Shown in pieces: positions 1 through 64,000 of a stretch of DNA of 64,000 bases (positions are counted from its first letter, which is position 1; each line of letters begins with the position of its first letter). Made by a program: the position numbers and the translations under genes. The DNA comes from Psilocybe cubensis (taxonomy: Eukaryota). The notes beneath the pieces are model-generated. The model saw only the letters and a program-made list of their open reading frames with translations. It did not search any database and was not told the DNA's origin. Location: the NCBI GenBank assembly GCA_017499595.2, contig CM039010.1, forward strand, positions 1,178,001-1,242,000, read 5' to 3'.

Positions 1-359
1 CTGCCGCTGCTGGTGAGGAACTTCAAGGTAAGCGCATTGCCGCTGACAGTGATACCATAAGTGCCTTGGTAGTCAGCACCGTCGACAGCACAGTTGGCCG
101 CACAAGTCTTGCCATCAGGGCAGAGCGTGGCGTTCCAGGAGTTGCCGGTGTAGCAGTTGGTGTAGCCGTTTTTGTCGTGGACCCAGCGCCAGTTGGCATC
201 GAGGACGACCTGACCGTTGGTCTCGGTCACGCAACCGCCGTTCTTGGTGCAACGTTGGAAAGGGAGCTTGGGGTGGACTTCGGCCGTGTAGGTACCGACT
301 TGCTGGGCAATAGCCACGGAGCCGAGAGCGAGAGCGAGAAGAGTAGCCTTAGGGAACAT
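1..359 (-). CDS. GH7 cellobiohydrolase I (Cel7), N-terminal part; continues beyond window start
   Basis: Manual translation from ATG at 359: [97 protein letters not shown]. Signal peptide plus GH7 DANWRW, NCYTGN and NCAVDGADY motifs. Not shown in the ORF track. Confidence 0.96.
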
Positions 360-430
360 TGCCGATGCAGGTGTCTCAGAAACTGGGTAGCTGAGGGATT
401 GGATGATAAATTCCCTGTAATTCTGCAGCT

Positions 431-726
431 TTTATAACAGCCCTGGACGCGGAAAATACCCGTGTCGACTCCAGATAATTGCCTGCAAAGCAGCATAATA
501 TCGAGTGGCTTAAGCCAAGTACACTGGTACGCGTATGAAAGTGGGATCCGAGCCTGCTAGGATACTTCTCGGAAAGTTGTTGCACCACCACAATGACCTT
601 GCCAAGGTTGGACGCCCATCCTTGGCGTTAAGCGCCTGGCCAAACATAAACATCCGCAAGGGTAGCTACCACAATTGACCACAATGATCGCGGTTGTTTT
701 GCCCTGCTTTGCGGGGTGAACTGGGG
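431..726 (-). promoter_or_regulatory. GH7 promoter: TATAAA box (431-436), CGG-triplet motif (548-572), two SYGGRG CreA/Cre1-type sites (711-716, 721-726)
   Basis: TATAAA on the minus strand about 72 nt upstream of the ATG; GCGGGG and CTGGGG 10 bp apart match the SYGGRG consensus. Confidence 0.55.
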
Positions 727-1338
727 TGAACCGAGATCTTCTGAAGTCACGGAGTTAATGGTGATAGCAGCCAAGAACCTTAAGTTATTTCAAAAACGCA
801 CATGAGTGTTCTCCCGTGGTAGATCCCAGGCATTAACCGAAGAATATGCGCTGAAAGAAATAAAGGTAAAAACTCCATGGTTCATGTAGAATGAGTCGTG
901 TTGAACATTTAACTCTTCGAATTGCGAGAAGTTCCCGCCATGCATAGTTGCTGGGACTGAGACTGGGAAACGGAAGGGAGCGCATGAAGGTCTATCCAGC
1001 TTCAACATCGTATCTGTCTGACTGAACACAGTAAGGCATAAACGTTTAATATACCCGAGGCGAAGTCACAGTAATTGGGTCCACAATAGTTGCCGATAAT
1101 CAAAATGACGGAAAATTGTTGGAATTACTAGCTGGGCTGGCACTACACCAGTCCAATGTTGAGCCTTGTGATGTTGGCGATTTTTACATGGAATAATTCA
1201 CATTTCGCTTATGGACCATCCAATCGAGTTTAGCGGTCTGAGAAAAACGATGCCACATGGATACCACTGGTCCGCGAAAGTAAGTGTGAGAGAGGAGTAA
1301 AAGAAGAAGTTAAACATTATGAAGTACGAACGACAGCT

Positions 1339-2172
1339 CTAGGAAACTTCTCGACCTTGTTTTGTTACTGACTCCTTCTCTCGCTTGATGCGTTCAACGC
1401 GGGCTTCAGCTTCAAGTTCGTGAACCACCATTTGTGCCCAAAGTGGAAACCCTCCTTTTTCGTAGGCAATGCTTAATCGTCCCTCGGCTTCCGACCACTT
1501 CCAATCTTCCATACCTTCCAAAGGTGGGTCTCCGCGTGCAGCATCTTCTTCTGATGCTCGGTGTATCCTTGAGGTTAAGCTCGGGGCAATCAAACGTATG
1601 AGGGTTCTCGCTCTGTGACCGAATTCACGCGCCTAAAAATCATTTAGCATCATGGATTAGTGCACGGAGTAGAAGATACGTACATCCGACACACCGAGTG
1701 TCGTTTTCACCATCCAAACCATCCCAAAACCTCCTACCGCGACCAGTCCCGTGGCAATGGCAAAAGCTTTGGCCGCTAGTAGGCCAGATGATGCGTTCAT
1801 CTGGGCAAGCGCTGATGAAAGGGATGGACCGTCGGCGTTCAAAGCTTCCTTGATGCTTTCGTGAACAACCGTTGTATTTTGCGGACTGGGAGCTGTTGTC
1901 ACAGGTAAAGCAGCAGCAGTTCCTGTCGCCCTTCTTGGCGGAGGTGCCGTCGAACCTTTCAGAGGTAACCGATTGAGTTTTCCTGTGCGCTGCCTACGTA
2001 GCATGAACAATGGAATGGCCAAAGCCAAACTCGTGCCAATGAACTTCAATCAACGATTCAGCATGACATATATTTTAAATAAGAGTACAATTACCGCAGA
2101 TACTGGAATCCATATAGGAACCCTACTTTTCGTATTTTCTGGCGCTGGTGGTGACGCCGACGAGTCAACCAT
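1339..2172 (-). CDS. Small membrane protein, Aim11/TMEM242-like (3 exons)
   Basis: MVDSSASPPAPENTKSRVPIWIPVSA|FIGTSLALAIPLFML...LAAKAFAIATGLVAVGGFGMVWMVKTTLGVSD|AREFGHRAR...; GT-AG introns and two hydrophobic helices. Family call is by motif resemblance only. Confidence 0.6.
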
Positions 2173-3486
2173 GAGGGTTTTCACCGACTTTGGAGAAACG
2201 AGCGCGAAGATATATGATTAGTCAGCATACACTTCGGCGGGATGTCATTTCACCCTCGTTTTTTCGTCCTTTCAACAAGTAATGCGCAGTCGACAATGGC
2301 TGAAATACTGCGTACTCAAAAGTCAATTTTTTTGCATTAAGAACAGAAAACGATGTTCGACTTGGTTATATTTTTCCAAAAGATGTACTATTGTGTTATG
2401 AATATCTCAAAAATTGAGCGTGTATCCCCTCGCTGCAACAAGGTCTGCGACGAACAACATTCATAAACGATCGATCTTTGCCCCCTTTCCCCTAACCATC
2501 ATCCACTATTTCAAGATGATGTAGTGAATATAGAGGCATGGAAGGTATGTTCCCAACTAACGTCCAATGAAAAAAATACAGGTAAAATACACGCTTCACA
2601 AAGACACAAATGTCGAGCTAGAAAGACTATAAATGAGAATAGATAATAAAAGAGTGAGAGTAATATATTGTACGCACCTCAGATGTAACAAAACACATTT
2701 CGAAAAATTGGGTTTACCAAGTCATGACTTCCGATATGTTCTCAATCCAGCCAGATCGTCAGCCCCTTCAATTCACGATGAATACATCGAATGGAAGAGA
2801 TGTTGTAGAAGTCCTTGAGAAAGAAAAGGTTAAAGTCAATTGGTAAAAGGAAACTGCATGTCGAAGTTCAAGAGCAAGTTGAGGAGGGACACGCAAAGAA
2901 TGAAAAAAATATCACCGTGTGAATATCGGAAACCGCCGTGTCGGCTTTCCGGCTTGGTATTATACACATAGTCATCGACGCCAAGCATGCAGTTCAGTTT
3001 CTCTCGCCATTTACTAGTAGCTCTCCCCAGTTTCAACCTTCGGACTGCTTTGTCACCAACGGAACTCTGAATGATGGCGGGACGAACCCTGGGGATCTTT
3101 GAGCCTAGTGTTTGCTCAAAGCTACAAGCCAGGCGGTCTCTTACAGCTTTGGGGTCAATCTATTATACACCGGCAATGATGCAACTCAATACCTGCTGTA
3201 TGATGATGTGATCTACTGAAATATGCATTTACATTGAATGGGGTACTCCCTCTTTCATCGATAAACTCACGATGCTTGGGACATAGCGGGCGTTAAAAAA
3301 CTACCTCGAAGAATGTCATCCATCACTAGGTTCGTCAAATCTGATTCATACGGTCTCTTCAAGAAAAAATGAAATCTCGTTTCTATTGCCCTCGGAGTTC
3401 CTCTAATTTTAGTTCGTGACCCCATCATGCATCAACCTTATTTAAATATTACAGCCGCAACACAAACCTTCCCCCAGACTCCCATC

Positions 3487-4828
3487 ATGACATTCGCATA
3501 TCGAAACCAGCCTTGGAAAGCCCTATATCTCGCAACACGAACAGCAGTTCTTCTATTCCAACTCCCGTTCTACGCCATTATATATATATATCCCGGCGCC
3601 CGTCCACGTCGAACCTGGTCAATTGGGCGCTCGCTCGTAATATTTGCTTTTCGCGCGTTCATCGATGTTCTATACAACACATCCCCTACTCTGATTGGCA
3701 GTGTGCGCCCAGTAGAGCAGATGACGCAGAAAGAAATAGAAGAGGCAGTGGAGTATGGCTTCGTTTGGGTTGACGGGGCGCCCGAGTTTGTCACTGGAGA
3801 AATCAAGGATGCTGCGCTTCTGAATGAAGTATCTCCAGCAAGGATATCTGGATACTGGTATGGAAAGCGTGATCCATATGGGAAGGCTGGACAGAGAGCA
3901 CTTCCAAATGAAAAGGTTATATATCACTTCCACGGTGAGTAAACTCATGGTGATATAGTTGCTGACATTCGTTACTTAAATTTGTTTCCTGAAGGTGGTG
4001 GATTTGTTGTTAGTCCTTCTGGGCCAACCTACGGAGATTATTATTGACTATACTATTTATTTACAGTCAGGAACTGGTCACCCTTCCAATATTCCAGGCA
4101 AAACAATGTTTGAAGGCTTGATGCAGTTCATTCCAGGAGAGCCAAGAGTATTTGCTCTAGAATACCGTCTGTCATCTACCACCCCATTCGCAAAAGCCAA
4201 CCCTTTCCCTGCCGCCCTGCTAGACGCAATCGCTGGGTACAGGTATCTCATACACGACATTGGGTTTCTTCCATCAAACATCATCATCAGCGGTGATTCT
4301 GCAGGCGGCCTGCTAGCCTTCTGGCTTGCTCAGTATATTTCAACAGCCAAGTATCCCGACCTACCGAATGCCGGGGGGCTTCTCCTGCTTTCTCCAACTG
4401 TAGACTGGGCCAACACACAAACGGGATCATCCTCTTCAATGGTACAGAACAAAGATACCGATTTTGTTGACAAGGTACTTCGAAGTGGATACCCTTGTCG
4501 AGCCCTCCTCGGCAAGATCTCAGAGGACGAAGTATACCAAAACGAGTGGATAGCACCAGGGTCTATCCATCTTTGTCACAAACCGGGAAAACATGCTAGG
4601 CTACCGAAAACCTGCATCGTAGCAGGTGGTGCTGAGCAGACGCTCGACTCGATGGTGACGCTGGCGAACCGACTCGCATACGACATGGGCCATGAAAAGG
4701 TGACGTTTTTGGAGGCAAAAGAGGGCACACATGATTTCCTTCTGTTTCCGTTATTTGAATTTGAAAAAATTGACACCTTGAAGAAAATAAAAAAGTGGGC
4801 GGAGGAGCAGATTTGGCCTACAGTCTAG
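3487..4828 (+). CDS. Alpha/beta hydrolase, HSL/Abhydrolase_3-type esterase/lipase
   Basis: YHFHG|GGFV oxyanion motif (14-nt microexon 3995-4008), FALEYRL, NPFPAALLDA, nucleophile elbow GDSAGG, C-terminal GTHDF; hydrophobic N-terminal anchor. Confidence 0.92.
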
Positions 4829-5726
4829 GTTCAGCCTTACGCAGAAAAACACAGTATCTGAGTCAATATACCGTCCAACGTGTTTTTATCAATAATTTGC
4901 CTCTTGTGTTTCTTGCTTATCTATATACACTCTTTTTCCATGTTGCGGACTATTACATAGATAAATGATGTGATGGAAGTTAGCGACCAAAAGAAACAGA
5001 GAATAATATCCCAACATTTTACCGTGGCCTGGAGCATTGACCAAGGCACACTGACGTATCTATATCTTCCTAGCAACTTCTGAAAAAGGCAGACGGAGTC
5101 CGAATCAGAGCAAACCAAGTCCACCAACACATAACACCAGCCGTCCTCACACCACACCGTGTACATCTTACTGCCAACGTCATCAAAGTCTTCTAATTGA
5201 ATAAAACTTTATGAATAGATATCTGCTAGACATTGAAGTAAATAACGAAGAGCGAATAATTAGTGCACATGCCACATGCAAGTCATAAAGAAAAGACAGC
5301 GTCCGAGTATGGCATGAATCTCGACACACATTAATTCCATGAACATGAAAACGAATCATGCACGTAGACAACGGACTACGATAGGAAGTGCCAAGCACGA
5401 GCGCAAGAGCGCCCATAAACGAGGGTAAATGACCGATTAACCTTACAACAATTTCCAAACAAAAAATCTTGAGAGACGGAGAGGGGGAGGGAGAGAGAAA
5501 TCGCCAGATTTTGTACATGCCATGTGTTGATGATAACGAAATCGTAAGACAGAACGGAGAGCTGAGGAAGGATGCGGAGGAATTCGACGGTTAGAGCAGG
5601 GTGCGCGATTTGTGACCGGGACAGAGTTTTGAAGCGAAGATGTGAAAGACAGCTTCATAATAGAACGAAAGGTAGATACAAAGTATGAGGCAACTCCTAG
5701 ATCTGGCATGATATATGACTCTCCAT

Positions 5727-7927
5727 TTAAAAATTCTCTGCACAAAAAGTCAGCACTGATGTGTGGAGCTACTCGGATGACGGAAACATACCCTTTCCGA
5801 AGAAGAACCTGGTGCCCTTGGGGTCTGAGTACTGGTTTGATTTCTGGTGAAGGAGCTTGGAGAGCGCAGGAGGACCGCAGAAGAACTGAACAGATAGAAA
5901 TTAACAATAACGACGATTATGCTTAAAGATATAAATACGCACAACTCCAACGTCGGTCTCGGGATGTTTCTCAACAATTGAGGGGAAAACACGATCCCAA
6001 TTGGGTCTGCCGAAGTGGGTGGGCGCACGGAGAGAGGTAATGGCGTCCTTTTCAGCGCCAACATCTTGAACCTGCATAGCGAGTCAATAAACGGTTCATC
6101 AGTTCGAAAAGAAAAGAAACACACGATGATGTTGTTCATCTCGTCTTCCTTAATCCTGGCAGTGAGGTAGATGTTGATCTCGATTCTACCTTGAGTATCC
6201 TGCTCTTCGATGGCGTGCAAAAGGGAATGGAACCACTCCGCAGTGCCATAGTCACGAATAACCCAAGTGAAGTAAACCTTGGACAATCTTGTTGGCTTGG
6301 AGTTGTTCAGGTTATTCATGCGGTACCAGATAGACTTCAGGATGCTAATTCGAATTTAATTGAGAGCCAATACATGGAAAAAGTGATGGACAACACTTAC
6401 GAAGCAAAAGGAGTAACACCGATACCCGCACCGACAAGCAGAACAGTCTCATATTTAAGGAAATCCTCACTGGCACTACCGAAAGGACCATCAACCATGA
6501 CACGGGGAAGGGTGCGATTCAGTGGTGGGTTGACATTGGTCCCGACAACCTTGCCACCAGCTGGAGTATCACCCTTGCCACCCTTGTCTCCTTTCTGAGG
6601 GAAGTCGCAACCAAGAGCCTTGGCAAAAGCGGTAGTGAAGTCTCCCGCGACACGGATGTGAACGGAGATGTAGTCTTCCTCAGGTGCGCTGAAAATTCTC
6701 AGTCAACGAATTTATATTTGGTTGTCATGGAAAAAATACCTGGTGAGAGTGAAGGGATGCCACTGGAAGTAGGAGACCTCCGGGCAAGAGAGGAAGATGT
6801 ACTGGCCAGCTCGGGTTGTAGTCTTTTCCTTCTTGATCTGAACCTCCATCACGTTGGAAGGGTGTTGGATAACCTTGGAGATGTAGGTAACATGGCGAGA
6901 GCGGATTTCGCGGAGAATGCGCTCTCCGATCCAGATAACACCACCGACAAGCCAGTATCTCTGAGAACCGGTTAGTAAAGTTGTAGATGCGGAAATAGAT
7001 AGATTAAATGCTCACCCAGAAGACACCAATGGTGTTGAATGAACAATAAGGAGGTCGGTCGGGTTGAATCATACAGAACATGCCGTGGAGTTGCCAGTTG
7101 ATGAAGAACACAATGAAGAGATGGTGAGAGTACCAGAAACGCTCGAATGTGGCCCGGCGAACTTTTTCTCTAGCAAACCAGACCATGATTCCGAGAGCAG
7201 CGGTCATGATCCAGCCAGTCACACCAGGTCCAGTGAGGAAGTTGGCGCCGAGGAAGGCGACAATGCGACTCGAGGTGTTCGTTCCCGCAATCATGGCCAG
7301 CTTGTAGAAGTTGACCATGTGCGCAAGAATGTGGACGGCACTTCCAATAACAATGGACCAGGCGGTTGCCTTGTGCAAGGTGATGTTCTTGTCAAAGGGG
7401 ATGAAGTCGTTCAGGGGGGTGCGTCGGAGGAAAGAGACGAAGTTACGGCAGACGGGGAGAAGAATGAAGATAACATCGACGTGAAGGACGAGCGCAGCAG
7501 TCCTAGCAGTAGCTGCATTAGATGATAAGATAAGTGTGCCAATCCTGATCAGACTTCAAGAGGACGCACCGAATGTCAACCCAAAAGTTGCCCTGGCCCC
7601 CACCAAGTTGTCTTTGAGTTGATAATGGACGAATCCAAAGACAGCAACGAGGAGATGGAGGAATATCCAAACTCCAAAGAAGAGCTGGCGGCCTCCCTCA
7701 TTGATCATCCATGTATCGAACTTGGTCCAGAAGCTTTTGGGCTTTTCAGGGGCCTGGGTACGGGATGAAGAGGTCAAAGTCCTCTGAAGCCCCTGCAATC
7801 TCCGTCTCTCCGTCTTGTTGCGCTGCAGATGAGCAGCTCCTGATTTATCTGAGAGGTCGGGATGATTTTCGATGGTCATGTTGGGCACCCTGCCATCGGA
7901 GAAGTCGAGTCCCGAGGAACGGTTCAT
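5727..7927 (-). CDS. noxB: NADPH oxidase catalytic subunit (gp91phox family), NoxB/Nox2-type
   Basis: Heme helices ([23 protein letters not shown]), QWHPFTL FAD motif, [32 protein letters not shown] and terminal GKENF*. The N-terminal extension before WMINEG is typical of fungal NoxB. Confidence 0.92.
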
Positions 7928-8203
7928 ACTCTACTAAGATCTAGGACGTCCTGCGCTTTGATAAAAGGAATGTGTTAAAGTACCGGCCAGCTGGTAAGAA
8001 GAGGAAGAAATGAAAAGGCAGGGGTGGGGCGGAGTAGTGTTGGTGAGAGGGATAGTATATCCTTGCCACTTCATAACAACATGATGGTGAATGTCCTATT
8101 TTGACAGGGCCCGGCCACGGGCGTTACCATAGTACCGGGTCTCTCATCTTTTTCTTGTTTCTTCTCATTCTAGACCCACGCTTATGTTCCTACCAGATCT
8201 TTC

Positions 8204-8549
8204 CACGCCGGACAAAAATGCTGACCAGTTAGCCTGGGTGTTGTCCTGACCAGTGACGTGACTAGTACCGTGACCAACTACATAGTGTCACACATACATT
8301 GTCACGCTAATTCATTATTAGTAGGCTCAACAGTAAATAACATATTACTTGATTGTTTAGTATTTCTTCTTACTACACACTGAGTTTCAACGCAAGACAA
8401 TCAAGTAATTTGCCATTTACTGTCGAGCCTACTAATAATGAACTAGCGTGACAACATATTTGTGACACTATGTAATCGGTCACGGTACTAGTCACGTCAC
8501 TGGTCAGGACAACACCCAGGCTAACTGGTCAGCATTTTTGTCCGGCGTG
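8204..8549. mobile_element. Non-autonomous foldback MITE (346 bp), CAC..GTG termini with 3-bp TSD; probable CMC/EnSpm(CACTA)-type
   Basis: Inverted arms 8204-8356 and 8397-8549 (153 bp; first 72 bp perfect, 10 mismatches in total), 40-bp loop, TTC immediately on both sides (8201-8203, 8550-8552), no coding capacity. Confidence 0.85.
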
Positions 8550-10804
8550 TTCATAACTGCGCATGCATATTCGTTGTTCAGCAACTACCCAAAGCTTGCT
8601 ACTTGCTTCTACAAAGCACATCCGCCATGAATCCCAGTCCAACGCTACCTACAATGGCAGATGGCCGAAATCAAGAATAGCTTGCCGGCCATCGCATGCT
8701 TCAAAAGCTCAGTACGATGACAATGATGGGCGTGTCGCCTTTCGACCCATATGCCGAATGATCCCTTGATTGGCTCTTCGCCATCTTTTCGTTTCACCGT
8801 CATCTTCACCGCATTCAAGCGTTATAAATATTTGACAATCGCTGTAGCACTCGAAATCGCCCCATGCATGGGTTGGATGTGCGAAGCCGATGTTAAATTT
8901 ATGAAGGCAACTTTAAAAAAACCTGAGCCCCAAAGCGGCATATTTAGAGCATCAAAGATTCAGAACGGCGCGCATAGGATGCACTCCCAGTCACTGAACT
9001 TGGTTCCAGCCAGGTCTATTCAACCCTGCCGACGCTCAAAATACACGTTCTTAATTTGGAGCAATGACGGTCTATTTCTTGACTGTTTGGTTGTTTTCGG
9101 AACGGCTGGTAGGTGTTGATAGCAACGTTTTCTTATGAGAGTTCCTAAGAACGTAGTAATTGACGAAACGGCTCTTTATGTTTTAAATAGGAGGCGCATC
9201 TTTGCCCAGTGCATTGACCAACACCCACGTGGCTTGATATCTTCATTTCTTTTGTCGAGTCCAGACTCGGTTCTCAAAGCAACAAGTCCGATTCACAATA
9301 AACGTTCAAAAAAAAGCACGGCAGGGCAGCCCAACCATACACACACCGGACGCTCAATTTGCAGTTGGCATTGGAGACTTGATATCCGTCTCCAGGACAG
9401 CAGTTAACTGAAAAGCTACAACCCTAATTCCACTCGCCGATACGAAACTTATGCGTTCTTCAGCGACTCCCCAGGTCTTCCCTGCTTGATCTACTAGTCC
9501 GTAATATCAGCAATAAAGCCTTGGGGGTACAAACTCTAAAATTATGGCGGGCCTCAACATCACGTTATTCATCATAAAAACACTTCGTTGGCCTAGACTA
9601 CCTATCGACCGCCACATCACATTGGTAGGGGACTATCTCCAAGACTATGACATAAATCGAACCCAGGTTACCAGCCGCGACGTCCAAGCGCAGCATAAAA
9701 GGTATTCGACTTGGACAGAGGCGCTACGGGACTGGCAAATGACGGTATCTGCATTAGAGAAAAGTACACTCTGTAAATCGATCAAGTAAAGTAAGCCAAG
9801 TTTCGGGGTGAGTTATGCACACAACCGCTTTTCCGAAACCGTGATCAGAAGGCTCTTCTTTATCAGATGTGTTTGTGCTACTTGGAAGAAAGCATGGTGT
9901 CCGTGACCACGATTCGTCCTATATTGCTCTATCTCTTGCCCGCTGCAACCTCGAAGAAGTGGCAACCCTCTCTGGCCTCCATCCCCATTCCAACATTTGC
10001 GGTCTGACTTCCCCTTGCTTTTTCATAGTACATAGTTCTACTGCACAGCTCTTGCAGCATTCTCGAGGTCATCGATCACTTCACAGATCACCAGAATATT
10101 CCGTTGGTTGATGATCAAATAACTCTGCGCCGTGTTCATATTGCGTAGCATCACTAGGTCTCAATTCACGAGTATGATCATGTTCCCAATCTTTGGCAAC
10201 ACTCGCGGCTGATTGTGATTTTTCCGAATCTCCTTCGTCGTCATCCTATCTCCTAACTTGGAACATTGCGTGCGCCACCCTGCCTAACCATCCATTGTTT
10301 CCATTATTGCAGCACGTCACGGTGGGTGGCGTATGACATTCGTGAGCACGAAGTCTTCAGATACGACAGTAACGGTCCCGAGTCCCTGAACCTCTCCATG
10401 TCTCTCCAGTATAGCGTTCTCGGAACGTCTGTTGAAATATGGACTTGTGATCCGTAGAAAATATCACTTGAAAGTTTTTAACTCTCATCTCTTTTGAGCT
10501 TTGAACTTCAAGGATTGCCAAGTCGATACTCAGGGTGCTCGTCCCATTCACTTCAAGGGACCCGAATTGTCTCTAATTCATTCTCACTTTTCCTGTCAAT
10601 GGGTGAATACGTACAAGAGCCGGCTTATCTATAGTCTTCAATTTTCCAGGTCATGTGTACCCCGCTTCGCTATCCTGCCGATGGGATTTTTTGACTTAGA
10701 TGTCTTCAAAGGTGAGAAACCTTTCTAATCTACTGTGTCTGGCGGCCATTTGATTATAAGTACTGGAATGATGAAAAACTGTTGACTTTGTTTTCATTCT
10801 CTCC

Positions 10805-13017
10805 ATGGCGGTCTCCGCCTTGACTCTTGCTGTTGCCACTCTCTTAATATCATGGGCTAAGAGGAAGCTGTTGGAGACAATCTACAGGAAAAGACACCCT
10901 TACCCACCTGGACCCAAGCCAATGCCTCTCATTGGTAATATGCTCGACTTCCCGGCGCAACATGCCGCGAAGGTGTATTTGGAGTGGGAAAAGACATATA
11001 ATAGTGGGCCTTTTGGTATCTGGCAAGAACGAGAATATAGTTGCTGACTCCAGTCAGGCCCTTTACTTCATGCAGAGGCTCTAGGGACCCATGTACTTGT
11101 AATCAATAGCTTGGATGACGCCAATGCACTTTTCGATCGGCCTGAACGCGCCAAGATCTACGCTGACAAGCCTCAAAAACCTATCTTGAAGCTGTAACTC
11201 TTGATTAATTGCATGCTTTTTTGTTGTTATTAATCTTATTTATAGGATAGGCTGGGATTCTATAAACCTTTCTATCATGCCTTATGGAGAGGAATGGAGG
11301 CAGCACAGGAAGATTTGCCATCAAAATTTCAACGTTCAGGCAGCACGGCAATACCAACCAGTTCAAGCAAAAAAAGTTCGCAATCTACTCCTAAATCTTC
11401 TTGAAAAGCCCGAACAGTTCAAAGATCACAGTAAGCTGTAAGAGTCAATTTTAACTCTACTTGTCATTGGCCTTTCTATCAGTATTATTGACTATAGATA
11501 ATTATCAGCTTCTCTGTATCTCTCTCGATATCTGCAATGTACGGACATGACGTTGAGTCAATCGAGGATCCGTGTGTGAAATTGGCAGATGATGCGCTCC
11601 AGCTTGGGCAGACGCTCTTAGTGCCTGGTGGGAGCTTGATCGATCTGGTTCCTATCCTTCGACACATTCCTGAGTGGTGTCCTCTGCTTCCTTCGAGGAA
11701 GGTCGCAGCCAAGGTGAACTATATGACCCAAGAAGTCTTAAAAATTACGCTGGATCATGTCAAAGAAAGTTTTGTGAGTGTTATCACCTTTTTCTTCTTC
11801 TTAGATCACTTATTACCGGTGCTGAAACTTGGTTACAATAATGGCAGAAATCAGGAACGGTTGTACCTTCGCTGGTAACAAGGTTTTATGACAAAAAATA
11901 TTCATTTGGAGCTACTCAAGCAGAGGAAGACTTAATAAAAAATGTTGCATACACGGTATACGGGGGTATGTCTGCTTTGGTTTGAAACCTTCAACTTTCT
12001 GAACCTTTGGGATGTGCATTTCAGGTGCCTCTGATACGGTAAGCCATTGTATGAACCTTTAGATTTGATTACTTACAACCATATTCTAGACAACTTCAAT
12101 TACAATAACATTTATTTATTGCATGGCCATTAATCCCGACATCCAGAGAAAAGCGCAGGCCGAGATTGACAAGGTGGTTGGCTCACATCGCCTTCCAGAA
12201 TTTGCAGATCGGGAGGTGCTTCCATACATCGAAGCTATATACCAAGAGGTACTACGGATGTGGGCCCCACTGCCTCTTGGTATGCCACATACTACCTCAC
12301 AGGATGACTATTATAAAGGCTATTTTATTCCCAAAGGCAAGTAACGACCCATCTATAATGCGCCGGACAATGATGACCTAGAAATCTCGATCTCGATTAT
12401 TAGGGACTACCGTCTTTGCTAATATATGGTAAGCTGCAAATCAACTGAATGAATCACAGTATCCAAACTCCTTTTTTTAGGGCAATGAATTATAACAACG
12501 AAACCCATCACTATCCTGATGTATTCAAGCCTGAGAGGTATTTTGATGAAGACGGTAGATTGATAAAGGAAAAAGTACTTGCATACGGATTTGGTCGCAG
12601 GCAAGCTCACTTTACTATTTCCCTATGTCACCTAAGAATTCTCTGATGATTATTTGCTTCTTCTAGAGCGTGTGTTGGAAAGCCAGTGGCTAGTTCTTCT
12701 GTGAGCTCTAAGTCAAGATCGAGTAATTGATTTCTGTGTCTAATCATTGGTATCGGTTTATTAGGTTTGGCTAATGATGGTGTCGATACTTGCGGCTTTC
12801 AACATTGCCAAATCAACCGACCACAACGGAAACGTGGTTGAGATCGACGACGATTTTGAGAATGATGGGCTACTCCTGTACGTCAAGTTATCTCCATTTT
12901 TACTTAGTGTTTGCATATTGCTCATTTCGGCGCTAAAGTCATAAGAAACCTTTTAAATGCTCTATTATTCCCCGCTCATCTGAGTCGAAACTTAGCAAAT
13001 TGCTTGCAGAATTTTAG
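10805..13017 (+). CDS. Cytochrome P450 (CYP64-clan/CYP5144-like), paralog 1, multi-exon
   Basis: N-terminal anchor, YPPGPKPMPLIGN, MPYGEEWRQHRK, I-helix GGASDTT, QEVLR (ExxR), FKPERY, heme motif YGFGRR|ACVG. Confidence 0.93.
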
Positions 13018-13564
13018 TAAGACTTTCTGGGATTTGAGTAGCATACCTAACGATATTATGGCGTGTACTGCCTTTGCTCGACATTCGCTTTGATGACGCC
13101 GGGCATACTAGCCGAAGATAGGAATTTTAAAAAATGTGCCGTCCTTAAGTCACCCTATAGATTTCCGGATGTACAACAAGGTGAATGCTGTCTAAACCTT
13201 GTTAGACCTGCCAGCTTGCAATATGGTGGAGGTAGCCTTATAATAGAATGCTAGAATCCAAAGATAATTCAAGGGGAACCAAGGGCAATGCCAAAGCCAA
13301 CCGCCTTTAGACTTCAAGTTTTTGCTTCAAGCGAATATGGAAGAATTACCTAGAATTTTGACAAGACTCTCACACCACGTCACTCCGAATCGGTTGAAAT
13401 GATGGTGCTTCTCTTTCCTTCCAAAAGGATCGAAACGTAAGATTTCCCTGCTCCCAGTTAAGGGTGAGAAGTGGTCAGATGGCTCTTATCTCTTCATAAA
13501 TACCTGGCTGTGGGCTTTAATGCATGATGCTGTTCTTGAACTTTAATCACCTCTTACTACGAAC

Positions 13565-15738
13565 ATGTCCGGTTTCTCCAGTCAATCCTTCGCGCTTGTC
13601 ATTGCCATTGTGATATCATGGGCCACCATGAGATTACTGAAAGCCTTTATTATTAATATAAAAAACAGACCACCCTACCCTCCTGGACCTCGGCCAAAGT
13701 TTCTCATTGGCAATATGTTCGATTTACCGTCCGTTGATTCCCCAATGGAATATGTGAAGTGGGAAAAGCGATATAACAGTGTGTCTAATTCTGTTCCACT
13801 ATATGTAACCTGACCTGGTTATAGGCCCTTTGCTCCACGCAGAAGTTCTGGGGAACCACATCCTCATAGTCAATGGTCTGGATGATGCAATTGCACTGTT
13901 TGAGCGACCAGAGAGGGCTAGGATTTACTCTGACAAACCAGCCTTACCTATTCTTGATCTGTAAGATGCCTCTTATTAGATGATTTACGGTTGTCATAGG
14001 TTAAAAATTTGGTGCGGATTACAGGATTGGAACAGAGATAAACATCGGTTTGATGCCGTACGGTGAAAAATGGAGAAATCATCGGCGGGTCAGCCACCAA
14101 AATTTCAATGTCCACGCTGTGCTACAGTACGAGCCAGTTCAAGCAAAGAAAGTGCGGGATCTACTCCATAACATTCTCAATAGCCCTGAGAGATTTCATG
14201 ACCATAATAAATTGTAATGTCTTTCCATTTCTTTTCTTCTAATCTTGCTCAATCCTAGTATTATTTCCAGGTTGTCAACTTCTGTCACCCTGTCAGCAAT
14301 GTACGGATACGAGGCTAAATCCGTTGATGATCCATGCATTGTTCTGGCGGATGAAGCGCTTAGGCTTACGTCTCAGCTGGTCGTTCCTGGAGGTAGCATG
14401 ATTAACGATATTCCAGTACTCCGCCACATTCCCAAGTGGTTTCCGGGTGCTTATTCCAGAAAACTTGCCGCTAAATCAAGAGCTCTGAACGAGGAAATAT
14501 GGAGAATCCCAATTGACTATGTGAAGAAAACATTAGTGAGTAAGATTTACACTGCAATCTAATGTGTGGAACATTGAATAGCAGTTTACCAGGATGAAGG
14601 TACCTTTTCACCATCTCTAGTAGCAAATTTCTACGAGAAAAAACTTGCATATGGGGCATCTGAAGAAGAGGAAGTCGCAGTTAGAAACACCGCCTATACC
14701 GCCTACGGAGGTATTCATCTATTGAACAACGGTTGACCTGTGCTCACACTGCTCCCTGATAGCGGGATCCGATACGGCAAGCGAATGTACTTGTTTTATT
14801 TTTGTTTGGCATACTTAACACAGTTTTACTAGATGGGATCCATCACCTACACATTCGTATATTTGATGATTTTACATCCCGACGTTCAGAAAAGAGCCCA
14901 CGACGAAATTGACAAAGTAATAGGATCAAATCGCCTACCTACTTTGGCTGATCGTAAGTCTTTGCCATACGTCGAAGCCATATATAGAGAGGTATTACGA
15001 CTATATCCACCCCTTCCCATTGGATTACCTCGAATCACCGCTGAGGATGATTATTATAATGGATACTATATCCCCAAAGGCAAGCAATTATCCGTCTTTC
15101 CGATACACAACGCCTTGAGCTCATATTGGGGTTTTAGGAACGACCGTGCTTACAAACATATGGTCAGCAGAACTCATTTTACTAATGCTATGCAATCATA
15201 ACATAAGCCACAGGGCAATGTCGCACAGCGAAAGGATCTACAGCGAGCCGTATCGATTCAACCCCGAGCGGCACTTTAACGCCAATGGAGACTTGGATGG
15301 AAAAAGGACACTGGGGTATGGATTTGGACGCAGGAAAGCAAATTTTTTTGCTTAAGTTTACATCGCCTCACATTATAATTACAGATCATGTGTGGGCAAA
15401 CCTATGGCCAGCAATACGGTGAATCCTCCTCTAGACTGTGGTGACCCTATCCCAATTTCTTAACATTATATGCCACAAGGCCTGGCTAATGATGGCTTCC
15501 ATACTTTACGCGTTCAACATAACGAAGGCGAAAGACAGGGAAGGGAATGATATCAAAGTAAACGACGAGTTTGAGACTACAGGAATTCTGTGGTGAGTAA
15601 ACTTAATCCTGCTCAAGTTATCACTCTTTCGTGATTATGATTTTCATTTCTCGTGCCATACCAAGTCGCAAGCAAGAATTTAAGTGCGATTTTCACCCTC
15701 GTTCCGCCGAGATACTGCGAGTAATTTTGGAAGCCTGA
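13565..15738 (+). CDS. Cytochrome P450 (CYP64-clan/CYP5144-like), paralog 2; needs a non-canonical GA-AG intron, otherwise a pseudogene
   Basis: YPPGPRPKFLIGN, MPYGEKWRNHRR, GAGSDTM, REVLR, FNPERH, YGFGRR|SCVG; same intron positions as paralog 1. Confidence 0.85.
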
Positions 15739-16075
15739 GAGTTAATTAAGCCTTGCTCAAGGTATTTAACTCAGAAATCATAGGTTTTTATTGACAAAAG
15801 ACCTCAGATGGCGCAAGAGCGGATGTCAAGCTAAAAAAATTGAAGTTCTTTTTGTTTATTAGAGATCATGTGACTGTGAGAATGTGACCGTAAAAACCAT
15901 CAACACTTTCAAAAAGCAATTTGATTTCAATTCAAGTTCTTAATACTCAACCAACCCAGAGCCCTGCGTATCTACCTCGCGCTCTCAAACGACAATCTCT
16001 CTACCTTTTTTCTCTTTTTCAACGCTGGATTTTCGTGCATCCAAGACTCTGTACCGGTTTCATCAACATTGGCGA

Positions 16076-16988
16076 TTAATCTGGCGTAGTTCCAGTGAAA
16101 CCATGAATCGTGTGGTCATTGCAGCCATTTGGTGTTTGATATCCATACGGGCCAAGGTTGATGTACACATGTCTATTCCCCTTACTGTCAGCACAAATAA
16201 GCCAGGCCTACGATGATCAATCCGAATCAGTGTCTTGTCATCACCCCCGGCATAGGCACAAATGTTGGGGAACGTACATTGCTCTGAGGCCTTGTTATTG
16301 CTGATGAGGTCCATTCTACAGTGTCGCCACTAAACTTGAATGCGCCAAGTGTATCTTTGGACTTGGACCAGGACACTTTAAGCTTCGAAACTGTGGAATT
16401 TGCGCGAGGCTCAACGACAGCATATAGAGGTGTATCTCCTTTATGAATCAATTGACCATCGGTAATTTGGAATTGGGCGGCGGTTACCGCCTCTCCGAGA
16501 ACGGCATCAGAAACAGTGTTGGGAACTTCAGACTGCAAATACTTGTGGAAGTTGGGCGAAGTCTATCAGGTACCTGTCAGTCAGATATATGCGCGATTTT
16601 TTGTGGCGTAGCACTCACGACGGCGCGAATGAAATTCCATCCTGGGGTGAGCGTTGGCGCTGGGCCACCTGGCCCTTTGGTTGTGCTGATACCACCACCC
16701 GGTGATGAGTCTATAGTCGTGGTTCCGCTTCCAGGGAACGATGTTGTCGTTGCGGCGCCTGGAAGACACTGCGAATACCATTGATTTGAGAATGTGCAAG
16801 TCCATCCTGAAGGACAGGTAGTAGGTCCTGACCATCCAGTACCACCGCACTGTTCTGACAATCAGCACTCGGCTCTAATTAGGGAACCATGTTGCAAGAG
16901 TATACACCTGTCCATATGAAGGAGCAGTCTGCGACAATGCAGTTCCTGCGAAAGCCAGACCGAAAGCAAGGAAGATGGTTCGGGTCAT
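16076..16988 (-). CDS. Secreted CBM1 + S/T/P/G linker + ~150-aa uncharacterised domain, copy A (4 exons)
   Basis: [56 protein letters not shown]...[20 protein letters not shown]...[48 protein letters not shown]. Confidence 0.92.
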
Positions 16989-17602
16989 TTTTAGAGATGG
17001 GGTTCAGTTGGTATATTTTTGGCACCTCAAATATAACCGTCCACATACCGCCAAACACTACTGTGAGCGACGTATGCTCCGAGCATCAGGCAATTTTTCG
17101 GCTTCGTTGTCATACTTCTCCAAAGGCTCGTGCATGCTGGACTGTTGTCCGAAGAGCTAGCCGATTCGGAACCCAAAACGGATGATATTCGGGCCATTAT
17201 TAAATGGAAAGGATTGCAAGTCTTTCCGGGATCTGTGGTGGAGGTCAGACTAGCACTGGCTGCCGCCACCACATGACGGACACCGACACCTGGAACGAAG
17301 GGCATGTGTAAAACTTTGCCAGTGAAATAGAGGCGAATTAATGCGATGTAAGCTCCGCGGTCCTGCGATGCACCAACACAGCCGCTGCTTCTACCGATCC
17401 TGTCCAACATTCTATCTAGTTCTATTTCTTGGCATTCTCGCGACCAAAAAAAATGGGTCTGATCTGGCAACAAATGACATCTTAGCCTGGTTACTGAGTA
17501 GTGAAGTCTTGGTCAAACACTCAAAAAGGGATATTGTGGCGCATATCATCTTTTTGGAATTATTTCTTCTCGGGCGTTGTAAGTACATTGTGATTTCAAC
17601 TT

Positions 17603-18507
17603 TTACGCTGTGGCAGTCGCTCCAGTGTAGGCGTGGATAGTCTCGTCAGCGCATCCAGCTGGTGTCTGGTAGGAGTACGCGCCAAGGTTAACATACAAGT
17701 CTTTGTTGCCTGCAGCATCTGGGCAAACCAGCCATGCCTACATGCAGGAATCAGCCAATTGACACGGACTCAAGGAGGATCGATAAAGATTCTCACATTG
17801 TTCTGTGGTCGTGTGATGCTGGGGTTGCTCCACTCAACCGTATCGCCACTGAAAACAAACGTGCCGCTGGTGGCTGGCGTAGTTGACCACGAAACTTTTA
17901 GCTTCACCACTGTAGAATTTGCACGAGGCTCGACCACAGCATACAGGTTCTTTCCGTTAGCGTTCTGGATCAGTTGTCCTCCAGTAATCTGGAACTGAGC
18001 GGCCGTGCTAGGTTCTCCGAGTACGGCATCCGACGCAGTGTTGAGCACCTCAGACTGCAGGTACTTGTGGAAATTTGGATCTTCCTGTGGAATAACATTA
18101 AATCAGGTACACAAACAGGCATTATTTGTTTAACGTACAACAGCTCTTATGAATGAGTATCCCGCCTGGAGAGTGGATGATCCACCAGCTGCGGTTGTCG
18201 TTGACGATGGCGCCGTGGTTGACCCTCCGGGGACGGTTGATGTTGTGTGGGGTGCACTGCTGGAGGCAGCTCCGGGAAGGCATTGGGAATAATATGGGTT
18301 GGAGTATGTACAAGTCCATCCAGAGACGCAGGTCGTCGCTCCTGACCATCCCTGGCCTCCACACTATAGAGAAATGGTGATGAGTATATCTATGGCATCC
18401 ATAGTCACTTGTTGGTATTTTCACACCTGTCCATACTGTGGGGCCTGCGCAATGACCTGGCCAACTAGGGTGCCCGCTAAAGTCAGAAAAAGAGCTAAGC
18501 TTGCCAT
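17603..18507 (-). CDS. Secreted CBM1 + linker + uncharacterised domain, copy B (4 exons)
   Basis: [56 protein letters not shown]...[20 protein letters not shown]...[49 protein letters not shown]. Confidence 0.92.
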
Positions 18508-19332
18508 GTCTTTCGAATGTGTAGATGATACCCAGCACACAGTATGACGGATTGAAAACTCATCGTTTTATACTCTTGAATTTTTCTTTATTTTTAGAGC
18601 AGCTACACGCAGGAAACCGACAAAGGCCTTACTTCGGCTTGGCTTCAGTGATATGAAGAGCCTAATAATCGAAAACAATTCCTCGGTGACCTAATAAGGT
18701 GGTTTTGTTTGTTGATTCGCGTCGACTGAATACTTCAACTTTACAGAAGTTATTTTTAGACAAGGTCATCCAGAGGGTAGGCGGAGAAATACGCAAAAAG
18801 AATCCGAGCTTAGTCTTGACGCTAACTTGATATCGTAGCGCTGATTATCATTCGAATAAACATAAGGCGAAGTAAATATGACTGTTATATGTCATTTGAA
18901 ATCTAGCAATTGAAAATCAGGGACTCACAACAATAGTATCTACATTTTCACAGTTAAAAAACATTCAGGAAACCTTCCTGACAACGGCACCCAGTCGTAA
19001 TATCTTCGGCTGAAAGTGACTTTGCAATAGGTCTACACCGACAGGTGCAAAAACGATGGGTTAATTGTGACATAATTTTACCGGGGGGTTCAGCAAATAC
19101 AAAAACTTAACTACCTGACTCAATGGCACTGATGTTTCTCTAAGGAGTTACATTGAGAGGGGTCAGTTATGAAATGATACCGACTGATCTTGCAAGTATA
19201 AATTGGTTTTAAGTTGCACGTTGGACCCACAAGTCTATACTTCCCATGACCAAGAAGCATCGGCTGGCGACTGATGATCAATATATACAGGAGAGAAATG
19301 GGTCGTATTTTTGGTTAATCTCCAGAAGTTAT

Positions 19333-20220
19333 CTAAGCCGTAGCAGTAGCTCCGGTGTATGCATGAATTGTTTCATCTGCGCACCCAGCTGGGGTCATGT
19401 AGTCATAAGCGCCGAGGTTAACATAGAGGAGTTTGTTGCCCGCGGCGTCGGGGCATACCAGCCATGCCTGATATAGCGAAATGCATTAGAAATTTTCGTA
19501 TAGTGCTATCCCGTACTCACGTTGTCTTGTGGCCTGGTAATGTCAGGGGTACTCCACTCGACAGTATCTCCACTGAAGACAAAGGTGCCACTGGTGGCAG
19601 GCGTTTTTGACCACGATACCTTAAGTTTGTTGACCGTTGAGTTTGCCCGAGGCTCGACAATAGCGTAGAGCGGTGTTCCGTTTGCATTCTGGATTAATTG
19701 CCCATTCGTAATTTGGAACTGAGCAGCTGTGCTTGGGTCTCCGAGAACGGCATCAGATGCCGTGTTTAGTATCTCAGATTGCAAGTATTTGTGGAAGTTG
19801 GGGTCTTCCTGTAAAAATTTGACATCAGAAATCTACTGGATACCACATTATAGTACATATACTTACAACAGCTCGGATGAACGAGTAGCCAGCCTGAAGT
19901 GTAGCAGATCCTCCTGTGGCAGTTGATGTCGAGGATGGTGGTGAACCTCCGCCTCCAGTTGACGATGGGGCAGTCGTGCTTGGTGCACTAGATGCAGCTC
20001 CTGGAAGGCATTGCGAGTAGTATGGGTTGGAGTATGTGCACGTCCATCCAGAGACGCAGGTAGTGGCGCCCGACCAGCCTTGACCTCCGCACTAGATAAA
20101 GAACGAATGAGCAAAGTCACCACAGAAGAAGAAAAAACTGACTTGGCCATATGCTGGCGATTGAGCAGAGGCATAGCTGATGGCGGACGATACTGCCAAT
20201 ATAAAAGTCAATCTCGTCAT
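19333..20220 (-). CDS. Secreted CBM1 + linker + uncharacterised domain, copy C (4 exons)
   Basis: [55 protein letters not shown]...[20 protein letters not shown]...[49 protein letters not shown]. Confidence 0.92.
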
Positions 20221-20851
20221 TGCGGCTGAGATTCGAGGAATGTGATACTGAGAGTCCGGCCCACTTCATGCACTTTTATACTGTTTCGTTATGTGTTTTT
20301 GCGGCATACTGCTGGCACGAAGGCGAAAACCGAACAAGAGGCTCTACTTCGGTTGAACGAGAATTCACAATGCAAATCTTGAAGTCGTGGTGAGCATATA
20401 ACCAATGACATCAATATTTATCCCTCCTCATCGGCCTCATGAGTGTTCATAACGCTATTAATATGCACTGGCAACGATCCTAAAAACAGCCAATTTTATC
20501 AAAGAGCACATGAAAGGACCAACTTCCCTACCCACCATCATCCCAATTTTTGTCAATCTGATCCATAGCGCAATTGCTATCGCAAACTTAAAGTCAGTCC
20601 AGATGTGCGGCGTTGATGAATCAGTCATTGACAAGATAAAGAGGATAAAGATGGATTGTGATAAATATAAAAGTTATTTCTTCGCGAAATCGTCGGATGG
20701 TATTTGATGCCTACTTCTGAGGTGGTCTTAATGAGAGTCAGAGTGAATATGCTGCGTTCTAATATAAGCATAAGAGTACAAAAATATAGACCTATATTTG
20801 AAAATTGTTTCAGCTTCTGTTTTCGAACATGATCCTGAGAAACCTGGAATC

Positions 20852-22971
20852 TCATGGGAGACCGGTCGAGTTACAAGGAGCTATGTTCAATCATTAGCAA
20901 CTGCAATTTTTGAAATTTGGCATGTCACCAACCAAACAGTCCCCTGATACCAGATGTATTTTGGCAGATGAGTCGCGGGGGTTGGCCCAAAGGCGGCTTG
21001 ACATCGAAATTCTGGAAGGTGATATCATTGCATCCAACTGCTGGGCTGCACTCAAAATCAACAACTACAATAAAAAAATGTGAATAAAAGTAGTCATGAA
21101 ACAGTATAACATGTGTGAAGTAACACACTTGTGTTGGTATTTGCTGTTCCACTCCAATTTTCAAAGCGAAGACCTTCAAACTTCAAGATAGAGGGTGCAT
21201 CTCCACTAGGTGAGCGTTAAGCACGTTAACGGCGACCTGCAAGGCGACGACGACCTACCTCATCCCAAGATTGTTTTGCAGTATGTGAACGGGCGTATCG
21301 ACCCCGTCAATGTACATATTTCGCACAGTCAGGTTATTCACAAGTCCTGCGAGAGTATATGTGCATGTTTGGTTGTAAATTTCGGGTAGTTCTCACCGCC
21401 TGCACCACCACCTCCTGTGGGCGGGGAGCCATTGACAGATCCATCCCAGGATTTGAAGTATACCTAAACATATCAGTGGAAATGCCTTGCTTTCATGTGC
21501 ACGTCACTAACCCCGTTCACCATGATTGGCTGAATTTTGGGATCTAAGCGGAACATCTACAATCAGGAGGGCTTGAGATTTTGCCGAAGGTTGACGATTA
21601 GGTTAATAATACCCGTATATCCTCCATGTCAACATTGAGCACAAAGTCATTCTGTTCGTAGGGAAGGTGAATTATATGATTGACATTCAAAATTCTGCCT
21701 TACAAGTCCGATGTATTGTCCAAGCGATCCTATGGCCACGCCGGTTCCTCCACGACAGGTTATGTTCCGAGCGACAATATTGGTAGAGTTCTTTAAGTGC
21801 TTTAGTGAGAATAACTAAATATATTGTAAAAAAGCAAACCTTACCCCCTTCAAAGCCAGACAATCGTCCCCGCAAGTTACGTCCCAATTAAGCAATGAGA
21901 TTCGGTCGCTTCTGTAGGTGTCAGTACCTAATTTATTGTCAGATTATTTCTCGTACAAGGGATTTATTCAACCTACCATCTGTGTTGGGAACAATACTGT
22001 GCAACACCCACAACAAAGGCGAAAATATTTTGTCAGTTATCATCGAAGAAAGTGGATATATGCGCGCCATACTTTTGCCCGAAGAACATAGAATCTTGGT
22101 TAGTTGCGTTTATGAACATTCCGTCCACAACCACATCTGTAGACTCTACTATCGCACTGGACCAGAAAGGAGGCGATTCAATTCGGAAATTTTTGATGGT
22201 TGCTCTTATAGCCTTAAACACTGTCAGCGATATGGGCCGACCATCCCCATCTTCGCGAGTACGAGTCGCGAAGAACGACCACCATGGCTACAAAAACAGT
22301 CCAATTACTGAATATATGTGGCGCGTTAAACATTCTGTTTACCTGCCCATTTCCTTGTATTCCACCTGTGTTGTGTGCGTCGATCTCGAAATCAGACCCG
22401 GTGACGACGAACCAAGATGCCTGGTTCTACGGGCACTGTAAATACATCTTGGTTTAAGTGTGAGGCGAAACAAACCTGAATGAAAACCACGCGATAGGTG
22501 TTGTTCGCGTCCAGCCAGAATTGTATGTCTGGAGGAAACTTCGTTGAATTATCAATAAGAGTGCGTGTTCATTAAAGTCGACGGTTGCATACACTTAGGA
22601 ATCCCTTCAAGTCGACCTTCGAAGAAACCAGATTCCATGTCATTTTCCTAAACGTTTAATGTTGAGTCGGTAGATGGCATTATTGAGCTGAAGAGCGACA
22701 GACCTAGTAATGTTATAGGAACCTTCTTCAAAAGTTGTTGTTCCAAATTGACCACATCTTGCAATAGCCTCCTCGACCTGCGCCTTTCAATATATTGTCT
22801 ATATTGCGAGAAATATAAATATATGTGCACCTGGTTTGTATCATCACGGCCGTGTCCTAGAGGTCGTAGCACACAATTTCTGGAAGGCTGTGGTTTAGCG
22901 AAGACAGGAGAATATGCATATAAAGAGAATATTAGAAAGAAAATTGGCCAGTAAGCGGATAAGGCTGTCAT
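20852..22971 (-). CDS. GH28 pectinase, exo-rhamnogalacturonase/RgxB-like, many short exons
   Basis: Signal peptide, GRDDT, IQGNGQ, DGRP, PNTDG|TD, CGDDCLALKG, CRGGTGVAIGSLGQY and YFKSWDG..GGGG. The polygalacturonase xHG and RIK motifs are replaced. Confidence 0.88.
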
Positions 22972-23296
22972 GTTTTGTCGAAGTAACCCTGCCGATTTGG
23001 GGAAGGGCAAGGAACAGCTTTATAGTGAGTCCGGTGCGACCTACGCCATGGAAGTTCGACCATTTGTGATGCCTGTGGAGAACGGGATAAGTTACGACAG
23101 CGAGAAGCAAGAACACACATCACGAGGAAATGAGGGCGGTCCGGAAACCTTCTGACACTAGCCAAACGGCTTAGAAGCGATTTAAATAGTTTGCATTTCG
23201 TTGAATGGGTAACAAGTGAGGGAAATTGTAAAAAAATCTGACTGCATCAAGGGGGCCGATCCAGAGCCGACATAACCTGCCATCCTGCAGTGTAGA

Positions 23297-25422
23297 CTAC
23301 ACTCTGCCAATATTGACACAATTCTCGATTTCCTTTACAGTGGGAAGACGTCCCCAAAGAGCCTTAAAGGATACGTCTGTCGCCGGTTCAACACTCGGGA
23401 TAAGATTCGAGTCGTCGCTAAATTCCATTTCTTGGTTGATGATGTAGGGCGAGGCGACGGTGCGAATTAATCCAGTGAGATTGTCGACGCCATAGATTTT
23501 GTGCCATAGATGAACAATTTCGGTAAGGAAATCCTTTATTTCACCTCTCTTCTCTGGAGTTATCGTCAATTGAAAACAATCGAAAATTCGTTTTGGTGGC
23601 GTGACAGACGGTGTAGCATTTTGGAAGGCCAAATTATGTGTTGGTTGGCATGGATCCGGTAGGCTTTTTACTTCGAAGGAATCCTTGACTATGTTCGCCG
23701 TCTGACCATACAGTGGCTTGGAACAGAACTCTTTATTTGCAGAGCCTTTCCGGAAGGAAACGACCAGATCTGACCGACGAAAACATGCATTCACAAAGTC
23801 GTTAACTTTAGGGTCAGTTAACGACATTTCAACACTGACGAATGGCTTCCAATCGTAGTTCAGCAATTCCATGTCCTTTAACCCGATAGTATTGCCTTCG
23901 CCTCTTGATGGGTTTGGTTCCAATCGTGCGTAGCTGTCGGGGATAAATCCACAAAGAAGGAGATTCATAATTCCCTCATGTGGGTACTTGAACAGATTAG
24001 ACTCTCGAGCAATTGGGACATTGCAAAGAAGGGCGTATCTCGTCAATTCAACAATGTCGTCGACCTACAGAAAAGGGAAATCAGTGAAAGAAGTTGATCA
24101 AAAAAAAAAACTACACTGACAGATTCGCAAGTCCTTCGAATATTGCTATAACAAGGAAAAAATGCAGCCATATGTCCCCAGCCATGGAAAGGAAGGCTGG
24201 CGTGGCTAAGATCTTTATGCACTCGTGCCTTGAAGACGACCACATATTCTCCCGTCGTACGGACCGGGTGGAGGACATCATCAATGGCAGCTCGAACGTC
24301 CTCAGCACAGAGATTATTTATCGCGGTCCAAATTTTCGTCACTGTCAACAGCTCCAAAGTGGTATCTTTCAACATATTAATAGCAGATTTATATTTTCGC
24401 GATAAGAGCATGAGCTTTGGGTCTGAACAAACGGCGCGACGGACGCAAGCCCAAATGACCTCCAAACGCTCAACGTAGAAGCGCGACTGAACAGGCGCAC
24501 AGGAGCGCGCAAGCTGAATCCAAATCTGTTCCCGAATGTTGTTGCACTTCTCCGCTAGAATCGCTTTGATTGGATCCATTTCATCTTGTAGTGTACTATT
24601 CTGGCTCAGGGATGAGATAGGAGAAGATTTTCTCGGATCAGGATCGTCATCGAGATGGTCACAATTTTCTGATTCTGTATCGGATGTTTCGTCATCCTGG
24701 CGTCCTGTCGCATTCATAGACGCGTGATGAAGCTCGTAAGCGCGCTGTTCTGCAACTTTGAATAAAAATTGTGTTTCGGAAAGTTGATCCTCCAGAATTG
24801 TTCGGTACTTTTCATGACCATAATCCTAAAAGAAAAGTGTCAAAAAATGTATTTTCAGGGATCCTAGAAATAGCAAACAAACCTCAGTGTTACTGATGAT
24901 AATAAAGAGTTGATGAGTGAATGCACGATGTCACGATATTCCAGTGAGAACTTACCCAAAGAACCTCTCAGTAAAATAAATACGTTTTTCTAGACACCTT
25001 GAGATCAATGCGGTCAGATACTTCCATGCAAGGGATCAACGCAAGGAAAGTTATATATGCGTACCGGCTCAGGAGACTTAGTCTACGTCGCAACGCCGCT
25101 GAAATTTCTACAACCTTGCCGCGCGATTTGCATTGTTTGAGTTCAAACGCAGTAACATCAATTTTCGGCGAGGCATCAAGTGCTTTGTGGAGGTTTTTGT
25201 AGCCAAAGTAAACCTTTTTGCGGACCTATAACAACCGATGACATGATGACAGTTAACAAGAGAGTTGGGTGCGTGAGAAAGAATGGCACCACTTGCTTTG
25301 TTATGCGTTATGCACCATAACGATTTGCCTGTATCCTCCACGGAGTTCGAACACTGGATCTTGGTGAGTCCTTTTGCATGTTCATGCACATGGACAAATG
25401 CGCATTTCGTGGATTTTCCCAT
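23297..25422 (-). CDS. Hypothetical protein, multi-exon, Cys/His-rich N-terminus; exon structure partly uncertain
   Basis: Consecutive open exons (ORFs 25108-25422, 24043-24717, 23297-24046) joined by plausible GT-AG introns; C..C..WCxxH N-terminus and a DYGHEKY motif. No family recognised. Confidence 0.65.
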
Positions 25423-25552
25423 TGGCAGGCAGCCGTCGAATTTGAGGAGCCGGTTGAATTGACGGGCATCTGTGCACTCATTTTATACCCGAAGAAAGTA
25501 GCCAAAAGGTCTGCACAGTGCATGGTGTATTCCCATTTGAGTAGAGGAAGAC

Positions 25553-25802
25553 GCTGCAACTGAAAGGGATCAAAGAATCCACATCAACTCCCCCATTCAC
25601 TGTGCAGATTTTTGAAATTTCAACCGGCTGCCTTTGAAAGAAATCGTAGAATCCACAGTCATTCGCCCATTCACTGTGCAGATTACTATACAAATGTCAA
25701 CCGGCTGCATTTGAAAGGGATCAATAATAGAATCCACAGTAATTCTCCCATTCAATGTGCAGATTATTGAAATGTCAACCGACCTACATTTGAAAAGTGA
25801 TC
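25553..25802. repeat. Degenerate tandem repeat, units of 74/77/77 bp plus a partial fourth
   Basis: Units start at about 25553, 25627, 25704 and 25781; shared blocks TGAAAG, AGAATCCACA, CCCATTCA(C/A)TGTGCAGATT and TCAACCG. Confidence 0.9.
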
Positions 25803-26116
25803 TATGAGATGGACGATGTCACATCCCTTTCCGCTGTTGTGCAGATCAAAGGAAAAGGCTTGCCGCGCCACAAGGCAACCATTCGGGGTAATATTCCCCT
25901 TCAAGTCGGGCACACCAACAAACAAAAGAGTAAATGAAAGGGATGATAGTAGTACAAATAGCTTTATAGAATAATGTTCGTGAAATGATTAAGAAAATCC
26001 GTGCTCAGAAGCGAATTTCGATCAACGAAGGGTCGATCTGTATTACAATTACTTGATCTACCGAGGAAAAGAGAGTAGTACAAAGGGAGGCAGCAAAAAA
26101 AAAAGAACAAAAACAT

Positions 26117-28397
26117 CTATGACGCTTGCTGTACGCCTAGAGGAGGTTTGTGAACCTTTGAAAGCGGACTGGGTTCAGATGACCTGATAGCGGTGATCGT
26201 CACACCGTTGTTGATATGACTGATGGGGATCGCAGGGGGTTTGCGACGTTTCGGAGGTGCAGGGGGTGGAGGTCGTCGACGCGGCTGAACCAAGACGGGA
26301 ATACCTTCACTCGTTACCAGTGGCACAGTTGGCACAGGCGGGGCAGAAAGGTGATGAGAACGCGAAGGCGATTGAGGCGGCGACTGAGCACTGTATGGAT
26401 GCTTCTGATAATCAGGATCCAGGGAATTGTGTCGAGATGGATGATGAGCAGCATCCGGCGCTGTACTTGTGCTTCTTTTCTTGGTGTGTGTTGCGGCCGT
26501 AGCCTTAGCAGAAGCCATGGCACCGGGAAGACTCTGCACACTGGCATTGCTGGGTCGGCGTACTTGGTCAAGTGGCGAACGTAAAGGTTGTTTCGGCTGG
26601 TCGAGACGCCCAGATAAGTTCTCCACGCTTTTGCTGTATTTCATTGACATCATGACCTTAGCTGAACCCGATGAATCACTATGACGCTGAGAAACCGCCA
26701 TCGAGATATTTCCCATGTAGCCAGGGGGACTCATCAAAGTAGAGCCCTCGCTTTGAGGGCTTCCAGCACGATCGTCATTATCAGAAGCTTTTCGTGACTC
26801 TCTGAGTGATGTGCACCACGGTCCAGAGAGGCATCGTTCTACAAGACGCTTGGTTGTCGGCGAAACTTCACGCATCCTGGAATTGACGATCATGGATTCG
26901 AGCGTTACAAGAATCTGCGGTCGCTTGTATTCCACTTCGCGCAGCTGCGTCTTCGTCAACAAGGGATGGAGTACACGAAGATATGTGTGCCGAAGCTTGT
27001 TACGATTTCAGTCAGTTTAACGTTTCAGGTCTGCAGTATGAGAAAACTCACCGATTCATCTTCCTCATCCAAATCAGCAAGTTCTCTCAGAAAGACATCG
27101 ACCAGAACACATAAGTCGTTAGTGTAAAAGAACTCTGCCGTTCCCTTGGATGAAAATAAGACGTATAGAATCTTCAAAATCAACAACTTGACGCAGAAGT
27201 CTTCTGGTGTGTGTTCTGTGGGATTGTCTTCAATAAAATCCCAAAAAGAATAAATGAAAATCCCACTGACTCGTTCGATTCAACATGAAGATCAAATTTT
27301 CACCAAAGGTTTTGCAGGATCCTAATCTCCGCATCATAACACGTATAACGCGATTCTTAGGCTCCTGGGCATCCCGCTTATCTCCTATAGGGGATCCATC
27401 GTTCCCCAGTCCTGCTACCATGAACTGTTCATTCAAAGCGATCTATTCATCGTGAGACAGCAAGAACAGGTAGAAAAGGCAGAAAATACTCACGATTAGC
27501 CTAATGACGGAATAGTTGAAAGTATCATCGTGCATGTATTTCGTTTGTTCGACGAGGTCAAACAAATGATCAATGAAGAATTCGTCGAATATTTCTGAGT
27601 AGGATGTCAGGTCTCATATATACTTTTCCCAGGAGCATAACACTCACTTAAATCTTGGGCTGACAGAGTCTGTACTCTGCATACCTCGTACAGCAGCTTC
27701 ACACATAGACTCCTAAGCTTCGCCTCAATAGGGATGGGTACAGCAGAAAAGCTTGAACTTTTCCCGACAGCGGTGCCCACATAAGTGTCGTCGATGTCGG
27801 GGTCAACTTCCACAAGAACGTGATCCATCAGAAGAGGCAACAGGGGCTGCCAACGCTTGTGAGACCGGAAGAAGTCCGATCTGTGGTGGCCATAGTAAAA
27901 TAGGATAGAATAATAGATGAATGCTGAGTGTGGGTCCGTGATCTGATATTAATGGTAAGAGTCTGATCCCCTGTTAAAAGCCTATTAGGACACAGCCTTA
28001 CCGTTCGTGCGTCGTCGACGATGATATCCAACATCCGTTCAGAGTGGAATTCGAATAGCTCTGAGCCCGCCAGCATGCCGCACGCATGCTCGAGCTGCAA
28101 AGGACTCTGTAGGTATTGTTCTGCATAATGACATCAATACAACTGCCCCCTAAAACCAGACCAAAGATAACACGTGCCATGGTAGGTAGCGCATAGGGCC
28201 ATGAATCGTCGTAGTGTCGTATCTAGCATTGAAAGCGTCGGGGGTTCATCTTCCGCAAGTTGTAACGTGTCATCGAGCTCTGCAACCCACCGTCAGTGTG
28301 GTGAGATTAGACAAGTTCCGGAATACACACCAGACCAAAACTGTTGAGCAGACTCTATCAGGTAGACGATGCCCAGATCGTCCTCCATTGTCCTCAT
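26117..28397 (-). CDS. LDB17: Ldb17/Dip1/SPIN90-family Arp2/3 activator (DUF2013)
   Basis: QQFWS|ELDD N-terminus, KTFGENLIFMLNR, FYTNDLCVLVDVFLREL, LRHTYLRVLHPLLTKTQL and a Pro-rich C-terminus (RRRPPPPAPPKRR). Confidence 0.88.
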
Positions 28398-28849
28398 GGT
28401 AGCCTTGTAAGAGTCTGTGTGGGCTATATGCGACATGGTCCCATGAGAGAGTGTGGTTGAGCGCGGGAAGCTGACCGCCGCCGTTGTCGATGTGGAGACA
28501 GACAGAGATGGCTGGCTTAGCAGATTTGCGTGATCTGGCCTTAAATTGGAAATCTGTCAAACGCAGAATGAAATTCCCACTAAATTCCGTAATTTATTCT
28601 GCAGATAGACAACTCGTTATTCGAATGAATACACGGTCGTGAAATTATTCGGCTTACAGTTAGGAGGAACGAGGTGTCTCCTCCATCGCAATGAGTTGAA
28701 GGAAGACCCGCATTTCAAAAATTACCTTGCCACCCCGAGAGGCACCGCCAAATAGGACCAAGCAAATTACACAATTGTGGAAAATTAAAAGACGATCGGG
28801 TTTCCAAAAACTACAATTGACAACATGTAACGACGATGGTCCTCTAAGA

Positions 28850-30025
28850 CTAGAGATCATTGACAACGCTTTCAACTAGTTTCATAAGAACGCCCGCTTT
28901 CTCTTTTCCAATGGCCAGCACTTCTTCGTGGGAGACTGTCTCCGCCTCAGGGAGCTCAACCTTCTTACCTGCAAGCTGTAAAGATATTAATCAACCTCCT
29001 CCTTCTCTCTATTGTTAGAAAGACGGACCTCGGCCTTGACTTCTTCCTTGATGCTTCTGTAGGTTTCCGGAATGACAACAAAGTTGGTCACCAGACTTAG
29101 GACCATTACATTGAGGCCCTCTTCTCGCGCAGCGAGGACTTCAGGGACAGTACTCATGCCCACAACATCCGCACCCACGCGTCGAAGGAAACGACCTTCA
29201 GCTGGTGATTCGTACGTGGGTCCACTCACCCAGGCATATGTACCTTCCGCAAGAGCGGAATCTTCCAGCTGCAGGCGGTGAGCCGCAAGGAATAGGAGCC
29301 TTCGAAGAACCGGGGAATAGGCATCTGAGAGGGGTAAGAAGCGAGGAAGCTCTGGGTCTGTGTGTGGACCAAGAAGAGGGTTCATTCCGGTGAGGTTGGG
29401 GAGTGCTAGGTGATCCTGGACCACAACGACTATGAATAAATTGTCAGCATCAACGGCAGACAATCGAATGGGTATGATTTACTGGTGCCAACGGGAATGG
29501 CTGGGTTCAGTGATCCTGCAGCATTGGTAACTGCAAAACTTGTCAAAATGAGTCTTATACACCAAAAACGAAACTTACTGATGAGATCCTTAACGCCCAT
29601 TTTGGCCATAACGCGAATCGGATACACGACGGAGGACAAGTGGTGACCTTCGTATGGGTGGAACTATGAACCAACCTTAACTGAGATCAAGCTTGGAGAT
29701 AGAAAACACTTACCCTTCCCAGCATGGCCACCACAGGAACCCCTCCCTCACCTAAAAGCCCAAACGCGAGGAAGCTCTTGTGGCCTTGCACTTCAATAAC
29801 AAATGTCAGCTTATGACAACGCGCATATATAAACAACCCACCAGTGCTCTTCGAGAAGCCTGGGATGTTTTCATATGGGACTAGCTTAGTATCTCTGAAA
29901 ATATCGACGATGCCGCTGAGACCAGATCCACAGACGATTCCAACACGTGGTTTCTGTAGGTTTTCAGGAAGTGCTGCCTTGATAGCGTCTATTGACGCTT
30001 GGAAAGAAACGGATGTATGAACCAT
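28850..30025 (-). CDS. PNP1: Purine nucleoside phosphorylase (trimeric PNP type)
   Basis: GIVCGSGLSG, GR|FHPYEGH, TNAAGSLN, GPTYESPAE, GADVVGMSTVPEV, LSLVTN, SHEEVL. Confidence 0.95.
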
Positions 30026-31310
30026 GATAAATAGCGGTGTGTAAGAGCGAGATGTTATATGTTTAGATATACAACGAGCGACGGATCTCGCGGTGGTTTA
30101 TGCAAGAGATAAAGAGCCAACATGTTGGTTAGATTAAGAGTTGCGAATGACCTCCGTATTGCCCCCGTATCTGATAAGCATGATCTCGGCTTGATCTCGG
30201 CTGTCCTGACATTATTAGCTGAGGACTATTTTACAGAGTATTATGTTCTCGACCTTGATAACAAGCGACTCCAATACCCATTCAAAACATGATATGCGAG
30301 GATTAGTGTCTACCTTGCGAAATTTCTTTTTCTTGGTTTTGGGGAATTGAAAAGGAATTCGAAGAGGCCCATCTGGCCTTGTGTTGACCTGGTGACGTCT
30401 GTGATCCGCCGGCTTTCACGGCACTTTCCGAATGATGTCCAATCTCCGTTTGAACTTGGTTGAGCAACTTGTTTCTGACCCCACCAAAACATAACGCAAA
30501 CCGGCGTTCATATACCCATTTACATAAATTTCTGCGTGAGTACGCATGCTGTTGCATCATTACTCAATGCCTTTGCTCACAGATCTACAACCAATGGGAT
30601 AACAGCACCCTTGTGACTGCCTTGTACCTGTTCGCACTTTGGCTGTCCAGTATAGGCTCAAAGCGACACTTCTTAAACGTTTTCCCTGAGCGCTGGTATG
30701 CCAAGTCTAGCTTTATTTTGGAATGATCAGGATACAAGACACATGTCAGCAGTAAGATTAACATTCACACATTCGACTTGTCTTGTGAAAAATAGATTCT
30801 TGTCGACGTCGTGGATGCAGTCCTTGTGCTTGGCATAGTAAAGCGCGAGGTTCACGTATTACTCTAAGTTCCTGGCTCATGCGTGCACTATCCTCTACGG
30901 AGATTGCATGGACTTTGCGATTTCTGTTTGAAAAAATGTCACGGTTGACATTTTCGTATTACTGTATCTGATGAGTCTCCAGGGGAGAATTGCCGTGTGG
31001 AATGGCGAAAACTCCTATGATAGATGTACATGTTGGAGTTGTCAGCGGTCAATGCACGGAGTGACTAACCGAGCAAGTGCTATACTATAAAATAACATTT
31101 ATTTCAGTAGCCTAAAGGAAAGCGACAACAAAGGATTGTAAAAGTTTAGCTCGGATCCAGTCACAGTAAATTTGAAGTAGGCCATGAGGGGTAAAAGTCC
31201 AGATAGTAGAATGAGTAATATGCTGTAAAGATATTCCAATGAAACCGCCAAATACAATTTTTGTCCATCCAGTGCCAACAAAGTCCGCGATCTCCTGGGT
31301 GTCGCCCATT

Positions 31311-33230
31311 CTATAGTAGCAAGCCAATAACCAGCCCAGCGAGAGACAAAACCCCACCAAGAACAGAAGGAACGCTGAGTGCATTTGCTGCAGATTTTCC
31401 TGAATTATCCGAATTAGTCCCATCCTTACCTCCTGCGTCAGACCCACCCTTCGCTGTGCCTGTGGGAGCTGATGAGCTAACGACAGGAGTGGTAGTGAAA
31501 ATTCCAGCTATATCATTGTATCCGTTAGATCGCTATGTAAAGAGAGAACAATGCATCATTAAAAAAGTACTGACCTGATACAGCTGCCGACAGCGGTGGA
31601 GGATTGGTGTTGTTAAGGTTGGTCTCGATGTATGCATCAGCCATAGTCTTTCCTAGGCAAGAGATGACAGGCTTGATGCTGAAAGCAGGCTTGCGGTTAA
31701 GGGCGTCCGGAAGGATATAACCTGTGGCAACCTCCACAGTTTGTTCAAACAGATCATGCTCGAGAACGATGAAGCCGTGGTTCATAGTATTGGCATTGGC
31801 CACAATATCTTCCCAGTTCTGCAGAACCTGTTGAACGGAAGTTCCTCCGCCGGCAATGAAGAAATCTGAACACGGGTTGGATGTGAACGTTAGACATTAC
31901 TAGCACAAATGTGTGGACCTACCGCCGGTGTCAAAAGCAGACACGGCGCTGACACGGGTCCACATGATGGGAGTGAGGCCCATTGCCAACGAAATGGCTC
32001 GGACACGGTCACTGGAAAGGGTATCAAAGCATGTCAAATTAGCACTATTCTTAGAACAAAGTTCATTCACGCACTCAATGTCACCATAAGGTGGGCGCAT
32101 CGTATTGGGAGTGACACCCAGAACATCTTTGATGATCTTCTTGGACCATCCCAGCTCTGCAATAACCTGCTCGTTTGTCAAGCTGGTAAGGGGAGCAGCG
32201 TGACTCCAGGTGTGGACCGAGATTTGATGCTGTCCCATGTACTGGCTCTGAAGCATGATCGGGTGTTGGAAGACGCGGGAACCAACGACGAAGAATGTAG
32301 CCTTCAGTTTTTGTTCGTCCAAATAGTTGATCAAGTTCGGGGTGTATGGCGCGGGTCCATCATCATACGTCAACCCCCAGTCCATAGGTGTAGGGCATTG
32401 GGTAATGTCGCTCGTGCGATTGCATCCACCACACGACCACCAGCACCGAGAAGTATCAGCTGCAGCAGCCGCGTTCACACCTCCGCATCCAGCACCTGTA
32501 ACAGGGCACACCGAAATCAATAAATTTATTAAATCATGATAAAGGATAGGGCTAACTTGGATCGGTAGGAGCGAAGTCTGGAATAACGACACCTGAATTT
32601 TTGACATCTTGAATCCACTGTAGAACCTCTGGAGAATCTGTTGGAGGTACATGGTCCACGGGCGGATAGCTATCAGCAGGAAGGGGTAGCGCCGTAACTG
32701 TACAACATAGCATCAAAGTGTTAGAATGACATGACAGATCCACACTGGAATGATTAGTTATACGTACGACTCGGCAGAGGAGGTGCGCCTGGCAAAAACG
32801 TTGGGGTCGATCCGAAAGCTGCAGTAGACGTGTAGATGATCTGGGCAACACTGGATTGTGCCGAATTAATCTCAGACAAGGGTACAGCTGTCGGGTTTGT
32901 AGCCGCAAGGGTGAAGCTTAGAGTGGGTGTTGCTGAGACAGAGGTGGAAGTGGAGGCGGGTACTCCGGTGGCGATGCTTGATGGGGAGGTTGATGCCCCA
33001 GTGGGGGGCGGAGGAGGTGGAGGAGGAGGTGGTGGTGGTGGTGGAGGAGGAGGAGATGCCGGCGCACTAGTTGCAACAGGACTTCCAGATGCAGCAGGTG
33101 GTACAGACGATCCAGACGATGCGGAAGCACGGGCGTTTAGAATAGCATTATGGCGAGCATTAAGATTATCAATATGAGCAAAGGCAAGTACAGGGAAGAA
33201 GGTGAAGAAAATCGGTCTGGAGACCCTCAT
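31311..33230 (-). CDS. Chitin deacetylase (CE4), secreted, GPI-type C-terminus, paralog 1
   Basis: Signal peptide, 17-Pro tract, CWWSCGGC, WGLTYDDGP, HTWSH, RPPYGD, GFIVLEHDL and a hydrophobic C-terminal GPI-like tail. Confidence 0.94.
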
Positions 33231-34308
33231 GGCCGGAAAAAGACGCAACAATCAAAGGGAGAATTTCTCCCAACATCTCTTTTCTACTTTTTATCGGGAA
33301 CATGGTAGTTAAAAATATCTTTGTTGAACGGCCGCTCAGGCCGACGATAATCTCACAGCAACCGGTGTGCTATTAATAGATAATCCATCTCACAAAGGGG
33401 TATCTTGGCCGGAGCTGCAAGCAGGACTTATCAGAATCTGCAGAAATGGGAGTCACAGTTGCCTATACAGATAAGTTATGAACGAAAGACGACAAAATTA
33501 TGGACGATTTCTTACTTGCGAGGACGGTTGCACATGAAATCTTCCCCGCTGTTCACGGTGGTTCCGGACGGTACACGCCAAACTGACAGATCGATCACCC
33601 CTGGATCAGCACGGAACACGAAAAGCTGACTAGAGTCACTCGGCAAGAAGGGGCGCTTTTAGCGCTCTGGTGGTCACGGTTGATTCTGGTGCCGTCAGAT
33701 GATTAAAGCGATATTGAATGGTTAAATGTGTTGAACATGGGCGCTTGACCATTGAGTATATTAATATGTATTAATACATTGCGTAAAACTGAGAACATAC
33801 CAAATACAGCAGTTCTCTATTCACGGCTTGTCTAGATGTTTAGCGCTCTTGCTGTCGCGAATTTGAGTAAAGGAAGCGCGCGTGCCTATAATTAGACGTC
33901 ATGCCCTCAGGCTGGGCGTTTATCAACCTACAGCATCTTCTATTTTGAGTTGTAGGGCCTTGGAGTCTTCCTCTTGCTTTATATTTCATCCCTGGACAAA
34001 TACGCGTGGAACGCTTTACATGATTGTACGAAAGGAGGTATTTGTGCAGAGTCATAAAGACCCAAAGTTGTTATGGATTCGTATTATGATTAGGTGACTG
34101 AGCACAGTAGTAAGATGGTATATGCGTATACTCATTATTAAACAATCGAGTAAGTAAATGCACAGCATCGTATACATGTAAAGACAGCAAATCCAAAAAA
34201 GGAACGACGACCGTTGTTTCTATACAGAGTTTCTTATGTAGAAGGTGAAATTGTCCATGGTTTATCGTAAGAGTTATTATCCGTGCTATCAAATGTCCAT
34301 CAAGTAAC

Positions 34309-35928
34309 CTAGGGCATGGCCAAGAGACCACCAAGCATAAGACCGGCAAGTGAAAGGATACCGCCTGCAGCAGACTGTGCGGAGACAGCAGGAGAAGTAT
34401 CCTTAGGTTTGCCACTGACTTTAACAACACCAGCTAAAATGACCGACTCGCAATCAGAACATGCGCATACAGAGCTTAAGAAAGTACTAACCATCAACGG
34501 CTTGTTTGAAGACAGGAGGATTGGTAGCGTTGTTATTTGTCTCAACGTACGCATCTGACATGGTTCTTGCCAAGCAGTTGACAACAGGTTGAATCTTGAA
34601 GGCGGGTTGATGGGCAAGGGCATCAGGCAGAATGTAACCAGTAGCAACTTCAACGGTTTGCTGCCAGATATCATGCTCAAGAGCGATGAAACCGGTATCA
34701 ATAGTGTTGGCTTTGTCGAGGACAGACTTCCAGCCGCTCAAGGCTTGATCCACGGTCACAGTGCCCGAGTGGATATCAAAATCTACAATTTTTTTGCTAA
34801 CATAAGCATCGAGTATAGCATCCGAAGTTACTGAGCATACCGTTGGTGTTGAAAGCCGAGTTGGGCCCCAAACGAGTCCACATCACAGGAGTGAGACCCA
34901 TAGCCAACGAAATCGCACGGACACGATCACTGAACATAATAAGTAACAGCTCAGCGAATTGTAGCAAAAACTCACTCAATGTCTCCGTATGGGGGACGCA
35001 TCATATTAGGAGTAACGCCGAGAACATCCTTGATGATTTTCTTCGACCACCCAAGCTCCGCAATGATTTGTTCGTTTGTGAGAGTCGTCAAAGCATAGTG
35101 ACTCCACGTGTGAATAGCGATTTGGTGTTGTCCCATGTACTGACTCTGGAGGGTCTGCCAGTTGTAGAAAACGCGAGAGCCGACGACGAAGAAAGTGGCC
35201 TTGATCTGCTTCTCGTCCAAGTATTCCATCAAGTTGGGCGTATATGGAGCAGGTCCATCATCGAAAGTCAAACCCCAGTCGAGCTTGGTGGGGCAGTCAG
35301 CAATGTCGCTAGCTCGTGTGCATCCACCACACGTCCACCAGCAGCGCGCAGTGCTGTTGGCAGCCGCGGCAGCGTTCTCCGGAGCAGTGCATATCGGGCC
35401 CGTTGCAGGAGCTAAATTATTATAACAGGTGAAAATGACGAATTGACAAAAATAAAACGCGAATCGTACGAACCAGCAACATTGAGAGACAAGTCAGGGA
35501 TAACAACACCGGTGTCCTTGACCTCCTGAATCCACCTCTTCACCTCAGGGGAGTCCGTAGGAGCTGGCTTGTCGGGGTCTGGATAGTCAGCAGCTCTAAG
35601 CGCGGTTACTATGGGAAAGGCGGATGAGTTAGGTCGTGTAACGCCTGATACTTTAAAAATGCGTACTAGCTGGCAGAGGTGGAGCCCCTGAAATGAAGGT
35701 GGGAACTGAACCTGCAACTGCTGTGGAGTGAAGAGCTTTCGTGGCTGAACTAGGCTGAAGGGAGTTGATAGCTGATAGGGGAACCGCTGTGGGGTTGGTG
35801 GCCGCGAGACTGAAAGTGTAACTGGTTGTCGAGCCTGAGGGATTTTGACGAGCATGGTGCTGGCGACCACCATGGGCGACGACCGCGGCAGGCAAGGCAG
35901 CGAGAAGGGCTTGCCTAGAGAACCTCAT
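34309..35928 (-). CDS. Chitin deacetylase (CE4), secreted, GPI-type C-terminus, paralog 2
   Basis: MRFSRQALLAALPAAVVAH signal, CWWTCGGC, WGLTFDDGP, HTWSH, RPPYGD, GFIALEHDI and a hydrophobic tail. Confidence 0.94.
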
Positions 35929-38900
35929 AATTGGAAAAGATGGTGAAAGAAGAAATGAAAGGGCGCCAAACTTGTTATAAGGTAACGTATAGTCCTAGGG
36001 TCCAAAAAAAAAACAACCGACAACTAACCGTTTACGACCCGTCATGGCCGGGCCATCAAAGTAAACCACATTGCACAAAAAGTCTTTTTGGTTGGCCTTG
36101 GCACCAAGTATACATCCATATACGGTTGTGCCAGTCTCCCGGCGGCCACCTGCACCACTCTTTCACCAACAAAAAAAATGCAAAGCAGAATTTGGGGTAC
36201 ATAGTTGAGGAGATTTTGAACGTTTTGAGTAGGTGCTACCCAGTTCAAAGCTTCACGACGGATGTCCAAATTTTCGGTTTAGAGATATAGTATGATCATG
36301 ATCGGCGAGTGTGTATGGCTCGGCATTTAGCGCTTGAAACTTGGGCCCTCCTATAAGCAATAATGGTTGTGTATTATTTCAGTAATCTGCAGGTGGTTAT
36401 CAGCCCATTCACCTGCTACTTGTATACCTTCACAGATATTCGAGCCTATTTCCATGGTCCCGCAAAGTCGATGCAGTCATCAATACATCCCCAACTTTCA
36501 CCAAGTTCGACGTTCAATACTCTCCGGTAGTGATCCGGTGCGGCCCGAAAGAATAGATCCGGCGACAGCGACGGAGGATGCCGTTAATGCCGCGTCAATT
36601 TGTCTTGGAAGGGTCCTGACTCAACAGTCCCTGACAATCAAATGAAAATCAAAAAGTCACATCGTCAACGTAATATGATCTCTTGTCCAGCTTGGCACTC
36701 AACGGGCAAGTTTATCCAAGCTGTGCAAGCTGGAGAACGAACGCGAAATGGTCGAAATTGAAGTTTCTCTGGCTGAGAGGCAACGGTGGAGTGAAACATA
36801 ACAAGCCAAGGCAGAATTTAGATCACAAAAGAAACCAGAACCTAACCAGAGCACCAACAGAGAACGCCAGATGATGCATTCAATGCGGAGGGCAAAACTC
36901 AACACCGAATGACGTCCGAGACAGACATCTTCAGTGCGGCCGTGCGTTCATGTGGTCATGGAGCAACTGTGGCTGTTTCTTTTAAAGTAAAAAATATAGC
37001 CACTTCATCACTTTAAAACCACTGTAGAGGAAGCTCACATACGGCTTAGAAGTATTAACATTTTCGAACTTTATCCACCAACAAACGGAAAACCACCATG
37101 GCGCAACGGGATAGGCATGTTGAAAATTGGCTGGAAGTTGATTATTGAAAGTTGACAATGACTCCGGCGTATAAAACAAACTCACATCTGTTATGTATAT
37201 TCCCTTGCCAGCCTTATAACATAAATAAGTCCTTCAAACATGATCAACGCCTCCACCTTAGAAGTTGGAATCGTTGAACGGTTTGAAAGTTTCGAATTTC
37301 AAAGTCAGCAAACCTTGTTCATGTGACTGTGTTTGTTTGCCGCCTCATCATGCCGTAGGAAGAACACAACACTTTACCTCGACCTCCAACGGTTATAGAA
37401 CTGTTTTTGTTTATTTTCTTCACCGTTCTGAATTCGATAGGCATGGTGGACTAGAAGCAAGCAAAATTGGGTTAGTTGCCTCTGCACATTCCGGCCCTAC
37501 GTACCATGGTTGTGAATGCCACTTGGACTTCATCCATTTCGGATTTTCAACATGGGAAGCGATTCTTGTGGGAGACAGGCGAAACAATGAAACTTCCAGG
37601 TTTGCCCCTGCTGGCTGCATTCCTATTGGTTATCTTGGTTCAGTATGGCAATCTCGCTTCAACCAACCGACCAGCCGACCTTTTGGACTACCTTGACCTG
37701 TTGTCATATCCAAATGAACCTTGTTTGGTGAGACTGCCAGTGTTGCTTCTCCTTCTTTCATTCTCATCTCGCTCGGTCTTTTACTTGTTCTGTAAGGTGT
37801 AGACCTTCTTTCTGTCCCTGTGACTACAATCGTTACAACGAAACCATTGTGCTTCTGCAGCAGATTCGAGAGCTAGTCGGGAAGGAAATTCTCTATTTCG
37901 TTATTGTGACATCTCATCGCCGACAAGTTGGAAGGGTCGTCTTGGCAGCCCTCATGAGCAAGTTAACCGACATTTCGATGGGCAACCATGGTCTGGCTCA
38001 ATTCGTCACCCCATGACTCTTAAGGTTCATGCCGTCTACTCAGCATTACTGGACCGTGGAGTAGCAAATTGACAGCCCTCACAGCAGGGTCAAGCCACTC
38101 TATGGCAACATTTCTTTCGCTAGTTCCTTGCTCAGAGTTGTATTGACAGCACCTTATTTGCGGTATGATAACCGCCGACGAACTGAGGGCCAAACTATTG
38201 TCGTCTCTGCCAGAACTCATGATCTCCTGATCCTTTTCCAAATTCGTCTGTCCTATTGTTTTCGACTTCAAAATTATAGGCCTCGCGACTATTCTTTGCA
38301 CACACGTCTATCTTTTGCAAGGTCTCAGGTACTTCATGTACGTACAAAACAGTCAACTTGGAGAACGAAGTTGAGCTCTCTTCGATCGCCCCGAAAAAGC
38401 AGATAGCAGATAGAAAACGTGTGTGAGGGATATCAGAGTGATTTCTAAGCCTTCCTTGGTCGAATCTGTGAGTAAACTTCCCTTGTTATCTCTCAGTTTG
38501 GAATAAAAATCATCGCATTCTTGGTTCCATTTTTGCCATGATGCATGGCTTCTCAGTCGTTCTCAGTAGGAACCTTGCCGATTCCATGCCTCGGGGACAA
38601 AGTGTCTCATGTTCTCGATCTAGTTATCAACCCACGAATTGGACGGTGACCTTTCCTTGTTTGTCTGATAGGTCGTCGTGACATTTCGAATCCATCAGAG
38701 TTCCAGAAGTTTGGCCATCTTGCAGCAACAGCTGGGGGATCAACAATGTTCTGTTCAGGCTGCCATACATACCTATCGCAATCGCTGAATAGCCTTTCTC
38801 GGTGTGGGAGCTAAATTGAGAACACATTTTCAGGGGTATATGCAATCACCCATCATACGCTTTGTGACTAGGTAAAGGATGCCATCGATCTATGATTTGA

Positions 38901-40190
38901 CAGGTTATGTATTTCTCTTGCGTATCCTACCTACATGGGAATACCCACAAGGAAAATAACCAGGAGAGAAAAACGAGTACGTGATGTATTTAAAAATACG
39001 TCAACATATCCCAGAGCATGCACTTGAGACGCTGCACAGACCCCGCGTTAAACGTCATTGATTCATTGATCATCGATTCCAACCACCACCACACTCCCGG
39101 CCGTGTGTGCCTTCAAGGCTTTCAATGATGTGGCTGGTTAGCGAGAAAAAAACAGACTCGCTTATTTCATTAGCTCATGTGTTCAGGCCTTCAAAAGCCT
39201 GTCGGAATACATAACAAACAAATCAAACGTCCCACCCTCCGTCATTTCAAATACTACCCGCAGGTTGGGCTTCCGATTACAATCACTTTCTTACATAGCA
39301 GGCGTTGGATTCTCTCCGGAGTGGGCCATGCATATCCGAGGACGAAACACTGTTAAATTTTAATGGGTCGTTTCGTTCCGCATTTGCCCTAGAATCCCTG
39401 GAGCCTTCTGTCTGCCCAAAGCAACATAAATGGAATTTCTATCTCATCCTCCCCTCCCCGATCAGAATGAAGCCATTCTTTTTCTGAGCACCTTCTTTTT
39501 CCAGTCTAATACCCAAACATAGTTTTTTTCTCAACCCACTCTCACTCACGAGGGAACCCAAAAAAGAAACATATATCATAGCATATCATATCATGACACA
39601 TGAGGTAATGGGATGCAGAACGGAGAGGTTCCAGAATCTCAAGTCTCAAGATGGCCTCAATGCCGACATGGTGAGTTGTCAGATGGAGAGATACCTCTGT
39701 GAGAAAGACTTCGTCGATGGAGTAAAGGCCAATACAGTTTCAAAAAGACGGAGCTTAACAGGGACACAAAGGATTCTCTTGTGCCGAGACAGGGTAGTAT
39801 ATGTGAAATAGCGAAAAAGAAGGGTACTAAACTACTAAGGAGGTACGTTGGTAAGAGAGCCAAAGCATGCTCACGACATGGGATGGCCGGTTCAGAAAAA
39901 ATGCAAGTTTTTGTATTGTTTTTATTTCGGAAACCTGATAGTATTACCGGGTGAGAGTGCGTATTGGAGGTGATGCGATAACTTAAACTATGGAATACAT
40001 TAATAAATTTGCGGACAGCAAGGTGTAGATTGCGAATAACGATGTTGTGGGGTAGAAAGCAGTTGAAGCAAAAGAGCAAAAAAGTCCCTTGTGGGCACAG
40101 CGACAGTGTGGTGGTCCATGGGTCCATAGCGGCAATATCAACGAAAAAAAAAAGATTACAATGTTTAAGATTTTTTATGTCTTCCGAAGG

Positions 40191-43100
40191 CTACCGGGTG
40201 TTATATGGAGGGTTATCTAGAGTTGAAGAAATATACAGTCAGAATAATGCAACGACTAACTAACAAAGCGAGAAAAAACAAACTTACTATATATACTATA
40301 TTGATCTGTAAGGAACATTGAAGGCTGCTGAGACTGCTGCTGCTGTTGTTGTTGTTGTTGCTGAGCTACCTGAACACTCTGTGGAATATCATATCCAGCT
40401 CCCAACTGCGAAGGATACGACGAATAGTCAAAGTACTGAGGCGGATACCGACGAGACTGGGATTGTTGCTGGTCTCCAGAATTATGCGAAGAATGGAGTC
40501 TAGTATGTGAGGTATGCATCCCTTCATCCACCAGCCCAGTACTATAAAGCTGAGGGAGCACCGCCGTCGAAAGGGGATTATTATAGCTGTGTGGGTTCAT
40601 GTTGCTCCCATGCCAGGTCGTATAACTAGAGTTCGCATTCATACTCGTCAGCGAAATACCACCAGACGAGGAAGCGGCAGCAGAAGGAGGAGGAGGCTGC
40701 GACACATTATACGCAGACTGAGCGTCGTCAAACGACGTGGTCCCCGCATCATGCTGGAACGACGTTTGCTGGTGGATCGACCCGCGCGGGCGGAGCGGTT
40801 CCCGAAGATACTCGTTCGAAAACGAGTGTTGCAGTACCCGTGTACTGCTGCTGCTGCCAAAGGTACTATCATCCAGAACGTTATCGGCGACGCGCTTGTT
40901 GCGTTCCGTAGGTATATGCCTTAAAGGTATCGGTGGTGCTGGGTCTGTGGACATCTCGGCTTTTGTACCACCGAAGAGGTCGAGGGCTCTAGCGGCACTG
41001 GGCCAGACTACCCTCATAGCACGAAGGGCATTCATGCATTTCGCAAACCCGATACGAGCCTGCGGGTCATTCGGATGCACGGTGACTAGGGCAAGAATAA
41101 AGACATTAGCAAATATATGCGCATTTTATTAAAGTTTTGAGACGTACGATTAGTATCGTGCATGATCGTAGCGGTGAAGACATAGTAACACAAAAAGACG
41201 GGGCATCGAGCAATCAAGTACTTCTCCTGATACAACGAAACTACAAAAGAAAAAAGAGAGAGAAAGTAAATATATGCGCGCATATATCCACGATAACTGG
41301 AGATGGCGACCGCGTACCTATAGTGGTGATATGATTAGCCGCCGCATTGCAAAGCTCGTATCTCTTCGCAGTAAGCGCTCTAGCGTCAGGGTCATCAGAC
41401 GTTTCCGATCTGGAAAAAAAAAGCGGAAAAGCGGCTTATTAGTCTTTTTATGCTCCCAATCAAAATATAGAACAACACCATCTCACTGTTTTTGTTTTGC
41501 CTGAACCATATTGCGGATGCTAAAACAGAATAATGCGATCAGTGTCCGTCCGTTGTCCGTGTCCGTGTCCATCAGAGTCTCGCGAAAAGGGAAAAAGAAA
41601 AACACTTATAAGGATGGAGGGAGGGGGGAACGAGGTACTCACAACGGCCGATGCAACAAAAGCACCGCACACCAGTACTGCATATGGAGTGTCAAGACAT
41701 TAGGGAGTGGAGGGGGTTTAGAGGAGCTAGGTTCGTATCGCAGATGGTCCGGTAGTTCGATATACCACTTATCCAGCAGCCCCTCCAGAACAGCCGATTC
41801 CGCGTGGCGACTCGACAACGGACGGACAGCGTAAATGGACTGAACGATGTTACTCAAGATACCCGCTAAAAAGGGGGGGAAAATTAAGTGAGTGAGTGGA
41901 GTGAAGATATAGACATATACGGCAGAACTCACAGAGCATGGCAGAGGCGTTAAAACAGGATATGCTCCGCGCTGGCAAGGGGGGTGTCCGCTCGCCGCGA
42001 GCAGACTCCAAAGACCATTCTTCGAACTCTTCTGGGTCTTCGTCGTTCGGAAGAGGGGTATCAAAATCCCATTCAAAGATCATGAGTGGCCGGCCTGCAT
42101 ATGGATGGGGGACGCCAAAGAAAGGTAAGCTATCGACCCATGACAACAGTGCAGGAAAAAGATCCCACTGACCAATATACGTAGAGACATATTTGTCCAT
42201 AATGACACACCCGAACCAGATCCTTTTCCTTTCGTTCAGCTCCCACTCACTGAACAACCTTCCGCCTAAGCCAACTCTCTCCCATCCGTCGGCACTGCGA
42301 TGCATACCCAGATCTTGCGCCATACGTATCGCCATACCGATATATGTCCACGCTTGCGCCATGGCACCTATTCCTATCTCTCTATACCCCATCAATAGCA
42401 AAGCCTGACACGTCGAAGGACGAGAGGAAGCATATGTTCTATCCATCATAATTTTAGCGTGATCCAAATACTCATCCCCAGCGGACCACATCACGGACGG
42501 GTCGGACGGAGGCAAGGCGGTCTCATCGTAGCGGGACGCGAGAGCAAACATCGACAGGAGCAGTACCGTCGGGATACGACGGTGCTGCTTGTTAAACGGA
42601 GATGTGTTGGATGCATCGGGGTCGGAGGTCGGTGGTGAATCAGCTTGTGTCCTAAAGGAAGCCGGCATTCTATGAGTTCAACGGAGGGGATCAAACATTA
42701 AAAACCAAAAAAAAAAAAAACACGCACGAGGCTCTGAAAGACTCCAAAAAAGATTTCTTGTGTATGATAGGAAAGAGCGGCTGGACATAAGTGAAATAAA
42801 GATCCAAAAGATGCTCCTGGAGCTGAAGCGGCGGGAGTTGAGATGCGAACTCGTCCTCCCCGCTCAAAATAGCAGATGCGGAGGGCAGTGGGGGCCACAC
42901 GCGCGCTTTAGGAAACCTCCTACAAAAAAAGCAACAAAAATAAAAAACGTCAAAACTATCTCCAACGATTCCGACGGGTGGAAACCTTAAAGGGATGTTG
43001 GGTCACGAACCAGATACCACCCTCGTTCCTCTGATCCACCCTTTCCTTGTTTCCCAGAAGATACAGCCCGCTGGCCTTCCCATGATACCTGACCTGTTCG

Positions 43101-44953
43101 TCCTCATTCAAGCTTAACTGACCCACAGCGCCCATAAGCTCGTCCTCGCTATCCTCGGTCAGGCTATTCTCATCGACGCTCGAGCTTCTCCTATCGCCGC
43201 CTTGTGCGTCCCCTGCGCGTGAGCTTCCATTTAAGTGCGGGAAGCGCCCTCGCACGGGACTTAGTGGTGTATACGGACCGCGATGGCGGGAAGAAGTCTC
43301 GAGAGGATGCGCCTGCTGCTGCTGCTGCGGCTGATGAAGCGACACAGCTGACCCAGATGCAGAATTGGGATTCTGTTGGTAAGGATAATCATCGTCGCCA
43401 ATGCGACGCCGTTGACGTCTTCCGTCCGGTGAAGGATGTTCATCGCTTGAATGGGATTTTGGAGTGGACGCGGGTCGGTTGTCGGCATTGTTCTCCGAGG
43501 AGGAGGAGGACGCGACGGCGTTTAACATTTTAGATACCTTGTCCTGCCATTCATTGGAAGGGCTGGACAATAAAAAAAATCGATGAGAATTCCGAGTTCG
43601 AGAGAGAGAGTATGTATGCGTTACACGCACTGAGTGGACGTGAGATCAATAGTCGCGGATTCGGTCTTTGCTTGACCAGGGAGAGACGTTTCGGAACTGT
43701 GCCCAGAGCGTATTTTACCACCGATACTAAGGGCAATGTCTTCGCGCTTACGACCTTTGACTCCATAAGGGGAGTTGTCCACACGAGTGATGATCTCCTT
43801 CGCCAACGGATCCTACAAAAATAAAATAAAATGGATTAGTTTCACAAATTGCCAATATGCGAAACGACCCAGAACGACCCAGCACACGAAAGGAGCGGGG
43901 AAAACATTCGGCATATGGAGGATATCCAAATGTCACAAATGAAGCAATGGTCATGCCTTGACGACGGCGACGGGGGGGTGCGGAGCACAAGATGACATTT
44001 TGTGGCGATATTTACCTTGCCGATATCGCGGAGCAGGGTCTGTGCTCTAGGGTCAGCGCTGGCGAGCATGATGCCCAACAGGGCTTCAGTCTGATGGAGG
44101 CGAGCCTCGATGGCGTCAATGTAGCCTTTTGGCGGGCCGCGCTTCCGCGATGGACCAAGAAAAGTGCAGGCTAAAGCGGTATGTGAGTATGCCAGAAGGA
44201 CGCAAAAAGACATATGGGGTGCTCAGAGGACTGGCATAAAGATGAAGGATCAGCCATAGTAGTGCCGAAGATGACATTGGAAAGACATGTTTTTTTGATT
44301 TGATTTCGAGATGGGGGGGAAGAACCTGGGAAGGACATCGGGACTTACCAGTGCCCAACATGATGCAGTTTTTACACGGCTCGCTCGGACCCGAACGCTC
44401 ACACTTGCACTTTGACTTGCGACACTGATCGCAGGCTAGATGGATGGAGAAGATTGAGCAGTGAGGGAGGACGCGCGAGGCGAGGCGACGCACCTTTGCT
44501 GCTCCTGCGCCTCACTGTGCGATCGTTTGCCCCGGAAGGACTGGACCCGACGTAGGACAAACCATGATGATCTGCGGGGAGCTCTGTGATATCGTCGTAG
44601 TCATCGCTGTAGGACATGCTGTGTGGTTCGACAGAGGCAGCGGAGTGATGGAACTGGGAGGGACTGATGGGTCTGTCCTGGGCAGGAGAGACTGAATTGA
44701 GCCTGGGGGGAAGATGGGAGACAGGATTGGGCCAGAGATTTGCGGAAGAGCCAAAGCGATATAACGGAAAGTGAGAGAGGTTGTTGTCTGCAGAGGAGCG
44801 AGAGTGAGAAAGGATAGCGTGGGAGGCGTGAAACTTGAATTGAAAGTGTGGCATGGAAGAGTTTTCCGGAGACAAATCGGGAGAAGACAAGTCTTCTGTC
44901 TTGACCGGATACTGGGCAAAGTAGGGCGTCTGGGACGAGCCCATTGCGGGCAT
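40191..44953 (-). CDS. Zn(II)2Cys6 transcription factor with fungal-specific TF (Fungal_trans) domain
   Basis: RRRSSK|ACDQCRKSKCKCERSGPSEPCKNCIMLGT|ACTFLGPSRKRGPPKGYIDAIEARL; YHGKASGL; GMAIRMAQDLGMHR..ERKRIWFGCVIMDKY; poly-Q C-terminus. The 5' end may extend further upstream. Confidence 0.93.
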
Positions 44954-46283
44954 CTGGCGGACAGGGAAGGAGAAAAGAGTTGAAAGTGCAAACGCGCTGT
45001 ATTATACCTCATCATCGTCTCTCAAATGAATTGAATCCGAATCCGAGAAAATAAAAAAAATAAAAAAACACAGAGATCCGCTCAGATTCGCTCATCAATC
45101 CCGCGTCCACACCGAAAAACTATCCCGATCCACGTCCGATTGGAAACGCAAATTTTATCTATCAGTCCGAGATCTGTTCAAGATCACACCAGCGCTTACA
45201 CGCACAACTTGCTACAGGGACCCATTCGATTCACCATGTCATGTGCAACCGTTAAATACACCCCCGAGTACACGCCGTCAGCTTTCCAGTCTGAGCACAC
45301 AACAATACCGCCAAGTTCATGGTCCCGCCTACGTCAGTTCTCACAACAGACAGCCTCGGCTTCTATCATCATCTGTCCAGTAAGATGCCGAACGCCCTGA
45401 ACGCAAGATTTTCAAACAATGTCGCTCTGCCGCTCTGTTGATGTCGACAGCTCTTCCCCTTGCGTCTACTCGTCATCAACTTGTCACCCGACCTTCTCGT
45501 ATACCCGCCATCTAGCCAGCGTCGGCACAGTCCAGATCCTGAGCCGGCCATCTCAACCCAGTCCATTGCTCAGTCCCATTCAATTATGTACGTGGATCTT
45601 ATCTTGGTATTTCAAATACCTCACCCAGATACGCGCGTATCCATCCATCCACCTACTTTACGCCGGCGTGAGTACGCGTCAGAGGTATATTTGCAGTCCC
45701 CTTAATTGAACCTTTCATCTACACACTCCACAACACAAGTACAACATTTTGATCGGTGTGCGCCACACAAATTTCGGGCGCCGCTGGGAAACGGAGTGTA
45801 AGCACATTGCACAAACCACACCTTGCACGTAACTTGACGAGGGGACTAGCACACACACACTCTCTACCGGAGCGAGCCTCCCTTTCACGACTTACACGCT
45901 TCTAGTGCGGAGTCGATAGTGGCCACAGGACCCGCCTGCAGCCCTCACGAACATCGACTTCCAAGGGCCAGCCGCCATCCCATGTCCAAGAGTCCATATG
46001 CCATATGCCTTAAACCCCTTAATCCATCACCCTCCAGCCCATCCCATCTGCGCGAACCTCTCTCCAGATTGACAGCCTTTTTTCCATATCCTCCAATCAC
46101 AAATACCCCAAACACAAAAAAGGCTTCTTGAATGGGGAGGGTGCCATATATACTCGTATTACCGTTACCGTATACATATATAATTAGAAAGATGATCCCT
46201 TCGCTAAGTAGTACGTACCCAAATTTGACGAGGGGCCCCCAACAAAAAATAGAAAATTCTCCCCCTTCAGGCTTCTTCCCATG

Positions 46284-46313
46284 ACAGGACAGGACAGGAC
46301 AGGACAGGACAGG
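46284..46313. repeat. (ACAGG)6 microsatellite
   Basis: Six perfect units followed by degenerate (ACTAGG) units. Confidence 0.95.
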
Positions 46314-49053
46314 ACCAGGGCAGGACTAGGACTAGGACTCCAAGGAAATGATTGAAAGAAAAAGAAGAAGCTTGAAATCCTCGCGGGTAGGTACGTACTC
46401 CCTCCGACCGTCAACGTAACAGGTCCCAACTCTCTCATGTTTATAAGTCTCTCATTGAAGCTAGAAGCAAGCTTATCACGCCTGTCTCAAGGCACGACGG
46501 GTTCTCGATTTCGAGCAATCCACACCATGGCAAAAAGACAAATGAAACTCTACGTCCAAAGGAAGGAAGGAAGGAAAGAAAAGGAAGGACGAAGACGATC
46601 CCGATGTATAATTCCACGAAGTCTGGAGATCTATCTAAACAGACAAAACAAAACAAAACCCAAAAACTTATGTTTCTTTTTCTCGTTCTAGCTCGCTCGC
46701 ATCTGATTTGATTTAATTTGATCCAATTGCAATCGCAATCGCAAACGTTCCAAACACTGTTGGACATCACGGATAGCTGATAGATGTTTACCGTTTCCCG
46801 TTTCCCGTGGGCCGTTCCTGCAACAGCAACAGCAACGGAGAAAACAGCGTCGAATATATATAATATATATAATTTTAAATCCCCTCCATTGATAATGATG
46901 TTCACACACCTTGCAGCAACTCTTCAAAGCTTCAGGGTGTGGTAAGTATATCATGATCAATATTTACGGGCGTCCCAATGCCATCAGCGTTACAACGCGC
47001 ATAGAACTTCTCCAAGGTTTGAGATTGAAGCTAAGGGGTCAGGCTCACATACGCCTGACGCCTGGCGGGCTGAGGCCGTAGCGCACCACGCATGCACCAC
47101 GCGACACTCTCGCCTGAGTCTGTGAGTCTGGTGTGTACACACTTTTTATTTTGATGATTTTGATGAAAGAGTGTGTGGTCCTGTGCTGTGTGCTGTATGT
47201 ACCAATTCAAAGTCCTTCCGCGTCGGCATCGGCCCATAGACCATAAACGCACAACGGCCAGACACGGCAAAAAAACGCAGGCATGGCATTTTTGCATTTT
47301 TGCATTTTGCTTAAAATAGACTCATACATACCGGAAAGCGGTTTAAAATTAAAGAACCTTGCCGTCGCCCGTCGCCCGGGGTGCCCCGATATGCGTACAC
47401 AATGTCACATTGTCGTCACGGAGTGACGATCCGGATCCGGAGCGGGCCAGGAAAGCGGCTTGGCGGACCGGTCGGGTGATCGCCGATGATCGATGATGAC
47501 CAAACACACCAGGGGTTCTTGGAATTCTTCTTGGCTTTCCTTCGCCCCGTGCCTTCTTGCCTCTTCTTTTAAATTTAAATTTAAATACCGTGGTGGCAAA
47601 AAGACTCTAAAAGGTCGTCGAAAGCATGGTTTTTGACAGCTTTGTCTGGCAGCGTGGCTTAGAAGGTGATTTGAGAATGCAACTGTGTGTTGTCGACATC
47701 ATATTATGTTGTTTATCATGTTTAAAAGGTATTCTGTTGTATTTTTTTTTGGTCTTAGTGCCGCTTTCCATGAGATTTTCCAAGAGCCTGGCGTACAGGT
47801 CCTCTTGGGAGCGTTCATCTCAAAACCCCTACGTAGCTTTCCGGCTTCTCCGAAAACTTGGGAGAGCCTAGAGGTATGTCATGTCATGATCATATCATGA
47901 TCGTCTGAACTGCATCGGGCACGATTTTCCGCACAGAAAACAGAAAAAAATAATAAATCAATCAAGTTTACTGCGCGGCGAGACTTTTTTTTTCATTTAC
48001 CTTGGTTTGTGCGTCTCAAGAGTCAAGTCTCAAGATCTCAAGTCTCAAGTTGATCTTGGGGGGAGGAAGGGGAAAGGTCTCGTACCTCACTCAGCTCAGC
48101 TCCGTACAAATTCGATAACGTCTACATAGAACTTCTTAACCCCAAACAAAACAAAAACGCTATCTAGGGAGGAAGGAAGGAGTGATTAAGTTCAATATGT
48201 TGCTTGTTTGATAAACGGAGGGGGGTGGGCCGTCACGGTGAACAAATTGATAAACAACTCGATGCACCCCATGGATCCAAATTCTAAAAACTCACTGATT
48301 CAGAATCACGTATCATGCTTCGTCCAACTCAATCATGTCCCGGCGGAAACCTGGGAAAAAATATCTGTCCATTCAGTGTGGGCTATGTATATGTATATGA
48401 ATATGTATACGACACTGCGCGATAGATAGATAGATTGACTGATGCAAACAGCTAGAATACACCTACCCACCAAACCCAAACCACCCATATTCAAAAGACC
48501 GACCATTCTCATTCGTTCCCGTGAAGCGCTGAGCCTAGTGGGCCGTGGCAGAATTCAGAGTCCCATTCCATTTCGTACGACTCGGATCTCTCTCATTTTT
48601 ATCTTTTATCTCCTAGTTGACTGATGCATATCTAACCGGAAGTTGGACGGTTTGGCATTTTCGTTCATATCATACTAAACATATCATATCATATCATCTC
48701 ATATCATCCCCCTTCCCCTTCCCCATTTCCCGATTCCACATTTAACTCTGGTGTTGTCTTTGTTGCCCGACATCGCCTTTCTCTTACAGTCACAAACCCT
48801 TCTTCGAGATCCGAGTCCGAGTTCGAGTCTGTATGGGTAACGGTCCCTTCTCCTACTTCACCATTACAATCCAAATAGGTCAACTACCAAATCGTGAATC
48901 AACAAAAATGCACAAAACAGCATCCGGTGTAAATTACAATCTCTACTCTACACCTTTCTCTTTTTCTTTCCTTTCCACACCCGCGTCTCGGAATGATGGA
49001 CACTGACACGGACACTGACAGAGCAGGGTTCCCTCCCAAAAAAAGACAAGGAT

Positions 49054-49088
49054 CAAGAAACAAGAAACAAGAAACAAGAAGCAAGAAA
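49054..49088. repeat. (CAAGAAA)5 short tandem repeat
   Basis: Five units, one with a single mismatch. Confidence 0.9.
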
Positions 49089-50375
49089 ACCGAAACGAAA
49101 CACTAACCGGACCGTTGAACCAGATCGTATACATTCTTTTTTCAGCTGCACACGAAATCGACATTGAAGAAAAATACATTGATACAAAGATATATCGATA
49201 TATGTCACTTAAACTTTCACTAACATCATGGATTCATGAGTCATGAGTCATGAGTGTTTAGCACTAGTGGCTCGACCCCAGGATCTGGGATACACAGTGA
49301 TGTGCCCTTCAAGAAATTTGAGTTTAAGTCGTCTGTCGTAACGAGAACGTTCATTCAGAGGCACGCCATTTTCACCATGCGGTTACATAGGCACAGACAA
49401 CAAATTTAACAAAAAGCAGCTAGCCAATCGAGTCTATTAGTATTACTATTACGACTCGATTGCCGTAAAATACGCATATATTAAATTCTCTCTCTCGTCA
49501 GCGAGAAGTGATATGTTTGTAAAAAGAAACGAGGAGACAAAGTGCCTGATCTGTAAATTCAATCAATGGGAGATAGCCAGCCTCGCAGCAGTGCCTTTAA
49601 TGAAACATAAACATAAATAGCCTCTATCCAATAGCCTCTCCAACCCCACAGACGTTTCCCGTCAGAAAAACAAAGGCCATCGACAGTCGACCGTGGTCCG
49701 TGCCTAACCAATGCGTCGTGCGACCCGATGAAACAGCATGGCAACTTGATGATTTTATCAAGAACGTCTTCTTGATTTTTGGCAGTGGGAGAGAGTCTCA
49801 CACACCCTTTACGCGACCGTCTTCTCCAGGCCCTTCTTCCCGACGTCAAAGCGTGGCAGAAACGTGGCGTGCTGATGATGAATTCGAGGTCAAGACTAAC
49901 TTAACCTAAACAGGCCCGAGATACTATTTCTGGCAATCTTCCTATGGTGCTTTTAGTTTGAATGCTGGATTGAATGGATCTTGGGAGTGCTAGAAGTGTT
50001 TGGTCAGCACTTGATATAATCCATTGGATGCATGTATTCTTTCGATGAGTACTCACGATCGACGAGAACTTTCTGAATGTTTGAAGCGATGCACTCTCAT
50101 GTCAACCACAAGCGAGCAAAAAATGAGATAGAATTTCGTGCTCAACGCACTTCCAGAAGGCCATTTGGTAACTCAGACTATTACTTTGCACAGAAACAAC
50201 AGAGAGACAATAAAAATGAAACAGGACGGAGAGAGAGAAGAAGGGGAGGGAAACAAAATAAGGGTAAGATACCATGATACAATAAAATATAGAAACAGAA
50301 AACGAAGAAAAAATAATAGGAAAAAATACGAAAACGATATACTGTATGTCCACATTATTCAATAGTACCATTGCC

Positions 50376-53300
50376 CTATGCACTCAACTTCGACGGTGGA
50401 GGATGTACCACTGTAGATCCCAGCCTTGGCGATGAAGCAGCGACCGCATGTCGCTCCCGATCCCGCTCAAGTCGATCACGATCAGACCCGCCACTTAATG
50501 CATTGCTTCCGCCCATTCCATTTGACGTCGGTCTGCCCGAACCCGACAGGGGCGCATGTAATGACGACATGAGAGGCGATGCCGTGCGGCTGCTGACGGG
50601 ATACGAGGATGGGTGACTGCCGTTTTTCATCACCCCGTCCGATTGGATGTTTGCCAGCGACGACCCCGACGACGACGGCGGCGGCGGCGGATGATGTCCA
50701 ATCGGCGTGGAGGTGCGACCAGGACCACTCAGACGAGGTGACGATGAGTAACCTGATCCTGAAGGACCAGAAAGATGTTGCTTGCTTCCGCTGGGCGGCG
50801 GGGGCGACATTGGCCGGGATTTGGGACTGCGCGATCGTTTGAAATTAGTGCCTTAAAAAAAGTTAATCTAACAGTCAGCAGCGTACCTGGTCACTGGGGA
50901 GCGATGTGAATTTGACATGGATGTAGAGTAAGAGGGACTCGGGGGTGGTCGGGTGCGACTACTGGTTGGAGGGATTGGAGGAGATGCCATTCTGCTCAGA
51001 CTTGAAGAGGGGTTGTTGCTCGGCATGCGAGATAGAGGTGGACCATGTGGGCCGCTGGTAGATACATAACGGTGTGTTTGGATTGGCGAAGATCCCAGAT
51101 ATGGACCTGAAGGCGGAGGAGCAGAGGAAGAAGAAGGGATGCGATACGATGGCTCTTCCGGTCCTGCAGGTGTATTCCAGGACGGCGGGCCGCGAGGGGA
51201 AGCTGTAGAACTACTCAATCCTAAGCCGTTCATGTGAGAGCCGGAGGACGAGCCTGCAGAGGCTTGCTGCATAGCCTGACTGGACGCCATGACAAAGGGC
51301 ATAGCCATGGGTCGATCGCCTCGGTCATCGAGAGGGTGTATAGGAGGGCCAGAGGAATGTCTTGAAGAAAGGATTTTCCTGGAATCCCTGTCCCTGTCCC
51401 TCTCTCTTTCTCGATCCCTTTCCCGCTCTCTGTCTCTGTCTCTATCCCTTGGGTCCCGATCTCTGTCTCTGAAGTCAAGATGAGAGGGATGATGGTCTTC
51501 TGTATTTTTGGATGACCAATGACCGGACTCCCTTTCCCTATCTCCTCGTGGTCCCACGGGAGGCGGTAAGCCCTTGCCCGACGACAAATTGATGACTTCC
51601 GTTGGATGAGAATGGCTAGGTCCTGAGCTGGCATGCAGCAATGGAGGCCGCGAGCTCTCGTAATCTCGAGTCGACCTCGGACTGTGTATGATGGCAGGTG
51701 GACCCCCAGAAGGCGGCAATGACGACGACGCGTGCTGCGACCCTTGTCCGTGATGGTGATGAACGACATGGTGATGGTGGCTTCGATGGTGGTGATGAAG
51801 GGTATGATGATGAACGCTGCCAGATCCTTGGGGCGGCGGGGGCGGGGGTGGTCCACCTGTGGAACCAGCATGCAAATGTGAAAGGCTTGGGTGCGACGAA
51901 CCTGGCAGGGCAGAACGATGTTGCTGCTGCATGTGATGCTCGCGCCTCTCTCGCTCCCGGTCCATCTCCTGGAATTCTCGGTCTCTTCGAATCCTCTCGC
52001 GCTCCATATTGTCGCGTTCGCGTTCGCGTTCTTCTCTCTTCCTCTCCCGAAGGTCCCTATCTCGAGCCATCCGCTCTCTTTCTTCCTCTTCTTGCAATAG
52101 CCTTGGGTCCCAATCTCCCTTGCCACCCCCACCCCCACCTAGGTTATATGAGGGCATACCCATGCCTGCTCCCATCCAATTGCCGTTCGACTTGGCACCA
52201 GGTCCATGGCCACTCCCAGCACCATTCGACATCATCGGAGCAGGCGACACAGATCTACGGCCGTTCATCCCGCTCTTCACATTCCCACTGTGATGGCTTG
52301 ACATATGCGGTGGAGGAGGTTGGTGAGATTGTTGCTGTTGCTGTTGGGAGTGTTGGTTACCTGGCCCAGGACCCATGCTATTTTGACCAAAGTACGGATG
52401 GTGCGGATGTATCTGGTGCCCAACTCCTGCGGAATTGCCTTGTCCACCAGGACCAATAGTGCTCATTTCGTGATCTCCAGGGTATCCGTTACCGTGGCCA
52501 TGTCCTCCACCCGACATGGGCATTGGCGGCCCATGAGTATGCGACTGCGAGCGTCCACCTGCGCCTGGGAAATTCGAGTACGAGTTGAGGTCCCTCGAGT
52601 TGTTCGACGAAGGTCCAACCGGCATCATGCCTCCAGGTCCCTGTGGGGGATATGAATTACTATTCATTTGATCGCGCATTCTGCCTGGTGGTGGTGGTGG
52701 CCCTCCGGGACCGAAGGATGGTGGGATATCACCGTACTGATCATACCCCATACCGTGCTGATGCGGGTGCATCATTGAATTGTGAGGAGGCCCCATTGAT
52801 GATGGCGGAGGCATATGAGAAGATAGAGGTGGACCATTGGACATGATACCCATACTGGACGATCTGCCCATGCCCACACCCATGCCACTGATTCCGTTTC
52901 GGGGTGGGAGAGGTCCGAAAGATGATGAATAGGTTTGTTGGGGATGATGATGATGCGAATGAAGAGATTGCTGAACGTCGTACGCGGCGGATGCTTTGCT
53001 ATTCTGGAACAAAAATTCCAGGTCGTTGGCAATGTCTGTGGCAGAAAGGGTGGATATTTCAGGATACACCAGATTTTTAGGGTGGTGTGCGTGGTGATGG
53101 TGATGCGCATCAGCTTTATTATGTTTGCGACTTCCGAACGGATAAGATTTGACAATTTTGCGCATATTAGGCAATGGAGGTGGAACAGCGACGTATTGCT
53201 GCACTGGAATGCGCCGTGCTAATGAGACTCCAATTAGTACGAGATTTCAAAGTAAATGTAAATCGGTGCGTACGCGGTTGATGTTTCTCAGCAGTTCGTC

Positions 53301-55993
53301 TATCCCTCTCCATTCGGCGTCGCTTTCTGCTCATCTCAGCAATCATTTCTGTCTGAAGATCATCTCTGGCAACCTGTTGGTGTTAGAAAATCACATATTA
53401 GATGTTTTAATATTAGAATTTAGATGATAGCCATATTTACCTTCCACCAACTCCAAACTCCTGATTCATCCGCCTTTCGACGAGCTTCCGCGTTGGCGAT
53501 TTCGTAGGAGCGCTTCCTCGAAGCGAGCTCGAGGCGCTTGTCTCTTCGTTGGGAAAGCTCTTTTTGCAAATGTAGCATTTCCGGATGTATAGCTACGACA
53601 AGATAAAATGATATAAACCTAACGGAAATGAACAGTAAACGACAGAACTTACCAGATTGAACCATGAGTTCTTCCCAAGCTAAGCCCTCCATTTTCTCCA
53701 CATATACTCGCTCTCTGAGTAGAGCGAATTTGAGTTCAATGGTGGCCAAAACGTCTAACGCTTCCGCGCGATGAGCGGGTTGCAAATCGCCATCGTGATC
53801 TTCGACATCGGCGTCTACATCGCCAGGCGAAGGATCCTCGTCATTGTCGCCCTCTTCGCCTTCTTCATTGTCTTGTTCGGCTTCAGCAGCTTCTGGGTCC
53901 TGCTCGTTCTCGTGGTCTTCGTCTCCTTCACCCTCATTCTCCTCGCCGTCACCTTCTCCTTCGACCGCCTCCTCTTCGTTGTCCTGCTCACCGTCGGCTG
54001 CTTCTCCATCAACAGGGTCTGCCTCCTCCTCTTCATGGGTGGACTCTTCACGCTCTTCTTCACCATCCTCTTCCTCTTCTTCTTCTTCCTCTTCCTCCTC
54101 CTCCTCCTCTGGTTCGGCGTCTTCATGCTCCATGGAAACATCACCCGCCTCTTCATTAGAGTGATTGGCAGTTTTATCTGCTTCGCCGTCGACGTCCATA
54201 TCTTCATCATCGGCAATCGCAGCAGCTGCATCGTCTGCAGGCTCATCGACGATTGTATCAATTTGAAGTGCAGGCGGGCCTTTCTTCGTCGTTGGCGAAG
54301 GAATATTATCTCCAGAATCGACCGAAGGATTGGAAGAGGCGGCGCCATTAACTTTGACGCCGTTCTCTTTCTTCTCGTTCGCAGCAGCTGGCGCAGAGGG
54401 CTTCCCCCGAGGTTTCGCCTTGCCACCTCTGACATTCGCTCGAACTCTGGCCTTGCCCTTGCGTGGCTTCGATTCGTCGCCGCTGTTACCGTCCGCCTCT
54501 GGGGTATGCGATCTCGAACGCGACGGATCAGCAGCGACGTCCGATGATGCAGTAGACGAGACAGGGGGGTTTTCGACAAATGATGACGCTCCGGCCATGA
54601 TAGAAGCCGAAACGGCGGCGGCGTTGATGGACGCTACCTCGTTAGCGGGAGGGGATGTGGGGTCGGCAGCGTGGGCGATGGCAGCCAATGTGGAGAGTGC
54701 AGTGGTTCCAGTGTCGATGGGGCTCGTGAAAGAGGGTAAAGTGCCCGAGGTTGGGATGGCCTTGGAAGAGGGCAATGAGGCGTCGGGTTTGGTTGAATGC
54801 TGGGCGTTGGCGTTGTCTTCAGACTGCGTTGAATGGCCATCGCGACTGGAGCCATCCGAATCATTGCCCTCGCCATGGTCAACCTTGGTGGTGGCGCCAC
54901 TCTTCTTCTTCTTGGTCACGGTTTGGTGGTCTTCATCACCGCCGTTACCCTTCCGTTTCTTCGAAGCAGAGGTAGGGGCACGGGCTTTCATAGGCCTCTT
55001 CTTTTTGCTGGAACGGTATTCGGACCCAGAGGCGGACCCGTCATCGTCGTCATCGTCACCATTGGCGAGCGGGCGATCTTCGTATTCTTCGCTATCTTGA
55101 AGGGTGTCGCTTTTAGCAGCAGGTATTCGACGGGATGCCTTTTCTGACTTTTCAGGTCCATCTTCCTGGTCGACTTTCTCGACTTCGCCCTCTTCTTCCT
55201 TACGGAGGCGCTCCAGGAACTCCTCGCGGAGTGTCCGTTCAATCTGGCTTTTGTGGGCAGCTGACTTGGCCATCTTAGGCTGACTTCCGTAGATTGGCCT
55301 CCATGCAGGATGATCACCGTCAACTTTCAACCACATTGCATAGGACCAACCAGATTTGCGTTTTTTCGAGCCATAACCGCGTGCATCCGGCACTCGGTTT
55401 TTGGGGTTGGTCGAGTTGACTTTACGATGGGATGGGCCGTCGTGGTCTCCGTTCTCGTCATCCATCTCTGCTGGTCCCTCTTCCTCTTCCTCCTCTTCCT
55501 CTTCCATGGGACGAGGAGGTCCGGCGGTGTCTTCCTCTTCTTCTTCTTCGGCGGGAGCCGTACTGGCTGGCGCCCTGGACTCAGCCCAGCCCCACATGGG
55601 AGCTGGCACTATGCTACTCCTCTTCTTGCGGCCGGGACCACCCCCACGCGCAGAGAGCGAGCGCTGGTGTTTTCCGCGTTTCGCTGGTCTTGAAGATGAC
55701 GGGCCAGGGAGATTGGCCGGGTCGTCATCATCATCGTCTGCCCCATCTGCGGTGCGAGGTGGGAGCGACGAGCTGTGGGAGGGCTTTGCTGAGGCATTTC
55801 GTTTATCGAGAGCAGCAGCAGCGTCCTGGTCATCGTCAGTGAGCTCCGAGAGCTCCGAGTCTGTGTCAAGGGGTCTGAAGGTGGGGGCATTGGGGGCGGA
55901 TGGCTGCTGGGGGAGATGTTTTTGCCCAGGCGGTGGTGACGGAGAGGGAGAGGGAGAGCTGAGAGACTCGAGGGAGAGAGTTGAGCTCGCCAT
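50376..55993 (-). CDS. Sds3-like domain protein (Dep1-type Rpd3L HDAC subunit) with very long low-complexity arms
   Basis: HRAEALDVLATIELKFALLRERVYVEKM..HPEMLHLQKELSQRRDKRLELA..VWSWWK matches the Sds3-like coiled-coil; acidic N-terminal half; His/Gly/Met/RD-rich C-terminal half. An in-frame upstream ATG exists at 56110. Confidence 0.85.
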
Positions 55994-56144
55994 CGGGGGC
56001 GACGACGAGCAGCGGTATATTTGTTGAATGGTTGTTGGAGGACAAAGGGTGCGTGCGCGAGAATCACTTTTAGGTTCAGACTTCCATTTTGGGACACTTG
56101 ATCTTTTCATTATCTTATCTTATCTAATACTGGTATTACATAGA

Positions 56145-58548
56145 CTAGAAATCGCCCAAGTCGATCTCCACGCTGTCAATCAAAGATGCTTCAAATGAAC
56201 TCGTTCCCTTCACAGGCGCCTTTCCAGCAGTCGCTGCATTCAGTATCGCTGCTGCACCGGCACCGTTTTTCTCGGCGGGCGCAGCAGGAGTCCCAGGTCT
56301 GCCCAATGTCAGCCACAGTAGAAAGCAACAAAGAATAACCAACCTTGTGCCAGTCGGTGTGTTCGAGTTGAACGTTCGCGGGGTAATTTTCAGCCGTGCA
56401 CTGGGATCGATAGGTGCCGATATTGCTCCACTCTGAGCAAGCTTGCGTTCTCGTCGTTTTCGCTCCGCCTCCTGCAGCTCAGCTTTACGCACCGACTCCA
56501 TATTCGCCTTGCGGTTGCGCTCATTCACCTTTGCCAGCAGATCGGCCGTGTTGTCGTTTCTCACTGGCTCAGGAGTGTTGGCAGCGTGCTGCGCAAGTTG
56601 CGCCTCAATCTCTGCGACTTCGGCGTAATCGTGTCGACGTTCAGCCAGTGTGCGCTTCTGAAGCAGAGTGGATCGCTCCAGAGTGGACAGTCCCGCATTC
56701 TTGTTCCCTTGCAACTGTGCTTTGCGTTGCAGCATCGCAGTAATGTCGGCCTATTCCTTCGTCGGCATGCAGTCGATCACCCGTCCATATATCACTTACC
56801 TCTGTCATCGGTTGCGAAACAAGCCTTTGCATCTGCGCAATTTTCTTCTCGAGAGCTAGTTTTGTCGGTAGCTTGACATCCTCTGCCTGACAAACTTTCT
56901 TGAGTCTGTCATACTCTTTCTGTAGACAGCATCAACGATCATTTCCGCGTAACAATGGCGTTACAACGTACATCTACGAACGGTCCGTTCGAGACTTTAT
57001 CCATGTTGAAAGATCTAATGCTTTTGCCATGCTTGAGTTCAAATGCCTGGTTAGTCGTCACCTCATTAATCTTGTAAGGCTTAACAAGGTCCGAGGCCAA
57101 ATCTGCACAAGAAACGAAGGTTCATGGGCATATAAAAATATCGAGTAATTTCAATGCAAAGAAGGCGTACTGTTGATTTGGCATATCCTATAAACAGGTT
57201 GTCCATTTTCCTGACCAATGAGATAACGGACCCATGCGCCTGTAGCCCAAAAAAAGCGTCAACGAACAAATAAATTAACGACACCTATGATCGAGGCCAA
57301 CCTGTCACGTAATCCTGGAACCATGGCTTAAGACAATGCTTTGCCAATACATCTCTCGAAAGCCTGCAACTTTCCAAATCGCTCATGTTGCATGGAGTAT
57401 CTGCGGAGTCCTCCTTGGACGAGGTGCGCCGATTTCTCTGTGAATCGTACGCGTTCATAAGCCGTTCCTCCTCCTGCTCTGTTTTGGTGATCTGCCCATC
57501 TTCCGATTCGGACGCAGATATTTCCATGTCCTGCGGTGATGATGATCGCTCTCTCTGGGATGGAGAGCCGTTGACCTTTGACTGATATCCCAGTAGATTT
57601 AGAAAAATGTGAAACTCGATAAAATCGGTATACTGACGCGTTTCTTATCATCTTTAGCCTTCCTCTTCGCCTTCAACTCATCCAGTTTGTTAGATTTCTC
57701 CTTTGTGGCGCCGCGCTGTGTGTGTTGACCTAAGCGTCCCATAATCAATTAGCATAATGTCAAAAATAGTAAAGTCGTGGCGAAGCAAAACAGCACAGTG
57801 ATCAATAGATTAACGTAGCAAACTTACGCTTCGCCGCCCGAGACACACTGTCGTCGCCTGATCCGCCTCGCTGCTGCCGCACCAGGTCGGCGAGCATACG
57901 CGCGTTCTGGATGCGCTGCCTCTCCCCTGCGCGCTCCTCCAGAACTTGTTCCCTCTGGAACTCGGTCATTGCGAGCAATCTGTCAACATCGGCGTCGTCG
58001 AGGTAAAGAGACATTGGAAAATATTACCATCCAGCATCATGGCATAAGGGATATATAAGTCCAAATGGAGGGCACAAGCGCAGGGGTTTGAACACAATGA
58101 CGATTTGCACAGCGCAGAGACAAACGCGAAAACGACATAAAGAAGACATTATAGATGAAACCCAAGATCAGTCAGCGTCCTCAAACCGCAGTAAGAAGTA
58201 CGCACTCCCGTTTGTCTGCCTCGTCCTTGTATTTGCCTTCTAGGGGGTATGGGTCCTGCATGTCGTCCTCGCTCTCAACGTCATTTTCGGAATCACTATC
58301 CATACGCCTATATAAAAAGAGAGCAGATGGTCAGAACAATCTTGGCTACTTGATCGTGTGCGCGAGCTCTGCTCTACAAAAGTTCGACACATGTTTACGC
58401 ACTCTTTTCGTTTCAAACTCTTTCCGCCACTACCCTTCCCACTTCCCGCACTACCGGTCGAGTGCTGCTGCCTCCTTTTCTTTTTCTTCTCTGTGGCGCC
58501 AGCAAGTTCCAAGAGCTGGTCGTCAATATCGTCTTCAAAATCCGACAT
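56145..58548 (-). CDS. RTF1: RNA polymerase-associated protein Rtf1 (Paf1 complex, Plus3 domain)
   Basis: MSDFEDDIDDQLLELAG, PYPLEGKYKDEADK|..LLAMTEFQREQVLEER, Plus3 region (CRLSRDVLAKHCLKPWFQDYVT|GAWVRYLIG..MDKVSN), LAKVNERNRKAN, DPSARLK and terminal IDLGDF. Confidence 0.94.
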
Positions 58549-59368
58549 TATATAGAGGTCTTTCGTAGAGTAGTGTTAAGGTTTGTAGTTGAGTTCGACT
58601 TGTCGAAGTGCAGTGCCAGTTAGTCGTAACAGTTTCCAAGAGTAAAGAGATAAGAGTTTCCAAAAGTACAGGGGTATATCTACCTCGGTGTGTATATGTG
58701 CTCTGCACGCGATACGGGAGTGCAGATGGGCGGGTAGGATGAGATATGGGACAAGGGTTTAAATGGGTGGAAGTTGTGGGTTGACCTGGCTCAAGGATGG
58801 CTGTTGCCGAAATGGGGTTACCTTTTTGGGAAGCGGAGAGGCACAGCCGCACAACTTTGAATGGATCTTCCCACGAGCAGCTTAGCTCATTGACAGTTTT
58901 TTGTTCTCGAAAGCCCATTTTCTCCTGGTTTATATCCTTGAGTTATTGGAGGTACATGTAGTAATGCAGAATATCCGTTCCTCCTTTTAAAGCTCGATTT
59001 TTTCAAACGCAGTAATTCACTCAACATCGATATGCCACTTCGATCCCAGTCAGGCCGCTACCAAGTTGGCAATATCCATCATTTGTCCGAACGAAGCTTC
59101 TTCAAGTCATTTCATGATGTATGTGATCTCAAACTTGATGCATTAAGTATAAGTGGCCAGCTTGTTTACTTATAAACAATGTAGATCAGATGAATTGTTC
59201 TGCAACTACACTGCCAGCAGATCACTGGATTACTGTAGATACTAACTAACGTCGGCGAGATCTTCTAATGATCCAATTACTTACGGTGATTCTTAACATG
59301 ATATCTTATTATTATCTATCCTAAGTTGCGCAGCTCTCTAACAGGTCCATCATCAAATATCAATAAAA

Positions 59369-60817
59369 TTAGTTCGGTGCATGGGAACTATTATGGTAAA
59401 CCCAATTCACGAAGGGAGGCTGCCGTCCAGCAATATGCCACTGTTGAATAAAATGGCCAATTTTTTGGGAGAGCTGATGATGAAGTATTCTCGCCGGTAC
59501 AGGAACTCGAAGGTGTATCACCATGAGGGAAGGAATCATGGCCTCAAGCACTTGACGGTGAAATAAGTTGAATTCGACGAGGTTGAGAATGCTTTTCCCG
59601 GCCAAGGTGAGTTGGTGGCAATGACGGAATGTCTTTAACAGGTCGGTCAGAGGGAGGTGATCATCATACCAGCGGTGTGTCAAGGAGCATGATACCTCCA
59701 GAACGAGAGCAGTCGGTTCCGCTATGTGATTTAAGCTTTCTCTTACGTTTATGAAGACGTCGCATAGAAGCGCATTGGCCAGGACACCACCCATTCCAAC
59801 ATCCATTTCCACGGTATGTAGTACATTGTATTCGAACGTAAAGCGACGAGATTGCATTGGCAGGTTCCAGTCGAAGCACATCGTAATATCCAATGCGATA
59901 CAGTGTTCGGTGAATCTAAAGTGCCAGTCCAAATGACTTCCCGGGTACTGTAGCCTCGCTGACTGGAGCTCATGATACAATTTCCGAAGAATACGCTCGA
60001 ATGCTCGCCGAGTTCCCTGAAGATCTCTGTCTTCCGTTTTCGTGTGCTGGCCCGCAACGATATGGACATAACAAGTTGACGGAAACTCGAGAAATTCGAT
60101 CAACTCGTTACAGTTCGCAATTTCTGAATTGTATCGGAATTCCTTGAGATATGGGAGATTAACGACCCGCCTCGATCTGTGGACGGGTGCGTCTGATCCT
60201 TCCATTGTGTTGATACTGCTTCCATTGCAGCCAGAGAGATAGAGGGTCTGAAGAGTGGGCTGGGTTTCAAGTATATTCAACCAGTCGCTGGTGAATATAT
60301 CATGAACTGACGTGTCACTCTTGACAATCTCCAGGTGAGTGAGCTGGAAACTGGTCCAATTTCCCTTTTCAAGACAAGTAACCTCTGTGTAGCGCAGAAC
60401 CAGGCACTTGAGTTGTGGGGCCCACAAGGTCGACAAGAGTTCGCCGACGCACTTCGAAGGAGCATCTGTCGGTTCCGGGCCAATCAGTTTAAGCTCCTGT
60501 AAATCTGGACATGGGCGCTGCAACCTCTCTAGAATGGGGGAAATATTGTCTCCTGGTTGGTAGTTTATGCTAACGGTTGTCAGCCCTTGAGGTCTAGGTA
60601 GCGCCGTTCCAAAATTACTTGCAGGGTTGGTTCTGGTCGGAACTTGGAACAAAGGAAGTGTTCTAGAAATCCCGTCAGCTTTTGGCCATTCAGGTACAGG
60701 ATCGTTGTTGGCTCGGGTTGGGAACAATTCGAACTTGGTAACATCGCGAGGTTCGGACTTCAAAGGAAATCCGTTATTGAGGTTTGCCATTCTTTTTTCT
60801 TCGTATTCTGACACCAA
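59369..60817 (-). CDS. Hypothetical LRR/RNI-like protein of the Agaricomycete F-box-associated type; true start probably in an upstream exon (~60890-61070)
   Basis: 482-codon uninterrupted ORF with repeated LxxLxL patterns (PDLQELKL, PQLKCLVL, PTLQTLYL, LPYLKEF); no clear F-box in this exon. Confidence 0.65.
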   Translation of the reverse strand: MVSEYEEKRMANLNNGFPLKSEPRDVTKFELFPTRANNDPVPEWPKADGISRTLPLFQVPTRTNPASNFGTALPRPQGLTTVSINYQPGDNISPILERLQRPCPDLQELKLIGPEPTDAPSKCVGELLSTLWAPQLKCLVLRYTEVTCLEKGNWTSFQLTHLEIVKSDTSVHDIFTSDWLNILETQPTLQTLYLSGCNGSSINTMEGSDAPVHRSRRVVNLPYLKEFRYNSEIANCNELIEFLEFPSTCYVHIVAGQHTKTEDRDLQGTRRAFERILRKLYHELQSARLQYPGSHLDWHFRFTEHCIALDITMCFDWNLPMQSRRFTFEYNVLHTVEMDVGMGGVLANALLCDVFINVRESLNHIAEPTALVLEVSCSLTHRWYDDHLPLTDLLKTFRHCHQLTLAGKSILNLVEFNLFHRQVLEAMIPSLMVIHLRVPVPARILHHQLSQKIGHFIQQWHIAGRQPPFVNWVYHNSSHAPN

Positions 60818-61371
60818 AATATTAAGTCTGAGTTGTCGACTTTAAAGGGGTTGAGTTACAACTGCAACCTGAATGGCACCTTTATATACCCTTCCCTTTC
60901 TCCATCTTCATTGTGTAAAATTGAGCCGTGTGTGGCACATAGAACGTGTACTACTGTAAGCGCAAGACGGTCCTCTTGCTCCAGTGGCACTGGCACAAAA
61001 CCAACTGGCATCAGTGCCAAGGCCCATTGAAGGTGGCCAAGATGTGTGCCCGCTTGGATGATGTTCTAAATATAGAATAACTGTTTAGAACAACTGTCGC
61101 AAGTTGTTCCACGCGCGCTTACTTCTTGGGCCCTTCAAAACTGCTTTGTCAACTTGAGGGACAAGTACGGCGTGATTTACCCCATGTTTTTAAGAAAGCG
61201 GCGGTATGTTCTTATTAACAAGCGACGGGTGCCACTACTCAGGGACAAATTGCAAAAACTCTGAGCTGGCATTTAAAAAAGTTACGTGCTACTAGTGTGC
61301 TACTTAGTAATGCGAAGTCTAAATCGCAGCTGCTCAATTGTGCAAACATTTCACATTGTTTAAGAACTTGG

Positions 61372-62889
61372 TCAATAGTATATAATGCTCGACGTTTTTA
61401 CTCCAAAACGATCTTTACGATACTGGAGAATTTCTGAAAGTTCTTCAATGCAGTTCCCTTCCAGATCGAGGTCATTACAACTCTGATTCACGTGTATATT
61501 CTCGCACTCAAGTAACAGCTTTTGAGAATATCTTGAGGGTCGCACATATGTTAGCATAGCGAATTGAGTGGGATCGTAAAATTCGATTGATCTGAGTTGT
61601 CCAGGCTTGAACATGAGAAGCAGTTCCAAAAGAGGATCTGAAAATGGCGTCGATTGTGGCAAAGGTTTCAACCTTATAGCAGTGGTTTCAGCCAAGATAT
61701 CGATGGCTTTTAACGTCTGGAAGAGATGCGATAGTTCAAGATCGAAATCGTCTTCAGACGTCGATTGAGTGAGATATGACAACTTGAAAACAGCGTCTTG
61801 AGAATCTGAAAGACTTTCCTCGGGGAATGCTGTAAAAGACAATATCTTGAGTGGCCCAGAGGTCTCTGTATCGTAACCCATTGATACGTCAACCAACTTA
61901 CAGGAAGATATGAACTTATTCGTCGAACACCCAACAAACCATTTTAGATTAGCATGAAGGCAAGTCTCTTCTTCCTCCCGTTCAGCGTCGTTATGTGATG
62001 CTAGACAGAGCTCAAGTTTGCATAAAGAAGGGGTGGACAGTCGATTAAGGAGGAGACCGCAGTCAATGGAACGACAGTACATAATGCACAGCTCTTGAAG
62101 GAGTGGGAGCTTTACCGGTGGCAACGAAGACGCAGGATTATCGTTTTCTAAGCACAGTGCATGCTTGATAGTCAGAGATACCAAATTTTGTTGACTCCAA
62201 AGGATTTCCACCCATTCGTCTATAGACGGTGGGCAGGCCTTTACGTTGACAAACAAAGTGGTCAGGTTCAAGCCAAGAAAGCTATTTGACGCCAGTGTGT
62301 AGCCAGTAAGGTTAACATGTCGCAGATTTGGAGCATTTCCACCGAACAGCTCTTGCGAAAGTATATTACGGAAACATGGAATGGGGGGCTCAGTGATCTT
62401 CGCTTCGAACGATCGGAGCAGAGGGGCAGCCATTTCCAAATAGGTTTGAAAGTCGTAGTTGGTGATATCGTCCACGAAGCTGAGCGACTCAAAGCGGTGG
62501 AACTCTTCCAGGACTAACAGCCACCTGTTATATCTCGGGCTGTCGTCCGAGTCTATCGGAATTCCAGAGTAAATGGACAGTGGCGAAGATGACGACCAGC
62601 GAAGAAGTTCCTGTATAAATTCCTCTGAGTCTGTATCTAGGTCGATCGGTAGAGAACCCCAAATTTTTTCACGATGGTTAATGCTCACTTCCCTCCAACT
62701 TTTGCAGACCTGAGAAACAGAAAACATGTCTTGTCGTGCATCGATAGGATCGTAAGCAAGGCCCTTCATGCGTTGGAACACCCGTGTCAAGGCTTCTGCA
62801 GTCAGTCGCTTTTTGGAGTTGTAAACATGTCGGCTGGGCTTGTATAACAGTGCTCGCCTCAGACGGGGCCAAGGATCCTTTCTGGACAT
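61372..62889 (-). CDS. F-box-like protein with LRR/RNI-like repeats, intronless
   Basis: RLTAEALTRVF..SVSQVCKSWREVSINHREKIW (F-box-like), AAPLLRSF, LFGGNAPNLRHVNL, LPLLQELCI. Confidence 0.8.
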   Translation of the reverse strand: MSRKDPWPRLRRALLYKPSRHVYNSKKRLTAEALTRVFQRMKGLAYDPIDARQDMFSVSQVCKSWREVSINHREKIWGSLPIDLDTDSEEFIQELLRWSSSSPLSIYSGIPIDSDDSPRYNRWLLVLEEFHRFESLSFVDDITNYDFQTYLEMAAPLLRSFEAKITEPPIPCFRNILSQELFGGNAPNLRHVNLTGYTLASNSFLGLNLTTLFVNVKACPPSIDEWVEILWSQQNLVSLTIKHALCLENDNPASSLPPVKLPLLQELCIMYCRSIDCGLLLNRLSTPSLCKLELCLASHNDAEREEEETCLHANLKWFVGCSTNKFISSCKLVDVSMGYDTETSGPLKILSFTAFPEESLSDSQDAVFKLSYLTQSTSEDDFDLELSHLFQTLKAIDILAETTAIRLKPLPQSTPFSDPLLELLLMFKPGQLRSIEFYDPTQFAMLTYVRPSRYSQKLLLECENIHVNQSCNDLDLEGNCIEELSEILQYRKDRFGVKTSSIIYY

Positions 62890-63501
62890 TTAGGAATTTG
62901 GACAGGAGGAACATAGTTCGACGGCATTTAAATATTTTGAGCTGTGGCCTGTCTCTTCTGAGTTCGGGGAGCTTGTAGTCGTACTGATTGAGTGGCATGG
63001 CCTAAGTGACCAATATGTGATATTGGCCTGGCTCAAGTTGTGGCCCAAACAATTGACCATCGAGTCCATTGACCAGTCACTAAAGCAGGATGTTTATCTC
63101 CGCTTAAAATCCAATCCTCATTTGGAAGTCAGGCATCACGTCATGGGGGCTGCCGGTTGGAGGTTGGAATCTCCCCCGAGAGGCCTCGGGACTTGCTCCA
63201 CTCCTATGTTGGATCCCAGCAGGAAGAGATAAGCAATCACTCCTTCAAACCGGTACAATGTTTCCTAAGGGGCATAACGTGTAATGGTAACTGACAATCC
63301 GTATTCAATGGCGAACAAGTTGTTTATGAAACTAATGTAGATCACACTTGAAGCTTGAATCGTTTTCGCCATTTTCTTCTTCGCTTCCATCGGGAGTTAT
63401 GGCAGGCACTAACGAAAATAACATATGAAGCTAAGGTCTGGTTCTTTATAAAAAGGAGCCCTTAATGGGCGACAAATGCGCTGTACTTCCCACTTTCCTC
63501 C

Positions 63502-64000
63502 ATGGCCGAAAAGAGTTCGGAAACTGGGCAGGTTGAACGACCAAACCAAACACCTCTACCTCTGCATGATTCGCGTGCCGAAAAGGCACAATTTGTCAAC
63601 GTCCATGGAGAAAATGAGGACATAGAAATTGCAAGCTCTACGAACAATGACAAAGTTAGGCGGACACTTCAGCAAAGACAGTATGTATGAGTTACCTCTT
63701 TCTATTCCCGCGTTGTCTCAAAATCTCGTATCCCCAAGTCTTTCGATGATAGCTCTTGCTGGGATGATTGGAACCGGCCTATTTCTATCTAGCGGAAGGG
63801 CACTTGCTAATGCTGGACCTCTAGGATGCCTTTTGGCATTTGTTCTCGTATGTTTTTGTCGGACAGTTTAGCATTGCTGGCAAATCACGTACTGACTAAT
63901 TCTTCTGCACAAGATGGGCACTGTAACCGCATCTATAGGTCAGCAGTCCGATTGTTAGGATTCTACAGGTTTCCGGGATAATTTATATTTTTAAACAGCT
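63502..64000 (+). CDS. Amino-acid permease (APC/YAT family), N-terminal part; runs off window end
   Basis: VRRTLQQRH|LSMIALAGMIGTGLFLSSGRALANAGPLGCLLAF; TATAAAA at about 63447. Confidence 0.92.

What the first reader, a model, noticed from the sequence alone, without database searches (positions are those of the whole stretch)
548..20352. Shared upstream motif CCGA..AGG-N8-CGG in GH7 and all three CBM1-X promoters
Seen on the + strand, in the same orientation relative to four minus-strand genes and about 90-215 bp upstream of each ATG. GH7 548-572: CCGAgcctgctAGGatacttctCGG. Copy A 17079-17101: CCGAgcatcAGGcaatttttCGG. Copy B 18617-18637: CCGAcaaAGGccttacttCGG. Copy C 20330-20352: CCGAacaagAGGctctacttCGG. 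The AGG-N8-CGG spacing is invariant and the spacer is T-rich. GH7 is not a paralog, so gene duplication does not explain its copy. Known: Zn2Cys6 cellulase regulators (ClrB/CLR-2, Schizophyllum Roc1) bind fixed-spaced CGG triplets. Inference: a common cellulose regulon, which independently supports a cellulolytic role for the unknown domain.
Basis: partly seen in the sequence, partly recalled or inferred. Interest (0 to 1): 0.7.

Follow-up and report, generated by a model that had tools for sequence, protein, structure and literature searches.

The report
Cellulose-gene promoter switch in mushrooms
The four DNA sites are variants of a short repeated signal found upstream of many cellulose-degrading genes in this mushroom, and a mirrored double copy of it is kept upstream of a cellulose-binding protein of unknown role in several mushroom species, which gives a testable target for the master regulator of wood decay.

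Summary
It merges two real things. (1) A direct repeat, CCG-N8-CCG (CGG-N8-CGG on the other strand): the top non-TATA dyad in 36 held-out promoters (11/36, background 5%), replicated in 23 more (9/23). AGG-N8-CGG is its degenerate form; the GH7 site is one of these. (2) A 23-bp palindrome, CCGA-N6-G[GC]C-N6-TCGG, in 12 of 15 orthologous CBM1-DUF7908 promoters from other agarics. It fits two back-to-back direct repeats sharing a centre. The likely binder is Roc1/Ace3, whose closest characterised relative, AmyR, binds CGG-N8-(C/A)GG; but the published Roc1 motif (CGG-N-CCG) is absent from all four promoters, and binding is untested. The unknown domain models as a beta-trefoil, so co-regulation supports a role on cellulose, not catalysis. 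Organism: Psilocybe cubensis by protein match. New variant of a known kind; interest 0.5.

The parts
1..359 (-). 5' end of a GH7 cellobiohydrolase gene (ATG 359; runs off the window; C-terminal CBM1 lies outside)
   Evidence: PF00840 match, E 2.9e-89; ATG; CBM1 at C13:1176693
431..436 (-). TATA box of GH7
   Evidence: TATAAA at -77
450..463 (-).
   Evidence: a like site at -101 to -119 in 4 of 5 GH7 promoters; scores only moderately on the matrix (32% of background windows reach it)
559..572 (-).
   Evidence: best matrix site in this promoter, reached by 1.7% of background windows; CCGA-N7-CC at -161 to -222 in 4 of 5 GH7 promoters
548..551 (+). Extra CCGA arm of the GH7 site (spacing N19); probably incidental
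   Evidence: absent from the four GH7 paralogs; 0 of 27 such sites in other CAZyme promoters have it, 3 of 88 in background
16076..16988 (-). CBM1-DUF7908 gene, copy A (242 aa, P0104)
   Evidence: one spliced contig in run X10, RNA status a guess
17079..17101 (.). 23-bp palindrome CCGA-N6-G[GC]C-N6-TCGG, copy A
17179..17192 (-).
   Evidence: coordinates; kept in A-type orthologs of L215/L217/L218 and L219
17603..18507 (-). CBM1-DUF7908 gene, copy B (242 aa, P0003)
   Evidence: exon 100% identical to P0003
18617..18637 (.). Palindrome of copy B, 2 bp shorter (N15)
   Evidence: shares 17-19 identical bases with B-type orthologs that have the 23-bp form
18567..18572 (-). TATA box of copy B
19333..20220 (-). 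CBM1-DUF7908 gene, copy C (241 aa, P0008)
   Evidence: one spliced contig in run X14, RNA status a guess
20275..20280 (-). TATA box of copy C
20330..20352 (.). 23-bp palindrome, copy C

Best explanation
All four sites are binding sites for the agaric cellulose activator, most likely the Roc1/Ace3 Zn2Cys6 factor. Its basic site is a direct repeat of CGG triplets with 11-bp period (CGG-N8-CGG, A/T-rich spacer), one strong half-site (TCGG) and one tolerant half-site (CGG, AGG, GGG, TGG), working in either orientation 80-350 bp above the ATG. The GH7 promoter has two such sites. CBM1-DUF7908 promoters have a doubled form: two repeats back to back that share the central tolerant triplet, giving CCGA-N6-G[GC]C-N6-TCGG. 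Shown here: enrichment, spacing specificity, conservation, and fit of the palindrome's interior to the independently trained matrix on both strands. Inferred: the identity of the factor, activation by cellulose or cellobiose, and the two-site geometry. The target protein is a secreted CBM1 plus beta-trefoil, likely a non-catalytic accessory of cellulose attack (inference).
For: Direct repeat: 11/36 in the discovery set, top non-TATA dyad of about 43,000; 9/23 in a set gathered afterwards, p=1.6e-6; background 56/1118; hydrophobins 1/19. 17/51 after collapsing paralogous promoters; shuffles give 4.1+/-1.8 against 20 observed, 0 of 300 reach it; spacing 8 gives 20 promoters against 3.0 expected, the other 23 spacings 0-7 against 1.8-4.9. 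Palindrome: 12 of 15 orthologous promoters, 6 of 7 after collapsing, background 0/1118; 22 of 23 columns identical against 181 of 303 outside in three related species. Its positions 12-14 fit the matrix on both strands. Literature passages: Ace3/Roc1 is closest to AmyR with a highly conserved DNA-binding domain (PMC12997857); AmyR binds CGGN8(C/A)GG (PMC5468973). The only CBM1-without-enzyme gene in the Dichomitus table is induced 353-fold on cellulose and 74-fold on cellobiose, and not in the ace3 mutant.
Against: The Roc1 ChIP motif in the preprint is CGG-N-CCG, confirmed by mutation; it is in 0 of the 4 window promoters yet itself enriched in 6/59 (p=0.01), so two factors or two binding modes may be at work. 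AmyR's degenerate half is the 3' one, and CGG-N8-AGG is not enriched here (6/59, p=0.49). The matrix generalises weakly: cross-set rank tests give p=0.025 and 0.001 but only 1/23 and 4/36 in the top 5%; as single repeats copies B and C score poorly (66% and 47% of background reach them). AA9 (5/20) and GH10 (1/7) promoters mostly lack the motif, although AA9 genes are prime Roc1 targets. A repeat-plus-TATA pattern shows no genome-wide excess (7 against 12). The orthologous palindromes share ancestry, so the probabilities overstate the case. The Dichomitus gene's orthology is inferred, not shown. ATGs were called by hand and the background is not a true promoter set.
Confidence: 0.58

Rival explanations
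1. The direct repeat and the palindrome are real cellulose-regulon sites, but a different Zn2Cys6 factor binds them, while Roc1/Ace3 uses CGG-N-CCG and acts upstream or alongside.
For: The preprint's Roc1 motif differs and was tested by mutation; it is separately enriched, 6/59, mostly in esterase, AA9 and GH10 promoters. Roc1 binds near 52 transcription-factor genes; 60% of CAZymes raised by SiROCX overexpression were not classed as direct targets.
Against: The AmyR-like DNA-binding domain of Ace3/Roc1 predicts exactly this spacing. The T. reesei ACE3 half-site CGGAN(T/A)3 is enriched too, 30/59 against 21%.
Confidence: 0.22
2. The palindrome is a separate, family-specific element read by its own symmetric dimer, unrelated to the direct repeat; the link to GH7 is a coincidence of CGG-rich promoters.
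For: The palindrome is in 0 of 59 other CAZyme promoters. Only 14 genome-wide matches against 7 control; none of the 9 of 12 non-window sites inspected looked like a CAZyme promoter. One strand can never match perfectly at the shared centre, and copy B tolerates a 2-bp deletion.
Against: The interior fits the independent matrix on both strands, including the central G[GC]C. A factor with one target family is less economical (inference). One ortholog type lacks the palindrome and carries two tandem perfect repeats instead.
Confidence: 0.15
3. The pattern is an artefact of paralog inheritance and post hoc fitting.
For: True of the composite pattern as written: 109 against 97, 0/59.
Against: Replication in a second set, spacing specificity and shuffles; island-like conservation in promoters that otherwise share only 7-11-base words.
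Confidence: 0.05

Closest known systems
AmyR / InuR site CGG-N8-(C/A)GG (Aspergillus; PMC5468973, passages)
   Same: Direct repeat of CGG with an 8-bp A/T-rich spacer; one half-site may be AGG.
   Different: Here the tolerant half is the 5' one (AGG-N8-CGG enriched, CGG-N8-AGG not), the targets are cellulases and hemicellulases of a basidiomycete, and a doubled palindromic form exists.
Roc1 of Schizophyllum commune (bioRxiv 10.1101/2021.06.08.446897, passages and section 25)
   Same: Agaricomycete Zn2Cys6 cellulase activator; CGG-based site 200-300 bp above the ATG.
   Different: Published site CGG-N-CCG is an inverted pair with 1-bp spacer, absent from the four promoters. The journal version could not be read.
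SiROCX of Serendipita indica (bioRxiv 10.64898/2026.03.05.709870, passages)
   Same: Roc1 ortholog with a DAP-seq motif enriched at CAZyme promoters.
   Different: The motif is given only as a figure logo; the text has no CCG or CGG string and supplements are closed. It may already equal the direct repeat found here.
ACE3 of Trichoderma reesei, CGGAN(T/A)3 (PMC7412840, passage)
   Same: CGG followed by A/T; half-site enriched here (30/59); predicted ortholog of Roc1.
   Different: Described as a single half-site, with no fixed partner.
Beta-trefoil lectins, CBM13/CBM42 and fungal protease inhibitors (for the target domain)
   Same: Fold: best Z 11.3, rmsd 3.0 over 122 residues, with about 100 chains at Z 8 or more.
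   Different: 7-16% identity; no single family stands out; fused to CBM1.

Membership tests
Zn2Cys6 fixed-spaced CGG element | Two CGG triplets at one preferred spacing in co-functional promoters | tested here: met
   Spacing 8: 20 of 59 against 3.0 expected; other spacings near expectation
Zn2Cys6 fixed-spaced CGG element | Conserved in orthologous promoters against a diverged background | tested here: met
   12/15 promoters; 22/23 against 181/303 columns
Zn2Cys6 fixed-spaced CGG element | Bound by a zinc-cluster protein and needed for induction | not testable with these tools
   needs EMSA, DAP-seq or reporter
Roc1 site as published (CGG-N-CCG) | Inverted pair with 1-bp spacer in the promoter | tested here: not met
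   0 of 4 window promoters within 600 bp
Roc1/Ace3 regulon | Cellulose induction lost without Roc1/Ace3 | tested here: inconclusive
   True for the Dichomitus CBM1-only gene 3111517; its orthology to this family is inferred only
Roc1/Ace3 regulon | A Roc1/Ace3 gene in this genome, with a site in its own promoter | not tested
   No reference sequence was available from a call; the Zn2Cys6 gene in the window is too long to be it
AmyR-type site | Direct repeat CGG-N8-CGG | tested here: met
AmyR-type site | AGG accepted in the 3' half-site | tested here: not met
   6/59 against 105/1118, p=0.49
ClrB / CLR-2 site | Inverted CGG-N8-CCG or CGG-N11-CCG (spacings partly recalled) | tested here: not met
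   2/59 each against 40/1118; 0 of 4 window promoters
Known glycoside hydrolase family (target domain) | Pfam or fold match to a catalytic CAZyme domain | tested here: inconclusive
   Pfam gives only CBM_1 and DUF7908; fold matches are beta-trefoils; absence from a list does not exclude activity

The most novel reading that the evidence does not exclude
The working site of the agaric cellulose activator Roc1/Ace3 at core cellulase genes is an AmyR-like direct repeat, not the published CGG-N-CCG, and a widespread family of CBM1-beta-trefoil proteins has kept a palindromic double site built from two overlapping repeats, a cooperative switch that makes it one of the most strongly induced members of the regulon and marks it as an overlooked non-catalytic part of mushroom cellulose attack.
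Probability: 0.3. Interest if true: 0.72.

Novelty: new variant of a known kind. Interest (0 to 1): 0.5.

Why it matters
Direct targets and the binding site of the basidiomycete cellulase activator are still open: the DsAce3 paper states that direct promoter binding is yet to be shown, and the Roc1 preprint found CAZymes as a group not enriched among its ChIP targets. A replicated, spacing-specific motif gives exact probes for binding and reporter tests, a way to predict regulon members across mushroom genomes, and a short cellulose-inducible element for engineering. It also points to a conserved CBM1-beta-trefoil protein as a cellulose-regulon member worth assaying.

Tried and rejected
CGG-N7-CCG, my first lead: enriched (8/59) but overlaps the direct repeat at the GH7 sites; folded into it. 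GCCAAG next to the B-type palindrome: 15/36 in the first set, not replicated (4/23). Repeat plus TATA genome-wide: 7 against 12 control; hits not inspected. Palindrome as a regulon-wide motif: rejected. The Zn2Cys6 gene in the window as Roc1: rejected on length, about 1170 aa against 78.9 kDa tagged; upstream repeats score low. Strain variation: listed holders were near-identical and run X9 showed no listed difference inside the three sites (16 rows not shown), too little variation to test. No RNA holder was listed. First structure job (exon only) was uninformative, pLDDT 52. Foldseek gave no match at E<=0.001. ESM Atlas gave only DUF7907/7908/7909 clusters. Earlier scan findings: none in three look-ups. 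Not held: journal version of the Roc1 paper and the ACE3 binding paper. Rows left out: one duplicate AA9 and duplicate hydrophobins on C10; 9 of 28 hydrophobin matches; five CBM1 places with no clear start or a broken copy; GH5 hits without CBM1; 6 of 17 metagenome loci (near-duplicates or too little upstream DNA).
Full report
Setting. The window is G000:C13:1178001-1242000 of a 46.6-Mb genome. An exon of copy B is 100% identical to a Psilocybe cubensis protein. The three CBM1-X genes are the only copies in the genome. X is Pfam DUF7908; 139 longer relatives were found, and the named ones among the 120 listed are mushroom-forming fungi. P. cyanescens has the same three copies, annotated as one fused protein, so the triplication is older than that split (inference).

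Observation. I collected AA9, GH7, GH10, GH6 and CBM1-bearing genes by family search, called ATGs by signal peptide, and used positions -350 to -51 on both strands. Controls were 19 hydrophobin promoters and 1118 background windows from 400 kb of evenly picked DNA: 240 anchored on TATAAA and 878 tiles of matching GC. The composite pattern is in 0 of 36 and 0 of 23 held-out promoters and occurs 109 times genome-wide against 97 for the control.

The regulon motif. An unbiased dyad scan of the first 36 promoters ranked CCG-N8-CCG first after the TATA box: 11 of 36 against 5%, p=1.1e-6, borderline after correcting for about 43,000 dyads. It then replicated in 23 promoters collected afterwards: 9 of 23, p=1.6e-6; hydrophobins 1 of 19. 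It survives collapsing paralogs (17 of 51) and dinucleotide shuffling (20 observed, 4.1+/-1.8 shuffled, 0 of 300), and only spacing 8 stands out among 24. Sites lie on either strand (16 sense, 20 antisense within 600 bp), 12 of 36 between -200 and -100. The strict or loose form is common at GH7 (3/4), GH6 without CBM1 (4/4), CE1 (3/3) and other CBM1 genes (9/11), and scarce at AA9 (5/20) and GH10 (1/7). A matrix trained on the 59 promoters reads roughly tCCGAnAaTTnnCCg; it transfers only weakly between the two sets.

The GH7 site. It is the best matrix site in its promoter (1.7% of background windows reach it). Four of five GH7 promoters have CCGA-N7-CC at -161 to -222 and four of five have a second site at -101 to -119; here that is 450-463. 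None of the paralogs has the extra arm, which follows 3 of 88 such sites in background and 0 of 27 in CAZyme promoters. So GH7 shares the direct repeat, not the palindrome.

The CBM1-DUF7908 element. A metagenome scan returned 17 loci; 11 gave 15 usable promoters from three agaric lineages plus a cluster of species closest to Leucoagaricus/Leucocoprinus proteins. After collapsing near-identical ones it is 6 of 7 against 0 of 1118. In three related species 22 of 23 columns are identical against 181 of 303 outside; across lineages the promoters otherwise share only 7-11-base words. Copies A and C have the 23-bp form; B has lost two bases. The three promoters without it (one gene in one lineage) have two tandem perfect repeats instead, and A-type promoters keep a perfect repeat that matches window 17179-17192. 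The palindrome is family-specific: 0 of 59 other promoters, 14 sites genome-wide against 7, and none of the 9 other sites inspected looked like a CAZyme promoter.

Mechanism. A repeat read from the left arm wants C-C at positions 12-13; one read from the right arm wants G-G at 11-12. They clash only at position 12, which predicts G-[GC]-C, seen in 8 of 8 sites. Scored with the matrix trained without these genes, positions 12-14 and, less strongly, the spacers fit on both strands; the sites are homologous, so the probabilities there are too small. I infer two overlapping sites for one factor, giving either cooperative or orientation-free binding. The 11-bp period would put both half-sites on one face of the helix (general knowledge).

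Which factor. Passages read: Ace3/Roc1 forms a clade closest to AmyR with a highly conserved zinc cluster, and direct binding is not yet shown in Dichomitus (PMC12997857); AmyR binds CGGN8(C/A)GG (PMC5468973); ACE3 binds CGGAN(T/A)3 (PMC7412840). Against this, the Roc1 preprint reports CGG-N-CCG with a mutation test. That motif is in none of the four promoters and in 6 of 59 others. The SiROCX motif is visible only as a logo; bioRxiv supplements are closed and may bear on novelty. Ten library searches showed no listing that reports CGG-N8-CGG for basidiomycete cellulases or this palindrome; most hits were seen only as listings, the library lacks subscription journals, and the journal version of the Roc1 paper is not held. 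PMC13561427, PMC13532241 and bioRxiv 10.1101/2022.06.07.495237 (passages) gave no motif.

The target. With 84 sequences the model is confident (mean pLDDT 86), and domain X matches beta-trefoil lectins, CBM13/42 modules and protease inhibitors about equally (best Z 11.3, rmsd 3.0, 122 aligned). In the DsAce3 supplements, 1 of 18 CBM1 genes has no enzyme domain; it rises 353-fold on cellulose, 74-fold on cellobiose and not on xylan, and stays flat in the mutant. Dichomitus has a member of this family (P0086), and the gene's count-to-FPKM ratio (18.3 against 27.7 for CBM1-GH6; my arithmetic) suits a shorter transcript, but identity is not shown. Co-regulation with cellulases is likely; catalysis is not indicated.

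Verdict. Real and functional-looking, redefined: a replicated direct-repeat motif of the cellulose regulon plus a conserved doubled form at one gene family. Known class of element, geometry not found in print in my searches, binding untested. Interest 0.5.

Noticed in passing
window 40.2-44.9 kb, minus strand (ATG 44944): Zn2Cys6 plus PF04082 transcription factor of about 1170 aa (P0122), conserved in agarics. Three CCG-N8-CCG lie upstream (45101, 45125, 45264) but score low on the matrix. By matching contig lengths it shares a contig with the CBM1-DUF7908 gene in about a dozen other species (hand count, no control; probably ordinary synteny).
   Followed up: partly
G000:C1:645007, 656661, 4136334, 4140058: Four GH6 genes without an N-terminal CBM1; their promoters share a near-identical site of the direct-repeat type at about -150 to -170, one of them followed by a CGG at spacing 17.
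   Followed up: partly
G000:C2:2469548 (minus): Another N-terminal CBM1 gene with a short unassigned C-terminal domain, not found by the DUF7908 exon search; it has CCG-N8-CCT at -146.
   Followed up: no
G000:C5:3143104 and C11:838966: Two GMC-oxidoreductase-like (AA3) genes that end in a CBM1; family assigned by eye from translations.
   Followed up: no
G000:C10:366-560 kb and 869-1052 kb: Identical AA9 and hydrophobin matches about 500 kb apart suggest a large duplication or an assembly artefact.
   Followed up: no
window 3983-7555, 14.8-15.7 kb, 26-33 kb, 53-56 kb: Ordinary neighbours: alpha/beta hydrolase, ferric reductase, P450, SPIN90/Ldb17, phosphorylase, polysaccharide deacetylase, Sds3-like; long ORFs at 50871-53246, 59372-60841 and 61375-62889 have no Pfam match.
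   Followed up: no
window 18637-18643 and L217/L219 promoters: GCCAAG abuts the palindrome in B-type promoters across species; it resembles a PacC site (recalled), but its enrichment did not replicate.
   Followed up: yes

What the first reader, a model, noticed from the sequence alone, without database searches (positions are those of the whole stretch)
16076..20220. Triplicated secreted CBM1 + uncharacterised ~150-aa domain: candidate unrecognised cellulose-targeted protein family
Seen: three tandem genes with identical 4-exon structure, each with a signal peptide, intact CBM1, S/T/P/G linker and a strongly conserved C-terminal domain ([80 protein letters not shown]). Linkers diverge freely while the domain is retained. 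Known: CBM1 normally tethers catalytic or disruptive modules (GH, CE, AA9, swollenin) to cellulose. I recognise no such motif here: no N-terminal His1 brace and no GH signature. Inference: an uncharacterised cellulose-acting or cellulose-adhesive module with two invariant His and a Cys pair. Copy A differs at candidate functional positions (DHTIH vs DETIH; TSPN vs EDPN), suggesting subfunctionalisation.
Basis: partly seen in the sequence, partly recalled or inferred. Interest (0 to 1): 0.75.

Follow-up and report, generated by a model that had tools for sequence, protein, structure and literature searches.

The report
Three cellulose-anchored beta-trefoil proteins of unknown function
Three neighbouring mushroom genes each encode a secreted protein with a cellulose anchor and a strongly conserved head that is predicted to fold like sugar-binding lectins, so it is more likely a second binding module than a new enzyme, and its function is still untested.

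Summary
Three tandem minus-strand genes (16076-16988, 17603-18507, 19333-20220) share one 4-exon plan. Each encodes a signal peptide, an intact CBM1, a Ser/Thr/Pro/Gly linker and a ~150-aa C-terminal domain. My spliced models are letter-identical to three NCBI Psilocybe cubensis proteins, which are misnamed 'endo-xylanase C' and 'glucuronoyl methylesterase' because of their CBM1 and linker.

The domain is already catalogued as Pfam DUF7908 (with DUF7907) and has hundreds of homologues across Basidiomycota and Ascomycota, with or without an N-terminal CBM1. None of the names or papers I saw reports a characterised member. Two AlphaFold2 models (domain pLDDT >90) give a 12-strand beta-trefoil. 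The best structural match has Z 11.4, and all 50 best solved neighbours are beta-trefoils, mostly lectins and CBM13/CBM42 modules, plus some protease inhibitors. No solved structure is related by sequence.

Copy A belongs to an old paralogue clade, and all three copies are under strong purifying selection.

Best reading (0.55): a non-catalytic, two-headed binder in which CBM1 holds cellulose and the trefoil binds a second, probably polysaccharide, ligand. Rival readings are an inhibitor, an enzyme and a defence lectin.

The parts
16076..16988 (-). Gene A (242 aa, identical to P0105). Exons 16988-16908, 16849-16619, 16562-16278, 16207-16076 (stop included). Introns 16850-16907, 16563-16618, 16208-16277.
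   Evidence: Splice search and translation. Identical to P0105. Pfam CBM_1 E 8.7e-13 and DUF7908 27.7 bits against a cut-off of 27.
17603..18507 (-). Gene B (242 aa, identical to P0002). Exons 18507-18427, 18363-18139, 18084-17797, 17737-17603. Introns 18364-18426, 18085-18138, 17738-17796.
   Evidence: Pfam CBM_1 E 7.1e-13 and DUF7908 31.8 bits. AF2 model m3e885a40d00d.
19333..20220 (-). Gene C (241 aa, identical to P0007). Exons 20220-20143, 20091-19867, 19808-19521, 19467-19333. Introns 20092-20142, 19809-19866, 19468-19520.
   Evidence: Pfam CBM_1 E 3.9e-13 and DUF7908 29.3 bits. Intron 3 is removed in a spliced contig of run X5.
16763..16922 (-). Copy A CBM1 coding part (aa 23-56, interrupted by intron 1). 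The linker (aa 57-94) is coded by 16762-16649.
   Evidence: for coordinates. Pfam CBM_1.
16079..16648 (-). Copy A beta-trefoil/DUF7908 domain coding part (aa 95-242, interrupted by introns 2 and 3).
   Evidence: The fold is inferred from the model of copy B and 68% domain identity.
18277..18441 (-). Copy B CBM1 coding part (aa 23-56, interrupted by intron 1). The linker (aa 57-92) is coded by 18276-18169.
   Evidence: The AF2 CBM1 block has pLDDT 85-92 and the linker 45-58.
17606..18168 (-). Copy B beta-trefoil/DUF7908 domain coding part (aa 93-242, interrupted by introns 2 and 3).
   Evidence: AF2 pLDDT 93-98 with 12 strands. VIA-align Z up to 11.4 against beta-trefoils.
20005..20157 (-). Copy C CBM1 coding part (aa 22-55, interrupted by intron 1). 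The linker (aa 56-91) is coded by 20004-19897.
19336..19896 (-). Copy C beta-trefoil/DUF7908 domain coding part (aa 92-241, interrupted by introns 2 and 3).
   Evidence: Domain identity to copy B is 91%.
17079..17169 (.). Two CCGA-N13-15-TCGG palindromes upstream of gene A (17079-17101 and 17149-17169). Putative promoter elements.
   Evidence: The function is inferred only.
18617..18637 (.). CCGA-N13-TCGG palindrome about 110-130 nt upstream of gene B's ATG. A TATA-like AGTATAAAA lies at 18566-18574 (minus strand).
20330..20352 (.). CCGA-N15-TCGG palindrome about 110-132 nt upstream of gene C's ATG. A TATA-like AGTATAAAA lies at 20274-20282 (minus strand).

Best explanation
The three genes are old paralogues. 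They encode secreted, non-catalytic, two-headed binding proteins of the DUF7908/DUF7907 family.

Shown:
- A signal-peptide-like N-terminus.
- An intact CBM1 (four Cys and the aromatic residues).
- A roughly 36-38-residue Ser/Thr/Pro/Gly linker predicted to be disordered.
- A C-terminal ~150-residue domain predicted with high confidence to be a 12-strand beta-trefoil with one conserved disulphide (C203-C227).

Inferred:
- The CBM1 docks the protein on crystalline cellulose.
- The flexible, probably O-glycosylated linker lets the trefoil head reach a second ligand nearby.
- The head binds through the conserved polar and aromatic residues. These concentrate in its first and third lobes: P105/H108/Y110/Q112/Q132, and R194/N215/Y219/Y221/D229/T231 (N198 is invariant among Agaricomycetes only). 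The middle lobe conserves only core residues.
- The ligand is most likely an invariant polysaccharide. It could be a plant matrix glycan beside cellulose, or a glycan of the fungus's own wall, which would make the protein a hypha-to-cellulose bridge.
- The proteins are probably made together with the lignocellulose-degrading secretome.
For: Architecture and gene models.

Fold:
- Two independent AF2 models were built from different alignments (domain pLDDT >90).
- VIA-align against 48,161 chains gave 99 with Z>=8. The best was the mussel lectin 5duy (Z 11.4, rmsd 2.8, 121 aligned).
- All 50 listed rows are beta-trefoils. By my reading of the titles, about 30 are lectins or CBM13/CBM42-type modules (for example 1knl CBM13 Z 9.9, 9fnk CBM42 Z 9.0, 9kl2 mushroom lectin PPL Z 10.3).
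- Foldseek agrees on the fold in both models.

Modularity:
- In the held sequences with a near-full domain, 101 of 110 (Agaricomycete-rich list) and 40 of 114 (Ascomycete-rich list) carry a CBM1.
- The CBM1 is always N-terminal. Three proteins have two CBM1s.
- CBM1-less secreted forms exist, for example in Schizophyllum (P0048, P0090). The head is therefore an autonomous module.

Constraint:
- dN/dS between B and C is 0.028 in the domain and 0.158 in the linker, with dS saturated.
- 31 positions are >=85% conserved in 50 sequences that go down to 35% identity. This fits an invariant ligand better than an arms-race target.

Expression in relatives:
- In that paper's Table S1 it has logCPM 1.8 and non-zero counts in 5 of 10 samples.
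Against: - No binding experiment exists for any family member that I could find.
- A shared fold does not show function (tool note).
- The domain has no ricin-type QxW repeats and no detectable internal repeat (z <= 1.2).
- It hits no Pfam lectin or CBM family at E <= 0.1.
- Foldseek finds no PDB match at E <= 0.001.
- The nearest named language-model clusters are fungal protease-inhibitor families I66 and I48, ahead of CCL2-like and ricin-B lectins. The scores are only 0.75-0.77, which the tool calls leads only.
- In CBM1 proteins this position is usually filled by a catalytic domain (general knowledge).
- The very high conservation is enzyme-like.
- I could not obtain model coordinates, so the clustering of conserved residues on one face is inferred from strand order only.
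- The expression evidence for the Heterobasidion orthologue is modest, and no run on record as RNA was available for this organism.
Confidence: 0.55

Rival explanations
1. A cellulose-anchored inhibitor. The beta-trefoil head blocks a protease (as mycocypins, cospin, cocaprins, Kunitz inhibitors or the effector MoErs1 do) or another hostile enzyme. The CBM1 parks it on the substrate, where the fungus's own cellulases need protection.
For: - Fold neighbours include cocaprin 7znx (Z 9.7), MoErs1 7vs2 (Z 9.6), macrocypin 8ae5 (Z 9.2), and the Kunitz-type 8hnr and 3e8l (Z 9.4).
- The nearest named language-model clusters are Inhibitor_I66 and Inhibitor_I48, at only 0.77.
Against: - There are no Pfam inhibitor hits at E <= 0.1.
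- Scores of 0.77 are below the tool's lead threshold.
- The loops are as conserved as the core. Inhibitor reactive loops usually vary (general knowledge).
- The known fungal trefoil inhibitors are cytoplasmic and lack a signal peptide, a CBM1 and a disulphide (recalled).
Confidence: 0.17
2. A new enzyme or cellulose-disrupting module on a beta-trefoil scaffold. The conserved H108, D183, R194, D229 and Tyr residues would form an active site that acts on cellulose or a linked polymer.
For: - The head sits where catalytic domains sit in CBM1 proteins (general knowledge).
- Constraint is enzyme-like: dN/dS 0.028, and 35-50% identity between Basidiomycota and Ascomycota members.
- Polar residues are conserved.
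Against: - By their titles, none of the 50 best structural neighbours uses the trefoil itself as a catalytic domain. Where an enzyme is listed, the aligned range is an appended module (my reading).
- The second 'invariant' His is not conserved.
- There is no N-terminal His brace.
Confidence: 0.1
3. A secreted defence or attack lectin. The trefoil binds glycans of competitors, grazers or hosts, as CCL2, CNL, MOA and the trefoil domains of pore-forming toxins do. The CBM1 concentrates it on colonised cellulose, or on the cellulose walls of oomycetes or plants.
For: - Many neighbours are defence lectins or toxin targeting domains: CNL 3nbc Z 9.3, Coprinopsis lectin/toxin 2 9s11 Z 10.5, CEL-III 1vcl Z 9.8.
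- The Botrytis homologue Bcin02g04440 was a GWAS candidate for host specificity, and was called 'a cellulase' there (PMC8496218, passage).
Against: - Defence lectins are usually lineage-specific and fast-evolving (general knowledge). This family is conserved across Dikarya.
- No toxin or pore-forming partner domain was seen in the 32 architectures scanned.
- The GWAS hit is a candidate only.
Confidence: 0.1

Closest known systems
Pfam DUF7908 (PF25485) and its sister DUF7907 (PF25484): fungal domains of unknown function
   Same: The full-length proteins reach the DUF7908 gathering score (31.8, 29.3 and 27.7 bits against 27). Homologues carry PF25485 and/or PF25484 in the precomputed columns.
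   Different: The scores are marginal, and many clear homologues carry no DUF hit. The Pfam entry says nothing about fold or function. This report adds the beta-trefoil assignment, the CBM1 association and the conserved-residue map.
Ricin-B-type (R-type) lectins and CBM13 modules, e.g. Streptomyces lividans xylan-binding CBM13 (1knl) and the mushroom lectins PPL (9kl2) and CNL (3nbc)
   Same: The same predicted 12-strand beta-trefoil: Z 9.3-10.3, rmsd 3.0-3.5, 115-125 residues aligned. It is appended to or combined with other carbohydrate-active modules.
   Different: Sequence identity is 12-16%. There is no Pfam Ricin_B hit at E <= 0.1, no QxW triplet and no internal repeat signal. Conserved polar residues lie in two lobes only. 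The ligand is unknown.
CBM42 (arabinofuranose-binding beta-trefoil, e.g. 9fnk, 3akf) and CBM92 (beta-1,6-glucan-binding trefoil, PMC11039641, abstract seen in the listing)
   Same: Non-catalytic beta-trefoil modules that bind cell-wall polysaccharides. Z is 9.0-9.1 for the CBM42 entries.
   Different: There is no sequence relationship. No CBM92 entry was among the 50 rows shown, which does not exclude the family.
Fungal beta-trefoil protease inhibitors (cocaprin 7znx, macrocypin 8ae5; families I48, I66, I85) and the effector MoErs1 (7vs2)
   Same: The same fold at Z 9.2-9.7. They are the nearest named language-model clusters.
   Different: There is no sequence-family hit. This protein has a signal peptide, a CBM1 and a disulphide. 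Its loops are highly conserved.
Non-catalytic or enigmatic CBM1 proteins such as swollenin and Cip1 of Trichoderma reesei (recalled, not examined here)
   Same: CBM1 plus linker plus a non-glycosidase head, secreted together with cellulases.
   Different: Those heads have other folds (expansin-like, and a lectin-like beta-sandwich, from memory). No sequence or fold link was seen here.

Membership tests
CBM1 (PF00734) | HMM score above the gathering cut-off (20.6 bits); four Cys and the flat aromatic face | tested here: met
   48.4-49.5 bits in all three proteins. Four Cys and the Y/W...YY/WY aromatics are visible in the sequences. AF2 pLDDT is 85-92, and Foldseek matches 1cbh and 5x39.
Pfam DUF7908 (PF25485) | Whole-protein HMM score at or above the gathering cut-off of 27 bits | tested here: met
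   31.8 (B), 29.3 (C) and 27.7 (A) bits. Single exons alone fall just below: 21.6-26.7 bits.
Beta-trefoil fold | Twelve beta-strands in three four-strand lobes with pseudo-threefold symmetry | tested here: met
   This rests on predicted models only. There are 12 strand elements in residues 97-235 and the same in the second model. 99 PDB representatives reach Z>=8, and all 50 listed are trefoils.
Ricin-B lectin / CBM13 | Sequence signature: Pfam Ricin_B_lectin or RicinB_lectin_2 hit, and a (QxW)3 internal repeat | tested here: not met
   No such Pfam hit at E <= 0.1 on the full proteins or E <= 1 on the exons. Lobe-against-lobe alignments are no better than shuffles (z -0.04 to 1.18).
Ricin-B lectin / CBM13 | Measured carbohydrate binding | not testable with these tools
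   This needs recombinant protein and glycan or polysaccharide binding assays.
Fungal trefoil protease inhibitors (I48, I66, I85) and Kunitz I3 | Sequence-family hit | tested here: not met
   No Pfam inhibitor family at E <= 0.1. Language-model similarity is only 0.77. Inhibition itself cannot be tested here.
LPMO (AA9 and related) | His as the first residue of the mature protein (histidine brace) | tested here: not met
   After the signal-peptide-like stretch, the sequences continue directly into the CBM1 (P-x-Y-G-Q-C-G-G) with no His.

The most novel reading that the evidence does not exclude
The trefoil head is not just a second anchor. It is a new kind of cellulose- or cell-wall-active module, catalytic or fibre-disrupting, built on a beta-trefoil scaffold. 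That would explain its enzyme-like conservation from Ascomycota to Basidiomycota, and why it sits where catalytic domains sit in CBM1 proteins. A milder version, with roughly 0.35 probability, is that it founds a new carbohydrate-binding module family with a specificity not yet described.
Probability: 0.1. Interest if true: 0.85.

Novelty: new member of a known kind. Interest (0 to 1): 0.42.

Why it matters
- **An untested part of the decay secretome.** The family occurs in hundreds of wood-, litter- and plant-attacking fungi and is repeatedly fused to CBM1. In one relative it appears next to cellulases and LPMOs in planta. Its activity has not been tested in anything I could find.
- **What a defined ligand would give.** It would add a CBM family or an accessory factor to the lignocellulose toolbox.
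- **Annotation errors.** Public names such as 'endo-1,4-beta-xylanase C', '4-O-methyl-glucuronoyl methylesterase', 'cellulase' and 'endoglucanase' come from the CBM1 and linker alone. They already leak into interpretation: the Botrytis homologue is called 'a cellulase' in a GWAS paper.
- **Limits.** If the head is simply one more lectin-like binder, this is an ordinary addition to a known kind.

Tried and rejected
- **RNA evidence for this organism.** No RNA holder was listed. Two runs guessed to be RNA gave only three short contigs. This says nothing about expression level.
- **Window's genome.** No whole genome is held for this window, so further paralogues could not be counted.
- **Sequence links to solved structures.**
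  - Single protein P0048: only a chance-level hit at E 0.56.
  - Full-length profile A1: only CBM1 hits. The CE15 esterase 6rv8 matched through CBM1 plus linker, which explains the misnaming.
  - Domain-only profile A2: nothing at E <= 10.
- **Foldseek.** No PDB match at E <= 0.001 for either model. Families not seen among the listed rows, such as expansin-like or LPMO folds, are not excluded by that absence.
- **Internal threefold sequence repeat.** Not detectable.
- **Fusion partners as clues.**
  - GH16 + domain (P0230) has a truncated domain and an odd middle part.
  - Amidoligase_2 + domain occurs in about ten Colletotrichum models. It has no N-terminal signal peptide, and a signal-like stretch sits just before the domain.
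  - A GST fusion also appears (P0182).
  - I read all three as probable merged gene models and gave them no weight.
- **Neurospora lead.**
  - NCU09764, which I recalled as a CBM1 protein of unknown function, is GH131.
  - NCU09524 ('cellulose binding domain', a CLR-1/CLR-2 target) could not be tied to this family.
  - The N. crassa homologue found (P0424, 289 aa) shows DUF7908 but no CBM1 in the precomputed column, so that link is doubtful.
- **Literature searches.**
  - 'DUF7908' and 'DUF7907': 0 papers each.
  - 'CBM1' + 'beta-trefoil': 52 papers. None of the 25 listed titles concerns this family, and the term also matches CBM13 and similar.
  - Accession searches gave only PMC6318961 and PMC8496218.
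  - One search was swamped by my too-general term.
  - Passages read in PMC4256170, PMC10282164 and PMC9668830 did not mention the family.
  - A recalled DOI for a Schizophyllum regulator paper was not held.
  - Protein IDs mostly sit in supplements that the full-text search does not cover, so expression data may exist that I could not see.
- **Earlier findings of this scan.** Nothing by place, sequence or words.
Full report
**Observation**

The region 16076-20220 holds three genes on the minus strand. A brute-force search for GT..AG introns that keep the frame open gave one consistent 4-exon model per copy.
- A: 16988-16908, 16849-16619, 16562-16278, 16207-16076.
- B: 18507-18427, 18363-18139, 18084-17797, 17737-17603.
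- C: 20220-20143, 20091-19867, 19808-19521, 19467-19333.

The nine introns are 51-70 nt. They interrupt the protein at the same three places in every copy.

The spliced translations (242, 242 and 241 aa) are letter-identical to database proteins P0105, P0002 and P0007. NCBI lists these from Psilocybe cubensis on one 2.3-Mb contig, under the names '4-O-methyl-glucuronoyl methylesterase' and 'Endo-1,4-beta-xylanase C'.

Each protein has, in order:
- a hydrophobic N-terminus that AF2 models as a helix;
- a CBM1 (Pfam E about 1e-13);
- a 36-38-residue Ser/Thr/Pro/Gly linker;
- a ~150-residue C-terminal domain.

**How the copies relate**

| Pair | Domain identity | Linker identity |
|---|---|---|
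| B-C | 136 of 150 | 20 of 36 |
| A-B | 100 of 148 | 13 of 33 |

Synonymous sites are saturated even between B and C (dS > 1.7). For that pair, dN/dS is 0.028 in the domain, 0 in the CBM1 and 0.158 in the linker. The copies are therefore old and all are kept under purifying selection.

Psilocybe cyanescens has the same three copies in the same order, merged into one 674-aa gene model (P0001).

A tree of 37 domain sequences was built with a quick IQ-TREE search, with SH-aLRT support only.
- Copy A and the third P. cyanescens segment fall in a clade with second copies from Crassisporium, Agrocybe and Pholiota, and with sequences from Panaeolus and Crepidotus (support 99).
- B and C sit among the 'main' Agaricales sequences, with weak resolution.
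- Copy A is thus a member of an older paralogue lineage, not a recent divergent copy.

Its 'DHTIH' residue 230 is a variable position in the family (E75 Q15 H5 of 96).

**What the domain is**

Pfam assigns it to DUF7908 at or just above the gathering score (31.8, 29.3 and 27.7 bits against 27). DUF7907 appears as a weaker alternative in relatives.

The family is large.
- The third exon of copy B as query found 163 proteins at E <= 0.001, mostly Agaricomycetes.
- The same query found 129 clusters in the 50%-identity library.
- A profile of CBM1-less members found 443 proteins.
- A Neurospora member as query found 575 at E <= 1e-20.
- The last two lists span Sordariomycetes, Leotiomycetes (Botrytis, Sclerotinia), Eurotiomycetes, Dothideomycetes and lichen fungi.

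Every informative name in those lists is one of 'hypothetical', 'CBM1 domain-containing', 'DUF7907/7908 domain-containing', or an evident transfer from the CBM1 ('cellulase', 'endoglucanase', 'xylanase', 'methylesterase'). The full-length profile hits the CE15 esterase 6rv8 through CBM1 plus linker only. That explains the misnaming.

**Domain architecture**

I built HMMs of the domain and of the CBM1 from the alignment and ran them over all held proteins.
- Agaricomycete-rich list: 101 of 110 near-full domains carry a CBM1.
- 50%-identity library list: 15 of 51.
- Ascomycete-rich list: 40 of 114.
- The CBM1 is always N-terminal, never C-terminal. Three proteins have two CBM1s (P0194, P0164 and one in the first list).

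CBM1-less secreted forms exist in Schizophyllum (P0048, P0090) and in many Ascomycota.

Fusions to GH16, Amidoligase_2 and GST look like merged gene models. I gave them no weight.

**Fold**

| Model | Built from | Mean pLDDT | Domain pLDDT |
|---|---|---|---|
| P0002 (copy B) | 96-sequence alignment | 86.6 | 93-98 (blocks of 10) |
| P0048 (CBM1-less) | independent 27-sequence divergent alignment | 88.7 | 91-98 (blocks of 10) |

In the copy B model, the linker scores 45-58. Both models show 12 strands.

VIA-align against 48,161 PDB representatives found 149 chains with Z >= 5 and 99 with Z >= 8.
- The top row is the mussel lectin 5duy (Z 11.4, rmsd 2.8, 121 aligned).
- All 50 rows shown are beta-trefoils, with sequence identity of 5-16%.
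- By my reading of the titles, about 30 are lectins or carbohydrate-binding modules of enzymes: CBM13 1knl Z 9.9, xylanase CBM13 1isv Z 10.0, CBM42 9fnk Z 9.0, and the mushroom lectins PPL, PSL, CNL, RSA and SSA.
- Six are protease inhibitors or inhibitor-like: 7znx, 7vs2, 8hnr, 3e8l, 1wba, 8ae5.
- The rest are cytokine-type, toxin-targeting or other trefoils.

Foldseek agrees on the fold for both models but has no hit at E <= 0.001. Its best are PPL lectin at 2.5e-3 and the CARDS toxin trefoil at 3.4e-3.

So the fold is clear, but no specific trefoil family stands out. There is no sequence link to any solved structure. The language-model atlas puts the protein in its own DUF7908/7907 cluster. 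With those families excluded, the nearest are fungal trefoil families (I66, I48, CCL2-like, RicinB_2) at scores of 0.75-0.77, which are leads only.

**Conserved residues**

In 96 Agaricomycete sequences the domain averages about two-thirds identity to copy B.

In 50 sequences that go down to 35% identity, these positions keep one residue in >= 85% (P0002 numbering): P105 H108 Y110 L111 Q112 A122 A130 Q132 G138 Q139 L149 Y150 V153 L164 G176 F178 G182 D183 W187 R194 A199 C203 N215 G217 Y219 Y221 P224 G226 C227 D229 T231.
- C203 and C227 are invariant, which suggests a disulphide joining strands 10 and 12 (inferred).
- Reading these positions against the strand order, the conserved polar and aromatic residues fall in lobe 1 (the loop into strand 2, and strand 4) and in lobe 3 (the loop into strand 10, the strand 11 loop, and strand 12).
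- Lobe 2 keeps only core-type residues.
- There is no internal sequence repeat and no QxW triplet.

This picture of one or two sites rather than three is an inference. I had no access to model coordinates.

**Expression and biology in relatives**

[quoted passage not shown] It is marked as having a signal peptide and sits beside GH5, GH6, GH7 and LPMO genes (PMC6318961, passages).
- The discussion of that paper says a CBM1-containing protein was also highly expressed in an earlier pine-bark study.
- Its Table S1 gives logCPM 1.8, with non-zero counts in 5 of 10 samples. This is modest.
- The Botrytis homologue Bcin02g04440 (P0400) is named as a GWAS candidate for host specificity and is described there as a cellulase (PMC8496218, passage).
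- I found no functional study of any family member. The searches are listed under Tried and rejected. Supplements are not covered by the full-text search.

**Mechanism**

The best-supported reading is a non-catalytic, two-headed binder.
- CBM1 docks on crystalline cellulose. This is established for the module in general, not for these proteins.
- The disordered linker acts as a tether.
- The trefoil head binds a second ligand.

Three things point to an invariant polysaccharide as that ligand:
- the fold's usual job in secreted, CAZyme-associated contexts;
- the autonomy of the head, which occurs with none, one or two CBM1s;
- conservation that extends to the loops.

Whether the polysaccharide is a plant matrix glycan or a fungal wall glycan (a hypha-to-cellulose bridge) cannot be told here. 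I give this reading 0.55. The rivals are a cellulose-parked inhibitor (0.17), a new enzyme or disruptive module (0.10) and a defence lectin (0.10).

**Novelty and verdict**

The genes are already annotated (wrongly named) and the domain is already a Pfam DUF. The predicted fold is a familiar one, so this is a new member of a known kind rather than a new kind.

What remains interesting is that a pan-Dikarya, enzyme-like-conserved, CBM1-associated trefoil has no known ligand or activity. It is also systematically misannotated as a hydrolase or esterase.

Noticed in passing
window 17079-17101, 17149-17169, 18617-18637, 20330-20352: The palindrome CCGA-N13-15-TCGG occurs 4 times in the 64-kb window, against 2.09 expected (11 of 100 shuffles reach 4). 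All four lie in the upstream regions of the three genes, about 90-180 nt before the ATGs. B and C also share AGTATAAAA at -67 and -62. This may be a zinc-cluster regulator site kept in all paralogues. The pattern was derived from these same sequences, so the count is post hoc.
   Followed up: partly
window 16743-17051 (joint 16820/16883): A 247-nt contig in a run guessed to be RNA skips 16821-16882 with GT..AG on the plus strand. That is antisense to gene A, across its start codon, intron 1 and the CBM1 exon. It may be a natural antisense transcript. It is a single contig at depth 5.3. A second contig runs unspliced from 16000 to 16260, through exon 4 into intron 3.
   Followed up: no
P0001 (Psilocybe cyanescens, 674 aa): The three orthologous genes of P. 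cyanescens are merged into one gene model in the order C-like, B-like, A-like. The junction text is clearly intergenic or intronic read-through.
   Followed up: partly
P0158 and P0494-P0506 (Colletotrichum spp.): About ten Colletotrichum gene models join an Amidoligase_2 domain to the DUF7908 domain. The N-terminus has no signal peptide, and a signal-like hydrophobic stretch sits just before the trefoil. These are probably two neighbouring genes merged by one annotation pipeline, although the recurrence could also mean conserved adjacency.
   Followed up: partly
window 31900-32712 and 34972-35493 (minus strand): Two nearby ORFs each match Polysacc_deac_1 (E 1e-28 and 6e-32). This looks like a tandem pair of chitin-deacetylase-type genes. 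Other exon-level hits in the window are a P450 at 14833-15201 just upstream of the triplet, a ferric reductase at 5750-7555, an alpha/beta hydrolase at 3980-4828, a fungal transcription-factor domain at 41850-42677 and an Sds3-like protein at 53420-56119.
   Followed up: no
public annotation of P0002, P0007, P0105 and many homologues: Names such as 'Endo-1,4-beta-xylanase C', '4-O-methyl-glucuronoyl methylesterase', 'Cellulase', 'Endoglucanase gh5-1' and 'mannan endo-1,4-beta-mannosidase F' are attached to proteins that contain only CBM1 plus this trefoil. The transfer comes from CBM1-plus-linker similarity.
   Followed up: yes
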